The notes beneath the pieces are model-generated. The model was given only the letters and a program-made list of their open reading frames with translations, was not told where the DNA came from and made no database searches. The position numbers were made by a program, and so were the translations under genes. From contig CAZMKF010000011.1 of NCBI GenBank assembly GCA_964566935.1, positions 1 through 46,120 on the forward strand: a DNA stretch of 46,120 bases, written 5' to 3'. Shown here piece by piece: positions 1 to 46,120 of this stretch. Within the stretch, counting starts at the first letter, position 1, and each line of letters starts with the position of its first letter. This stretch comes from an uncultured Dehalococcoidales bacterium (GTDB taxonomy: Bacteria > Chloroflexota > UBA6077 > FW602-bin22 > JAMCYS01).

Positions 1-2
1 GC

Positions 3-161
3 TGTGTGGCCAACCCCACCGTGGCTGAGTTGGGGCGTGAACTGCGCTTGTGGGAAGACGTGTACAACCGGGTGCGGCCCCACCAGGCGCTCGGCTACCT
101 CACACCGCGCGAGTTCTTGATTAACTACTACCAACAACTAGCAACAAAGGAGGGACTGTAA
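3..161 (+). mobile_element. 3' end of a DDE (rve / integrase-core) IS transposase gene, truncated by the window edge
   Basis: Frame 3 is open from nt 3 to TAA at 159-161 and reads ...ELRLWEDVYNRVRPHQALGYLTPREFLINYY.... This is the conserved C-terminal YNxxRPHxALGxxTPxEF signature of rve-domain transposases (IS481/IS3-like). Confidence 0.75.
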
Positions 162-187
162 CGGAGGTAGCGAACGAGTACACCCAC

Positions 188-217
188 TTGACACACGCGA
201 ATGTGTGACTGTATAGT
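188..217 (+). promoter_or_regulatory. Candidate sigma70-type promoter for the ThDP-enzyme gene
   Basis: TTGACA (188-193), 18-nt spacer, TATAGT (212-217). If real, the ATG at 201 cannot be the start codon. A GTG at 276 preceded by GGAG (VKDTSTGEFFADVL...) is more plausible. Confidence 0.35.
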
Positions 218-1933
218 GCCTGCGTGCATGCAGTGTGGTTCATGCACGGTATCTTCTGCGATCTGGAGTTGGTCTGTGAAAGACACTAGCACCGGCGAAT
301 TCTTCGCTGACGTTCTTCAAGCGCAGAGCATAACCCACATCTTCTTGGTCCCCGCTGTGTTTCCGCAGGCAATGGCTGCCTTAGAAAAAACCGCAATCAG
401 GCGCGTCACAACACATCACGAGATGGCAGCTGCTTACATGGCGGATGGTTACGCCCGGGCGAGTAGGCGCGTCGGCATTTGCATGTCCCAAGCGGTTGGC
501 GCAGCACATATAGCGGCCGGGTTACGTGACGCTCATCTTTCTGGGTCATTGCCATAACAGGCGGGCCAATGACCGATTCCCGATACAAGTACTTATATCA
601 GATAAATGACGACTTCCCCATGTATGAACCAGTCACTAAGTTCAATGCTCGGGTTGACAACGCTGAGCGTTTACCCGATCTGATGAGACAAGCATTCCGA
701 GTTGCGACAACTGGCACTCCAGGCCCAGTACATTTGGAGATTCCAGGGAGGCTGGCGGAGGGGTGCACCGGCTTTGTCCATGACCCATTGTTGGCTGACA
801 TTTGTCTATACGCCCAGGTGCCAGCCCACCGCCCAGATCCTGAACCAGGTAGCATATCTGCAGCCTGCCGTATCCTGAGTAATGCAGAACGTCCAGTAAT
901 CATCAGCGGCGGTGGTGTAGCACTCTCCGGAGCACACGACGAGCTCGTGTTGTTAGCCGAGAAACTCGTAGCACCTGTCGCAACTACACCAAATGGCAAG
1001 GAAACGATCCCCGCAGCTCATCCCTTGGCAGTCGGTATGACTGGCTCATATGGAAGATCTTGCGCAAATCGGTTGGTACTAGAAGCAGACGTGGTCGTGA
1101 TGGTGGGTACCCGTGCTGGCGGTATCACAACTGGGAACTGGCACGTGCCGGCGGTAGGATCGACAGTGATTCAGATCGATATCAACCCGGAGGAGATCGG
1201 TCGTAACTATCCCGTAGAAGTGGCTATCGTCGGAGATGCCAGAAAGGCACTCGTGGCGTTAGTCAATGAGCTGAACGAGAAGGAACGTGACAACAGATGG
1301 GTACTTCATGCTCAGAGCTTGGTTAGAGAGTGGATGGATGCCACCAATCAGAGCCTTTCCTCAAGTAGCATCCCTATACATCCCGCTCGAATATGCCGCG
1401 AATTGAGCAAGGCAATGCCAGACGACACTGTGGTCTTATCCGACACTGGGCACGCTGCCGTCTGGAGCGGCACACTCCTCGATCTCAAACCCGGCCAAAG
1501 GTACATCCGCTGTGCGGGAACGCTAGGCTGGGCATTTCCTGCCACGATTGGAGCACAATGTGCTTTGCCCAAGAATACGGTAGTGTGTTTCACGGGCGAT
1601 GGGGGATTCTACTATCACCTGGCCGAACTGGAAACGGCGATCCGGTTTGGCCTGAACCCCGTCGTTGTGGTGAACAATAATGGTGCGCTGCAACAAGTGC
1701 GTCGGGGAATTGACGCAGCATACGGTGGAACTCAGTTCGGGCGTTCGCATGAGATGTGGGTCTTTCGAAAAGAAACTAGCCTAGCACGATTGGCGGAGGA
1801 GTTCGGATGGCTAGGTATGAGAGTGACCGATCCGGAAGACCTAGCCGGTTGTCTGTCCCAAGCTTTCGACAGTGACAGGCCTGCGTTGGTTGAAGTAATA
1901 ACTGACCTTGACGCACATCCTGCGACGGGTTGA
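201..1933 (+). pseudogene. Thiamine-diphosphate-dependent enzyme of the acetolactate synthase / sulfoacetaldehyde acetyltransferase-like family, interrupted by a single frameshift near 541-548
   Basis: ORF 201-557 carries the N-terminal ThDP pyrimidine-binding domain (HEMAAAYMADGYARASRRVGICMSQAVGAAHIAAGLRDAHLSG). The next frame continues directly with VIAITGGPMTDSRYKYLYQ... (ORF 569-1933), which holds the central and C-terminal ThDP domains (GTLGWAFPATIGAQ, FTGDGGFYYHLAELETA). The shift sits at a GGG run (tct ggg tca); one extra G would restore AHLSGVIAITGG. Confidence 0.75.
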
Positions 1934-1995
1934 AAATCGATCACCGGAGTTTGTTGAGCGACAATGAAGCTCCGAACGATGGAAGATGAATATCC

Positions 1996-3006
1996 ATGTC
2001 AATAAGAAGACCGCGAGTTAGGAGGGTTAGTATGCGCCGCGTCACTCTAGGATTTGCCGCGATTCTTATGCTCCTATCTGTACTAGGAGTTGGAGCATGC
2101 TCTTCATCGAGTGCCCCGAAGTATCCGGAGAAACCCATTAACCTCATAGTACCTTATCCGCCAGGTGGCGGTATGGACACCTCCGCAAGAGCGCTAATTG
2201 AAGCGCTAAAACCGTATGTCCCTCAACCAATAACGATCGTAAACCGCGGGGGCGCATCAGGTACGGTGGGAACCGCCGAAGTGATGCAGGCTAAGGCTGA
2301 CGGCTACACAATTGCGTGGACGTCGAATTCGGTCATGGCAATGCAGCCGCACCGAATGGATCTGCCGTGGAAGGCCCCAGAGACCTACGTCCCTATCACA
2401 AACGGTGTTGACCAGCTGTACGTGCTCGCAGTTGGAATTGACCAACCGTGGAACTCACTAGCCGATTTCGTGAATCACGCTAAGGCTAACCCAGGTGCTA
2501 TTCGCATAGGTGGGTCGGGCTTGGGTACTATCCCACACATGGATGTGGAGCTGTTCAAAGAGAGAGCCGGGATTAACCTCACCTTCGTCCCCTTCGAGGG
2601 AGATGGTCCTGCCTCAACGCAGTTGCTTGGCGGACACATAGAAGCTCACATGGCACCCCCCGCGTCGGTTCTGCCGCACGTAAAAGCTGGAAAACTCAAG
2701 CTCTTGGCAGTAATCGGGGATAAACGAAACGAAGCGATCCCTGATGTGCCAACATTCCAAGAGCAGGGAGTCGAAGTCAACCTCGTGGCGAGATATTTCC
2801 TTGCAGCGCCAAAAGGCACACCGGACTATGTCGTGAAGGTATTGGATGATGCAATGAAGCAGGCGTTGGCAACACCGGAGTTCAAGAAGTTCGCTTTTGA
2901 CAATATGTACAACATTTCGTACCTCTCTCCTCCTGACCTTAAAGAAACGCTCCAGGGAGATTACGCCTTTTTCGGGGACCTGGTTAAGAAACTCAATCTA
3001 AAGTAG
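1996..3006 (+). CDS. tctC: Tripartite tricarboxylate transporter (TTT) substrate-binding protein, TctC/Bug family, lipoprotein
   Basis: Shows the signal peptide with lipobox LGVGAC. Also has the Bug/TctC hallmark PINLIVPYPPGGGMDTSAR and is followed by tctB and tctA. Confidence 0.9.
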   Translation: MSIRRPRVRRVSMRRVTLGFAAILMLLSVLGVGACSSSSAPKYPEKPINLIVPYPPGGGMDTSARALIEALKPYVPQPITIVNRGGASGTVGTAEVMQAKADGYTIAWTSNSVMAMQPHRMDLPWKAPETYVPITNGVDQLYVLAVGIDQPWNSLADFVNHAKANPGAIRIGGSGLGTIPHMDVELFKERAGINLTFVPFEGDGPASTQLLGGHIEAHMAPPASVLPHVKAGKLKLLAVIGDKRNEAIPDVPTFQEQGVEVNLVARYFLAAPKGTPDYVVKVLDDAMKQALATPEFKKFAFDNMYNISYLSPPDLKETLQGDYAFFGDLVKKLNLK

Positions 3007-3043
3007 AGTAGAGTAGAACTTCGGACAAGTATATGGGATTCAG

Positions 3044-3106
3044 CATCGCTACGTGCTAGCGTACCCGAGCTTTCTAGGAAATGGGAATCTAATACACGTA
3101 GCGATG
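3044..3106 (+). repeat. 12-bp perfect inverted repeat (stem-loop) in the tctC-tctB intercistronic region
   Basis: CATCGCTACGTG (3044-3055) and its exact reverse complement CACGTAGCGATG (3095-3106) are separated by 39 nt. Confidence 0.6.
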
Positions 3107-3149
3107 TTTACTGACGAGCATTAGGGGTTATTAATCCAGAGGTCAGTCA

Positions 3150-3602
3150 ATGCGCAAGTCAACGATCACCCTGGCTGTGGTGGGCACCGTGCTTACAATC
3201 GGCTACTTGGCTGAGGCGACACGCTATCCCATGGGAACGCTAGCACAGCCGGGGGCGGGTTTCTATCCACTTTTAGTGGGTGCGTTACTGTTCATAGGGC
3301 TGGTGGGGACCGGCATCCAAGCTGTGAGGAGCCAGTCAAGCGAGCCGGTAGATTGGCCGAGGGGTAGTGCCAAATGGCGCGTGTTAAGCATCGTAATTGC
3401 ATGCGTCGGATACGTGATTGTAGTTCCAATCATCGGCCACATGGCTTCCGGTGCCCTTATTGCGTTCGCCGTGTTACAGGTTATGCATCTGAATCCGTTA
3501 CCACTTCGCATCGTATTATCCATCGTCTTTGGGGTCGTCTCTTATTACCTATTTGCCGAGATGCTCGGCGTTCCAATGTTGATCGGCTCGCTATTTGACT
3601 AA
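3150..3602 (+). CDS. tctB: TTT small membrane subunit, TctB family
   Basis: 150-aa protein with 4 TM segments, positioned between tctC and tctA. Confidence 0.8.
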   Translation: MRKSTITLAVVGTVLTIGYLAEATRYPMGTLAQPGAGFYPLLVGALLFIGLVGTGIQAVRSQSSEPVDWPRGSAKWRVLSIVIACVGYVIVVPIIGHMASGALIAFAVLQVMHLNPLPLRIVLSIVFGVVSYYLFAEMLGVPMLIGSLFD

Positions 3603-3633
3603 GTGACCACATTCGAAAAGGGGTTGTAAGCCA

Positions 3634-5130
3634 TTGGATCCGTTACAGGGACTGCTATACGGACTCTCTGTCGCACTGGCTCCAGAGAACATTCTGGCTG
3701 CATTGATCGGCGCCCTAGTGGGAACGCTTGTTGGTGTGCTTCCAGGAATCGGGCCCATGGGAGCAATGGCTTTATTGCTTTCCACAACGTTTGCTCTAAG
3801 GCCTGAAACCGCCGTGATCATGCTGGCTGGCATTTATTACGGTAGCATGTATGGAGGATCCACTACCTCTGTCTTGGTTAACGTTCCGGGCGAAGCAGCA
3901 TCGGTAATAACAGCCGTAGAAGGCTATCAGATGGCCAAGAAGGGCCGGGCTGGTCACGCGCTCGCGGTTGCTGCCATCGGCTCGTTCTTCGCCGGTACCG
4001 TGGGAATCTTGGGACTTACCCTGTTTGCACCAACAATCGCGCAGTTGGCTCTGTCATTCGGCTCACCCGAGTACTTTGCCGTAGCTCTCCTCGGTCTGAT
4101 TGCGCTTTCTCGAGTATCGGGAGGATCCTTTTGGAAAGGACTTGTCGTATTGGGCATAGGCTTGGGACTCGCGACCGTTGGTATGGAACTCGTCACTGGT
4201 GCGAATCGATATACCTTCGGACAGTATCAGCTTATGCAGGGCATCGACCTGGTTCCTGTCGCCATGGGTCTATTCGGTGTGGCCGAGGTTCTTGTAGTAG
4301 CGGAGCAGGCAGGCGGTTTACCTCAGGTTACAAGCGTGAAGTTACGTGACCTCTTTCCGGGTTTAGCCGAATGGAAGTTCGCCGTTCCTGCGATCTTACG
4401 CGGAACCGGTGTAGGGTTCCTAATCGGACTTATTCCGGGCCCGTCCGCAGTTATCTCTACGTTCGCGTCATACAACCTCGAGAAGCGAATATCGAAACGC
4501 CCAGAGGAGTTTGGGACAGGAGTGATTGAAGGAGTCGCCGGCCCAGAAACCGCTAACAACGCCGCAACGAGCGGAGCAATGGTGCCCCTCCTTTCTCTAG
4601 GCATACCATTCTCTCCACCCACGGCTCTTCTTCTTGCCGCACTGATGATCCAAGGGGTGCAACCTGGACCACTATTGATCACTGACCATCCTGAAGTATT
4701 CTGGGGAGTCGTTGCCTCAATGTATATTGGCAATCTCGCCCTTCTTGTTCTCAACCTACCGCTCATAGGTGTGTGGGTTAGTCTGTTGCGAACACCACAG
4801 CCTATCCTGTTGGCAGGAATACTAACGTTTGTCCTCATCGGCGCATACAGCGTCAACAATAGTGTATTGGACATTGCGATCGTTGTAATAACAGGAATCG
4901 TAGGATACGTACTTCGGAAGTTGAGATTTGACTTGGCACCGATCATCTTGGCACTCGTATTGGGGCCATTCCTAGAAAAGACTTTCCGACAGAGTCTGTA
5001 TATGAGCCGCGGGGATCCAATGATTTTCTTTCAGCGACCAATCAGCCTCGTTCTTATGCTTGCGATCCTGGCGATCTTATTTGCCCCTATCGGTTGGCGC
5101 ATCATCCGAGGCCAATACGCTAGAAAATGA
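3634..5130 (+). CDS. tctA: TTT large permease subunit, TctA family (TTG start)
   Basis: 498-aa polytopic protein. N-terminus LDPLQGLLYGLSVALAPENILAALIGALVGTLVGVLPGIGP and AGIYYGSMYGGSTTSVLVNVPGE are typical TctA motifs. Confidence 0.9.
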   Translation: MDPLQGLLYGLSVALAPENILAALIGALVGTLVGVLPGIGPMGAMALLLSTTFALRPETAVIMLAGIYYGSMYGGSTTSVLVNVPGEAASVITAVEGYQMAKKGRAGHALAVAAIGSFFAGTVGILGLTLFAPTIAQLALSFGSPEYFAVALLGLIALSRVSGGSFWKGLVVLGIGLGLATVGMELVTGANRYTFGQYQLMQGIDLVPVAMGLFGVAEVLVVAEQAGGLPQVTSVKLRDLFPGLAEWKFAVPAILRGTGVGFLIGLIPGPSAVISTFASYNLEKRISKRPEEFGTGVIEGVAGPETANNAATSGAMVPLLSLGIPFSPPTALLLAALMIQGVQPGPLLITDHPEVFWGVVASMYIGNLALLVLNLPLIGVWVSLLRTPQPILLAGILTFVLIGAYSVNNSVLDIAIVVITGIVGYVLRKLRFDLAPIILALVLGPFLEKTFRQSLYMSRGDPMIFFQRPISLVLMLAILAILFAPIGWRIIRGQYARK

Positions 5131-5161
5131 AGGCCGTGGGTGGCTCATGAAGAGAAACTAA

Positions 5162-5670
5162 ATGAGATTAGGCAGGGTTGCGGTCATCGGCACGGGTGTC
5201 ATGGGTCCTGGCATTGCCGCCACCTATGCCGCGTACCACTACCAAGCTGCAGTCTGTGACCAGGCAGCGCTTACCATAGCCGAACGCGTAATACATAATT
5301 GAAGATATCCTGCGACTGTTTAGTGACTTCGACATACTGAGGGAAGCTGATGTAGACGGTGCTATTGGCAGGATATCTCTCACAACCAGCTTAAACGAAG
5401 CAGTTTCGTACACTGATTTCGTGATTGAGACGATCGCAGAGCGGATCGAGACAAGGCTACCTTACTGAAAGATCTGGGTAGCATATGCGCCTGCAAACAC
5501 GCGTCGCGAGCAATACTTCTTTTGTGGCTGTTTTTGTGTTGCTCCCAGACCATCTTTTGACAACAGCATCTGAACGTGTGGGCACATCGACCCTTCGTTG
5601 TTGCTTCATGCTCAAGGTTAGTGTCTCCGTATCTCCAAGTATGTGGACACCATGGTGCCTGAGCAGTTAA
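5162..5670 (+). pseudogene. Decayed, 3'-truncated 3-hydroxyacyl-CoA / 3-hydroxybutyryl-CoA dehydrogenase gene
   Basis: ATG at 5162 gives MRLGRVAVIGTGVMGPGIAATYAA (Rossmann GxGxxG) and then a stop at 5300-5302. A second frame gives ...NEAVSYTDFVIETIAERIE.... A third frame (ORF 5485-5670) carries the VASNTS motif. Only about 500 nt of an expected ~850 nt remain. Confidence 0.6.
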
Positions 5671-5697
5671 GTAGGGCGTTTTCGCTGAGCAGTAACA
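5656..5697 (+). promoter_or_regulatory. Twin-repeat module, copy 1: TGCCTGAGCAGTTAA-N11-TCGCTGAGCAGTAACA
   Basis: 37 of 42 nt are identical to 41321-41362, with identical blocks of 15 and 16 nt at the same spacing. It ends 16 nt upstream of a TTGACG -35 box. Confidence 0.5.
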
Positions 5698-5713
5698 GCG
5701 GTAACATTTGTTG

Positions 5714-5743
5714 TTGACGATAGGATCACCTTCGTGTTACTTT
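5714..5743 (+). promoter_or_regulatory. Candidate promoter of the SDR / E2 / E1 operon
   Basis: TTGACG (5714-5719), 18-nt spacer, TACTTT (5738-5743). The -10 box lies inside the left arm of the 58-bp palindrome. Confidence 0.35.
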
Positions 5744-5786
5744 ATCGCCATGGTGCATGCACCATGGCGATAAAGTAACACGAAGG
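5729..5786. repeat. Perfect 58-bp palindrome (29-bp arms, no spacer)
   Basis: CCTTCGTGTTACTTTATCGCCATGGTGCA|TGCACCATGGCGATAAAGTAACACGAAGG, verified base by base with the centre between 5757 and 5758. It explains why the ORF track shows the same MHHGDKVTRR peptide on both strands. Confidence 0.95.
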
Positions 5787-5795
5787 GCTGTGATT

Positions 5796-6551
5796 ATGGG
5801 AAGACATTCGGGAAAGGTTGCACTTGTAACCGGAGGGGCACAGGGCATCGGTCTAAGCATCGCTAACACCCTCGCTTCAGAAGGATCTTCCGTGGCTATA
5901 ATCGACAGTCGTCCCAGGGAGCAGGCACAACCGACCTTCAATGGAGCACAGTCGTATCTATACATAGAAGCTGATATCTCGGACGAGAGACAGGTGATTC
6001 ACTCAGTTAAAAGCATCCTATCCATATTCGGCACCATAGATATCCTTGTGAATAACGCAGGGATTTCCCCCAAGCATAACGGTAAGAAGGTCGAAGCGGC
6101 GCTTATGAGTATCGAAGAATGGAAGCGCGTACTTGATGTGAATCTTACCGGCACATTCTTGATGTGCCGCGCAGTGATACAAACCATGTCATCACACCAT
6201 TGGGGGAGGATAATAAACATTTCATCGCAGGCGGGTAGAACAGGAGCCAAGATTGCTGGTTCACACTACGCCGCGTCTAAAGCCGGTATTATTGGATTCT
6301 CAAGAACGCTCGCCTTGGAGCTAGGGCCGCGTGGCATTACCGTTAACTGCATCGCCCCGGGCAGGATAAGGAGCGCTATGACGGCTGAAGCCCCTGAAAC
6401 AGATAACCTCAAATTCCTTGCTGGCACGCCACTGGGTCGGTTTGGGGACCCAAGCGAGATCGCGGCACTGGTTAGTTTCCTTGCTTCGGAAGATGCAAGT
6501 TTCATCACTGGGGCGACTATTGATATCAATGGCGGAAGCTTCACCTGTTAG
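5796..6551 (+). CDS. Short-chain dehydrogenase/reductase (FabG-like)
   Basis: KVALVTGGAQGIG (TGxxxGIG), NNAG, and the catalytic S...YAASK. The start was moved from the track's 5757 (inside the palindrome) to the in-frame ATG at 5796, which is preceded by GAAGG. Confidence 0.9.
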   Translation: MGRHSGKVALVTGGAQGIGLSIANTLASEGSSVAIIDSRPREQAQPTFNGAQSYLYIEADISDERQVIHSVKSILSIFGTIDILVNNAGISPKHNGKKVEAALMSIEEWKRVLDVNLTGTFLMCRAVIQTMSSHHWGRIINISSQAGRTGAKIAGSHYAASKAGIIGFSRTLALELGPRGITVNCIAPGRIRSAMTAEAPETDNLKFLAGTPLGRFGDPSEIAALVSFLASEDASFITGATIDINGGSFTC

Positions 6552-6603
6552 TGGCGACAACACCGAACACAAAGTGAACAACATTAAACAATAAGCGGAG
6601 TAG

Positions 6604-7779
6604 ATGAAGATGGCAAGACAAGTACTAATGCCAGCACTATCACAATCAATGCTCCAAGGCAGAATCGTAAAGTGGCTCAAAAAGGAGGGCGATAAGGTTA
6701 CCAAAGGCGAACCTCTCGTTACGGTAGAGAGTGACAAAGCCGAGGTTGACTTGGACTCCCCGCACACAGGCATACTGACTTCGATCATTGCAGATGAGGA
6801 CATGGAAGTCGATGTAGACGCCCCAATTGCCCTAATTGATGACTCATCTGATAGTTCGGAGACTGCCCCAACCCCATCCGTGTCTTCAGCTCCATCTAGG
6901 GTAGAGGAAGTTAACCTGCCGATTACTGCCGAGCAAGTAAGGCCTACATCCGCAAGTCACAGAGCGCCCGCCACCCCGAGGGCCAAACGTCTGGCAACAG
7001 AACATGGCGTAGATCTGGCACTTATCACAGGCACGGGACCTGACGGGATGGTGACAGACAAAGACGTCATGTCATTCGTCGCGGCCTCGGCAACCGACGC
7101 TGGAACGATGCGGGTCGTAGAGCTTAAGGGAATCAGGGGTTCAATCGCCGAAAGGATGTCCCACAGTCGACAAACTGCGGCCGACGTCACCACCATCGTG
7201 GATGTCGACATGCAACAAGTTGACAGGCTACGAGGTGTGAAGCGAATCACGTACACGTCAGCTATTGTGTGGGCAGTAGCGCATGCTTTGCGCGATTTCC
7301 CGATTATTAACTCTTGGATTGTAGATGACAGGATACTAATTCGAAAGGACGTGAACATCGGTGTCGCGGTCTCACTCGATGGAGCATTAGTCGTCCCAGT
7401 TCTGAGGAACGCAGACGCTATGGGTGTTTCACAGATAGATGAGGAGATTGGCGCACTTGCGACGAGGGCGCGAAACAAGAGTATCGTCCCAGATGACATG
7501 AAGGGTGGGACCTTCACCGTGACAAACTCGGGGACTTTTGGGTCCCTCATGTTTACTCCAATAATCAACCAGCCACAAGTAGCCATTCTAGGTGTTGGTA
7601 AGGTTCATGAAACTGCGGTGGTCCGTTCGGGGCAGATAGTCGTAAGTAAGGTCGCATACCTATGCCTTAGCTACGACCATAGGGCCGTCGACGGTGAGCC
7701 GGCGGTCAGATTCCTTCAGTCCGTGAAACAGAACCTAGAAACTATAGCGCCATCAGATTTAGAATCCACTAACCGATAG
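6604..7779 (+). CDS. 2-oxoacid / acetoin dehydrogenase complex E2 (dihydrolipoamide acyltransferase)
   Basis: Has a lipoyl domain with the VESDKA lipoyl-lysine motif and an Ala/Ser/Pro linker. Also has a peripheral subunit-binding domain (ATPRAKRLATEHGVDLALITGTGPDGMVTDKDV) and a catalytic domain with SYDHRAVDG. Confidence 0.9.
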   Translation: MKMARQVLMPALSQSMLQGRIVKWLKKEGDKVTKGEPLVTVESDKAEVDLDSPHTGILTSIIADEDMEVDVDAPIALIDDSSDSSETAPTPSVSSAPSRVEEVNLPITAEQVRPTSASHRAPATPRAKRLATEHGVDLALITGTGPDGMVTDKDVMSFVAASATDAGTMRVVELKGIRGSIAERMSHSRQTAADVTTIVDVDMQQVDRLRGVKRITYTSAIVWAVAHALRDFPIINSWIVDDRILIRKDVNIGVAVSLDGALVVPVLRNADAMGVSQIDEEIGALATRARNKSIVPDDMKGGTFTVTNSGTFGSLMFTPIINQPQVAILGVGKVHETAVVRSGQIVVSKVAYLCLSYDHRAVDGEPAVRFLQSVKQNLETIAPSDLESTNR

Positions 7780-7787
7780 AAGGAGTA

Positions 7788-8798
7788 GTGATGTCACAAT
7801 ACCCTGAAAAACTCACTGACGCAGATCTATTAGCGATGTACCGCTGGCTGCTCCTGATCAGGGAGTTTGAAGACCGCACGTGTTCCCTGGCAAGTCAAGG
7901 CGGTGTCTACGAGATGCCTCATGGCAGTCAAGGACAGGAGGCGATTTCAGTTGGGGCCTGTTACGGGCTAAGGAAGCAGGACTTGGTATTGCCGTCCCTG
8001 CGCACCCGCGGAGCATTGATTGTAAAGGGAATACCGGTTCGTCTGCAGGTTGCCGGAATGTTCGGCAAGGTCGACGGAGCGGTCAGAGGGAAGTCGACCA
8101 CTCACCATATGGCTGATCCAGATCGCGGAGTGTTATTAGGCACCGGCTTGATTGGTAGCGATATCACGACGGCTGTTGGAGCAGCTCTAGCGCTCAGACT
8201 ACGTGATACCGACAATGTAGTGGTAGATTTCTTTGGCGACGGAGCCGCGCAACGCGGGGATTTTCATGAGGGTTTGAACTTCGCGGGCGTTTTCAGACTC
8301 CCAATAGTGTTCGTCCTAGAGAACAATCACTTCGCCGAATACACCCCACTCAACAAGCATTTCGCGGGTGACGATTTTGCCTGCAGGGCACAAGGCTACG
8401 GTTTTCCTGGGCTCAGAATTGACGGAAACGACGTTATCGCAGTCTACGAAGCGGTTCAAGAAGCATTGACCCGTGCCAGAACGGGAAATGGGCCAACACT
8501 GATCGAATGTGTAACGTACAGGCTAAGGGCGCACAACGAAGTGAAACAACCGGACTACTTGCGCGACGCAGAAGAACTGGAGGCGTGGCACAAGAAGGAC
8601 CCGATAACACTATTCGAGACGAAACTCCAACAACGTGGGTTGTTGGACGAATCCGCAATTCTCGAAATGCGTAGAGGCGTTTCAGAAGAGATCGATGATG
8701 CCATCACGTTCGCTGAGGAAAGCCCATTCCCTGATGCGAGTGAACTCATGGATCATGTTTACGCTCCAGATCATCCGGTAGAGGGGGCAAACAGATGA
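7788..8798 (+). CDS. ThDP-dependent dehydrogenase E1 component, alpha subunit
   Basis: ThDP-binding motif FFGDGAAQRGDFHEGLNFAGVFRLPIVFVLENNHFA and YRLRAH loop. Its end overlaps the E1 beta start by 4 nt. Confidence 0.9.
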   Translation: MMSQYPEKLTDADLLAMYRWLLLIREFEDRTCSLASQGGVYEMPHGSQGQEAISVGACYGLRKQDLVLPSLRTRGALIVKGIPVRLQVAGMFGKVDGAVRGKSTTHHMADPDRGVLLGTGLIGSDITTAVGAALALRLRDTDNVVVDFFGDGAAQRGDFHEGLNFAGVFRLPIVFVLENNHFAEYTPLNKHFAGDDFACRAQGYGFPGLRIDGNDVIAVYEAVQEALTRARTGNGPTLIECVTYRLRAHNEVKQPDYLRDAEELEAWHKKDPITLFETKLQQRGLLDESAILEMRRGVSEEIDDAITFAEESPFPDASELMDHVYAPDHPVEGANR

Positions 8799-9769
8799 GC
8801 ACAGTTTATTACCGAGACGCCATAAGGGAAGCCATGCGCGAAGAGATGCTTCGCGATGAACGTGTATTCATCATGGGTGAAGACGTGGCGGACCACGGTG
8901 GCAACTTCCTAACTACGCGAGGTATCTTGGAGGAATTTGGCCCCAAACGGATATTCGACACGCCATTGAGCGAGGCTGCCATAGCTGGCGCAGGGGTGGG
9001 TGCAGCGATGATGGGTCTGAGGCCTATCATTGAGATCATGTATGCGGACTTCTTGCCAATCGCGATGGACGCGATTGTAAACAGAGCTGCAAAGGTTAGT
9101 TACATGACAGGCGGGGCAGTTACCGCACCTCTTGTGATCCGCAGTGCGTATGGTGCTGGGAGAAGAACGGGGGCCCATCATAGTCAGAGCACAGAATCTT
9201 GGTTTCTGAACGTGCCAGGACTGACTATTGTGGCACCGTCTACTTCGCGGGACGCGAAAGGGCTACTCAAGTCATCCATTCGAAGTGACAATCCGGTCCT
9301 GTTCCTTGAGCATAAGCTTCTCTACGCGAAGCGCGGGGAGGTTGAAGAAGGTGATTACACTATTCCCCTAGGTGAAGCAGAAATCCGGCGAGCGGGCAAC
9401 GACGTGACGGTAGTTTCCTATGGGAGAATGGTGGACATGTCACTGGCCGCATCCGATCGACTGCGCAATAACGGAGTATCTGCTGAGGTAATTGATCTTC
9501 GTACGTTGTATCCGCTAGACAGCCGTCAGGTGATTGAGTCAGTTAAGCGTACTGGTAGGCTGGTGATAGTTCACGAGGCACCCGTATTTGGTGGCTTCGG
9601 CGGGGAAGTAGCCGCAATCGTCGCTGAACACGCCCTTGGCTACCTCGATGCTCCCATTAGGCGCGTGGGCGCTCCATGGACTCCTGTTCCTTACAGCCCG
9701 ACATTAGAGGATGCTTACATTCCGCAAGTTGAGGACGTTGTTGAAGCGATTGAGAGCGTATTACGCTAG
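8795..9769 (+). CDS. Dehydrogenase E1 component, beta subunit
   Basis: Typical transketolase-like pyrimidine-binding and C-terminal domains (FIMGEDVADHGGNF, FDTPLSEAAIAGAGVGAAMMGLRPI, GAHHSQS). Confidence 0.9.
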   Translation: MSTVYYRDAIREAMREEMLRDERVFIMGEDVADHGGNFLTTRGILEEFGPKRIFDTPLSEAAIAGAGVGAAMMGLRPIIEIMYADFLPIAMDAIVNRAAKVSYMTGGAVTAPLVIRSAYGAGRRTGAHHSQSTESWFLNVPGLTIVAPSTSRDAKGLLKSSIRSDNPVLFLEHKLLYAKRGEVEEGDYTIPLGEAEIRRAGNDVTVVSYGRMVDMSLAASDRLRNNGVSAEVIDLRTLYPLDSRQVIESVKRTGRLVIVHEAPVFGGFGGEVAAIVAEHALGYLDAPIRRVGAPWTPVPYSPTLEDAYIPQVEDVVEAIESVLR

Positions 9770-9791
9770 AGAGTTACGAGGTTGATGCATC

Positions 9792-10649
9792 ATGCAGCCA
9801 AAACAGGGTACACAAGCGATCGCCTCAAATGACAAGAAACTAACCGGGAAAACGGCTTTGGTTACGGGAGCAGGACGTGGGCTCGGCAGAGCGTACGCAC
9901 TACGACTCGCCCAGCTCGGTGCAGATGTTGTCATTACGGACATCAGGTTGGATTCCTCGAAAGAGTATGGCGAGACTTTGTCTCAGCCAACTGTGATGCA
10001 AGAGATCAAGGCGCTTGGGAGCAGATCGTTAGGAATAGAGGCTGACGTAACAGAGAAGCAGCAAGTAATCCAAATGGTAGAAGAGGCAATGGGCCTCTCA
10101 GGAAGAATCGACATCCTAGTAAACAATGCTGGTGGATTGCTTAGCCCTGTGGAACGCAGTTTCCCATCTATAGTCCCCGAAGAGGACCTTGACCTGGTTT
10201 TCGGAGTTAACCTGATGGGTACGATATTCTGCTGCCAGGCAGTGTCCGTCGGAATGAAGAAACAAGGATCTGGACGGATCATCAACGTCTCTTCATCAGC
10301 TGGCTTGGGGGTTCATGAGATCAGCAGACGCGGCCGTAGCTCACATTACGGCGTCGCAAAAGCGGCTATAGCGCAATTCACACGCGAGCTAGCGTCGGAG
10401 CTCGGTCCATTCGGCATCAATGTGAATGCCATCGCTCCGGCAATCATCCGGACTTCGCGTTGCGACGAGCAGTACAACCGAAAGGACGCGGAAGAGCAGG
10501 CGAAATGGGCAAAGAAGATCGCACTAGGGCGCATGGGAACGACCGAGGATTGTGCAAAGGTACTGGAGTTCCTGGCAACTGACCTCTCGGATTATGTGAC
10601 TGGCCAATGCATCTCAGTCTGCGGGGGGTATCATCTAGGTCCAGCGTGA
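9792..10649 (+). CDS. Short-chain dehydrogenase/reductase
   Basis: KTALVTGAGRGLG, NNAG, and S...YGVAKAA catalytic motifs. Confidence 0.9.
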   Translation: MQPKQGTQAIASNDKKLTGKTALVTGAGRGLGRAYALRLAQLGADVVITDIRLDSSKEYGETLSQPTVMQEIKALGSRSLGIEADVTEKQQVIQMVEEAMGLSGRIDILVNNAGGLLSPVERSFPSIVPEEDLDLVFGVNLMGTIFCCQAVSVGMKKQGSGRIINVSSSAGLGVHEISRRGRSSHYGVAKAAIAQFTRELASELGPFGINVNAIAPAIIRTSRCDEQYNRKDAEEQAKWAKKIALGRMGTTEDCAKVLEFLATDLSDYVTGQCISVCGGYHLGPA

Positions 10650-10771
10650 GCGAATCAGAAGTAAACCAAATACGATTTCCTTATTGGAGGTGTCATCCCG
10701 AACAACGCTACTAACAAACTAGGGACTTGCGACAGCGGTCGAAAACTGCACAGATTTAGAGGGAGCTGACA

Positions 10772-11761
10772 ATGTCACGATTAACTCGGATCCAAGTACT
10801 ACTGTCACTGGCTATGATGCTTGCTGTTATCGCAGTTACAGCGTGCAGCAGAGGTGCAGAATACCCATCAAAAGATGTGAACTTCTTGGTTCCTTTCGCC
10901 CCGGGCGGCGCAACCGACTCCGTGTCCCGCAAGATCACGCAGGAGGCCGAGCCAATCTTCAAGGGCAAGTTCATCGTAGTGAACAAGCCGGGTGGATCTG
11001 GCACACTGGCCACCGCTGAGATGATCCAGGCCAATCCGGATGGATACACAATCGGCCTCACAGGTATAGGGCAATTGTCGTTACAACCACAAGTGAGTAA
11101 ACTCCCATACGGTGGGCCGTCCGATTACACGCCGATCATTAGCTTGATGGAACTCCCCAATGCACTCGTTGTACCAGTTGACTCGAAATGGAAGAGTCTG
11201 GAAGATCTTATGGCAGACGCAAAAGCGCGACCTAATGAGATACGGATAGGTAGTACCGGCAAGTTGACTGCAGGCGACATGCTGATTCAGGAGTTTGCCA
11301 GAAAGATGAATGCGCCAGTCACCAACGTCCCATTTACAAGTGGTGCTGGCGAGGCAACAACTGCCCTGTTAGGCGGACACATTGATGGCCTTGTTACAGA
11401 ACCAGGTCCGCTCTTAGGACACGTACAAGCTAACAAACTACGGATCCTAGCTTTCATGCAGGGAGGAAGGCTTGCCTCGATGCCCGATGTGCAAAGTGCT
11501 GAAGAGATTGGTTTCAAGGCATCCTACCCCGTTGCAACATACGTCATCATAGGCCCCAAACAACTGGACAGTAAAGTCACCGATAAACTGTATCAGACTT
11601 TTAAGCAGGCTGCTGAATCAGAGGGTTTCAAGAAGTTCGCTGACGATAACGCCATGCAGGTACGCGTTATGAACCGTGAAGAGCTGACAAAGCAGATTAC
11701 TGATTTCTATGACAGGTATTCTGTAGCACTCAAGGAATCTGGCATTGAAACCAAACAGTGA
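10772..11761 (+). CDS. tctC: TTT substrate-binding protein, TctC/Bug family, lipoprotein (second copy)
   Basis: Lipobox AVTAC, the VNFLVPFAPGGATDSVSR motif, and downstream tctB and tctA. Confidence 0.9.
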   Translation: MSRLTRIQVLLSLAMMLAVIAVTACSRGAEYPSKDVNFLVPFAPGGATDSVSRKITQEAEPIFKGKFIVVNKPGGSGTLATAEMIQANPDGYTIGLTGIGQLSLQPQVSKLPYGGPSDYTPIISLMELPNALVVPVDSKWKSLEDLMADAKARPNEIRIGSTGKLTAGDMLIQEFARKMNAPVTNVPFTSGAGEATTALLGGHIDGLVTEPGPLLGHVQANKLRILAFMQGGRLASMPDVQSAEEIGFKASYPVATYVIIGPKQLDSKVTDKLYQTFKQAAESEGFKKFADDNAMQVRVMNREELTKQITDFYDRYSVALKESGIETKQ

Positions 11762-12245
11762 TCGTGATCACCATCTCACCAAGGGCACTGGCCACATCGT
11801 GGCCGGTGTCTTGGGGCTGGTACTGTCCGGCAGTTACGCGATAGCTGCCGTAAACACTCTGTCGCTGGGCACTTTGGCCAAACCAGGCCCAGCGGCATTT
11901 CCGATCTTGGTCGCCGCACTGATAGCGATCAGTAGCTTGGGCGTCCTGGCAGAACAGTGGAGTGGAAGAAGTGCAGACGGCAACGAAAGAATAGAGATTC
12001 CAACCAGACACGACGCCATGCGTGTTGCTGCTGTGGTGCTTGCATTTCTAGTTTACCTCACCCTCACTCCATTTCTTGGCCATTGGCTCGCCAGTATCTT
12101 ACTCTGCATAATCGCTGTGCGCTCGCTATCTCAACTGAACTTGCTATGGGTACTTTTGACTGGCACTGTAATAGCGACAGTGGCATACGTGTTTTTCGCG
12201 TTGCTTCTAGGAGTACAGCTTCCAACAGGGACACTAGGCTGGTAG
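11745..12245 (+). CDS. tctB: TTT small membrane subunit, TctB family (second copy; start codon uncertain)
   Basis: ~4 TM protein between tctC and tctA. The track start is a TTG overlapping the tctC end; an internal GTG start is also possible. Confidence 0.7.
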   Translation: MKPNSDRDHHLTKGTGHIVAGVLGLVLSGSYAIAAVNTLSLGTLAKPGPAAFPILVAALIAISSLGVLAEQWSGRSADGNERIEIPTRHDAMRVAAVVLAFLVYLTLTPFLGHWLASILLCIIAVRSLSQLNLLWVLLTGTVIATVAYVFFALLLGVQLPTGTLGW

Positions 12246-12341
12246 AGCATCATGCCTAATGTGCTTGGCGGACCAGTTTAGCGCTGAGCCCGCTTACCGC
12301 GTTTCATACCTGAAAACCAAGAGAATCAACCGGCTGAGGGG

Positions 12342-13856
12342 GTGTTAACTTTGGACCCGCTGCAAGGCCTACTGTATGGCCTATCTGTAGTATTAACACC
12401 AGAGAACCTGCTCGCGGCGTTTCTGGGCGCCATGATGGGAACTGCAATCGGCGTTCTCCCGGGGCTAGGGCCCGTGGGTGGCACCGCATTGATTCTTCCG
12501 CTCACATTTGGCCTGTCACCCGTCACCGGCTTGATCGCGATGGCAGGAATCTATTACGGGTCAATGTACGGCGGCTCCACCACCTCTATACTGATGAACA
12601 TCCCCGGCGAAGTTGCTTCGATAGTAACCTGCATTGAAGGCTATCAATTAACGAGGAAAGGTCGGGCAGGTGCTGCCCTTGCTGTAGTTGCGGTAGGTTC
12701 CTTCGTTGCCGGAACTATCGCAGTCGTCGGAGTAATGCTTTTTGCACCAGCCCTGTCCGTCTTTGCTCTGAACTTCGGTCCCCCGGAGTACTTTGCAATC
12801 ATGGTGACAGCGCTTCTCGTGTTATTCAGCATTTCGGGTGGATCAGTTTTTCGGGCTGCGTTTTGCGCCACGCTTGGTTTGATGCTAGGAACAGTGGGGG
12901 TAGACGCGGTAAGCGGGCTGTTTAGATTTGACTTCGGTTATCTTCCACTCACGCGTGGCATCAACCTCGTACCGGTTGCAGTTGGGCTTTATGGTGTTTC
13001 TGAGGTGTTATTCGTCGTTGAAAACCAACTACGTGCCCCTCGAGCGAAGTCCGTGGGCCTACGCGAACTGTTACCGACCAGAGAGGAATGGCGCCGCACT
13101 ATTCCGGCATGGTTACGAGGCACAGCTGTCGGCTTTCCAATCGGGCTATTGCCTGGACCCGTTGCCGTTATCTCTACTTTTGCCTCATATAGGCTAGAGA
13201 AAGCTGTCTCCTCAAGAAAAGAAGAGTTTGGAAAAGGCGCGATTGAGGGCCTGGCCGGGCCGGAGGCAGCGAACAACGCTGCTTCAACTGCAGCGTTCGT
13301 GCCCATGTTGGCAATGGGTATACCATTCAGCCCTGTACTAGCCCTACTTGTTGCTGCTCTCATCGTCCAGGGAATCCAACCTGGACCAATGCTTATGCAA
13401 CAGTACCCAGCGATTTTCTGGGGTGTCATCGTAAGCATGTATATCGGCAACGTAATGCTGCTAGTCTTGAACCTCCCTCTTGTCGGTCTCTGGGTTAGTT
13501 TGCTTAGGATTCCGCTACAGGTACTTATGCCGGCCATCATGATCTTTGCCATAATCGGAGCTTACTCAGTTGACAACAGTACGTTCGATCTGTGGCTACT
13601 CCTGTTTTTCGGATTACTAGGCTATGTGATGCGTAAGCTGGACTTTGATCTCGCTCCTCTTATCTTGGCTGTAGTATTAGGGCCGCAGATTGAATCAAAG
13701 CTCATGGTAAGCTTGTTTCTGAGTCGAGGTGATTTTGGCATCTTGTTTGAGAGTCCCTTAACCAAAATCATTTGGACGCTGGGAATACTAGTACTGTTTG
13801 GCAAACCACTGGCTGGTATTGCCAAGGCTTTGTTGAAGAAGTATGCTCGAGGGTAG
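12342..13856 (+). CDS. tctA: TTT large permease subunit, TctA family (second copy, GTG start)
   Basis: LDPLQGLLYGLSVVLTPENLLAAFLGAMMGTAIGVLPGLGP and AGIYYGSMYGGSTTSILMNIPGE. Clearly paralogous to 3634-5130. Confidence 0.9.
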   Translation: MLTLDPLQGLLYGLSVVLTPENLLAAFLGAMMGTAIGVLPGLGPVGGTALILPLTFGLSPVTGLIAMAGIYYGSMYGGSTTSILMNIPGEVASIVTCIEGYQLTRKGRAGAALAVVAVGSFVAGTIAVVGVMLFAPALSVFALNFGPPEYFAIMVTALLVLFSISGGSVFRAAFCATLGLMLGTVGVDAVSGLFRFDFGYLPLTRGINLVPVAVGLYGVSEVLFVVENQLRAPRAKSVGLRELLPTREEWRRTIPAWLRGTAVGFPIGLLPGPVAVISTFASYRLEKAVSSRKEEFGKGAIEGLAGPEAANNAASTAAFVPMLAMGIPFSPVLALLVAALIVQGIQPGPMLMQQYPAIFWGVIVSMYIGNVMLLVLNLPLVGLWVSLLRIPLQVLMPAIMIFAIIGAYSVDNSTFDLWLLLFFGLLGYVMRKLDFDLAPLILAVVLGPQIESKLMVSLFLSRGDFGILFESPLTKIIWTLGILVLFGKPLAGIAKALLKKYARG

Positions 13857-13969
13857 AGTGAGGAGGCCAGTTTTATGATACAACTCGCGCATTTGACAAC
13901 TGACGAGGTGGTGGGTCGGCTTCTCTCACCGACAGGTGCATTGAATTGTCGAGAAGTAGCTAAACACGA

Positions 13970-14653
13970 ATGATTGACTCCAAGCCAATCAAGATTGACG
14001 ACTACACGGATCTAAGTGAGCGAGTTTACGAGGCTATTAAAGCTAACATAGTCTCGTGTCGCTTTCCTCCAGGTTCGAGACTGCAAATCGTCAAGCTATC
14101 TAAAGACCTGGCGGTTAGCAGGAGCCCGGTAACAGACGCTCTCAACAAACTAGCTGGTGAACGTCTGGTCTCCGAGGTCCCCAGGAAAGGCTACTACGTT
14201 GCCACGCTTGACTTGGATGATTACGCTAGCCTGCTTCAAGCGCGTCAGGTCGTTGAGTCGGGCGCCGCTGAACTGGGCTTATCGGCAATCAATGCGAGCT
14301 TAGTAGCCCAACTCAGACATTACATCGAAATACAGCTGAGCACGATCGACAGTAGAGGATTACATACAGATTATGAGACCTGGTTAAAAGCGGACGCAAG
14401 CTTCCACCTCGCAACCGTAGACGTGGCGGGAAATCGACATCTGACCGAGTATCATTCCAGGCTTCAGACGCATTTCCACATGGCTCGTATTTACTACGCG
14501 ACCAGCGTTGGGCACCGCCCAGTCTCGGAAACCATCGAAGAACATACTGCAATCGCCGACGCGTTCGAGCGTAAGGATCTAGCCGAGATTCGTGCGGCCA
14601 TTTCTCGACATATTGAACAACTAAGAATCTTCTTCTATGATCGGATCCGATAA
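13970..14653 (+). CDS. GntR-family transcriptional regulator, FadR/FCD subfamily
   Basis: N-terminal winged HTH (LQIVKLSKDLAVSRSPVTDALNKLAGERLV) and a C-terminal all-helical FCD-like domain with conserved His residues. Confidence 0.9.
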   Translation: MIDSKPIKIDDYTDLSERVYEAIKANIVSCRFPPGSRLQIVKLSKDLAVSRSPVTDALNKLAGERLVSEVPRKGYYVATLDLDDYASLLQARQVVESGAAELGLSAINASLVAQLRHYIEIQLSTIDSRGLHTDYETWLKADASFHLATVDVAGNRHLTEYHSRLQTHFHMARIYYATSVGHRPVSETIEEHTAIADAFERKDLAEIRAAISRHIEQLRIFFYDRIR

Positions 14654-14707
14654 CGGTACTCCCTTCGCCAGTTGCTCCCGGCAGAAGGCGCAAGCGGCAG
14701 TTTCGGC

Positions 14708-14900
14708 TCAGAGATTGCTCCACGTACCTGACTCGTGGTCGAGCGCGTAGATCAGGTTGGCGTTGCGGATCATCGCAAGGCGGTAGGTGATGGGCAGTAC
14801 GGTGAGCTGCCGCGCAACTGCTCGAGCGCTTCCAGGGTGACTTGTTCGTTCTCAACGTCCAAGTTGCTGGTGCCCTCTGCCGCGGGAGCACCACAAGCAC
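14708..14900 (-). pseudogene. C-terminal fragment of an ABC exporter ATPase domain, frameshifted and 5'-truncated
   Basis: The minus strand reads VLVVL..AEGTSNLDVENEQVTLEALEQLRG (Walker B / D-loop region). After a frameshift it reads QLTVLPITYRLAMIRNANLIYALDHESGTWSNL*. The fragment stops abruptly at 14900, where the IS256 fragment begins. Confidence 0.55.
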
Positions 14901-15190
14901 ATGAAGTCGACGAACATGCTGGAGCGGCTGAATGAGGAGATCAAGCGGCGGACGCTGGTAGCAAGGATCTTTCCCAATGTGGCCAGTTGTCTGCAGCTAA
15001 TCAGAGCGTTGACTATAGAGATCCATGAACACTGGCTGGAGACCACCCGCTACTTGAACATGGACCTGTTGGAGGAGCACAAGAAGCAGCGGCGCCGTGA
15101 GACATTGGAGGTTGCCTGACATCATCGTTCACGAGGAAGGGGGTCATCCACTTTTGCAGAACTTGACGCACACAACTCGGAACCGAGGTC
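14901..15190 (+). mobile_element. IS256-family (mutator-type) transposase C-terminal fragment plus its probable right end
   Basis: ORF 14901-15119 reads KSTNMLERLNEEIKRRTLVARIFPNVASCLQLIRALTIEIHEHWLETTRYLNM, matching the IS256-family C-terminal TNxxERLNxEIKRRTxVxxIFPN...RYL signature. The roughly 330 upstream codons are missing. It is followed by the TTTTGCAGAACTTGAC core (15152-15167) and a short palindrome (15176-15187). Confidence 0.7.
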
Positions 15191-15365
15191 CAGTGCTTTC
15201 CCACATGATGCGCACAAATGCTCCTGACAGGCGCGCCACCGAGCGGTACCGACGACCCAGCCTGCTATCGCGCAGCAGCTTTTCCCAAAGAAAGCAAATC
15301 ACCCTGGGCGTGCCAGGGTTCTTGCTCATCCGCTGTCTAGGCCAATACGCCAGGCACGGTGGACA

Positions 15366-17608
15366 TTAATCAGAAGCGCCTCTCAGTGAGCGAAAACGGT
15401 TCAGCAGACGCATCAGCCTGCCTCTTTCGATCTTTGTCAGGTGGCTGCGCAGATCGGCGATGTACTCATCCTTCACGCTGATGGCTTCTTCGAGGTTGGC
15501 GATGTGCCGATGCCGGTCAGCAGCCCCACGCACAGCGTTGGTCAATAATGAGGGCGCCCCGTTCTCCAGATCGGTGGCCATCAATTCAATCAAGCGTAGC
15601 ATGTTATCCTGGGCCAAGGGCTGAAGCGCCGCAGCGGCAGAGAGCCCACCGGCCAGCACACTCGTCGCCGTGTCCAAATCCCCCTGCTGGCCCAGTTTGC
15701 TGATGAAATACGTCCAGCGGTAACTGGGGGCTACCTGGTCCGCCTCATAGTAGCGTCGATTGTAGGCCTCATCCAGTTCGCGGTGAAGCGTCTCGGAGTT
15801 GGGCATAGTCATCAGGTAGTGCTTGGCCAGCATCATTGCCAGCCAGCGGTGCACCTGGCCACTCGGCCCAGCCGCGAAGCGCCAGCCGGCCTGCTGCAAG
15901 TATCCCTCCAGCCAGTCACGCCGGGGCAGGCCGTTTTTGATGTGTTCCAGTAGCTGGTGCTGCTCACGCGCCAGTGCCATGTTATGAAAGGAATGCAACA
16001 GGCGCTCCGCCTGGTTGGCTTCTTCAGAAGAGAAGGGACAGGACAGTACCACTCCTCGCCTGCTAACCCTGATGCACTCCTCAATCATCAGCGAGCGGCG
16101 TTCCGCAGGCAGATGCTCCAATGTATCGAGGCTCACTACAAAGTCGAAACAACCGTCCGCGAAGGGCATCGAGCTGGCGTCCCCCGTTACGCTTGCCGCA
16201 CCGGGCTGCACGGCCAGATCGTACGAGACAACCCGGCTCGCCTCACCGATAAACGAGCGCAGAATCCCGGGGCCGCCGCCCACATCCAAGAGGTTAATCC
16301 GCTCATCGCCGGCATTTTGCAGTACGTTCACCAGCTCGGCCGCCCGCCGGTGCCGCTGATACTGATCGAACGGCAACGAAATCAGTTCCTCTTGCCTTAA
16401 CTTGCGGCAAACGGGCATGCGAACCTGCAAACGCCTGAGCTCGTTGTCCTCTGCCTCGAGCCGTCTCAGATAGTTGATCAGGGGCTGACAGACGTTTGAC
16501 CAATAATAGCGAGGCGCCAACGCGGCAAACCGGCTGCCGAGCTCGTCACCGCTGCGCAAGCGTCGACGCCAGGCGAGGATGGCCTCGGCCAAGGCGGCGG
16601 GTTCGTCTGCGGGTACCGTGCTGGCCACGCCGTGGGCGACCATGTGCTCGACAATGGCATCGCCCTCGGTTGCCACCACCGGCAGTGACGCCCAGATACA
16701 GTCAAGCAGGCGGGACCGGATGGCAAAGCGCGATTCCAGAGTGTCGTGGTTGAGCGATACCGCGAGGTCGGCGCCCAACAGGTAGCGCGCCCGTTCCAGG
16801 TACGGTACCCATTCGCCTGCGATGACCTGGGTGCCCAGCAGCCCCAGCTCCGTGGCCCGCCTGGTTACGGCGGCTGGCACAGTCATGTTGGCAGCTATCT
16901 CCGGGCTCGGGTGCTGCAGCCCCGGAAAGAGGAGCTTCACATCTGGCAGCAGACCGATCGCTTCCACGGCAGTCAATGGATCGAGCCAGTCCCAGACGCC
17001 CCCCGGCCACACTACGATGAAGTCCTCGCGGGAGAGGCCATGCTCACGGCTCCTGGCAGGTACCGGCATTTCGGGGGGTACGGCAGGTATACCCATCGAA
17101 ACCACGTCGATCAACTGGCGGAAGTTTGGATCATCCTGAAATGCGCCGGGAGTGAGCCTGCCGGCCGAGGAGAGCATGCCCAAGTAGAAATCGCGCGGAA
17201 AGCCCCGGCCCGCAGCAGATACTTCAGCGTGGAGAAATCCATCTCGCTCAACGCCGTGCGTTGCTGAAGCGACTGGTTACAGCGCAAGCTGAGGTTCTCT
17301 ATGGGGTAGGGGTCGTAAACATCGGCGATCAGCCGCCTGCCCAGCCTGGCCAGCTCAGGGTATTTGAGCACGGAGTATCCAGAGACCAGAATCACGTCCG
17401 CATCCGCCGCCAGTTCGCGAATTGTGGCAGCGTTGTCGCTGTGTTCAACCAGTCTGAACTCTTCAGGTTGCAGGCCGCCAGCCTGTGGCACGGCAAGCAC
17501 CACCGGGAACTCGGCTGCGAGCACGCGAGCCATTTCCCAGTTGCGGATGGCCGGTCCTGACATGGTGCTTCCCACCGCCTCGTGGCCCAGCATCAACAGC
17601 TTTGGCAA
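15366..17608 (-). pseudogene. Glycosyltransferase family 4 (GT-B) fused to a class I SAM-dependent methyltransferase with a C-terminal coiled coil; one frameshift near 17185-17200
   Basis: ORF 17111-17608 is the GT N-terminal half and runs up to ...STLKYLLRAG. ORF 15366-17183 continues in another frame with RDFYLGMLSSAGRL... and the GT C-terminal half. This is followed by LLDVGGGPGIL (SAM motif I), FDFVVSLDTLEHL and a heptad-rich tail. The shift coincides with a GGGG run. Confidence 0.75.
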
Positions 17609-17840
17609 GCCCGACCTCCCAATTCGGTAATCGGCGCAATGAACCGGCTACCATCAGCGGCCCCTTGAGGCCACATTCAGGCAGCGGCGTGACAGTCGGC
17701 AGGCGCCGCTGCTCGCCGTCAATTGATCGCCTGACCGCCAGCATCTTATGATGTATACTGGCTTGGGCTATTCTACACTCTGCCGGTCCGCGCTGTTTTA
17801 CCCTTGATCTCACCGTGCTTAGGGGGCCTAGGTCGGTACA

Positions 17841-19253
17841 ATGCAAAACAAGAGAGGCATCAGGTGGCTGCTCTCTGATCTAATCCTCTCCCTGTCGGCG
17901 CTGTTCCTTGCCACCGCCTTGCGCCGCTTTGTGCCCATGGGCTTCCCCCTGCCAATCGACGATGTGGCGCCGTCACCGCTGACGTTCCTGGCCGTGGCCA
18001 TCGGCTTTCCGTTGATCATGCGCAGCCTCGGTGTCTACCACTGGCGCTATCTGCTGAGACCAATAGCCTCCTCCGGGCGCGTCTTCATGGGGGCGGTGCT
18101 GGGCAGCGTTTTGTTGGCCTCTGTCCTCTTCCTCGTCTCGCGCGATACCTCGCGCCTGCTGCTGGTCTATTTCTTCTTCATCAGCAGCTTCTTGCTGGTC
18201 GGCTCTCGCTTCGCGGTCCACCATCTGATCAAGGCGCGCCGCCACAAGCGCTTGCGCAACAACTGTTTCGTGGTTGGCATGGGCCAAGCGGCGATTCGCA
18301 TCACCAGAATCATCGCCAAGGGTAGCGAACTAGCGCCCAAGGTGAACGGCCTACTGTTGTTCAACGGCGCCGTCGAATATGACCGGATCGCACCGGCTTC
18401 TCCCGTATCGACCTACCCGGTCGAGAATGCGGAGGCGATGGCTGAGCTGTTGATCCGTCACAGAGTGGGCGATATCATCATCGTCTTACCGTTTGCCAAC
18501 CCGGCCTTGGTGCCGGCTGTGGTCAACCAGCTGCATCGCCTGCCGGTTAGCGTGCGGGTCATCCCCGAGATAGACCCCGCCACCGTGGCAGTGGGGGCCG
18601 GTAAGCTCGGCCATGCTGCACCGCAAGGCGAGATCCCCGCCTTCCCCTGGCCGGCCCGGTTTGCCAAGCGGACGATGGACGTCGGCCTCTCGGGAGTGGC
18701 CATAGTGGTAACTCTGCCGATCATGCTGGTCATCGCGGTAGCAATCAAACTCGATTCCGGCGGACCCGTGATCTTCCGCCAACTGCGTGTGGGCGAGAAC
18801 GGCAGGCTCTTCCCCATGTACAAGTTTCGCAGCATGGTCAGCGGCGCCGATCGTGTGGGGCTGGCTGCCGCGCCGCACAAGACGAAGGACGGCAGGCCAA
18901 TCCACAAGGCCCGCAACGATTCACGGGTTACCCGGGTGGGCCGCTTCCTGCGCCGTTTCAGCCTGGACGAGTTACCGCAGCTGCTCAATGTGCTTCTTGG
19001 CGATATGAGCCTGGTGGGCCCGCGGCCTGAGATTCCGATGATAGTGCAGCACTACGAGCCTTGGCAGTGGACAAGATTCGCCTTGCCGCAGGGCATGACC
19101 GGCTGGTGGCAGATCAACCGCCGTGGCGACAAGCTGATGCACCAAAGCACTGAGACGGATCTCTACTACATCTACAACCGTTCGCTATGGCTCGACATCC
19201 GCATTCTCTTCCGCACTGTTATGGCAGTGGTGAGAGGCCGGGGCGCCTTTTGA
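17841..19253 (+). CDS. Polyprenyl-phosphate hexose-1-phosphate transferase (WbaP/EpsL-type bacterial sugar transferase), priming enzyme
   Basis: N-terminal TM bundle. The C-terminal domain carries AKRTMDVGLSGVAIVVTLPIMLVIAVAIKLDSGGPVIFRQLRVGENGRLFPMYKFRSM and DELPQLLNVLLGDMSLVGPRPE. Confidence 0.9.
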   Translation: MQNKRGIRWLLSDLILSLSALFLATALRRFVPMGFPLPIDDVAPSPLTFLAVAIGFPLIMRSLGVYHWRYLLRPIASSGRVFMGAVLGSVLLASVLFLVSRDTSRLLLVYFFFISSFLLVGSRFAVHHLIKARRHKRLRNNCFVVGMGQAAIRITRIIAKGSELAPKVNGLLLFNGAVEYDRIAPASPVSTYPVENAEAMAELLIRHRVGDIIIVLPFANPALVPAVVNQLHRLPVSVRVIPEIDPATVAVGAGKLGHAAPQGEIPAFPWPARFAKRTMDVGLSGVAIVVTLPIMLVIAVAIKLDSGGPVIFRQLRVGENGRLFPMYKFRSMVSGADRVGLAAAPHKTKDGRPIHKARNDSRVTRVGRFLRRFSLDELPQLLNVLLGDMSLVGPRPEIPMIVQHYEPWQWTRFALPQGMTGWWQINRRGDKLMHQSTETDLYYIYNRSLWLDIRILFRTVMAVVRGRGAF

Positions 19254-21205
19254 GTACGCCGTCCCGGCGCCGCCTCCCCCCATTGCTGGCCGGTCTGCAA
19301 GCCAACCGCAACTTGCTGCCCCTTCTCCTCCTCATCGCTATCGCCACCGCCCAGCTGGTGGCCTATGCCAACGTGGTACCGCTCTGGCAAGTACCGGATG
19401 AGCCGCGCCATTTCGCCTACGTACGCACCTTGCTGCTGCGATCGCAAGACCTTGATGCCCAGCCAGAGGTGGTGGAACGAGAGATCCTGAACTCGATGCG
19501 TGAACACGGTGTGTGGAGCGCCCATCGCCTCGCCCCGCCACCGGATACAGTAGTGGTGTTCGATGACGTCCCCTACATGCGTCAGAGCGCCTCGCCCGAG
19601 GGCCGCCAGCCAGCCCTCTACTACTGGCTCAACGCCTGGCTATTACGCCTCAGCGGCGAGCAAACGCTGGAGGGGCAGTTGCTGCTGGCGCGTCTGCTCT
19701 CGGGTCTGCTGGGCATCGCCACCGTAGCGGTAGCTTATGCCACGGCGCGGGTAGTGATGCCCGGCCAGCCCGGTTTCGCCCTGCTCACCGGACTGATCGT
19801 AGCGCTCATCCCACAACGCGCCTTCATGGCCAGTGGTGTCAACAACGACAACATCGCCATTCTGGCGGGCAGTCTCTGTTTCCTCGCCGTTGCGCTGCTG
19901 CTGGCCCGTGGCGTCAGTGGCCAGCGCATGTCTTTCCTGTTCGCCACGATGTTGGGACTATTCCTCACCAAGACAACCGCCCTGCCAATGCTCTTGGCGC
20001 CCTTCGCGCTGGTGTTGGCCCACCTGTTTCGCCGCCTCACAAGGGACCGCTCGCCTCGCCAGTTACTGCTGTTGACAGCGTTTAGCCTGGCCTTTTGCGT
20101 TTTCCTGGTGCCTTTGACGATAGATTTCGAGGGCAATGCCACTCACTGGCAGAAAGCCGGCAACATGCCAGGCTCTCGCCTAGTGGCGGAGAATCCCGCC
20201 GGTAGCCATGCCTTACGGGTTGTAGATGACGACCAAACAACTTACGAGACCCTAAGTCAACAGCTCTCACCCGAGGCAGTACGCCAGTTGGCGGGTCAGC
20301 AAATCACTTTTGGCGGCTGGGTGCGCACCGTTCAAGAGCAGCAATTCGGCCATCTGCAGGTGTTTGACGGATATGTCTGGCACAGTATCACTTTCCAGCC
20401 AACCTCAGACTGGCAATACGTAGCCAAGACGATAACACTGAGCCACTATCTCGATAGCCTCAAGGTGAATCTCAATGCCACCAAGGGTTCCGTTACGGAG
20501 TTTGGTGAAGTCCACTATGCCGGTGTCTATGTGGTTGCCGGGGCATTAGCCGACCACGGCTCACCCCAGTACAGCGACGGCGCCCGAACCCTGTTCTGGG
20601 ATGATTACCAATGTCACAATCTGGTATCGAACGGGGCGGCGACTGAAAGCGCGCCCGCCATACGGGGGGCAGCGTTTGCTTTAGCAGAGGCTATAGGCGC
20701 CGCAGACCTATTGAGCAAAGCTGACTTCCTTATCGACCTCAACCATTACCAAGCCGAATACAAGGATATCTACCGCTACTACGTAAAGCGAGCAAGCGAC
20801 AGTTTCTGGGCCTACTTCGGCTGGATGAGCACCAGGTTGGCGGAATGGCACTACCAGGCAATTGAAGTGGCGACCGCGCTCACCCTGTTGAGCGCTCTTT
20901 GTGGCCTGACAGTGGACCGGCGGCCGGCTACTGCGACCCTGCGCCGTCTGGTGCTTCTCAGTCTGGCGCTTGTGGTAGTCAGCTTCGCGGCCACCCTATT
21001 ACGGCAGATCCCGCCGCACGGAATGCCACAGGGACGCTACTCGCTACCTGCCGTAGGACCATTCGCTGTGGTAGCTGCTTACGGTTTGTGGGGCCTCCTG
21101 CCACCGAGATTCGCACCGTTATCGGTGCTCGTCACCGCCACCGGCTTGCTGGCACTCAATCTCGCCAGCATAAGGACAATCGCGGCCTACTTCGCTGGGG
21201 GCTGA
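19250..21205 (+). CDS. GT-C-fold membrane glycosyltransferase-like protein (ArnT/PMT_2/DUF2142-like) with an internal CBM-like beta-sandwich domain
   Basis: The first extracytoplasmic loop has VPDEPRHFAY (DE-type GT-C motif) and about 8 TM segments. A soluble insert at ~20125-20540 (FEGNATHWQKAG...GSHALRVVDD...ITFGGWVRT) resembles CBM4/9/22. More TM segments follow at the C-terminus. The start is placed at a TTG overlapping the upstream TGA (TTGA); the track starts at 19187. Confidence 0.55.
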   Translation: MSTPSRRRLPPLLAGLQANRNLLPLLLLIAIATAQLVAYANVVPLWQVPDEPRHFAYVRTLLLRSQDLDAQPEVVEREILNSMREHGVWSAHRLAPPPDTVVVFDDVPYMRQSASPEGRQPALYYWLNAWLLRLSGEQTLEGQLLLARLLSGLLGIATVAVAYATARVVMPGQPGFALLTGLIVALIPQRAFMASGVNNDNIAILAGSLCFLAVALLLARGVSGQRMSFLFATMLGLFLTKTTALPMLLAPFALVLAHLFRRLTRDRSPRQLLLLTAFSLAFCVFLVPLTIDFEGNATHWQKAGNMPGSRLVAENPAGSHALRVVDDDQTTYETLSQQLSPEAVRQLAGQQITFGGWVRTVQEQQFGHLQVFDGYVWHSITFQPTSDWQYVAKTITLSHYLDSLKVNLNATKGSVTEFGEVHYAGVYVVAGALADHGSPQYSDGARTLFWDDYQCHNLVSNGAATESAPAIRGAAFALAEAIGAADLLSKADFLIDLNHYQAEYKDIYRYYVKRASDSFWAYFGWMSTRLAEWHYQAIEVATALTLLSALCGLTVDRRPATATLRRLVLLSLALVVVSFAATLLRQIPPHGMPQGRYSLPAVGPFAVVAAYGLWGLLPPRFAPLSVLVTATGLLALNLASIRTIAAYFAGG

Positions 21206-22356
21206 CCATCAGCCAGGTGAGGCTCGCTGCCAGTGACATGGCCGATGGCTCGAGCGAATCCATCCACCATGTGCTTGTTATCCCACGTAGCGATGGTACG
21301 ACGTGCATTAGCCGACAGGCGCTCACGGAGGCCCGGTTCGTGGAGGATTCTATCCATCGCCCTCCGCAAGGCAGCGCTGTTGCGTTCTGGCACCACCATG
21401 CCGGTGACTTCGTGCTGCACCAGACCACCGGCGGCCGCGCCCACGGCATCGCTGGCAATCACCGGGGTCCCCTGATTGAAGGCCTCGTTCACCACCAGGC
21501 CCCACGGCTCCTTAAACATCGCTGTTGTCACCGATGGCAGAACCAAGACCCACGCCAGGGCGTAATAGATGGGTGTGCGTTCAATGGGAACGTATCCCGT
21601 GAAGCGTACACGAGCGCCGATTCCCAAGCGCAACGCAAGCTGCTCTAATCGCTTGCGTTCTCTCCCCTCGCCAGCCAACAACAAAACCGCATCGTCCTGG
21701 TTCAACGTGGCGAAGGCTTCCAGCAGATAATCCAATCCCTTGTCCGTTATTACTCGCCCAAGGTAGAGAATCACCTTTTGCTCGGGGGAGATTGCACACT
21801 CCGCACGCAGATCATCTATCTCTGATTGCGACACCGGCCGATCGTACGCACTATTGTCCACAGCATGCGTGGTAGTAAAGATGCGTGACGGCTCTGCGCC
21901 TTCACTCACCAGGTAGCGCTTAACATGGCTGCCGTATACCACAATGGCATCTGCGTGAGTGTAGATGTACTTGGTAAAAGGAAAGCCAAAGCGATGCGCG
22001 CGTGACTGCAGCCGGTGCCAGATGCCGGTCCACAACACAAAGGGCTTGCCTCTCAATCTGGCGATGAGATACACGACCGGCAGAGCAAACCGGCCGTTGA
22101 TGCATTTGACGTAAACGTCGTAATCGCCGCGCAGCAACTCCCGGACCAGTGTGGGAGTTACTCTTGTTCTGCCCAAGCGCACCCCCGGGAGATAGAGGCT
22201 GCGGAATTCTCCTTGCCAAATGCCGTTCCGCTGCTCCCAATGCCAATCATCCCCAGCGGAGAAGAAGAGGAAATCCGTATCGTAACGACGCGCAAGTTCT
22301 TCGAAAGTCCTAATGCGATAATGGGCACAGAAGTTAGTGACGAAAGCCACTTTCAT
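21187..22356 (-). CDS. Glycosyltransferase family 4 (GT-B)
   Basis: MKVAFVTNF..., GRVITDKGLDYLLEAF, GEGRERKRLE, and EPWGLVVNEAFNQGTPVIASDAVG (E-x7-E region). The start was moved to the ATG at 22356. Confidence 0.85.
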   Translation of the reverse strand: MKVAFVTNFCAHYRIRTFEELARRYDTDFLFFSAGDDWHWEQRNGIWQGEFRSLYLPGVRLGRTRVTPTLVRELLRGDYDVYVKCINGRFALPVVYLIARLRGKPFVLWTGIWHRLQSRAHRFGFPFTKYIYTHADAIVVYGSHVKRYLVSEGAEPSRIFTTTHAVDNSAYDRPVSQSEIDDLRAECAISPEQKVILYLGRVITDKGLDYLLEAFATLNQDDAVLLLAGEGRERKRLEQLALRLGIGARVRFTGYVPIERTPIYYALAWVLVLPSVTTAMFKEPWGLVVNEAFNQGTPVIASDAVGAAAGGLVQHEVTGMVVPERNSAALRRAMDRILHEPGLRERLSANARRTIATWDNKHMVDGFARAIGHVTGSEPHLADGQPPAK

Positions 22357-23561
22357 CTTGACACCGCACAAGCTATGCCCCGAGCCTCGGCCATCACTTC
22401 CTGACAAACCTGGTTCAGACTGCGCCAATGACCATCTGCACCCCATATCTGTTGGACCTCATTACGCCCGGCCTCACTAAGGCGTCCTAATAAGGATAGA
22501 TTCAACACACCAACAATGGTATCCCTTAGAGATGGTAAGTCTCCGACCGGGAATAGCAAGCCGTTACGCCCATCACTCACTACTGAAGCACGAGCTCCAA
22601 GATTCGAGGCAATAACCAGTGTGCCGGCAGCGAAACTCACCAAGACCACGTAGCACTGCGTTTCGTACCAGAGTGATGGCACTCACTGAAAAGTGACAAG
22701 CGCGCGCCACCCAACAACTCCAGTTTTCGTTTGCCCACCACTCTGCCCATTGACTCCACGTTGCTGCAGCCGAGCTGTTTAATCAGCACTGTAGCGCATC
22801 CAGATGTAGGCCATCTCCCAGTGTTCTCAGCGGAACTGACGGAACAGCCGCCATCGCCCGGATCAGGACATCTCCGCCCTTCTCCAGCAACAGCCGCCCA
22901 ATTATACACAACCTATCGTTCACACAACCGCATGGGCACAATATCCACGGGTTGTTCAGGCAGGAAACTACCCAACACAGTGACCTTATCTGGAGATGCC
23001 AATCCCTTTTCAATTCCTTTCGCAGCGCCAAACTCGATCGAAGCAATGAACCGGTTTGCCAATGAGAAGGTTCCTCATCGGCGATGCCAGCCAATTGCCA
23101 CCATATAAAGCGTGCTGCTCAGATAACTGTTTCTATGACAGCGACGGGGTACCGCATGGTAGGTTCGCCTTTCCAGTTCGCACACCCGGCCATTACTCAG
23201 AAAAACCCCATTCGGGCAAAGAAAGCGGTAGTATGCCACGTTTGCACGATCGGGATGACTGCATCAGCTAGAGCGCGGTAGGCAGAGGGGTAATGAGCGG
23301 GAAGACATTATGAACATGTGCAACATCCGGGCGCCAATCTCTCACCAACCGGGCTGTTTCCTCATGTGTACGGCGAAACGAAACGACATCCGTCAGCGCC
23401 TGGAAGCGTTTGCGCGCATCTAACCGGTGAAACTCCCGACTATCCCGCTGATAGAGACGTACATCACACCCGTGCTCTGACAACAACTGCGCTTGTGCCG
23501 CCACAGCTACTTCCTCGCCGTCGCGCACTCGATAGCGATTATGGATCTGCAGAACTCGCAC
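22353..23561 (-). pseudogene. Decaying glycosyltransferase family 4 gene with at least four frameshifts
   Basis: Collinear GT4 pieces lie in different frames:
- MRVLQIHNRYRVRDGEE...DVAHVHNVFPL (23268-23561)
- IPIVQTWH / YYRFLCPNGVFLSNGRVCE (~23130-23260)
- IIGRLLLEKGGDVLIRAMAAVP..GDG (inside ORF 22783-23094)
- LGCSNVESMGRVVGKRKLELLGGARL (inside ORF 22637-22909)
- PSLWYETQCYVVLVSFAAGTLVIASNLG...DGRNGLLF (22353-22682). Confidence 0.75.
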
Positions 23562-23671
23562 TACCGCACTTCAGCTAACACAATGTAATGATCTGTCAGC
23601 ACACCCGTGTAAAACTCTCGGGTGATCTTGCGTACCAGACTTCGCAATAACAGCGACAGCCTCACCAACGG

Positions 23672-24198
23672 TTAGGGCTGTCCATCTTTACGGAACAGAT
23701 ACGATTCGTCAGGCAGCGTAACCAGTTTCGCCATCACCACCTCGAGCGATCCTGTGACTGACAATAGCGACAGTAGGGATCGTTTGCTGAAACTGTTGGC
23801 GTGGTCCACCGCAGGGCGGTGGTCACGCTCGAACACTCTGCCCTTCAGCCATGTGTAGAGATTGTCTTCGAGCGGTACTTCAATGATTACATACCTCGTC
23901 ACCCGAGCGACTTCACAAAGCAAATGCAGCGGAGAGTCCACGTGTTCAAGTACGTGTGTCATAATTGCCGGATCGAATGATTTGTCATCTATGGGCAGAT
24001 GGGGGCAGTCGTACGTCCTTGCTTCCACCAGGCGGTAATATGCTGCCGACCTTTGGTGATTTGTACTGCCTCACTGCTGACCTCAACCACGTAAAACCTG
24101 CCCGCGAGTCCTAGCCTGGACAGCTTCGCCAATACGGCGCCAGTGCCAGCGCCGATCTCACTGACAGAGTCGACAGGCAGGTGACCCGCTACAGCCAC
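23672..24198 (-). pseudogene. Class I SAM-dependent methyltransferase, split by one frameshift near 23990-24030; true start unresolved
   Basis: ORF 23989-24198 has SAM motif I (VSEIGAGTGAVLAKL). ORF 23672-24028 continues with KSFDPAIMTHVLEHVDSP and RYVIIEVP. Homologous-looking sequence (YKTERVPYDSQHAGIDARGFEW) extends upstream to ~24290 with no obvious start codon. Confidence 0.65.
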
Positions 24199-24332
24199 TA
24201 TGTTGCGCGCTTTGATTCTTTCGCCAAGTTCGCGCCATTCGAAACCGCGAGCGTCAATGCCTGCGTGTTGGGAATCGTAAGGTACTCTCTCCGTCTTGTA
24301 CTTACCTTATCTGAGACTGAAGCCAGGATAGC

Positions 24333-25610
24333 CTAAGCATTTGGCGAGATGTCCTCCGCACTGGCAGTATCGCTCTCCCCACCAGTCAACCGTCCTACAG
24401 GCAAACACGCGCAGATCACATAAAGCACCCAGAATATCGAGTTGCGCGCCAGAATTGTGTTCTCGGTCAGATTGTAAAGGGCCACGAAGATCATGAACAT
24501 CAGGGGCCATCGCGCTGCGGCAGATGTTGAACGGCTGAACAAGGACAGAAGCCTCGAGACGATAAACGCCGCCGACAGACCGAGTAGACCTAGACCCACA
24601 AGGCCCAACTCAAGCCACGTGTCGAGGAATCCGTTGTGAGCGTGCGGCGGGCTCCACGGGTTTTCGAGCCACACCCGTGCTGATGGGCCTGACATGCCAA
24701 GCCAAAAGCCATCGTAACCGTACCCGAGCCAAGGCCGCTGCTCAATCATTTTCAGCACTGACTCCCATAGATAGGTGCGCCCAGTCAGGTGAGCGCTCTT
24801 TCCCAGGAGATCAAGTCCAAATGACAGCACATCAAAAACACCCCATACCTTACCCGCAAATGCCAGAACCAGACCACCAACAACCAGACCTAATGGGATC
24901 AGCGAACTCCGCCGTGAAAGCAGAGACACAAGCAGCAGGTAGATGAGCCAACTGGAGAGCAATACCACTACCGCCGTAGACGAGTGCGACAACACTACCA
25001 GCAACAGCGCCAAACCCAAGCCGGCAATATAGGGAATATGACGGCGCGCTGAATTCCACCTCAGACTAAAACACACTGCTGTCAAGGTGGCGACTCGTCC
25101 CAATGAGTTTTTATCTGTGAAGATCCCGCGCCAATCTCCGAGATGAGGCTCCGGTGAGATACCGTATGCAGGAACAAACAAAGATGATAGCAGTGAGGCG
25201 GCGCACACTACCACTAGTGCCCAGGAGAGCAACTCCAACTGTTCCTCAGGATCATACCGGGACACAACGTACAGGCCAACCGCAGTCGTACCGAGTAACG
25301 TAAGCCCCCTGCGCAGCGTCAAATCAGGAACGGCTGACCACCCCGCCGAGATGAATATGAACAGCATCAGCGGCCAAAGCGGCAGTGCGTTGATCGCCGG
25401 CAAGACGATGCTTCGCCAGCGGACCAGAAGCAAAAAGGCAACAACCGAGTAAACCGCAAACCAAACCACTTGCTGGAACGGGTCGCCTTCAGCTGCAGCG
25501 AGATCGACGCCCTGTAAAGACCGCCACAATGGCATGAACGCGCCTGTCAGCAGCACAAGCACTCCAAGCGTGAACATCTTCTCCCCTTGCCAAAAGCGGT
25601 CCTGCATCAT
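24333..25610 (-). CDS. wzy: O-antigen ligase / polymerase family membrane protein (Wzy-like)
   Basis: 425 aa with ~10-12 TM segments and a Wzy_C-type loop motif (SPPHAHNGFLDTWLELGLVGL). Confidence 0.75.
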   Translation of the reverse strand: MMQDRFWQGEKMFTLGVLVLLTGAFMPLWRSLQGVDLAAAEGDPFQQVVWFAVYSVVAFLLLVRWRSIVLPAINALPLWPLMLFIFISAGWSAVPDLTLRRGLTLLGTTAVGLYVVSRYDPEEQLELLSWALVVVCAASLLSSLFVPAYGISPEPHLGDWRGIFTDKNSLGRVATLTAVCFSLRWNSARRHIPYIAGLGLALLLVVLSHSSTAVVVLLSSWLIYLLLVSLLSRRSSLIPLGLVVGGLVLAFAGKVWGVFDVLSFGLDLLGKSAHLTGRTYLWESVLKMIEQRPWLGYGYDGFWLGMSGPSARVWLENPWSPPHAHNGFLDTWLELGLVGLGLLGLSAAFIVSRLLSLFSRSTSAAARWPLMFMIFVALYNLTENTILARNSIFWVLYVICACLPVGRLTGGESDTASAEDISPNA

Positions 25611-27043
25611 AATCGTCTCGTGAGACCGGCGAGTTCATCCCTAACCAGTAACCGAATCTCACGCCAATACGACGCTACTTGTCGCCTCGTCTGCGGCAGA
25701 ATCACCACCATCACAACCCCCAGTGTGGACAGTGGTCCAAGCTCATTCCAGAACAGCATCAGTGAGGCGGCCGCGCACCAGAAAGCGCCTAGCGCGAAAT
25801 CAGGTTTCCCAACTAACCGGCTAAAGTAGGAAAGAAGCAACACAAAGGCGAGCGTGGCAGTGAGTTCCCCAATCCCATATGAAATCAGGCCCAGGTGCGG
25901 CACCAGTATGAAAGTTGTTGCAGCGAACAGCAGTACGTGCACCAGATTGAACGTCGCTACTCTCCAATTATGCCGAAGTACGAAAAGGGCAGAAGCATAA
26001 ATGGAGAATACCGCATTCACCAGATAGCCGGTTGCCATCAAAGGATATATCTCCATCACCGGCAGCCAGATCTCGCCAAACAGAAGCTCTACTAGCCAGT
26101 CGCCAAGCACAGCGAAGACAATAAGCAGCGGGCCAAACAGCAGTACTTGAATGCGAGCCCCGTTAGCTGTGGATCTTATAAAGAGGTCCATGTCATGTTG
26201 CATGCGCGATAACGCGGGAATATACAATCGCCAGACTGCAGCCCTAATGAAGCCAAGCATGTCGAGTAGACGAACGCACAGGTATACCAAACCTGCCGCC
26301 TCAACCGAGACAAACCTCGTCACAATCAGGGGATTGACCAGCTGTTTTAACTGGTAGATCCAGTTGGCGGCAGAATAGCTGAAGCCGTAGCCAAGCATTG
26401 CCTGGATCTCGCTCCAATGCCAGCAGAATGATGGCCGGTAACGGGCGGCGCCAAAAAGTAACACCGTGTTGCCAAGTTGTCTCGCCAACCACCCCGCGAC
26501 CGGCGCCCAAGCACCCGCTTGGATGAGAGCCAAAGGGATGGCCACTGCATAGTAGACCAGAGTGCCGATGATCTCCAGTCCAGCGAGCACGCGGTAGTTG
26601 AGTTCGCGCTCAATTCTGGCCTGCGGCACTGCGCCTGCCAATACAATCGGCAGACACAGAAACATAGGTCCGGCAATCGACTCATATCCTGCAAGGTTCA
26701 TCCACATTCCGAGCGCCGGCAGACTGGCGATTCCCAGCGCCCCAAACAGCAGACCAAGTACTAAGAGCAGAGTGGAGGCCTGATGGTAGAGTGCTGCCTT
26801 CGGCTCCTCTTCATGTCGAATGAGGTAAGTGCCTACACCCCACTGTGCGATAGTGTGCAGGAAAGTGAACACCCCAAGCACTGCAGCATAGAGGCCGTAG
26901 TTGGCCGGCCCTATCAAGCGCGTAAGTAGAACCATGCCGGCGCCGCCGACGAAGACAGCAAAGCCCTGGCGCAGAATAAGAAAAGCAGCACCCTGTATTA
27001 TGCGCTGCGTCAGGCTGCGGGATGTCATGCGTTGGCTGGGCAA
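25607..27043 (-). CDS. wzx: Oligosaccharide flippase, MOP/Wzx family
   Basis: 478 aa, ~12-14 TM segments, with a polysaccharide-biosynthesis-protein N-terminus (IIQGAAFLILRQGFAVFVGGAGMVLLTRLIGPANYGLY). Overlaps wzy by 4 nt. Confidence 0.75.
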   Translation of the reverse strand: MPSQRMTSRSLTQRIIQGAAFLILRQGFAVFVGGAGMVLLTRLIGPANYGLYAAVLGVFTFLHTIAQWGVGTYLIRHEEEPKAALYHQASTLLLVLGLLFGALGIASLPALGMWMNLAGYESIAGPMFLCLPIVLAGAVPQARIERELNYRVLAGLEIIGTLVYYAVAIPLALIQAGAWAPVAGWLARQLGNTVLLFGAARYRPSFCWHWSEIQAMLGYGFSYSAANWIYQLKQLVNPLIVTRFVSVEAAGLVYLCVRLLDMLGFIRAAVWRLYIPALSRMQHDMDLFIRSTANGARIQVLLFGPLLIVFAVLGDWLVELLFGEIWLPVMEIYPLMATGYLVNAVFSIYASALFVLRHNWRVATFNLVHVLLFAATTFILVPHLGLISYGIGELTATLAFVLLLSYFSRLVGKPDFALGAFWCAAASLMLFWNELGPLSTLGVVMVVILPQTRRQVASYWREIRLLVRDELAGLTRRL

Positions 27044-27067
27044 CTGCGATACAACCTGATGAGGTAC

Positions 27068-27850
27068 TCAGCCATCATCCGATAGCGAGTATCGTTTGAG
27101 CCCGAGCAGCTGCAGGGCGGTCAAGCCGACAAAAACGGGGACGGTAATAATATACCGTCGCCACAATCGTCGTGGTTCCTGTGACAAACGAAAAACCCAC
27201 TCTAAGCCGCTCCACATCATCCATCGCGGCGCTTGCTTTTTACGACCAGAGTGAAAATCAAAGGCAGCGCCGACTCCGATCAGGACTGAGGCACTGAGGC
27301 GGTCCAAGTGCTCTGCCATCCAGAGATTCTGCTTAGCCCCGCCCAAACCAACCCAAACGATATCGGCGCCCGATCTGTTGATTGCGTTTACGACCTCGCT
27401 GTCTTCGTCAGCACTCAACTCCCGATACGGCGGAGCGAAAGCACCTGCAATGCGCAGTCGAGGATAGCGCAATCTCAACTTCTCAACCAGCGCATTAACA
27501 ACCTCTGAGCTGCCGCCATAGAAGTAATGGCTGTTGTCGCCAACGCCGGAGGTGCGCTCGCACAACGCCAATACCAGATCCGGGCCATATACTCGACTGA
27601 CTTGCCTCTCCCCATGCAACCGGGCCAACCACACCAACGGCATGCCATCTGGGGTGGCCATTCCACTACCGTTGATCGCTCTGCGTAGATTGAGATCACG
27701 CTGGCACTGGACTACCTCACTGGCAGCAACAACGGAAACGTAATGCTTCTCACCGCGCCGGAGCCAGCCCTCAATCACTTCCAATGCCATTGTCATGTTG
27801 ATGGCACTGATGCCGACTCCCAGGACGTTAACCCTCTTAAGGTCCGGCAT
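27068..27850 (-). CDS. WecB/TagA/CpsF family glycosyltransferase (GT26)
   Basis: VNVLGVGISAINMTMALEVIEGW, TPDGMPLVWLARL, YFYGG and SGADIVWVGLGGAKQNLWM. The start was set at the ATG that overlaps the fcl stop (TAATG). Confidence 0.85.
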   Translation of the reverse strand: MPDLKRVNVLGVGISAINMTMALEVIEGWLRRGEKHYVSVVAASEVVQCQRDLNLRRAINGSGMATPDGMPLVWLARLHGERQVSRVYGPDLVLALCERTSGVGDNSHYFYGGSSEVVNALVEKLRLRYPRLRIAGAFAPPYRELSADEDSEVVNAINRSGADIVWVGLGGAKQNLWMAEHLDRLSASVLIGVGAAFDFHSGRKKQAPRWMMWSGLEWVFRLSQEPRRLWRRYIITVPVFVGLTALQLLGLKRYSLSDDG

Positions 27851-28881
27851 TACGGTTCGGTAGGAGAACCCTGCGGTCGGTGCTGCAGATACCATTCAAC
27901 AGTGCGCACCATGCCTTCCCGGAGCGGCGTGGTAGCTCTAAAGCCGAACCCACGTTCCGCGCGACTGGTGTCAAGACATCGGCGCGGTTGACCATCGGGT
28001 TTGCTGGCATCCCACGCTATCTCTCCTGAGAAGCCAACAATACCAGCAATTAAACCGACCAGGCTCCTGATGCTAACCTCTTGACCGGAGCCGATGTTAA
28101 CCGGCTCCGGCTTATCATAGAGCTCAAGTGCGGAGACAATAGCGCACGCCGCATCCTCAACGTACAGAAACTCCCGCGAAGCCGTACCAGTGCCCCAAAC
28201 CGAGACGCTTGCAGCTCCCTGCTCTTTTGCCTCGACCATCTTCTTGATCAGAGCAGGAACCACGTGTGAACGACGAGGATCAAAACTGTCTCGCGGGCCA
28301 TAGAGGTTGGTTGGTAGCAGGAAGATCGAATTAAAGCCAAATTGCCGCCTGTAAGCGTCACCTTGCACCAGCAGCATCTTCTTGGCTAGCCCGTAGGGGG
28401 CGTTATTATCCTCAGGGTATCCGTTCCAAAGATCTTCCTCTCGAAACGGCACCGGCGTATGCTTCGGATAGGCGCAAACCGTACCTATCGATACGTACTT
28501 CTCGACTCCCCGCTGCCGGGCAACCTCCATGGTATGGACACCCATCAAGAGATTGTCGCGGAAAAACTCGCCCGGTTTCTCCTGGTTAATGCCGATGCCA
28601 CCCACTCGGGCCGCCAGGTGGATTACCGCCTCTGGTCGAGAATCGTCGAATGCTCGCAGGACATCAGGAAGTTTGGTGAGATCGTAATCACGACTGCGGG
28701 GTACAAAAACATCCTGATAGCCGCGCCTTGCCAGTTCATATACAACATGAGAACCCAAAAAACCTGCGCCCCCCGAAACTAACAGTCGACGCTTGGGCGC
28801 TTCACCAGCAATCGTCTTCATGGAACCATTTGTCATTGCCGTACGCTCCGCCATACAGATCCATCCAGGCTCAGCGCTCAT
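27850..28881 (-). CDS. fcl: GDP-L-fucose synthase (GDP-4-keto-6-deoxy-D-mannose 3,5-epimerase/4-reductase)
   Basis: LLVSGGAGFLGSHV, VIHLAARVGGIGIN, SIGTVCAYPKHTPVPFREEDLWNGYPEDNNAPYGLAKKM, LPTNLYGPRDSFD and VWGTGTASREFLYVEDAA. The start codon is uncertain because several in-frame Met codons are present. Confidence 0.85.
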   Translation of the reverse strand: MSAEPGWICMAERTAMTNGSMKTIAGEAPKRRLLVSGGAGFLGSHVVYELARRGYQDVFVPRSRDYDLTKLPDVLRAFDDSRPEAVIHLAARVGGIGINQEKPGEFFRDNLLMGVHTMEVARQRGVEKYVSIGTVCAYPKHTPVPFREEDLWNGYPEDNNAPYGLAKKMLLVQGDAYRRQFGFNSIFLLPTNLYGPRDSFDPRRSHVVPALIKKMVEAKEQGAASVSVWGTGTASREFLYVEDAACAIVSALELYDKPEPVNIGSGQEVSIRSLVGLIAGIVGFSGEIAWDASKPDGQPRRCLDTSRAERGFGFRATTPLREGMVRTVEWYLQHRPQGSPTEP

Positions 28882-28892
28882 GCGTATGGGCC

Positions 28893-30176
28893 CTAATCGG
28901 AGGCGGTTCCTTTCTCACGTGGAGCCATTTCTGCAACTGGCGCCCCGCGATTTAGCTTATACTCCACCCAGAATGAATACATGATGCCGAGCAGCATTCC
29001 GACTACGGTGCCAGCTGCGGCCAAGACTACTCGACCGCTCTGCATCGGTTCCTCAACCACCTGGGCCTCTATGGCACTCCTGATCACGTAGTTTCCACTC
29101 ACATCAGAGATCTGTGCCTTCTCAACCTCACGCTGCAACGTACGATATGTCTCAATCGCCAAGTCACGATCTGTCGTTAAGCTGAGTTCGGTCTCACTGC
29201 TTTGTTGAACCAGCCCTCTCAACTCCTGCGCCTGTGGGCTGAGTTCAGCGATGCGCCGTTTAGCCGTGTCCTCTTTTTGCTTCACGCTCGTCCTTAACCG
29301 ATGCGTGGCTTCGCGCAGTTCCTTGTATGTACGAGGCGGATTGTTGCTTCCACCGAGCTCCAGCCTAGTGGCTTCTCCCAAACCAGTCCGGTAAGCTTCC
29401 AACTCAAGCATCATGCTGGCGAGCTCGTCGCTCGGTATCACGTTTGCATTATCTGGGATACCGCCTATCTGCACGATAAAACGATCGACTTTCTCCAGGA
29501 GGCGTTGGGCGCCATCTCTCTCTGACATGTAGTACTCAAGGTTGGCTTGAACACTTGAAGACCGCAGCCTGAGCGAGGTCACGTCACCACGCCCAGCGAA
29601 TTCCGCTAGAGCGGCTGATGCCGTATCAACTCTCTCCCGAGCCTTGGCAAGTTCTGCCTCCAAATGACGTATCTCCGCCTCTCCGTAACCATAGATACTC
29701 CTGGCTTGATCTACGAGAACCTGCGCCCAACTATTAGCCATGTCAGCTACTGCCTTGGCATCAAACCCCTGCACTTGTAGCTTGACCAATGTTGCATCAG
29801 TCGATGGCTTGGCAATCACGTATTTACGCAATTCCTCAAGCGTCTGAAATCCCCATTCTCGTTCCCTCTGCTTATCCAATACCCGCATCAAAACCTGGTC
29901 GCTGTCGGCTAGAGCAATCAGAGACCGCGAGACTGCCCCCATATCGCCGAAGTCCTGCTCCTTTTCGATCTCACGGCGCAGGTCGAAGTTCAATTGGTAC
30001 GGTGAGCGCGATACGGAGACCATGGCCGATGCCTGGTAAGTACGCGGCAGAAGAAAAGTGACTAACAGGCTGACAATACCGGCTACAACGCCGAAAACGA
30101 CGATGAGCTTCCAATGCCGGATCAAAGCACGCAACTGGCGGAGAATGTCAATATCAGCGTCAGGATGCCTGGTCAT
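28893..30176 (-). CDS. wzz: Polysaccharide co-polymerase / chain-length determinant (Wzz/GumC-like), no kinase domain
   Basis: N-terminal Wzz motif and TM (WKLIVVFGVVAGIVSLLVTFLLPRTYQA), a long coiled-coil periplasmic region, and a C-terminal TM (VVLAAAGTVVGMLLGIMYSFW). Confidence 0.75.
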   Translation of the reverse strand: MTRHPDADIDILRQLRALIRHWKLIVVFGVVAGIVSLLVTFLLPRTYQASAMVSVSRSPYQLNFDLRREIEKEQDFGDMGAVSRSLIALADSDQVLMRVLDKQREREWGFQTLEELRKYVIAKPSTDATLVKLQVQGFDAKAVADMANSWAQVLVDQARSIYGYGEAEIRHLEAELAKARERVDTASAALAEFAGRGDVTSLRLRSSSVQANLEYYMSERDGAQRLLEKVDRFIVQIGGIPDNANVIPSDELASMMLELEAYRTGLGEATRLELGGSNNPPRTYKELREATHRLRTSVKQKEDTAKRRIAELSPQAQELRGLVQQSSETELSLTTDRDLAIETYRTLQREVEKAQISDVSGNYVIRSAIEAQVVEEPMQSGRVVLAAAGTVVGMLLGIMYSFWVEYKLNRGAPVAEMAPREKGTASD

Positions 30177-30608
30177 ACAGTTCTGTTATCCGCCTCCGAA
30201 ATAAGTAGAATAGCGGGCTGGATTTCGCACGGCACCCGGAACGACGACAACCCTGTTCGTACCGTAGAAGCTCTTGTCGGACCTCACCGGCGTATTCTAA
30301 CATAGGAATTCCCACGAGGACGGAGTACCACCAGTTTGACATTCCCCCGCCGGTACGAAGATATCTTTCAAGGTCGTTTGCGTTTGCTTTCGGCCTGCAT
30401 ACACCCCCTTTCGGCTTCGCAGCTGTGTATGTGCGTGGTGAACAACGGCGCCACAGACAGCATTCTGGCGAAATCAGATGCAACAATGGAGCAACCACGT
30501 CGCACCTCACTGTTGTTCACAACCTATGGTCAGGCAAAGCTGTAGACTGTCGATGCATTCGGCGCAGGGATCTAGCACTCCCAGTAACATATCCTACGAA
30601 AGGGAATC

Positions 30609-31472
30609 ATGATGAGAGTTGCCACGATAATGACTTGCCACAACCGCAGAGCAAAAACGATACAGTGCCTGGAGAGCCTAGAGAACCAGCTCTATCCCTC
30701 GCATACCGTCAATACCGTATATCTGACTGACGATGGCAGCAGTGATGGCACTGTTGAAGTGATATATGAGAGATTTCCCCAAACGCGATTAATGCACGGC
30801 AACGGCTCACTCTACTGGAATGGTGGCATGAGGGTGTCTTTCGCCGCAGCGATGGCTGATGACCATGACTACTATCTTTGGCTCAATGATGACGTCATCC
30901 TGAATGAGAACGCTGTCACGCACCTCTTGGCCACTCACCAAACACTGAGTTCTCGAGGCAAAGACCTGATCATCGTCATTGGATCCATGAAGGATCCAGT
31001 TTCTGGTAAGCTCACTTACGGGGGGGTCAACCGGTCTTGTCGCTGGCACCCACTCCGCTTCAGGCTGGTAAGCTCAAGCATCGATGCGCGGCAATGCGAC
31101 ACGATGAACGGCAACTGCGTACTTATTCCCCGATCAGTAGCGAACCTGACTGGTAATCTGGATGAGGGATTCATCCATCTGCATGGCGACTACGATTATG
31201 GGCTGCGCACAGTGCAACTCGGCGGTGAGGTCTGGATTGCACCAGGATTCGCGGGTACATGTGCGCGTAACACTGTCACGGGCACCTGGCGCGACGGTTC
31301 TCTCTCTCGGCGGGAACGGTGGAGACATATCTTGAGTCCAAAAGGCCTGCCTCCCACAGAGTGGCTGCGGTTCTTGCGCCGGCACGCGGGTCCAACTTGG
31401 CCGATCTTCTGGGTTCAACCTTACTTACGCTGCCTGTTTGGCGGTCCACTGCTGCGCATACACGAATCCTGA
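30609..31472 (+). CDS. Glycosyltransferase family 2
   Basis: VATIMTCHNRRAKTIQCLESL, the DxD-type TDDGSSDGT, and YYLWLNDDV. Confidence 0.8.
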   Translation: MMRVATIMTCHNRRAKTIQCLESLENQLYPSHTVNTVYLTDDGSSDGTVEVIYERFPQTRLMHGNGSLYWNGGMRVSFAAAMADDHDYYLWLNDDVILNENAVTHLLATHQTLSSRGKDLIIVIGSMKDPVSGKLTYGGVNRSCRWHPLRFRLVSSSIDARQCDTMNGNCVLIPRSVANLTGNLDEGFIHLHGDYDYGLRTVQLGGEVWIAPGFAGTCARNTVTGTWRDGSLSRRERWRHILSPKGLPPTEWLRFLRRHAGPTWPIFWVQPYLRCLFGGPLLRIHES

Positions 31473-31689
31473 GTTCTGGATGCGAGCTTCGCGGGCCTAA
31501 TAGGGAGCGCATTGGGACAGCAGAAGCATCCTACAACCTCACCACAAATGACAACAACGTACTGTAGGGGATTCATGGTAAACCGCTACGTATTGCTGCG
31601 GAGTCCATCACACGATGTCCATTCACTTGGTTAGCTACCGCAATAGCGCGTTGCCTACGGCTACTGCACACGCATATACTTAGCAGGCT

Positions 31690-33099
31690 ATGTACGAATT
31701 GCTCAAGCTTGTATGGACAAGGGGGAGGGACAGCGTCAAAGCACCGCTGACGGTGCTCTTGCTCGGCGCGCTCTTCTGGGCGATTATCGCACCAACCACC
31801 AGCGCGCAGGGAACCTTCCGCGCTTTCTTGCCGCTGATAATGCAGTCCCATGACGGTGTAGTCGTTCCATTTGGCATTGAAGCCACAGGTCTTACACCCG
31901 CCACCGCACCTACTATAGCGGCCCGGCTGAAGGATACCGGAACCACTTGGACACGCTTCAATGCGGTCAAATGGAGTGTAGTAGAACCAACACGCGGCGC
32001 GACGTATGATTGGCAGGATTACGATCAGACCCTGGCTGTGCTGGGAGATTCTGGCCTCCGTACAGTGCTGGTGATTTCCACCAGCCCGGATTGGGCCTCG
32101 GTTGATCATGTGAATCTGCCCTCAGGCCCCATCAAGGCCGACTGCTTGCCTGATTTCGCGCGTTTTGTTCAGGCTGCCGTCAGTCGCTACTCGGCTGCAC
32201 CTTACAACATCACCCATTTTGAGTTCTTCAATGAGCCCGACGGCACGAGTGCCGCCTCCATATATAGCGGCATCATCGGCACCTGGGGCGATTACGGCGC
32301 CGAGTACGCGAACATGCTGGAGACCGTTTATCCCGCTGTAAAGGCCGCCAACCCCTCAGCGAGCGTGGTTTTTGGGGGACTGGCGTACAGCGGCTTCGTC
32401 CCCGACGGCCCGTTCAACCGTTCGTTTTTGGATGATGTGCTAAACGCGGGCGGCGGTCAGTACTTCGACGTCTTCAACTTCCATTACTATGCCATCCAGA
32501 CAACTCAGTGGGATGCCGACGGCATCGACATCATCGGCAAGACCAGATACCTGCGAGAGAAACTAAGGAACTACGGTCTCAGCGACAAACCGATGATCTG
32601 CACCGAACTCGGCACTTTCGGTACGCCCGGCGACGCTGCACAACTGGAAACCCAGGCTCAGTACGTGGCGAAGGTCCATGCGCGCGGCATGGCAGCGGAC
32701 CTGAAGATAATGCATTGGTACTCACTGTACAGGGGTACCGATCATACTGGCCTGATCGAGAACGACGTCGCCAAACCAGCGTACCAGGCGTATCAAGTGA
32801 TGACATCGCAGCTGGCAAATGCCAGATTCGTTCGCAAACTGCCTGCCGAGGAAATGAGTCTTACGGGGCCCGGGGCAACGGTATTTGAGGGCTACGCATT
32901 CCGCAACGTGGACGGTCGTAGTGAAACCTGGCTGGCGTGGCTGAATGGGAACCTTACAGCAACTCTCTCGCTAACTTCTCCACGGGGTGTGACTGTGATG
33001 GACAAGATGGGCGCCACACAGACTATCTCTGCTGATAGTACGGGTACGGTTACCATCAGTGTTGGCGAATCGCCGATATTCATCGTTGTCCCTCACTGA
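31690..33099 (+). CDS. Secreted glycoside hydrolase, clan GH-A (TIM barrel; GH5/GH39-like)
   Basis: Signal peptide ending AQG. Has the acid/base motif FEFFNEPD and a candidate nucleophile motif ICTELG. Sits within a polysaccharide locus. Confidence 0.6.
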   Translation: MYELLKLVWTRGRDSVKAPLTVLLLGALFWAIIAPTTSAQGTFRAFLPLIMQSHDGVVVPFGIEATGLTPATAPTIAARLKDTGTTWTRFNAVKWSVVEPTRGATYDWQDYDQTLAVLGDSGLRTVLVISTSPDWASVDHVNLPSGPIKADCLPDFARFVQAAVSRYSAAPYNITHFEFFNEPDGTSAASIYSGIIGTWGDYGAEYANMLETVYPAVKAANPSASVVFGGLAYSGFVPDGPFNRSFLDDVLNAGGGQYFDVFNFHYYAIQTTQWDADGIDIIGKTRYLREKLRNYGLSDKPMICTELGTFGTPGDAAQLETQAQYVAKVHARGMAADLKIMHWYSLYRGTDHTGLIENDVAKPAYQAYQVMTSQLANARFVRKLPAEEMSLTGPGATVFEGYAFRNVDGRSETWLAWLNGNLTATLSLTSPRGVTVMDKMGATQTISADSTGTVTISVGESPIFIVVPH

Positions 33100-33437
33100 C
33101 TAAGCGGCGCGAGAAGCTAGCGCGTCCGCTGTGGAGATGACATGTCACGCACCCTGACCGAAGGCGCAGAATCACTGAGGCCCACTGATCAGATCAATCG
33201 GGAACCGGCACCACTACCGGCACCACTACCACGGTCCGTAAGCGGTGCCACCTTCGTCATCCTGGTTCTCCTGTCGTGCGTGGCCTCAGTGATCTTCTGT
33301 ATAGGCCGTTCGACCGGACCAAGCGTACGTGTCTACGAGTTGAGCGGTTCCTAATTGCGTCGCGATACTGAACGCGACCCGCGACGGTTTACTGCTCTGT
33401 GTAACAGAGGCAAAGCCTAGATTATGCGTATAAGGGA

Positions 33438-34703
33438 ATGATTGTGCGTCAATCGCGTTTGCTTGTTGGCGTGATTCTCATCTTGTTCGTATACAGCCTG
33501 CTGGTTGTGGTCAGAAACTTCGCCTATGCCACGAGCCCGGGACAAGGCATAGACTTCTACTCCTATTGGATGCCCCTGCAGGCGGTAAGAGAAGGTGTCA
33601 ATCCGTACATTCCGAACTTGTCAGACATTATCTATCCTAGCTTCTACCTGGACGGAGAGATGGACCATCTAGGTCTTCGCGCGCAGTTCGACAAACCTGT
33701 GCCAGCCAACTCACCGCTTATGTTATGCCTGCTGTACCCACTCGGGTTTTTCACATTTGAGGTTGCCAGGTTTCTCTGGATGGTGGTGAACTACCTACTC
33801 ACAGTGGGCTCAGTATTCGTGCTGCTCAGGCTGTTTGAGCATATGGCATGTGAAGTGGGGCGGCGAAACGGCCTCATCCTGCTGCTCGTCGCTCTAAGCA
33901 TGCTGGCCGTTCGAACCGCAAACGGCAATGGTCAGACCACACTCCTGATCGTATTCGCCCTTTTCTCAAGTTGCTTTCTGCACCGGCATCAGAAGGATTT
34001 GTCGGCGGGATTGTTACTTGGAATTGCGCTCTCTAAATACACGTTAGCGATAGGACCGGTTGCCTACTTTCTGTATAAGAAGAAGTGGTCAACTCTGATG
34101 GTGGCGATCGCTACTCAGGTTTTCGGCGTTGTTGCGGTCGCGTTGCTTTCTCAGACGAATCCCGTCGGGCTGGCAATCGATTACGTTCGCCTGGTTTCCA
34201 TCTCAGGCTTCACCTCAATGCCGGGTATCCACCTCGCCCACTACTTACCCTTCAGCCAGGCTGTAGTGGCGGCCGGGGTCACCATACTGTTTGCCGTGGC
34301 GCTCTTCTTAATCCACCGAAGACACGGTGCATCTGACAGCGCCTCTGTAGATACGTTAGTGTTTGCGCTGTCGATCAACTGGTCTATTCTGGCCGTATAC
34401 CATCGCTATTACGACGCCACGATTCTCCTCTTCGGTGTGGCACTTATGATGGCGATGGTCGCCAATCCGCAGTGCTGGAACCTCACACCCAAACAGCGCA
34501 ATACGATACTTGGCCTTCTGGTTGTCAGTACGACACTATTGATGCTACCAGGCGAGACAATCCAGCGACTTCTTCCGGGCGGATTGTACGCGATGATCAA
34601 GTCGCTGCCTGACGTTGCCGCCACAACCATTGTCATCGTCTGGTCCGTGGCGTTTTGGCTAGTGAGCGAACAGCTTGCCGCTCCGTCAAAACGCAGCCTC
34701 TGA
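33438..34703 (+). CDS. Polytopic membrane protein, GT-C-fold glycosyltransferase-like (GT87/DUF2029-like)
   Basis: 421 aa with ~10 TM segments and no soluble domain. The central GIALSKYTLAIGPVAYFLYKKKW pattern resembles DUF2029 proteins. Family assignment is from memory only. Confidence 0.45.
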   Translation: MIVRQSRLLVGVILILFVYSLLVVVRNFAYATSPGQGIDFYSYWMPLQAVREGVNPYIPNLSDIIYPSFYLDGEMDHLGLRAQFDKPVPANSPLMLCLLYPLGFFTFEVARFLWMVVNYLLTVGSVFVLLRLFEHMACEVGRRNGLILLLVALSMLAVRTANGNGQTTLLIVFALFSSCFLHRHQKDLSAGLLLGIALSKYTLAIGPVAYFLYKKKWSTLMVAIATQVFGVVAVALLSQTNPVGLAIDYVRLVSISGFTSMPGIHLAHYLPFSQAVVAAGVTILFAVALFLIHRRHGASDSASVDTLVFALSINWSILAVYHRYYDATILLFGVALMMAMVANPQCWNLTPKQRNTILGLLVVSTTLLMLPGETIQRLLPGGLYAMIKSLPDVAATTIVIVWSVAFWLVSEQLAAPSKRSL

Positions 34704-34749
34704 GCTCTTTCCGCAACCGCCGCTGAGGAAGAAGTAACCGGTTATGTAG

Positions 34750-34900
34750 TTGGAAGGTCTGGAAGAAGAAGGAGCCCTGGTATCTTTCATTTACCCAGAG
34801 ACACTCAGACAAGGGAGGGGCATCGGAATTCAGCCAACAATGATTGCGTCCGGCGGCCAGTGGTTTTTGCAGAACTTGACACGCGCAACTTCGCGAAGTG
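34750..34900 (+). mobile_element. Probable degenerate IS256-like 3' end remnant (no intact transposase)
   Basis: Contains the same 16-nt core TTTTGCAGAACTTGAC (34865-34880) as 15152-15167. A palindrome lies at the same +8 offset (ACTTCGCGAAGT, 34888-34899). The upstream frame reads LEGLEEE...ETL, weakly resembling the MDLLEEH...ETL tail of the IS256 fragment at 15061-15119. Confidence 0.4.
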
Positions 34901-34968
34901 GGCCAACCATAAGCGTATGCGGGCTCGCGTGACCTTCAATACGAAAGTGACGCTCTCGATTCAGATGA

Positions 34969-34992
34969 CATCGCCCGATAATCCGGGCGATG
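34969..34992 (-). terminator. Hairpin downstream of the ECF operon (no U tract)
   Basis: CATCGCCCG (34969-34977) pairs with CGGGCGATG (34984-34992), leaving a 6-nt loop. It lies 30 nt after the stop at 35022. There is no T run, so it is not a canonical intrinsic terminator. Confidence 0.3.
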
Positions 34993-35021
34993 CAGCGCAA
35001 GCGATAGCGCTGATCAGCTGC

Positions 35022-35570
35022 TCACCGTTTCTCGGCCAGGTAGGCGAAGAAGCCGGCCCGCTTCAGCGCCACCAGGGTGAGACCGCCCAGCAGGCCGCCG
35101 GCAGCGCCGAAGATCACATAGCCCACTAGCGAACGCGCCAGGCCCAACACCACGAAGCCCGCCGGCGCGCCCATCGCCGAGGCCATGGCCCACTTGACGA
35201 GAAACTTGCCCAGGTGGCCCAGTGTAGCCGCCAGCACGGCCACCGGCAGCCGGAAGGGGTTGCCCAGCATCAGCAATAGCGCCAGGTCCGTGCCCACGCC
35301 CACCGCCAGATACGACAGCAGCGTGTTCAGCATGCCGAAATCCCCCAGGCCGAGGAAAGCCGCCAGGATGCCCGAACTCAACCCCACCAGGCTCGCCGCA
35401 CCCGGTTTGGGCACCACGCCCGCCGCCACGATGATGATTGCCATCCAGAAGATACCCGAGTGGCCGGGCAACTGCAGCGGCAAGCGCAGCGCCACCTTGG
35501 CCACCACGATCAGCACCGCGAACATGGCCAGCAGAATCAGTTGGAAGGTACTGAAGTAGTGTTGTTTCAA
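35022..35570 (-). CDS. Six-TM membrane protein, ECF transporter S-component-like
   Basis: About 183 aa with six hydrophobic segments and no soluble domain. It is the last gene of an operon containing EcfA-A'-T. A TTG start overlaps the upstream TGA (TTGA at 35567-35570); the track starts at 35609. Confidence 0.5.
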   Translation of the reverse strand: MKQHYFSTFQLILLAMFAVLIVVAKVALRLPLQLPGHSGIFWMAIIIVAAGVVPKPGAASLVGLSSGILAAFLGLGDFGMLNTLLSYLAVGVGTDLALLLMLGNPFRLPVAVLAATLGHLGKFLVKWAMASAMGAPAGFVVLGLARSLVGYVIFGAAGGLLGGLTLVALKRAGFFAYLAEKR

Positions 35571-36052
35571 CGGGTCAACACCTCTATTCTGTCCACATCC
35601 CGCACCCATTCGTCGCGCGTATCCAGCTCTGGCAAAGGAGAGGCCAGGCGCAGCGTGCCGCGATTAGTCGTCGTGAGCAACACCAGGTTGGCCGGTTCGC
35701 GCACCCTCGCCCATAACAGGCGCGCCTCTTCCCCTCGCGCGGCGCTGCTAACCACTATCGTTGCATCGGCCGGTACCTCGTCCATCGGCAGGCTGAGCTG
35801 GATCACCTCGGCCAACAGCCAACCCACTTGCGCCTTGCCTTGCTCCTGATCCACGAACTCATGTTTGTCAAGGGCTGTAAGCTTCGCAGGCGACAAACAG
35901 GTGCGTTGCTCACCGTCCAACACGATCGGAATGGAGCCCTCTTCTGAATGAGCGGGGGAGGACCGGCCGAACTCGACAAACGCTACCGCAAAACCGATGA
36001 TGACGATGATGAGGACGGCAAGCCACATTCTAATCTGCTCATTTGATCTCAT
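35567..36052 (-). CDS. Membrane-anchored extracytoplasmic beta-domain protein (truncated molybdopterin-oxidoreductase-fold-like)
   Basis: The ATG at 36052 overlaps the upstream TGA (ATGA). It has one N-terminal TM (WLAVLIIVIIGFAVAFV). The domain pattern IVLDGEQRTCLSPAKLTAL...VGWLLAEVI...IVVSSAARGE...LRLASP...WVRDVDRIEV parallels that of 39069-39656. Confidence 0.45.
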   Translation of the reverse strand: MRSNEQIRMWLAVLIIVIIGFAVAFVEFGRSSPAHSEEGSIPIVLDGEQRTCLSPAKLTALDKHEFVDQEQGKAQVGWLLAEVIQLSLPMDEVPADATIVVSSAARGEEARLLWARVREPANLVLLTTTNRGTLRLASPLPELDTRDEWVRDVDRIEVLTR

Positions 36053-38364
36053 CTCACTACCCCAAACCGCCAGGTTAGTACAAGCGCCAGTACCAGGCCT
36101 GCCGACAATAACAGTAGCCAATCCAGCCTGCCCAGGCGCAGCTGGAGACGCGGGCGGCGCTGCGGAGAGTCGAAGCCACGAGCGTAGGCTGCCTCAGTGC
36201 TGGCCCAGGCGAACCTGGCCACCATCACCACCGCCGGCACCGCCAGCGATACCATATCACGAACTCTGGCGCCAAGTTGCCGCCACTCCCATGAGGCCTT
36301 CGGCCAGGCGCCGCGCGAGCGCTGTGCCTCAAAGACGTTACGCCATTGCTCCTCGATCATACCGATGCTCTCGAAGGCCAAGCTGAGGCTGAAGGCGTAG
36401 CGATGAGGCAGACGGAGCCACTCGAGAGCCTGGCGCAATTCCACCGGCGCCGTAGTGTAGAAAAGCAGGGCGAAGACGCTGGCCAGCAATACCACCCGCA
36501 AGGTAACGAGCCAGGCGTGCTCAGGCGAGATAATAAACCAGTCGACAACAAAGAGAAAGCAGAGTACCCACTTCAGCCGCCAGAGCTGAGCCAGCACCTG
36601 CGGAAGTAGTCGCGCCCAGGCAAGCAGGCCGGTGTACATGGCGCCAAACACCAGCAGCGGGTACAGATCCAGCATTACCGCCAGCGAGGAGAAGAGCACA
36701 AGCAGCATCTTGACACGCGGGTCCACCTGCCGGAAAGGCGACTCTTCTACCAGCTGCACCTGCAAAGAACGCCGCCCGCCACCGCGCTGCCTCCTCCTGC
36801 CCGCCTCAGGCGCGCCGGGCTGTTGACCCGCCTGCTCGGCTCCAGCATGTGGCAGCTCGCGCTGCCGCTGCGGCAGTTCCATGGGCTCTGCTTGAAGCGG
36901 CTCGGGCGGCAGTTCCGCCACCACCCAGTCCGGTACCTGCAAACCAATCTTCCGCCAAGGTTGGGGATCGCGCAGCAGCCTGCGTGGGGGACCATCGGCC
37001 ACGATGCCGTCACGGCCCAGCACCAGCAGGCGGTCGGCCGCTGCTGCCAGCGGCAGATCGTGCGTGGTCAGCAACACAATCCGGCCGCTGGCAGCCAGCG
37101 AGCGGCAGATCCGCAGCAACATCTCCTTGTGGGCACCATCCTGCCCCTGCGAGGGCTCGTCCAACAGCAGACCGTGCCTGGGCTGGCGCATCAGCACCGT
37201 TGCCAGGGCAACCCGCTTCTTCTCGCCTTCACTCAAGAGCAGCGGCGGCGTGTCCTCGTAGCTGCTCAGGCCCAGCGCCGCCAGCAGGTTGCGATAGAGC
37301 GCCTCGTCGTGCCCTGGCAGGCGATGCAAGATCTCCTCACGCACGCTGCCGTTGAACAGCTGCAAATCCGCATTCTGGAACACCAGGCCGAAATCGGGCC
37401 GCTCTCCCGCCAGGCTGACGGCGCCATCGTGTCGCTGCAGGCCCGCCAGCGCGCGCAACAGCGTCGTCTTGCCCACCCCGTTGCGCCCCACCACGGCCAC
37501 GAACTGGCCACCGCGCAGGTCAAAGCTGAGATCCTCCAGAATCCGGCGGCCGCCCAGGGCCACGCTCAGCCGCTCAACCTCCAACCGCAGCGGCGCATCG
37601 GCCGGCTTTCGCCATTCGAGCGGCGCTGCGCCGGCGCCACCACCGCTGCGCGAGCCCAGCCGCAACACGCGCAGCGCATCGAACTGGCCAAAGTACTGGT
37701 CGCGATGCTCACAAACGGCCACCACCGTACCGCTGGCAACCAACTGGCGCAGCTGAGTGACCAGATCCATCGCCGCCGTGCTATCCAGCATGGAGAGCGG
37801 TTCGTCCAGGATTAGCACGGGTGGCTGGCGTGCCATCATCGCCGCCAGGGCCAGCTTCTGCTGCTCACCACCGGAGAGGGTGCGCGGCGCCCTGTGGCGC
37901 AGCCGCTCCAAACCAAAATCCGCCAGGTATTGCTGAACCCGCCGTTCTGTCTCGTCCGCTGTCAGGCCCAGATTCTCCAGGCCGATTGCCAGCTCATCAT
38001 CGACGCTGTGCGCCAACATCTGCGAGGCGGGGTTCTGGAAGACGAAACCCGCCTCGCGCGAGAGCCGCCAAAGCGGGTGGTCACTGGTACGCAGTCCGTT
38101 CAGCCAGACCGCGCCCTCCAATTGACCGTGATAGAGATGGGGTATGAGCCCTCCCAGGCAGCGGGCGATGGTGCTCTTGCCGGAGCCCGAGGGGCCCGTC
38201 AGCAGCACCGCCTCGCCACTAGCCAGTTGCAGGTTTAAGCCGCCCGGCAGGCGGCCACCCTGGGGGTAGGTGAAGCCCAGCTCGCGGGCCTCGATCAACC
38301 GCGCAGCGGCCTGCGCGCCAACATCTGACGTATAGCCGGCTAGTCCAGTTTCAGCGGCAGCCAA
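36049..38364 (-). CDS. Fused ECF-type ABC protein: two ATPase domains (EcfA-EcfA') plus a C-terminal CbiQ/EcfT transmembrane domain
   Basis: Domain 1 has GPSGSGKST, LSGGEQQKLALA and ILILDEP. Domain 2 has GRNGVGKTT, LSEGEKKRVALA and LLLDEP. An Arg/Gln/Gly-rich linker follows. The C-terminal ~230 aa are CbiQ-like, with both Ala-Arg-Gly coupling motifs (EAQRSRGA, AAYARGFD). The start may instead be the TTG at 38298. Confidence 0.85.
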   Translation of the reverse strand: MAAAETGLAGYTSDVGAQAAARLIEARELGFTYPQGGRLPGGLNLQLASGEAVLLTGPSGSGKSTIARCLGGLIPHLYHGQLEGAVWLNGLRTSDHPLWRLSREAGFVFQNPASQMLAHSVDDELAIGLENLGLTADETERRVQQYLADFGLERLRHRAPRTLSGGEQQKLALAAMMARQPPVLILDEPLSMLDSTAAMDLVTQLRQLVASGTVVAVCEHRDQYFGQFDALRVLRLGSRSGGGAGAAPLEWRKPADAPLRLEVERLSVALGGRRILEDLSFDLRGGQFVAVVGRNGVGKTTLLRALAGLQRHDGAVSLAGERPDFGLVFQNADLQLFNGSVREEILHRLPGHDEALYRNLLAALGLSSYEDTPPLLLSEGEKKRVALATVLMRQPRHGLLLDEPSQGQDGAHKEMLLRICRSLAASGRIVLLTTHDLPLAAAADRLLVLGRDGIVADGPPRRLLRDPQPWRKIGLQVPDWVVAELPPEPLQAEPMELPQRQRELPHAGAEQAGQQPGAPEAGRRRQRGGGRRSLQVQLVEESPFRQVDPRVKMLLVLFSSLAVMLDLYPLLVFGAMYTGLLAWARLLPQVLAQLWRLKWVLCFLFVVDWFIISPEHAWLVTLRVVLLASVFALLFYTTAPVELRQALEWLRLPHRYAFSLSLAFESIGMIEEQWRNVFEAQRSRGAWPKASWEWRQLGARVRDMVSLAVPAVVMVARFAWASTEAAYARGFDSPQRRPRLQLRLGRLDWLLLLSAGLVLALVLTWRFGVVR

Positions 38365-39026
38365 CAGGCCTCGCCTCGTTCCACAAACAACACGGGGCGG
38401 CCGCCGCGCCGCGCCGGGCGCACCTTCTCCGCCAGCAGCTCGCCCTCGGCCACCTCCGCACCGTCCAGAGTGCGTATCGCGCTTACGCCAGCCCGCCGCA
38501 CCTCCGCCAGCGGCTGCAGGCCGGATAGCTCCCTCAGGTGGCCCAGCAGCACATAGCGGCCATCCTCACCCTCGGCCGCCAGCCCAACCGCCGCCAGCGC
38601 GCCGATCACGCCGCCGTTGGTACCGCCCAGGCCCTGCAGGCTCAGCTGCTCGCGCTTCGCCAGCTCCCAGGCGGCCTGCTGCCCCAGCAGTACGGTCTTG
38701 GCCAGGTGACCAAACTCGGTGACCGCGGCGGGGAAGGTGGCGGCCACACAGAGGCCGGGATCGCTGCCCTCGATGTAGTTGGCCTCCATCTCGGCCCTGG
38801 CCACAGCCGCCACGGCGGCCACCTGCCCAGCGCACGCGTCGGGCAGCAGGATGGAAGCGCTGCTGTTGTGGCTGGTGCAGGGCACCCGCTCGTCCCACAG
38901 CAGCTGGTGACGCACCACTCCCGCTACTTCGTACTCGTTGGCGAGCCGCCCGGCGATCAGTCGCGCCAAGTACCCGGTGCCACGCGTACCCAGCATATCG
39001 GTATCATCGAGACCGACGATGATCAT
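38340..39026 (-). CDS. Stand-alone protein resembling the N-terminal kinase (TCKD / DUF1743-type) domain of archaeal tRNA-agmatidine synthetase TiaS
   Basis: MIIVGLDDTDMLGTRGTGYLA versus the TiaS VGIDDTDS..GMCTTYLA. SDPGLCVA versus TiaS TNPGAVF. GGVIGALAAVGLAAEGED versus TiaS GLIGALAAVGAELED. The comparison is from memory of the A. fulgidus TiaS sequence. The protein is 228 aa with no OB fold or Zn ribbon. Confidence 0.5.
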   Translation of the reverse strand: MIIVGLDDTDMLGTRGTGYLARLIAGRLANEYEVAGVVRHQLLWDERVPCTSHNSSASILLPDACAGQVAAVAAVARAEMEANYIEGSDPGLCVAATFPAAVTEFGHLAKTVLLGQQAAWELAKREQLSLQGLGGTNGGVIGALAAVGLAAEGEDGRYVLLGHLRELSGLQPLAEVRRAGVSAIRTLDGAEVAEGELLAEKVRPARRGGRPVLFVERGEACWLPLKLD

Positions 39027-39068
39027 ACTTCGCCTCCACCATGGCCAGGCACGGTCTGCCTGCCAGGA

Positions 39069-39656
39069 TTACTTCACCTGCAGCTCCACAACCCCCTTGA
39101 CCTGCAGGTTACTGGCGGCATCCGGCAGCACGGTGCTGAAGCCGCCCTTGTTGCGGAACTGCACAATGCAGTTGCTGCAATTCATCACGTCGCTTAACGA
39201 GGTCTCGGCAGTAAAGCCGTCGTCGGCAACAAAGACGATTTTGCTGGCATCGGCAGCCGGCTTGGCGAGGGTCAGCAGGTCTTTGATCAACACGCCCTCG
39301 TAATCGACGGTCTCACCCTGCTTGTTCTTGGACTGCACCTTGATGACGGTCATCTTCTTCACCGCCTCCTCGCTCCAGCCGATGGGCGAACCTACCTTAC
39401 CCGTCACCTTGAGGGCGGAGTCGGCGGGCACGCCGGCGGCTGGGGACGCCGCTGTCTTGCTGGCGGCCGCAGGAGAGGCGGCAGCCTTGGTGGCTGCGGC
39501 GGTAGTTGCGGCAGGAGCCGCGGTTGCAGCTTTGGTGGCGGCAGCGGCAGTAGCCTTGGGCGCCGTGGTCGCGGGCGCAGCCGGAGAGGAGCAGGCCGCA
39601 GTGAGCGCCAGCGCGACGCCCAGGCAACAGGTGGTAAGCACTAACTTAAGAGACAC
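39069..39656 (-). CDS. Lipoprotein with a long Ala/Thr/Pro/Lys linker and a C-terminal beta-domain (truncated molybdopterin-oxidoreductase-fold-like)
   Basis: GTG start with GGAGGA 7 nt upstream and lipobox LTAAC. A linker of about 55 aa of low complexity is followed by LKVTGKVGSPIGWSEEAVKKM...VDYEGVLIKDLL...IVFVADDGFTAE...VLPDAASNLQVKGVVELQV. Confidence 0.65.
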   Translation of the reverse strand: MSLKLVLTTCCLGVALALTAACSSPAAPATTAPKATAAAATKAATAAPAATTAAATKAAASPAAASKTAASPAAGVPADSALKVTGKVGSPIGWSEEAVKKMTVIKVQSKNKQGETVDYEGVLIKDLLTLAKPAADASKIVFVADDGFTAETSLSDVMNCSNCIVQFRNKGGFSTVLPDAASNLQVKGVVELQVK

Positions 39657-39861
39657 AGAAACATCCTCCGTTCAGAACTTCCAGGGAGGCAGCCGCAATC
39701 GGCCGCCACGGGCATGTTAACATAGCGCTCACCATACGGGTAACAACGTCCACGGTTGCCCAGGCGAGGCGTGCCGTGCGTTTGTTCCCGTGCGGTCTTC
39801 ACCTCCCCGTAGGGCGTCTAACCCGCCGGCGCGTGCGGTGCACTGAGGCAGTCACGGCAGC

Positions 39862-40716
39862 CTAGTAGGGTGGGCCGATCGTCTCCATTAGAGCCGCCAG
39901 CTCGCGCTTGTCATGCTCGTCCAGCTCCATGCCCGCCGGCTCGCGCAGGTAGGCATGTTTGAAGATGCCCTGGCGGCGCAGCACCTCTTTGGCCAAGAGG
40001 AACCTGTGCTGCTGGCGGGCGTGGAGCAGCGGCAGAATGTGCAGGTTGGCCCGCCGCGCGCCCTCCAGGTCACCTGCCTGATAACGCTCGAAACAAGTCA
40101 CCATATCGGCGGCGCCCATGCAGGCGGGGATGGCGCCCACCACCCCGCGCGCCAGCTCGTCAAGCAGGAACACACCCGAGCTGAAGATCCGCGCCTTGCC
40201 ATCGCTCAACCACATCAGCTCGCTGATCATGTGGCTCGAGTTCTCCGGCGCCTCCTCCTTGATGTACCTGATATTGTCGAACTCCTGGGTCAGTGCCACC
40301 ATCAGGGCGGCGGGGATGGGCAGAGTGTAGTGCTGCAACATAATCGGAATCCTTATCGCCGCGGCCACCCTGCCGTAATGGTAGCGGATAGCACGGGGCG
40401 TCAGCGGCCCCCAGCTGGGCGGGGAGAGGAAGACGGCGGTGGCGCCCGCCTCCTCGGCCGCCCGGCTCAGTTCCACCGCTGTGCTGGTGTTCTCCGCCGA
40501 GGCACCCACGATCACCGGCACCCGCCCCGCCACCTGTTCGATCACCACCCGCGCCATCCAACAGCGCTCGGCGTTGGTCAGCTTCTGGCTCTCGCTCGCC
40601 GTACCCACCGCCGAGACGCCGTGCACGCCGGCGGCGATCAGATGCTCCACCAGCTTGCGCAGGTCCTCCTCATCGATCCTGCCCTCGGCGTCAAAGGGCG
40701 AATAAACGATCGGCAT
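39862..40716 (-). CDS. Dihydrodipicolinate synthase / N-acetylneuraminate lyase family (class I aldolase) protein
   Basis: PFDAEGRIDEEDLRKLVEHLIAAGVHGVSAVGTASESQKLTNAER, VIVGASAENT, and the Schiff-base lysine context IRYIKEE. The start was moved to the ATG at 40716 (MPIVYSPF). Confidence 0.8.
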   Translation of the reverse strand: MPIVYSPFDAEGRIDEEDLRKLVEHLIAAGVHGVSAVGTASESQKLTNAERCWMARVVIEQVAGRVPVIVGASAENTSTAVELSRAAEEAGATAVFLSPPSWGPLTPRAIRYHYGRVAAAIRIPIMLQHYTLPIPAALMVALTQEFDNIRYIKEEAPENSSHMISELMWLSDGKARIFSSGVFLLDELARGVVGAIPACMGAADMVTCFERYQAGDLEGARRANLHILPLLHARQQHRFLLAKEVLRRQGIFKHAYLREPAGMELDEHDKRELAALMETIGPPY

Positions 40717-40954
40717 TACACCGCGCAGTTCATCTGCCAACACCCACCTCCGCGCCCATCTTTCAGACGATTCTGTTCGTCGGTACCATAGCAGAGATGT
40801 CGACCGCCTGGCGTTGTGTGATGAGTTCTGCAAGCGAAACTTGGTAACGCAGGTGGGCAAGACCGAGTCGAGCGCGCCTTAGTGCCTTTCAGGGGACGGA
40901 GCAGGTGGCGGTAACGAACTGCCAATGGCAGCAGGCCCGTCCGCATCCCAAATA

Positions 40955-40981
40955 GAAAAAGCCCCGGTGTTGACCGGGGCT
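40955..40981 (-). terminator. Rho-independent terminator downstream of tRNA-Arg
   Basis: The minus strand reads AGCCCCGGT-CAAC-ACCGGGGCT followed by TTTTCTATT. This is a 9-bp GC-rich stem beginning 4 nt after the tRNA CCA end. Confidence 0.65.
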
Positions 40982-40985
40982 TTCC

Positions 40986-41061
40986 TGGTACCCCTGGGCC
41001 GACTCGAACGGCCGACACACGGTTTAGGAAACCGTTGCTCTATCCACTGAGCTACAGGGGC
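40986..41061 (-). tRNA. tRNA-Arg (anticodon CCU), 76 nt, CCA encoded
   Basis: Folded by hand. Acceptor stem GCCCCTG/CAGGGGT, including G1-U72. D arm GCTC-AGTGGATA-GAGC. Anticodon arm ACGGT-TTCCTAA-ACCGT. Variable loop GTGTC. T arm GGCCG-TTCGAGT-CGGCC. Discriminator A, then CCA. Confidence 0.9.
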
Positions 41062-41090
41062 TTGCGGCGTCAGCGTACGCCTCGCCGGCA

Positions 41091-41120
41091 ATTATAGTGG
41101 GCGGCCACAGGGGCCGGCAA
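41091..41120 (-). promoter_or_regulatory. Candidate promoter of tRNA-Arg
   Basis: On the minus strand: TTGCCG (41120-41115), 18-nt spacer, perfect TATAAT (41096-41091). It lies 29 nt upstream of the tRNA 5' end. Confidence 0.45.
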
Positions 41121-41320
41121 ATCGGGGCGCCGGTTCAGCAGGCGCGTCACGTGTACCTCCCACCTGCGCATTGCGTACAGCTCCCCAGTGCCATCGTTAA
41201 TCCGTCAGTCACGGTGTCCAGGCCTGCCAATGCGTTGTTTGCAGATACCTCATTGCGGACCACCACAGCGTCACTGTCTCCGTCAACCGCTCGCACTGCC
41301 ACACGCTTCCCAGGACATTT

Positions 41321-41362
41321 TGCCTGAGCAGTTAAACAGGACATTCTCGCTGAGCAGTAACA
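41321..41362 (+). promoter_or_regulatory. Twin-repeat module, copy 2: TGCCTGAGCAGTTAA-N11-TCGCTGAGCAGTAACA
   Basis: 37 of 42 nt identical to 5656-5697. Here the two 26-nt units (CAGGACATTTTGCCTGAGCAGTTAAA / CAGGACATTCTCGCTGAGCAGTAACA) form an obvious tandem repeat. The module ends 17 nt upstream of a TTGACT -35 box. Confidence 0.5.
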
Positions 41363-41379
41363 AATGACGGCGTCGGAGT

Positions 41380-41408
41380 TTGACTTTACGCCTGCTTTGT
41401 CATATCTT
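41380..41408 (+). promoter_or_regulatory. Candidate promoter of the 5'-nucleotidase-family gene
   Basis: TTGACT (41380-41385), 17-nt spacer, TATCTT (41403-41408). A GGAGG RBS lies 9 nt before the ATG at 41444. Confidence 0.4.
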
Positions 41409-41443
41409 CGCGCCAACCCACGTTCATATGGAGGCTTGCGGCC

Positions 41444-42907
41444 ATGAAGCCAGTAAAACTGACCATTCTTCACTCCAACGACATGCACGGCGACTTCCTC
41501 GCCGAGATGCGCGCGGGTGACACCAAGATGATCGGGGGGCTCTCTCTGCTCTCCGGCTACATCAAACAGGTGCGGCATACCGAAGAGAATGTACTCTACG
41601 CGGTCGCCGGGGACATGGTGCAGGGCTCAATGATCGATACAGAATACCGCGGGGTTTCCACGATCGAACTGATGAACTACCTGGCGCCCGACGTAGCCAC
41701 GCTCGGCAACCACGAGTTCGATTACGGCCTGCCCCACCTGCTCTTCCTGGAGAAGCTGGCAAACTTCCCCATCGTCAATGCCAACCTCTATATCAAGAAA
41801 CACTTCAAACGGTTGATGCAGCCGTACACCATCATCAACAAGTCGGGCCTGGACGTGATGTTCATCGGCGCCATCACGGAGAATGTGATTCACGCCCTCA
41901 GCTCGGACGAACAGATCGGCAGCTTCATCACGATGAGGGAGATACGCGACGAGGTAGGCCGCATCACCAACGCTTACCGCAACGACGATATTGATCTCAC
42001 CGTGATCCTCTCGCACATCGGCTACGAGTCTGACCTCGAGTTGGCGGAGATGCTGGACCCGGAGTGGGGGGTAGACATGATCATCGGCGGTCACAGCCAC
42101 ACCGTGCTCGACAAACCCACTCGGGTCAACAACATTCTGATCGCCCAGGCGGGCGTGGGTACCGACCAGATAGGCCGCTTCGATCTGGTGGTCGACGATG
42201 ACACGAACAGCATCGTCGATTACACCTGGCGTCTGATCCCGATCGACAACACCATTGCCGAACCCGATCACGAGCTGGAGAAGTTCATCCAGTCGTTCCA
42301 GGAGGTGGTCGATCGCAAATACGCCACTATCATCACCATGCTGGGCGACGAGCTGGGACATCCGAGCCGTATAGTGGAGACGCCGCTGGGTAACCTGGTG
42401 GCGGACGCACTGGCGGATACCACCGGCGTGGACGTGGTCCTGATCGGTAGTGGTTCCATCCGCGTCAAAGCACTGGGCCCGCTGGTTACCCTGGGCAGCT
42501 TCGTCACCGCCTTCCCCTACAATGACTCGCTGCACCGTTTCACCATTTTGGGCAGCCAGCTGAAACATCTCTTCAACAGCTGGATGCGCAAGGAGAACCG
42601 CAACGGCGAGGGTGAATGCTATCAGGTGAACAGCCGCGTGCGTGCTGTCTTCGACGAGGCGGCCAACAAGCTGCGCTCACTTACCATCAACGGCCGCGAC
42701 GTCATGGACGAGGCTAGCTACACCATCTGCCTGCCAAGCTATCACGTCAATCTGGTGGAGAAGATATTCGACCTGACGCTCGACGAAATGACCCGCGAGG
42801 CGCCCTCAAAGGTGCTGTCCACCCGTTTCCAGGACCCGCTGGAAGAGTATCTGCGCGCTCACCAGAACAGCACTCGGAAAGTTGAGGGAAGGTTGGTATA
42901 CGTGTAG
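41444..42907 (+). CDS. Bifunctional metallophosphatase / 5'-nucleotidase family protein (UshA-like), no signal peptide
   Basis: Calcineurin-like motifs LTILHSNDMHGDF, AGDMVQGS, LGNHEFDYG and SHIGYESD..GGHSH, plus a C-terminal 5'-nucleotidase substrate-binding domain. Confidence 0.85.
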   Translation: MKPVKLTILHSNDMHGDFLAEMRAGDTKMIGGLSLLSGYIKQVRHTEENVLYAVAGDMVQGSMIDTEYRGVSTIELMNYLAPDVATLGNHEFDYGLPHLLFLEKLANFPIVNANLYIKKHFKRLMQPYTIINKSGLDVMFIGAITENVIHALSSDEQIGSFITMREIRDEVGRITNAYRNDDIDLTVILSHIGYESDLELAEMLDPEWGVDMIIGGHSHTVLDKPTRVNNILIAQAGVGTDQIGRFDLVVDDDTNSIVDYTWRLIPIDNTIAEPDHELEKFIQSFQEVVDRKYATIITMLGDELGHPSRIVETPLGNLVADALADTTGVDVVLIGSGSIRVKALGPLVTLGSFVTAFPYNDSLHRFTILGSQLKHLFNSWMRKENRNGEGECYQVNSRVRAVFDEAANKLRSLTINGRDVMDEASYTICLPSYHVNLVEKIFDLTLDEMTREAPSKVLSTRFQDPLEEYLRAHQNSTRKVEGRLVYV

Positions 42908-43022
42908 CGGCGGGCTTCTCCTTCATTCGCAACGCGGCCAACCGCATTCAGGGAGCCGCTGGGGCAGCAACTGCCGCCCCAGCGGCTCACACAAAGGGTA
43001 AGCGGGCAAGAGGAAGTGCGAG

Positions 43023-43781
43023 ATGGAATTGCAGAAGCCGGGTCAGCCGCCCACTCAGGACGAGGCAGCCTTCCGCGCTGTTTGCCTCGGCGCGCTCGTG
43101 GAGCGGTCCAGGCTCGATCGGGTCAGCGAGGCGCTACCGGAACCGGTGCGGGCAGCGATCTATCCAAGAACCATCGTCAGGTTGAATGATTGGATCGAAG
43201 CCAGCGGCCTGCGAGAATGGCAATCCTCCGTGGAATGTGAGCTGTTCAGACGAAAACCCGGCTCCTGGACCACACAGGAGCTGATTAACGCACACTGGCG
43301 CGGTGAAGCTCTAAGTATGCTCCTGTGGGCGCTCGGTGTGCTGGAGGCCGTGCCACCTTACGATGTGCATTTCAACGAAGCCGAAGTGCTGAGACTGGTG
43401 GGAGTCTACGGCCCCGTCAATCACTTCATCGCACGGGCGGCGATGCGGCCGGCGGTGGAAATCGCCCACGCCCGCGATTTGGCCGAAAGCTGGCACTGGC
43501 GGGCCAACACCACCATCCTGATGAGGGATAAGCCGGACTATCGCCTCCCGAACGGTCTGACCTTCGCCAGAATCATCGAATGGCACGCGCGCGAGTGCTA
43601 CAAACTCGGCGAAATACCCGCGCCGATAGACGGCGACTTCCCTGCCATGGGTAAGGCTTTCGCCGCCCTCGACTCGGATGAGTTTTCGCTGATGAACAGC
43701 ATCTCGAGAGAGCGTCAATACGCCTTCAATTGGCTATGCGGCTATCACGAAGATTGGGACAAGGTGCGCACCGACACCTGA
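43023..43781 (+). CDS. Hypothetical protein, possibly DUF4272 family
   Basis: A 252-aa soluble ORF with good coding appearance. WRGEALSMLLWALGVLEAVPPYD recalls DUF4272 proteins; this is from memory and unverified. Confidence 0.4.
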   Translation: MELQKPGQPPTQDEAAFRAVCLGALVERSRLDRVSEALPEPVRAAIYPRTIVRLNDWIEASGLREWQSSVECELFRRKPGSWTTQELINAHWRGEALSMLLWALGVLEAVPPYDVHFNEAEVLRLVGVYGPVNHFIARAAMRPAVEIAHARDLAESWHWRANTTILMRDKPDYRLPNGLTFARIIEWHARECYKLGEIPAPIDGDFPAMGKAFAALDSDEFSLMNSISRERQYAFNWLCGYHEDWDKVRTDT

Positions 43782-43945
43782 GTGAACGGAGGACGGCTGG
43801 CGGGGCTGTTGCTCCGAGTCCACGGTTGGCGGATGAAGCCGCCCCTGGGTGAACAACCACCCGGTCAGGCTGCCCACGCGCCAGACAACGCCACAACCAG
43901 GTTGATCTGCCAGCGGTAACGCGGTCCGCGGACTGCCCTCGCTCC

Positions 43946-45853
43946 CTAGCGGCCGATCAGCGCGGACTCCAGCCGATAAACCCTCACTTGCTCGTCCTCA
44001 TAGAAGGGTGTTTGATCGGCAAAGGCGACGGCCAGGAAAGCACTGGCACGGCTTTCGGCAGTGGCGGCCTGCCCGCTGAACAGCTGTTTGTGGTAGACCA
44101 CGTAGCGGAAGCCCGCGTGACTCAACTGCCGCACACCGTCGGCGTACGCGGCCAGCGCTTGCGAGCGCCCCGGCTGCAGACCACGCTCCTGCGCGTCATC
44201 GTAAGTAGTAAGCCACGCCAGCACCGGCAAGGGGTGCTGTTCGTAAACGTGCGAGAGATAACCCCAGGCGATCTTCTTGCCGTGCCCCATCTGGTACATC
44301 TGGTAAGTGGAGGCCAGCTCGGGCCAGCCGCCCGGGTTATCGGTGGGACCGAAACCGGCCGGCAGATCCAGTACACCGTACTGCTCGCCATCGCCGGCCA
44401 GCTGCTGGTAGAAGGCAGGAGTCTCGGGTAAGGACGCCTGCAGCCAGGGGCGAGGCCAACTCTCCAGCAACAGCAAGGCGAGCAGCGCCATCCCCAAAGG
44501 CAGGTAGTGGCGCGCCAGTCGCCGTTGAGCGAGCCACTGCAGACCGATGCCCGCCAGCATCGCCAGGGCGATGGACCCCAGCATCATGAAACGGCTGGAG
44601 ACGCGCATGAAATCGAGCCCGGGCAGGCTGGCCAGGAAAGCGAAGGGGAGCACTACCGGCAGCTGGAAATCGGTGAAGGTCGTCTCGCCCCACAGCCTGA
44701 GGTAGGGGCCAAGCGAGAAGACGAAGAAAACCAGGAACAGCAACAGCCAGAGGGCGGCCTGCCGCCGCCGCTGCCACAGCGCAAGAGCGCTCAGCGCCAG
44801 GCCGCTCCAAGGCAGGGTGACCGCCGTTTCGGTGCTGATGCCCACCCAGTACTTGCTGTGCAGCAGACCAGGCAAAAAAGCGGCGTGCGGATTGCGGGCG
44901 CCGGCATCGATACTGAAGAACAGCGGCGCCAGGACGGCGTGGTAGAAGCTGGGAATGAAATACTGCACCAGGTCCGGCGCAAACATGCCGGCGCTGATGT
45001 TGACCTTATAGCGGTTGCCCAAAAGCGGATTGGCAGTGGCCTGGGTAATGGCGTACAGATAGGGGCTGCAGACCAGGATGATGAGGGCGCCGCTTACCAG
45101 CACCCGCCACCAGGCCTCGCGGCGCTCTCCTTCAGGCGCAACCCAGAGATGGTACAGCATCACCAGGCCAACGCCTAGCGATGCATAGATGAACTGGTAA
45201 CCGCTGTACATGGCGGTGAGCAATAGCAGCACCGCCGGCGCCAGCAACCAGCCTCTGCCTCGTCGCTGATCAAGCGCGCGCAGTGTCACCAGCAGAGCCA
45301 GCGCCAGGAAGCCGATGAAGGTCTTTTCCAGATGCTCATAAACGCCGGCCAGGTGGATGGGAGCCACCGCCACCAGCACGCCACTGAAGACTGCGGCCAG
45401 CCTCGCCAAGCCTATCTCGCGCGCCAGGAGGTAACCACAATAGCCGGAGAGTGCCACTGAGATAAGGATGGCGCCGTTGTAGGCGGCCACCGCTCCCCAT
45501 AGCCAGAATGGCAGAGAGAACGCGGCCGCCACCGGCCCAACACCGTCCGTCAATAAGGAAATGCCATTGGGAAAGTAGAGCCAGCTGGTGTCAAACAGGG
45601 GCTGACGGCCGAGCGCCGTCTCCTTGAGGTGCCAGAGCAGCCACATGCTGTGCTTGGGATCGGCAAAACCGGTGCCGATCAGCAGTCGGTCGAAATCGCG
45701 CACCAGCGGCCAGGTGAGGCCGACGCTGAGCAGCAGGTAACCGATGAGCGCCAGCAGGTGCTCGGCGAGCGCGCTGTGTACCGCCGGTCGCGATTGTGGC
45801 GGCAATTGCTGGGGGTTGGGCGGTAGCGGCGCCGGCCGGCTCAGAGCGCACAC
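43946..45853 (-). CDS. Large polytopic membrane protein, GT-C-like (family unassigned) with a C-terminal soluble domain
   Basis: 635 aa with ~13 TM segments. Early loop motifs are WPLVRDFDRLLIG...DPKHSMWLLWHL and LFDTSWLYFPNG. The C-terminal ~170 aa are soluble. It is adjacent to a methyltransferase. Confidence 0.45.
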   Translation of the reverse strand: MCALSRPAPLPPNPQQLPPQSRPAVHSALAEHLLALIGYLLLSVGLTWPLVRDFDRLLIGTGFADPKHSMWLLWHLKETALGRQPLFDTSWLYFPNGISLLTDGVGPVAAAFSLPFWLWGAVAAYNGAILISVALSGYCGYLLAREIGLARLAAVFSGVLVAVAPIHLAGVYEHLEKTFIGFLALALLVTLRALDQRRGRGWLLAPAVLLLLTAMYSGYQFIYASLGVGLVMLYHLWVAPEGERREAWWRVLVSGALIILVCSPYLYAITQATANPLLGNRYKVNISAGMFAPDLVQYFIPSFYHAVLAPLFFSIDAGARNPHAAFLPGLLHSKYWVGISTETAVTLPWSGLALSALALWQRRRQAALWLLLFLVFFVFSLGPYLRLWGETTFTDFQLPVVLPFAFLASLPGLDFMRVSSRFMMLGSIALAMLAGIGLQWLAQRRLARHYLPLGMALLALLLLESWPRPWLQASLPETPAFYQQLAGDGEQYGVLDLPAGFGPTDNPGGWPELASTYQMYQMGHGKKIAWGYLSHVYEQHPLPVLAWLTTYDDAQERGLQPGRSQALAAYADGVRQLSHAGFRYVVYHKQLFSGQAATAESRASAFLAVAFADQTPFYEDEQVRVYRLESALIGR

Positions 45854-45859
45854 GCTGCC

Positions 45860-46120
45860 TTAAGCCTCGGCCTCGGGACGACGAAAGGCGGCGATCAGCT
45901 CGCCCCGCAGAATGTAATGGTACTCCTCCAGCGTCAATCCGCGCCGCCGCATCAGGCTGAACAGCTCGTTACGAGTGTAGGGGCTGATGTGTTCCTCTGC
46001 GTAGCCTCCCGGCGCCAGCTTGCCGTAGAACCACTCCAGCGCCGGCCAGACCAGGCCACCGTAATCGGGCGTGCCGATGATCAGCCTGCCGCCCGGCTGC
46101 ACTACCCGCACCAGCTCATC
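45860..46120 (-). CDS. Class I SAM-dependent methyltransferase, C-terminal part (5' end outside the window)
   Basis: The open frame continues to the window edge (..DELVRVVQPGGRLIIGTPDYGG...). This post-motif II/III region is typical of Methyltransf_11/25 proteins. Confidence 0.65.
   Translation of the reverse strand, partial: DELVRVVQPGGRLIIGTPDYGGLVWPALEWFYGKLAPGGYAEEHISPYTRNELFSLMRRRGLTLEEYHYILRGELIAAFRRPEAEA

Follow-up and report, generated by a model that had tools for sequence, protein, structure and literature searches.

An ECF-type transporter operon with sulfite oxidase-fold and kinase-fold accessory proteins in a Dehalococcoidales bacterium

Genes of the operon

The window (the whole stretch of DNA that was analysed, 46,120 nucleotides in length) carries on its minus strand an operon of five genes, encoding a lipoprotein, a cytoplasmic protein resembling the TCKD (kinase) domain of TiaS, a fused energy-coupling protein, a membrane-anchored protein, and a small S component (Table 1). 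All five open reading frames reported for this locus were confirmed, with small corrections only. The last four genes had been described as coupled by overlaps, and the overlaps ATGA at 36049-36052 and TTGA at 35567-35570 are present as claimed. The overlap at 38340-38364 exists only if the 771-aa gene truly starts at TTG 38364; among its first 50 codons TTG 38298 is the sole alternative in-frame start, and its use would replace the overlap by a gap of 41 nt. The S protein is probably 182 aa in length, rather than the 195 aa of the longest open reading frame, because translation from TTG 35570 yields MKQHYFSTF..., in agreement with the MKxRYFSTF start of aligned homologues.

Table 1. Features of the operon and its leader
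Feature	Position	Strand	Size and remarks	Source
Leader, 5' of lipoprotein gene	39657..39861	-	205 nt, no recognisable riboswitch	
Lipoprotein gene	39656-39069	-	195 aa	ORF list
TCKD-like gene	39026-38340	-	228 aa, cytoplasmic	ORF list
EcfA-EcfA'-EcfT fusion gene	38364-36049	-	771 aa	ORF list
Membrane-anchored protein gene	36052-35567	-	161 aa	ORF list
S component gene	35570-35022 (longest ORF from ATG 35609)	-	~182 aa	

The leader was searched against Rfam at the gathering threshold and at E<=10, and in a scan of 281 nt only, with no riboswitch found. A DapA-family aldolase gene had been noted directly upstream. This open reading frame is real (DHDPS in Pfam, 3.6e-36) and lies 205 nt upstream of the operon, but a counterpart was absent from all 32 related loci inspected, and the adjacency is probably incidental.

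Protein families and folds

The 771-aa protein contains two ABC_tran domains (1.3e-49) and a CbiQ domain (1.4e-9) by Pfam analysis, with complete Walker A, signature, and Walker B motifs in both nucleotide-binding domains, and it matches the NCBIfam model TIGR01166 (cbiO) with 231.6 bits against a cut-off of 211.8. Profiles and motifs agree with the proposed ECF core, in which an EcfA-EcfA'-EcfT (A-A'-T) fusion is accompanied by a small S component. Of the two Ala-Arg-Gly coupling motifs previously assigned, the second is present (AYARGF, residue 728) whereas the first reads Ser-Arg-Gly (QRSRGA, residue 683). Homologues in related loci are either fused or split as A-A' plus T.

The S protein matches the YkoE-type Pfam family PF09819 (ABC_cobalt) with 32.7 bits against a cut-off of 25.2; neither the protein nor a profile of its family matched a PDB chain at E<=10. 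Identity among Chloroflexota is 67-76%. When aligned across three phyla, the Gly-His of an LPGHS motif is invariant and Lys135 and Lys139 are near-invariant, the basic residues kept across phyla being His50, Lys/Arg68, Lys135, and Lys139. We take YkoE, which binds thiamine, to be the characterised member of PF09819. A crystal structure of YkoE with its cognate substrate has been published (PMC5037267).

The 228-aa protein had been likened to the kinase domain of TiaS, the archaeal tRNA-Ile2 agmatidine synthetase, and structural comparison bears this out. The N-terminal ~160 residues of its AF2 model (pLDDT 86.9) adopt the TCKD fold, and TiaS takes all nine top places in the Foldseek results (best E 2.5e-8, ~160 aligned columns). 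The GxDDTD, Thr17 (equivalent to Thr18 of TiaS), and GxIGALAAVG motifs of TiaS are intact and are invariant among the homologues, and the remaining ~68 residues, at the C-terminus, fold into a small beta domain whose basic loop, RPARR, is invariant. Unlike TiaS, the protein is bacterial, is linked to a membrane transporter and to Mo/W genes, lacks the tRNA-binding FLD, OB, and zinc-ribbon domains (228 vs ~420 aa), and falls far below the NCBIfam equivalog cut-off, with only 15 bits against 600. The family comprises at least 3921 matches in at least 1160 clusters at 50% identity, and the homologues of related loci are 57-62% identical to the window copy.

In the lipoprotein, a signal peptide ending in ...LTAAC (Cys22) precedes a linker rich in Ala, Pro, and Thr, and a sulfite oxidase (SUOX)-like domain makes up the C-terminal part (approximately residues 79-195). 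This domain matches Pfam Oxidored_molyb weakly (1.4e-4 with the full-length protein, 5.7e-5 with the domain alone), and by phmmer/jackhmmer it is homologous to domains of related loci that reach the Pfam threshold as well as to domains fused to TupA. Its CxxC (C165, C168) is conserved within the lipoprotein-type SUOX-like domains. The anchored protein consists of one N-terminal transmembrane helix and an extracytoplasmic domain of SUOX/PruR fold (AF2, pLDDT 87.4), for which Foldseek retrieved chicken sulfite oxidase (3.5e-5) and the pterin-binding PruR proteins (3e-4 to 8e-4, TMt 0.55-0.66), a neopterin complex among them (PMC11194511). It matched no Pfam or NCBIfam family, and its homologues, at least 1588 in number, are all unnamed or labelled 'hypothetical protein'; its gene always lies between the T and S genes in related loci.

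The earlier note had proposed that these two proteins share a small beta domain. Pairwise BLASTP finds no similarity between them, but hhalign does (59%, E 9e-5, 101 columns), and the SUOX-fold assignments were made independently; the common domain is a degenerate, cysteine-less sulfite-oxidase/PruR-type fold. Reading the sequences by eye, the Moco-ligating cysteine hairpin region appears to be missing from the SUOX-like domains, and an aromatic position retained in the lipoprotein domain family (DGY/DGF) may correspond to the pterin-stacking Tyr of SUOX/PruR, an equivalence drawn without structural alignment. As with PruR and the SUOX Moco domain, we are dealing with small secreted or anchored proteins that are nearly all degenerate SUOX fold. 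They differ from PruR in having ABC/ECF importers as partners instead of a DcpA-type signalling partner, in the fusion of the SUOX-like domains of relatives to TupA or to an S component, and in the CxxC of the lipoprotein subtype.

Gene order and genomic context of the homologues

Among 19 distinct Chloroflexota loci that extend far enough downstream, 16 have the order TCKD-like, A-A'(-T), anchored SUOX-fold, S. In all nine Hydrogenedentota/Planctomycetota loci the TCKD-like gene has an S-like gene immediately next to it, and this pair occurs in three phyla, in either gene order. Because the neighbourhood is conserved across phyla and the accessory proteins have no profile or fold match to a characterised ECF system, the description of the locus as an ECF operon with non-canonical accessory proteins stands.

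Moco biosynthesis operons (moa/moe genes) adjoin or enclose the homologous clusters. A Moco/Tuco riboswitch (RF01055) is located directly 5' of the TCKD-like gene in loci L011, L015, L021, and L022, and 5' of the lipoprotein homologues in L001 and L019, where the order is riboswitch, lipoprotein gene, MoSto gene. P3 is absent from the aptamers of L001, L002, L011, L012, L016, L017, and L021, these being all the complete aptamers whose alignment was displayed, and P3-less Moco riboswitches directly precede the TCKD-like gene in two phyla. Such P3-less RNAs correlate with tungsten-cofactor metabolism (Regulski et al. 2008, PMC2408646). Downstream of the ECF genes of L011, moaA-moaC-moaD-moaE-moeA continue on the same strand in overlapping or near-abutting open reading frames, and no transporter other than the ECF genes was detected in this co-directional array.

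Neighbours in related loci include a homologue of the molybdenum storage protein MoSto (1.7e-73 to MosB), the tungstate-binding protein WtpA (297 bits, cut-off 242.75), TupB/C, a GntR regulator with a PBP_like (PF12727) domain, and TupA-like proteins that combine a TTTS motif with one or two copies of the SUOX-like domain of the lipoprotein. Several genomes have Tup and/or Wtp beside the ECF genes, and in Planctomicrobium a gene for a ModE N-terminal domain adjoins the TCKD-like/S-like pair. The TCKD-like gene also occurs directly after TupB-TupC-TupA with no ECF or S gene (L032), after TupBCA-MoSto (L020), and beside MoSto and DUF134 with no adjoining transporter (L004/L005). Around the window copy neither a riboswitch nor MoSto, DUF134, moa, or tup genes were found, so its Mo/W assignment rests on homology. 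The same loci also contain a paralogous ECF cluster, whose products include an extracytoplasmic lipoprotein of the nucleotide pyrophosphatase/phosphodiesterase type and a dihaem cytochrome c with a fused SUOX-like domain.

Possible substrates and mechanism

The context of the homologues points to an uptake route for tungsten, molybdenum, or pterin cofactor, of which no published description was found in the literature. The earlier note had left the substrate unassigned; the choice is narrowed because the homologous clusters share Moco/Tuco riboswitches, moa/moe genes, MoSto, TupA/WtpA, and ModE-like genes. We favour tentatively, with confidence somewhat short of even, a group-I style dedicated ECF importer of the tungsten/molybdenum-cofactor regulon, whose likeliest substrate would be tungstate, molybdate, or a closely related oxo- or thio-metalate. 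A metal oxyanion is suggested because the TCKD-like gene also follows TupBCA importers, the oxyanion being the common factor, and an anionic ligand would fit the conserved basic residues of the S component and the RPARR loop. Metal-type ECF systems (Cbi/Nik) reportedly require additional small extracytoplasmic components. On the other side, no oxyanion is known to us as a substrate of an ECF transporter, the usual ligands of S components are organic micronutrients, a pterin cofactor is the native ligand of the SUOX fold, and the TCKD chemistry known to us (cytidine carbonyl phosphorylation) explains no role with an inorganic oxyanion. An additional tungstate importer would also look redundant, because several genomes have Tup and/or Wtp adjacent, and PruR, the closest stand-alone structural relatives of the SUOX-like domains, bind pterins (PMC11194511).

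The scheme proposed earlier, of capture outside, import, and ATP-dependent chemistry inside, is a reasonable hypothesis. The lipoprotein and the anchored protein would capture the substrate at the cell surface by their cysteine-less SUOX-fold domains and pass it to the S component. By homology to ECF transporters, the S component, with the conserved His, Lys, and Arg of its membrane domain, would move the substrate across, and the A-A'-T fusion would drive this transport with ATP. The TCKD-fold protein may then process or pass on the imported species in the cytoplasm using ATP, possibly toward the MoSto store or metal insertion into molybdopterin.

Such an importer would resemble CbiMNQO/NikMNQO (NikKMLQO) in having A, T, and S units plus small extracytoplasmic or membrane-anchored components for loading, and its homologues resemble Cbi in cofactor-sensing control, with a Moco/Tuco riboswitch in place of the B12 riboswitch. 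It differs in that the S unit is PF09819 rather than CbiM/NikM, the accessory proteins are of SUOX fold rather than CbiN or NikK/L, an oxyanion or pterin is presumed to be carried rather than a cation, there is an additional TCKD-fold enzyme in the cytoplasm, and A-A'-T is one polypeptide in the window. With YkoEDC(F) of Bacillus subtilis it shares a fused double ATPase, a dedicated operon, an additional soluble cytoplasmic protein (YkoF), and presumably S components of one Pfam family; it differs in the lack of a TPP riboswitch, in the extracytoplasmic SUOX-fold proteins, and in a cytoplasmic protein that has a kinase fold with catalytic motifs, unlike the YkoF-type binding protein. TupABC, WtpABC, and ModABC are similar in regulon, genomic neighbourhood, and presumed W/Mo supply for cofactor synthesis, but the architecture here is type III (ECF) rather than type I, and the window operon lacks a receptor of periplasmic-binding-protein fold.

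A less probable alternative is import of a pyranopterin (molybdopterin, cPMP, or Moco/Tuco from dead cells), which the SUOX/PruR-fold surface proteins would capture and the TCKD-like enzyme would re-phosphorylate or adenylylate inside. ECF S components typically bind vitamins, and the pairing of S-like and kinase-fold proteins in three phyla resembles the vitamin salvage pairs ThiW-ThiM, HmpT-ThiD, and PdxU-PdxK. Control by a Moco/Tuco riboswitch would be equally natural for salvage as for metal uptake, the two accessory proteins of the paralogous cluster could process dinucleotide cofactors, and the DGY/DGF position is retained. The fold of the anchored protein matches that of the Moco-binding domain of sulfite oxidase and of periplasmic PruR, including its neopterin complex (PMC11194511). 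Against salvage stand the fusion of the SUOX-like domain to TupA tungstate-binding proteins, the position of the SUOX-like lipoprotein gene between a riboswitch and the gene of the metal store MoSto, the TCKD-like gene that follows TupBCA without an S component, and L011, where the ECF genes encode the sole transporter detected in an array otherwise devoted to de novo molybdopterin synthesis and metal insertion. The basic S residues speak against a neutral dephospho-pterin, the SUOX-like domains seem to lack the Moco-ligating Cys hairpin region, and Moco and MPT are very labile.

A Mo/W-related transporter whose TCKD-like protein does not process the substrate, but serves as a regulatory or gating subunit, as a MoSto/MoeA chaperone, or as a merely co-regulated RNA- or nucleotide-modifying enzyme, is improbable. 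The sole characterised TCKD works on tRNA, the invariant basic loop of the C-terminal domain could bind nucleic acid, and the gene stands apart from transporters in L004/L005; however, the catalytic Asp cluster, Thr17, and GxIGALAAVG are invariant, the tRNA-binding domains of TiaS are absent, and the close physical linkage to a gene for an S-like membrane protein, seen in three phyla and in both orders, argues for a functional partnership. That the operon is an ordinary ECF transporter for cobalt/nickel (Cbi/Nik) or thiamine/HMP (YkoEDC) is very improbable. The Pfam names 'Cobalt transport protein' and 'ABC-type cobalt transport system' suggest such a function, and the CbiQ, ABC_cobalt, and cbiO matches and a fused double ATPase like that of YkoD favour it, but the operon lacks CbiM/NikM, CbiN, and NikK/L, scans of the window and of 28 related loci (L001-L029 except L005) revealed neither a cobalamin nor a TPP riboswitch, neither the S protein nor the profile of its family matched a PDB chain at E<=10 despite the published YkoE structure, and the conserved context is exclusively Mo/W.

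The ECF module and its conservation

The ECF core proposed in the earlier note was found in full, with two ABC ATPase domains, a T component with two X-Arg-Gly motifs, and a small membrane S component, all encoded within five consecutive minus-strand open reading frames. The 771-aa EcfA-EcfA'-EcfT protein contains two ABC_tran domains (1.3e-49) and matches TIGR04520 ECF_ATPase_1 at 9e-79, its best NCBIfam matches being ECF ATPases. Walker A, Walker B, and signature motifs are complete in both EcfA (residues 57, 163, and 183) and EcfA' (residues 293, 377, and 399), and residues 541-735 match the CbiQ domain PF02361 (38.3 bits against a cut-off of 25). The two coupling motifs had both been described as Ala-Arg-Gly, which is true of the second (residue 728), while the first (residue 683) is Ser-Arg-Gly. 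The S component, of approximately 182 aa and hydrophobic throughout, falls in the ECF S-component family PF09819 (32.7 bits against a cut-off of 25.2).

We mapped 32 related loci (L001-L032) from genomes and metagenomes by phmmer and hmmsearch. The neighbourhood described as an operon in the earlier note is conserved: gene order was counted in the 19 distinct Chloroflexota loci, window included, in which at least 3.5 kb of sequence follows the gene for the protein resembling the TiaS kinase domain (TCKD), and 16 of these contain the TCKD-like gene, A-A' (with T fused or split), the anchored protein, and S. The locus L008 has the full five-gene order of the window, lipoprotein included. Conservation also extends across phyla: each of the nine Hydrogenedentota and Planctomycetota loci has a gene for an S-homologous membrane protein abutting the TCKD-like gene, the two occurring in either order and with no adjacent ECF module. 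Alignment of the S-like proteins from the three phyla revealed an invariant Gly-His motif and near-invariant Lys135 and Lys139. Because the S-like/TCKD-like pair stands without an ECF module in Hydrogenedentota and Planctomycetota, we consider it the conserved core, which in the Chloroflexota is joined by a dedicated ECF module and by proteins of the sulfite oxidase (SUOX) fold. The 32 related loci contain no homologue of the adjacent DapA-family aldolase gene, to which the earlier note had also drawn attention, and its adjacency is therefore treated as incidental.

Several local irregularities were observed in the related loci. A Y1 transposase gene (L001:8915-9475) separates the TCKD-like gene from the ECF genes in L001, the ATPase/T gene at L013:10955-12869 is seemingly split into several open reading frames by frameshifts or assembly errors, and DUF1559 pseudopilin-like genes follow the S-like/TCKD-like pair in L022, L023, and L024.

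Accessory proteins of the operon

The 228-aa protein weakly matched both the TCKD domain of TiaS and 'methanogenesis marker protein 11', the latter in its C-terminal half. An AlphaFold2 model was built from 48 homologues (pLDDT 86.9), and the best nine PDB matches of this model by Foldseek were all TiaS (E down to 2.5e-8 over approximately 160 columns), the predicted structure thus agreeing with the kinase-domain likeness first read from the sequence. The TiaS motifs GxDDTD and GxIGALAAVG and the equivalent of Thr18 are invariant across the family. Although the protein shares with TiaS the fold and the catalytic Asp cluster (the invariant DDTD), it lacks the tRNA-binding FLD, OB, and zinc-ribbon domains (228 aa versus 417-420 aa), and it scores 15.4 bits with the TiaS equivalog model NF040849, far below the cut-off of 600. 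It is a protein of the TCKD fold, but not a TiaS, and probably performs ATP chemistry of the TCKD type. Its C-terminal 68 residues or so make up a small beta domain whose basic loop is invariant; this domain in isolation matched nothing in Pfam at E<=10. Weak Foldseek matches of the model to HPPK pterin kinases (E of about 0.2-0.5, probability at most 0.23) were discounted as generic ferredoxin-like similarity.

The TCKD-like family is large, with at least 3921 matches in a 90%-clustered collection and, by exhaustive search, 1160 clusters at 50% identity (297 at E<=1e-30). The exhaustive search of representatives returned no informative domain fusions, and the longer matches look like frameshifts or mis-joined open reading frames. 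Public names for the protein conflict, being 'ABC transporter substrate-binding protein' in NCBI MAG records and 'tRNA(Ile2) C34 agmatinyltransferase TiaS' at JGI; neither name (entries P0012, P0086, and JGI) is supported by the domain analysis.

The lipoprotein and the 161-aa anchored protein had been proposed to share a small extracytoplasmic beta domain. No similarity between the two was detected by BLASTP. A profile-profile comparison of their families gave a match of 59% probability (E 9e-5, 101 columns), which supports the proposal, and the domain can be specified as a SUOX-like fold. The C-terminal domain of the lipoprotein matches Pfam Oxidored_molyb just under threshold and is clearly homologous to domains from related loci that pass it; the SUOX-like proteins of the window both fall below the Pfam threshold, with coverage limited to profile positions 56-118 of 169. 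The anchored protein has a single N-terminal helix and no family match, its ectodomain matching nothing in Pfam at E<=10. A single-sequence homologue search returned only the window's own protein, so a profile search was needed, and this found at least 1588 homologues, none of them with a name other than 'hypothetical protein'. PDB sequence searches with the lipoprotein and with the anchored-protein family profile gave nothing useful.

The model of the anchored protein (pLDDT 87.4) matched by Foldseek the domain of chicken sulfite oxidase that binds the molybdenum cofactor (Moco), with an E of 3.5e-5 and a probability of 1.00. It also matched the periplasmic pterin-binding PruR proteins 7kom, 7kos, 7kp2, and 7rkb, a neopterin complex included (E 3e-4 to 8e-4, TMt 0.55-0.66). 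PruR has a degenerate SUOX fold without the Mo-ligating Cys (PMC11194511). The anchored protein is likewise predicted from its model to be a stand-alone, secreted, degenerate SUOX fold, but in contrast to PruR there is no DcpA-like partner gene near the operon, and of the Tyr/Trp and Asn with which PruR stacks pterin, the aromatic positions are partly kept (DGF in the lipoprotein, DEW in the anchored protein). Compared to SUOX-family molybdoenzymes the fold is present, whereas the dimerisation and haem domains are absent and the Cys-hairpin region, judged by eye from the sequence, is replaced. A CxxC motif at residues 165-168 of the lipoprotein (window 39141-39152) is kept in the window and in L006, L008, L009, L012, L014, L016, L019, and L020; it is confined to the lipoprotein-type SUOX-like subdomain and missing from the other SUOX-like subtypes.

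Cofactor context and possible substrate of the probable importer

The related loci contain the Moco biosynthesis neighbours moaA, moaC, moaD, moaE, moeA, and mog. A neighbour annotated 'AA_kinase' is a homologue of the molybdenum storage protein (MoSto), closest to MosB (1.7e-73). This single-gene homologue of the Azotobacter protein (L002:6324-7160 and homologues) is encoded in Chloroflexota (19 of 32 related loci) and usually adjoins a divergent pair encoding a DUF134 regulator and a conserved 83-aa protein without family match. Other neighbours include the tungstate-binding protein WtpA (above the NCBIfam cut-off), TupB, TupC, and a GntR regulator with a PBP_like (PF12727) domain. In a Planctomicrobium MAG, a 151-aa protein with a ModE N-terminal domain (L023:7737-8192; TIGR00637, 4e-17) directly follows the S-like/TCKD-like pair.

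Matches to the Moco/Tuco (molybdenum/tungsten cofactor) riboswitch RF01055 in related loci scored 44-78 bits, above the gathering score of 36. The riboswitch lies directly upstream of the TCKD-like gene in two Chloroflexota loci (L011 and L015) and two Hydrogenedentota loci (L021 and L022), ahead of a lipoprotein homologue followed by MoSto in L001 and L019, and upstream of moaA in L002, L003, and L017. In L011 the array runs riboswitch, TCKD-like, A-A'-T, anchored protein, S, moaA, moaC, moaD, moaE, moeA. The P3 stem was missing from every complete aptamer whose alignment was displayed, and P3-less Moco RNAs have been found to segregate with tungsten-cofactor metabolism (Regulski et al., PMC2408646). 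By Rfam search and mapping, the window itself holds no RF01055 riboswitch and none of the Mo/W neighbours.

A second, paralogous ECF cluster is present in Mo/W islands of the relatives. Its S component is a PF09819 protein fused to two SUOX-like domains (7.8e-17), and alongside A-A' and T there is a membrane-anchored protein that combines two CxxCH haem motifs with a SUOX-like domain. Lipoproteins complete the cluster, one from the nucleotide pyrophosphatase/phosphodiesterase family and others bearing SUOX domains. RF01055 lies directly ahead of this cluster in L016 and probably precedes it in L012 (1182-1306, with a partial S-SUOX reading frame downstream), the aptamer being P3-less in both. 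TupA-like lipoproteins were found with C-terminal fusions to one or two SUOX-like domains, the same domain as in the window lipoprotein, and on one strand of L031 occur TupC, TupA-SUOX, the second ECF cluster, MoSto, and the TCKD-linked ECF cluster. The TTTS motif, which we take to be a tungstate-binding signature, is present in the four TupA-like sequences that were read (L016, L020, L009, and L006). We are aware of no description of the TupA-SUOX architecture.

These data make it likely that the window operon encodes a dedicated ECF importer of the Mo/W-cofactor regulon. We tentatively favour tungstate/molybdate as its substrate, on several grounds. TupA occurs fused to the SUOX-like domain; the riboswitch and then the lipoprotein-homologue gene precede the metal store MoSto; and in L011 the ECF genes are the sole transporter in a co-directional array for molybdopterin synthesis and metal insertion. 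The TCKD-like gene directly follows TupBCA (L032) or TupBCA-MoSto (L020) with no S gene, which argues for an oxyanion and also suggests that the TCKD-like protein functions at a step after the importer, whichever that is. Both S and the C-terminal domain of the TCKD-like protein have conserved basic residues, and the Cbi/Nik metal-type ECF transporters, which use extra extracytoplasmic components, provide a precedent.

A rather unlikely alternative is that the importer takes up Moco/Tuco or a pyranopterin precursor. It is in keeping with the binding of pterin by the SUOX/PruR fold, with organic micronutrients as the usual ligands of ECF S components, with the S and kinase gene pairs that mark vitamin-precursor salvage, and with the extracytoplasmic pyrophosphatase of the sister ECF cluster. 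The cofactor would be caught outside the cell by SUOX/PruR-fold proteins, in some genomes with prior processing by the associated nucleotide pyrophosphatase and dihaem cytochrome, then imported by the ECF transporter and re-activated by ATP inside the cell. The S-like protein, the TCKD-fold kinase, and the SUOX/PruR-fold capture proteins would then form the first bacterial salvage pathway for Moco/Tuco or a pyranopterin precursor, a possibility we hold to be doubtful. A cobalt/nickel or thiamine transporter, as suggested by Pfam names, is unsupported: unlike CbiMNQO/NikMNQO, the operon has no CbiM/NikM-type S unit and no CbiN/NikN or NikK/L (no match in any of the five proteins in Pfam or NCBIfam), and, although its S unit shares PF09819 with YkoEDC, neither the S protein nor its family profile matched a PDB chain at E<=10 despite a published YkoE structure, nor did Rfam detect a TPP riboswitch in the window or the related loci scanned.

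Full-text literature searches turned up neither an ECF transporter for Mo/W nor a bacterial Moco transporter, nor any function described for the TCKD-like or anchored proteins. To our knowledge, the only established prokaryotic routes of molybdate/tungstate uptake are Mod, Wtp, and Tup, all type-I ABC systems with a periplasmic binding protein, and bacteria are not known to possess a transporter for Moco or its precursors. We classify the system as an ECF transporter with a new regulon, a new substrate class, and new accessory parts. Import of tungstate/molybdate by this operon would represent an extra, ECF-type Mo/W route that is widespread among the Chloroflexota, a phylum abundant in anaerobic digesters, sediments, and the subsurface. 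The orphan TiaS-kinase-fold family, now mis-annotated, would gain its first physiological context, and the cysteine-less SUOX-fold domains, which relatives fuse to TupA, S, or a dihaem cytochrome, would be identified as extracytoplasmic capture modules. Such import would also offer a handle on W/Mo acquisition and discrimination in sulfidic habitats and on the fate of the oxyanion from import to molybdopterin insertion.

Operon layout and surroundings

Translational coupling of the last four genes had been proposed from three overlaps. The ATGA (36049-36052) and TTGA (35567-35570) overlaps were both found; that at 38340-38364 exists only if translation truly begins at TTG 38364, since the in-frame start found next is TTG 38298. 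Shine-Dalgarno-like sequences lie upstream of the starts at 39656, 39026, 36052, and 35570. Translation of the last gene from TTG 35570 gives the N-terminus MKQHYFSTF, in agreement with all homologues in the alignment.

Coordinates of the operon, of its surroundings in the window, and of related features in other loci
Feature	Location	Strand	Remarks
Lipoprotein	window 39656-39069	-	
TCKD-like protein	window 39026-38340	-	228 aa
EcfA-EcfA'-EcfT	window 38364-36049	-	771 aa
Anchored protein	window 36052-35567	-	161 aa
S component	window 35609/35570-35022	-	
DapA/DHDPS-family ORF	window 39862-40860	-	Pfam match from residue 45 of long ORF
tRNA-Arg(CCT) gene	window 40986-41061	-	sigma-70-like promoter 41120-41091; GC-rich hairpin and T-run just downstream
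5'-nucleotidase/UshA-like protein	window 41444-42907	+	Metallophos and 5_nucleotid_C; beyond tRNA gene; no obvious signal peptide
Cell-envelope polysaccharide cluster	window 24333-34703		Wzz-like, NAD-dependent epimerase, WecG/TagA transferase, flippase, GT2, GH5-like, GT87
Second ECF cluster	L012; L014:131-5509; L016:1621-7585; L020; L031:2440-8997		
TupA-SUOX fusions	L016:8096-9808; L020:7266-9011; L009:6915-8258; L006:11659-13014; L031:645-2333; L032:8611-9915		

No riboswitch was detected in the window leader (39657-39861) by Rfam search, whether at the gathering threshold, at E<=10 over 7 kb, or at E<=10 over 281 nt. By eye, the leader contains a hairpin, GGCGGCCG-AUUG-CGGCUGCC, followed by UCCCUGGAAG...GGAGGA, which resembles the 3' part of the Moco motif; given the lack of covariance-model support, we do not claim it as such.

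The start of the DapA/DHDPS-family gene is probably ATG near 40715 (MPIVYSPF...), not TTG 40860, and the best NCBIfam matches of its product are to HpaI-type aldolase and DapA, each below its own cut-off. This gene and the operon lie in a G+C-rich block at 35-41 kb (63-70%, versus approximately 54% in the preceding 10 kb on the low-coordinate side). The tRNA-Arg(CCT) gene lies at the upper edge of the block, a position that may hint at an island.

Follow-up and report, generated by a model that had tools for sequence, protein, structure and literature searches.

Why would a bacterium keep only the unusual ATP-using kinase domain of an archaeal tRNA-modifying enzyme, and why would it keep it among genes for membrane transport? 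The question is raised by a gene in a 46,120-nucleotide stretch of DNA (the window; contig CAZMKF010000011.1 of assembly GCA_964566935.1, from an uncultured Dehalococcoidales bacterium). A preliminary description, made from the sequence alone, had proposed that this gene encodes a stand-alone homologue of the Thr18-Cyt34 kinase domain (TCKD) of TiaS, the archaeal tRNA(Ile2) agmatidine synthetase, that it lacks the OB fold and Zn ribbon with which TiaS holds tRNA, and that its place in a transporter operon points to small-molecule rather than tRNA chemistry, for instance activation or trapping of the imported compound. The gene and its neighbours, all on the minus strand, are as follows.

39069..39656, minus strand: first gene of the operon, a lipoprotein (lipobox LTAAC, Ala/Thr/Pro-rich linker) with a small SUOX-fold, PruR-like domain (a marginal assignment).
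38340..39026, minus strand: the TCKD-like gene, 228 aa plus stop, coding for a cytoplasmic protein without signal peptide or transmembrane segment.
38562..39026, minus strand: its N-terminal TCKD domain, residues 1-155.
38976..38978, minus strand: the codon of Thr17, which aligns with the autophosphorylated Thr18 of A. fulgidus TiaS.
38343..38561, minus strand: its family-specific, predicted beta-rich C-terminal domain, residues 156-228, with DGRY, RPARR and W-x-P-x-KLD motifs.
36049..38364, minus strand: a fused energy-coupling module EcfA-EcfA'-EcfT, 771 aa as the longest ORF, with two ABC ATPase domains and a CbiQ-type T domain (aa 541-735).
35567..36121, minus strand: a membrane-anchored protein with one N-terminal transmembrane helix, here called U164; the probable true start is the ATG at 36052, which overlaps the EcfAAT stop (ATGA).
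35022..35609, minus strand: a YkoE-like ECF S component, a multi-pass membrane protein with a PGHSGIFWMA motif.

The observation itself is confirmed. The open reading frame begins with an ATG preceded, 7 nt upstream, by a GGAGG Shine-Dalgarno sequence, and all three motifs on which the proposal rested are present: VGLDDTD...GTGY (residues 4-19), DPG (89-91) and GVIGALAAVG (139-148). Taken as a single sequence, its similarity to TiaS is weak: the Pfam TiaS_TCKD model (PF22641) gives E 0.014 and 15.9 bits with only residues 3-41 matched, against a gathering score of 27, while relatives at 56-59% identity score 28-37 bits; the NCBIfam TiaS model (NF040849) gives E 0.005 and 15.4 bits against an equivalog cut-off of 600; and the TiaS structure 4rvz is hit at E 0.44.

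Comparisons of profiles and of structures are in contrast decisive, and the similarity whose absence would have refuted the proposal was found. A profile built from 40 family sequences hits the TiaS structures 3amt, 3au7 and 4rvz at E ~1.5e-5 and the P. furiosus TiaS fragment 3u02 at 2.6e-8, over residues 2-149. An hhalign comparison of 34 diverse family members with two TiaS TCKD sequences gives a probability of 99.15% and E 3.6e-19 over 145 columns. The AlphaFold model (pLDDT 91.5) has TiaS chains, among them 3amt, 5xob and 4rvz, as its only significant Foldseek hits in the PDB (E 1e-7, prob 1.0, ~155 columns, rmsd ~3 A). The preliminary description had raised GTGY here versus CTTY in TiaS as a possible difference at the autophosphorylated position, but T17 in GTGY aligns with TiaS T18 in both the HMMER and the hhalign alignments, and is invariant in 40 close and in 34 diverse family members. 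Across the latter, at 31-45% identity, D7, D8, T9, D10, G16, T17, R39, T51 and N54 are invariant, and the GSDPG (87-91) and GVIGALAAVG motifs are conserved.

What follows the kinase domain does not match TiaS. No Pfam domain is found after residue ~155, there is no Cys cluster in the sequence, and the Foldseek alignments to TiaS and to 3u02 stop at ~155 columns, so that the ferredoxin-like domain, which in TiaS follows the TCKD and forms the C34/agmatine pocket, is missing together with the OB fold and the Zn ribbon. The preliminary description recognised nothing in the last ~70 residues; they are conserved together with the TCKD in nearly all representatives, and when modelled alone (pLDDT 84) they have no Foldseek match in the PDB, not even to TiaS (best E = 2), and no Pfam hit.

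The location in a transporter operon is likewise confirmed. The gap to the upstream gene is 42 nt, and the longest ORF of the ECF gene, with a putative TTG start at 38364, overlaps the TCKD stop. The fusion carries two Pfam ABC_tran domains and a CbiQ domain, and matches NCBIfam ECF_ATPase_1 at E 9e-79, though its 264.7 bits are below the equivalog cut-off of 315. The S component matches PF09819 (ABC_cobalt) at E 9e-8, with 32.7 bits against a cut-off of 25.2, so two ABC ATPase domains, a T component and an S component of an ECF (energy-coupling factor) transporter are encoded together. U164 has no Pfam, NCBIfam or PDB match, but is homologous to the ~164-aa gene between EcfT and S in 57-60 loci. 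The lipoprotein hits Pfam Oxidored_molyb at E 1.4e-4, below threshold, and its family profile best matches the periplasmic pterin-binding proteins PruR 7kos (E 9.5e-4), 7kom, 7rkb and 7kp2.

How general is this arrangement? The family has thousands of members in Chloroflexota, Bacteroidota and Spirochaetota: searches retrieved at least 3921 homologues of ~228 aa and, for the two branches searched, at least 3,900 and at least 4,000 sequence clusters at 90% identity, with 1160 clusters, and about 300 strongly matching clusters (E < 1e-30), at 50% identity. Across these phyla and other lineages its commonest neighbour is the S-like permease, with or without an ECF module. Context was first examined in 86 Chloroflexota-type loci. 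The fused ECF module, with U164 and S, lies directly downstream of the TCKD gene in 47 of 62 loci, the lipoprotein immediately upstream in 25 of 72, and a homologue of the molybdenum storage protein (MoSto) within 2.5 kb in 28 of 72; of 56 loci with both flanks available, 53 carry at least one of ECF, MoSto, OxM, Wtp or Moco genes. The AA_kinase neighbour is a MosB homologue (E 1.7e-73), WtpA scores above its NCBIfam cut-off, and TupA/TupB-like proteins, a ModE repressor domain and a GntR regulator with a C-terminal domain like that of a molybdopterin biosynthesis protein are present.

In Bacteroidota and in a diverse set of loci (3 of 3 and 39 of 59, respectively), the TCKD-like gene is immediately followed by the S-like permease with no ECF ATPase or T gene among the called neighbours. 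The Bacteroidota permease, of 185-191 aa, is homologous to the S component of the window (blastp E 4.5e-9). These loci also carry a lipoprotein, a TonB-dependent receptor, AFOR (aldehyde:ferredoxin oxidoreductase, a tungsten enzyme), MoaD/MoeB-like genes, MoeA, MoaA and MoaC. Starting conversely from the permease, 3 of 3 loci have the TCKD-like gene overlapping upstream. The association is not obligatory, however, in that about a quarter of loci lack the permease nearby and have MoSto or Tup genes instead. Nor does the window itself carry Moco, Wtp, Tup or MoSto genes anywhere in its 46 kb; its link to tungsten and molybdenum rests on orthology (54-61% identity to loci that have them) and on the marginally assigned lipoprotein.

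Taken together, the sequence and neighbourhood data establish that the gene encodes a cytoplasmic two-domain protein whose first ~155 residues are a true homologue of the TiaS TCKD, that a family-specific domain stands in place of the tRNA-holding modules, that it is the second gene of a five-gene operon, and that its relatives have the S-type permease as their commonest neighbour, in a wider neighbourhood of genes for tungsten/molybdenum transport, storage, regulation and cofactor synthesis. Its function, by contrast, is an inference: that the protein is the cytoplasmic accessory enzyme of a tungsten/molybdenum (or molybdopterin-type pterin) acquisition system and not a tRNA modifier. TiaS reportedly cleaves ATP and transfers a phosphoryl group to an oxygen atom, with a role for Thr18 (Terasaka et al. 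2011; Osawa et al. 2011). By analogy, the protein would bind Mg-ATP at the conserved site and phosphorylate or otherwise activate the cargo released by the S component on the cytoplasmic side, possibly through a phospho-Thr17 state, thereby trapping it and priming it for hand-over to storage (MoSto) or cofactor assembly (MoeA); the C-terminal domain would supply cargo or partner recognition. ATP binding, catalysis and Thr17 phosphorylation are here inferred from motif conservation alone. A mixed anhydride of tungstate or molybdate would moreover be hydrolytically unstable, no such kinase is known, and in Chloroflexota the ECF module already supplies ATP energy, so that a trapping enzyme is not strictly needed. 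We hold this reading with no more than even confidence. The interpretation given in the preliminary description is thus partly supported: a non-tRNA, small-molecule role is by far the better reading of the context, and activation or trapping fits well the direct coupling, in other phyla, to the S-type permease alone, but no chemistry is shown, and the informative association with tungsten and molybdenum genes had been missed. The imported compound is therefore probably a W/Mo oxyanion or a molybdopterin-type pterin.

Other explanations must be weighed against this one. The protein could be a non-catalytic acceptor or chaperone, in which the former triphosphate site, with Mg2+ held by DDTD, binds tungstate, molybdate or the cofactor itself as it leaves the permease and passes it to MoSto or MoeA without consuming ATP. 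Tetrahedral oxyanions mimic phosphate, which makes such a site plausible, and the gene is frequently adjacent to MoSto, Wtp and Tup genes even where the permease is absent; the NCBI name for family members, ABC transporter substrate-binding protein, also hints that they were once grouped with binding proteins. That name finds no support in our searches, given the absence of a signal peptide or transmembrane segment, of any substrate-binding-protein hit in Pfam or NCBIfam, and a predicted fold that is that of the TCKD. The strict invariance of three Asp, the phospho-acceptor Thr, Arg and Asn down to ~31% identity is more typical of an enzyme than of a binder, and there is no similarity to known molbindin/TOBE or periplasmic binding folds, so we consider this alternative unlikely. 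Somewhat less likely still is an energising or gating subunit, whereby ATP binding or hydrolysis, or autophosphorylation on Thr17, would drive or regulate the permease, in place of an ECF module in Bacteroidota and as a regulator alongside it in Chloroflexota, leaving the cargo unmodified. In Bacteroidota and many metagenomic loci the two genes do overlap or abut, none of the six loci with Pfam-annotated neighbours (our loci L087-L089 and L170-L172) has an ABC ATPase, 3 of 28 metagenome loci with long flanks have a T component, and in L089 a WtpA-like binding protein is adjacent although no ABC permease or ATPase gene is present. Yet no precedent is known for a TCKD-fold protein docking on a membrane protein, the family also occurs away from the permease, and solitary S components, as with BioY-type proteins, can work without a dedicated motor.

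A genuine RNA-modifying enzyme, acting on tRNA or another RNA through a different recognition domain, is what the JGI name tRNA(Ile2) C34 agmatinyltransferase TiaS implies, and the retained catalytic motifs and Thr18 equivalent are compatible with it. We regard it as very improbable, given the missing domains, the low score against the TiaS equivalog model and gene neighbourhoods that, across phyla, hold transport, storage and cofactor genes but never translation or RNA genes. Bacteria generally decode AUA with TilS-made lysidine, and the only tRNA in the window, tRNA-Arg(CCU), lies 2 kb away, separated from the operon by an unrelated DHDPS-family gene. At the other extreme, it is possible, though we think it rather unlikely, that the TCKD-like protein and the permease form the core of an undescribed uptake system, in which a TiaS-fold enzyme uses ATP to phosphorylate or adenylylate either the oxyanion or a salvaged molybdopterin-type pterin captured outside by the PruR/SUOX-like lipoprotein or, in Bacteroidota, by a lipoprotein plus a TonB-dependent receptor. 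This would be the first small-molecule substrate for the TCKD fold, and either a fourth route of W/Mo acquisition beside Mod, Wtp and Tup or the first bacterial Moco/pterin salvage transporter.

The existence of bacterial TCKD-only proteins is not new in itself, since PF22641 hits and the JGI and NCBI entries already include them; what is new is their context and likely role, and we found no literature on the family. The TCKD is a rare kinase fold, known so far from one archaeal tRNA enzyme, and these data reveal a large bacterial radiation with a different second domain and a consistent, previously unremarked link to tungsten/molybdenum genes. If the inferred role is right, it adds a missing component to trace-metal or cofactor acquisition in abundant environmental and gut-associated lineages (Anaerolineae, Bacteroidota, Spirochaetota), explains an orphan class of YkoE-like S components that occur without ECF modules, and yields a directly testable hypothesis for a two-gene module. 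The JGI and NCBI labels both look wrong, and such a systematic mis-annotation would mislead metabolic reconstruction.

How does the protein compare with known systems? With TiaS (PDB 3AMT, 3AMU, 3AU7, 4RVZ, 5XOB; fragment 3U02) it shares the predicted fold of its first ~155 residues, at 24% identity, and the signature motifs G-[IL]-DDTD, the Thr aligned with Thr18, R, P-x-T-x-x-N versus PYKTRGN, [DN]PG and G-x-IGALAAVG, but it is bacterial rather than archaeal, carries a different second domain and lies among W/Mo rather than translation genes. The best single-sequence NCBIfam hit (E 5e-7) is methanogenesis marker protein 11 (TIGR03280), an uncharacterised archaeal family restricted to methanogens: residues 2-154 align with model positions 135-287 of 292, so that family appears to carry a TCKD-like C-terminal half, another TCKD outside TiaS, although the score of 29.1 bits is far below the cut-off of 255.8 and the TCKD-like part is N-terminal in our protein. 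ModABC, WtpABC, TupABC and MosAB co-localise with the family in many loci, in the case of Wtp, Tup and Mos through the homologues described above, with ModE-like regulators also nearby; the association is by neighbourhood only, since the TCKD-like protein has no hit to ModA/WtpA/TupA, ModB, ModC, MosA/B or Mop/TOBE domains, none of these systems is known to include a TCKD-like protein or an ECF S-type permease, and the window locus itself contains none of them. The lipoprotein resembles PruR, a periplasmic pterin-binding protein with a degenerate SUOX fold (7KOS, 7KOU; PMC11194511), in that it too is a small secreted domain consisting almost only of the SUOX-like fold, but the match is marginal (E 9.5e-4 to 0.05), PruR partners with a c-di-GMP enzyme (DcpA) and not with a transporter, and the lipoprotein family has a conserved C-x-x-C motif not described for PruR. 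Finally, the operon resembles ECF transporters with a YkoE-type S component (YkoEDC), and the pairing of permease and putative ATP-using enzyme recalls the metabolic trapping performed by salvage kinases encoded next to vitamin transporters, yet the TCKD fold has not been reported for small-molecule kinases, the context is tungsten/molybdenum and not thiamine, there are extra extracytoplasmic partners in the lipoprotein and U164, and in other phyla the S-like permease occurs with the TCKD-like protein but without any ECF module.

The open reading frame lies at exactly 38340..39026 on the minus strand, codes for 228 aa from an ATG start and has a GGAGG Shine-Dalgarno 7 nt upstream. The three motifs on which a preliminary description based its comparison with TiaS, namely VGLDDTD...GTGY, DPG and GVIGALAAVG, are all present, and the observation itself holds. 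Taken alone, however, the sequence matches TiaS only weakly. The Pfam TiaS_TCKD model gives E 0.014 and 15.9 bits against a gathering score of 27, with only residues 3-41 matched, the NCBIfam TiaS model gives E 0.005, and the TiaS structure 4rvz in PDB gives E 0.44. The lowest E-value among these searches was that of NCBIfam methanogenesis marker 11 (E 5e-7, residues 2-154 against model positions 135-287). As these single-sequence searches were too weak to decide the matter, we turned to profile, hhalign and fold comparisons.

These comparisons establish that homology to the TCKD is real. The protein has at least 3921 homologues of ~228 aa, several of which individually pass Pfam's own threshold for PF22641. 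A profile of 40 homologues hits the TiaS structures 3amt, 3au7 and 4rvz at E ~1.5e-5, and the P. furiosus TiaS fragment 3u02 at 2.6e-8, over residues 2-149. An alignment of 34 members drawn from different clades (31-45% identity), compared with two TiaS TCKD sequences, gives an hhalign probability of 99.15% (E 3.6e-19, 145 columns). Likewise, the only significant Foldseek matches in PDB to the AlphaFold model (pLDDT 91.5, pTM 0.88) are TiaS chains (E ~1e-7, prob 1.0, ~155 columns, rmsd ~3 A, 24% identity), the next hit being at E 9e-3. Across the 34-member alignment the invariant residues are, in the numbering of the window protein, D7 D8 T9 D10, G16 T17, R39, T51, N54, G139, G142 A143, G156 and P204. 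The preliminary description had suggested checking whether the position equivalent to the autophosphorylated Thr is conserved, given GTGY here versus CTTY in TiaS; T17 aligns with TiaS Thr18, so the site that TiaS reportedly autophosphorylates (Terasaka et al. 2011; Osawa et al. 2011) is conserved, not replaced.

The absence of tRNA-binding modules is also borne out. Alignments to full-length TiaS stop at about column 155, no further Pfam domain is found and the protein has no Cys cluster, so there is no ferredoxin-like domain, OB fold or Zn ribbon. The last ~70 residues are as conserved as the TCKD, with DGRY, RPARR and W-x-P-x-KLD motifs, and occur together with the TCKD in nearly all full-length cluster representatives. 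We examined whether this part might adopt a Mop/TOBE, OB or FLD-like fold, but Pfam returned nothing, and when it was modelled alone (pLDDT 84) the predicted small beta-rich domain had no significant Foldseek neighbour in PDB. The best hits were PRC-barrel-like, at E >= 2 and prob 0.02, and we reject that hint. Apparent fusion proteins among the family representatives (P0263, P0238, P0128 and P0188) look like over-extended or frameshifted ORFs, or insertions, and gave no Rosetta-stone information.

The gene belongs to a tightly packed set of five, all on the minus strand:

39069-39656 (minus): a lipoprotein with an Ala/Thr/Pro-rich linker and a small domain with marginal similarity to PruR and the SUOX fold
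38340-39026 (minus): the TCKD-like gene
36049-38364 (minus): a 771-aa fusion of two ECF-type ATPase domains (EcfA, EcfA') and a CbiQ T domain (EcfT)
35567-36121 (minus): a membrane-anchored protein without a family match, here called U164
35022-35609 (minus): a multi-pass membrane protein matching PF09819, the YkoE-type ECF S component (E 9e-8, above threshold)

The small domain of the lipoprotein weakly matches Pfam Oxidored_molyb (E 1.4e-4), and a profile of its family finds its best PDB matches among the periplasmic pterin-binding proteins PruR (7kos at E 9.5e-4, then 7kom, 7rkb and 7kp2). PruR is a degenerate SUOX (Moco-binding) fold that binds pterins (PMC11194511). The assignment is marginal, however, and the folded domain, which is separated from the lipobox by a ~50-residue low-complexity tether of Ala, Thr, Lys and Pro, carries a nearly invariant C-x-x-C motif that PruR proteins are not described as having. 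In the ECF fusion, a Pro/Gln/Arg/Gly-rich linker (about aa 480-525) lies between the second ATPase domain and the T domain, and in related loci the same module is either fused or split into two or three genes. The likely ATG of the U164 gene, at 36052, overlaps the stop codon of the fusion as ATGA (36049-36052), which suggests translational coupling; the upstream extension of this ORF to a TTG at 36121 is probably spurious. The U164 family, which we find in about 60 related loci and always between EcfT and the S component, has one transmembrane helix plus a ~125-aa extracytoplasmic domain with motifs EEGKTQEGWLL and GRGTLKL. It has no Pfam, NCBIfam or PDB match, and although its conserved pattern loosely resembles that of the SUOX-like lipoprotein, the relationship is not significant (hhalign E 0.1).

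A search for a Moco riboswitch or any other cis-regulatory RNA upstream of the operon detected none, returning only a tRNA and a sub-threshold sRNA hit, and a scan for consensus promoters and terminators was uninformative for the operon. A tRNA link was considered and rejected: the nearby tRNA is tRNA-Arg(CCU), not tRNA-Ile2. Its gene (40986-41061, minus strand) has a good sigma-70-like promoter match (41120-41091) and lies upstream of a DHDPS-family gene (39862-40860) that precedes the operon. The rest of the window holds polysaccharide biosynthesis genes, a 5'-nucleotidase and a DUF4272 protein, but no molybdenum genes. A 635-aa ORF at 43946-45853 (minus strand) has no Pfam match. Base composition is uneven, with GC of 0.51-0.56 over 1-14 kb and 22-34 kb (the latter holding the polysaccharide biosynthesis genes) against 0.61-0.67 over 16-20 kb and 36-46 kb.

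The main new result comes from gene neighbourhoods elsewhere. Partner genes were mapped by tblastn over 86 Chloroflexota-type loci, mostly from Anaerolineae with some from Spirochaetota and one from a MAG labelled Bathyarchaeota. Two arrangements recur: lipoprotein > TCKD > EcfAAT > U164 > S, and MoSto-like > DUF134 < small-83aa < TCKD > (EcfAAT U164 S). Wtp-type ABC genes, extra SUOX-like copies and MoaA-MoaC-MoaD-MoaE-MoeA-MogA often lie next to these. The ECF module plus U164/S is directly downstream in 47 of 62 loci, a MoSto-like gene lies within 2.5 kb in 28 of 72, and the lipoprotein is immediately upstream in 25 of 72; of the 56 loci with both flanks available, 53 carry at least one of these or of the Wtp/Moco genes. 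In one Chloroflexota genome (locus L001, 7915-8475) an IS200/IS605-type Y1 transposase gene is inserted between the TCKD-like gene and the ECF ATPase gene, splitting the otherwise contiguous operon.

The identities of the partners were checked. The AA_kinase neighbour is a molybdenum storage protein homologue (MosB E 1.7e-73 and MosA 3.5e-50, against 3e-11 for UMP kinase), and the binding protein is WtpA, above the NCBIfam cut-off. Such close homologues of the Azotobacter molybdenum storage protein are common in Anaerolineae and other metagenomic lineages (for instance at 5324-6160 in the Chloroflexota-type locus L002, and in loci L108, L120, L128 and L135), usually as a single gene next to the TCKD-like gene and not as an obvious MosA/MosB pair. 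In 23-25 of 72 related loci (L002, 6278-6907, among them) a divergently transcribed pair, next to the MoSto homologue, lies immediately upstream of the TCKD-like gene; it consists of a DUF134 DNA-binding protein and a conserved ~83-94-aa protein (KIFVRERRH...) with no family match, and may be a dedicated regulator pair.

A distant branch in Bacteroidota, retrieved with the sequence P0240, comprises at least 4004 proteins. Here the arrangement is AFOR (a tungsten enzyme family), ThiS/ThiF-like, Ppnp, a ModE-type HTH, sometimes a WtpA-like binding protein, then the TCKD-like gene, a 185-191-aa membrane protein, a ~300-aa lipoprotein, a TonB-dependent receptor, MoeA, MoaA and MoaC. The membrane protein is homologous to the S component of the window (blastp E 4.5e-9, shared PGH[SH]GI motif). 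None of the called genes in these loci has an ABC ATPase or CbiQ domain. These tungsten-linked clusters (loci L087-L089 and L170-L172) also conserve three further genes: a 93-aa Ppnp/DUF1255 cupin protein, a DUF364 (+DUF4213) protein in some loci, and the ~300-aa lipoprotein, of an unknown family, just before the TonB-dependent receptor.

A further 80 diverse metagenome loci, fetched with the 34-member alignment, were analysed by ORF clustering and with an HMM of the permease. Many recurrent "families" in a first clustering were antisense shadow ORFs in high-GC DNA, and these were discarded by a strand criterion. The S-like permease lies immediately downstream in 39 of 59 loci, whereas a CbiQ/T gene is present in only 3 of 28 loci with long flanks. 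Another recurrent type is small-83aa < MoSto > TCKD > TupA-like TupB-like ABC. NCBIfam supports the TupA/TupB-like assignments, though below the equivalog cut-offs, as well as the ModE repressor domain and a GntR-family regulator whose C-terminal part matches a molybdopterin biosynthesis protein model. In a reciprocal check starting from the Bacteroidota permease, 3 of 3 loci examined have a 248-253-aa gene, of TCKD-like length and position, overlapping the start of the permease gene, and about twenty further permease hits lie on contigs that match in size those carrying TCKD-like hits.

We take the analysis to show that the protein is a cytoplasmic TCKD homologue with its catalytic-looking residues intact and without RNA-binding modules, that it is most often co-transcribed with a YkoE-like S-type permease, and that it is embedded across phyla in loci for W/Mo transport, storage, regulation and cofactor synthesis. 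What it does in that setting is an inference from sequence and context alone: we suggest that it is an ATP-using accessory enzyme of a W/Mo (or molybdopterin-type pterin) acquisition route. By analogy with TiaS, which cleaves ATP and phosphorylates a carbonyl oxygen, it would activate or trap the cargo on the cytoplasmic side. The earlier proposal of small-molecule rather than tRNA chemistry, for example activation or trapping of an imported compound, is partly supported. Two complicating factors are that the window itself has no Moco, Wtp, Tup or MoSto genes, and that about a quarter of loci lack the permease. As to the cargo, the evidence pulls in different directions. ModE-like regulators, and WtpA-like binding proteins adjacent to S-only systems, favour the oxyanion, whereas the PruR/SUOX-like lipoprotein, the vitamin-type S component and the TonB-dependent receptor leave room for a pterin or cofactor. 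Alternatively, the protein may be a non-catalytic acceptor or chaperone, or an energising or gating subunit for the permease; that it is a real RNA modifier is very unlikely. That the TCKD-like protein and the S-type permease together constitute a new type of uptake or salvage system is possible, though on present evidence we consider it unlikely.

The family is already visible in databases, through PF22641 hits and through annotation: JGI labels many members "tRNA(Ile2) C34 agmatinyltransferase TiaS", while NCBI labels some "ABC transporter substrate-binding protein". The domain content and context found here support neither label. Literature searches on TiaS and its TCKD, COG1571, TiaS and tungsten, ECF transport of tungstate and molybdate, MoSto in Chloroflexi, and tungstate with TonB and AFOR found no description of the family or of its W/Mo link. 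Compared with what is known, the protein works like TiaS only in the sense of sharing the kinase module. It is not a TiaS, since three of four domains are absent and it scores 15 bits against a 600-bit cut-off; nor is it methanogenesis marker 11, or, despite the NCBI names, an ABC substrate-binding protein. What sets it apart from TiaS is that a putative enzyme of the TCKD fold here has a new second domain and a new biological context.
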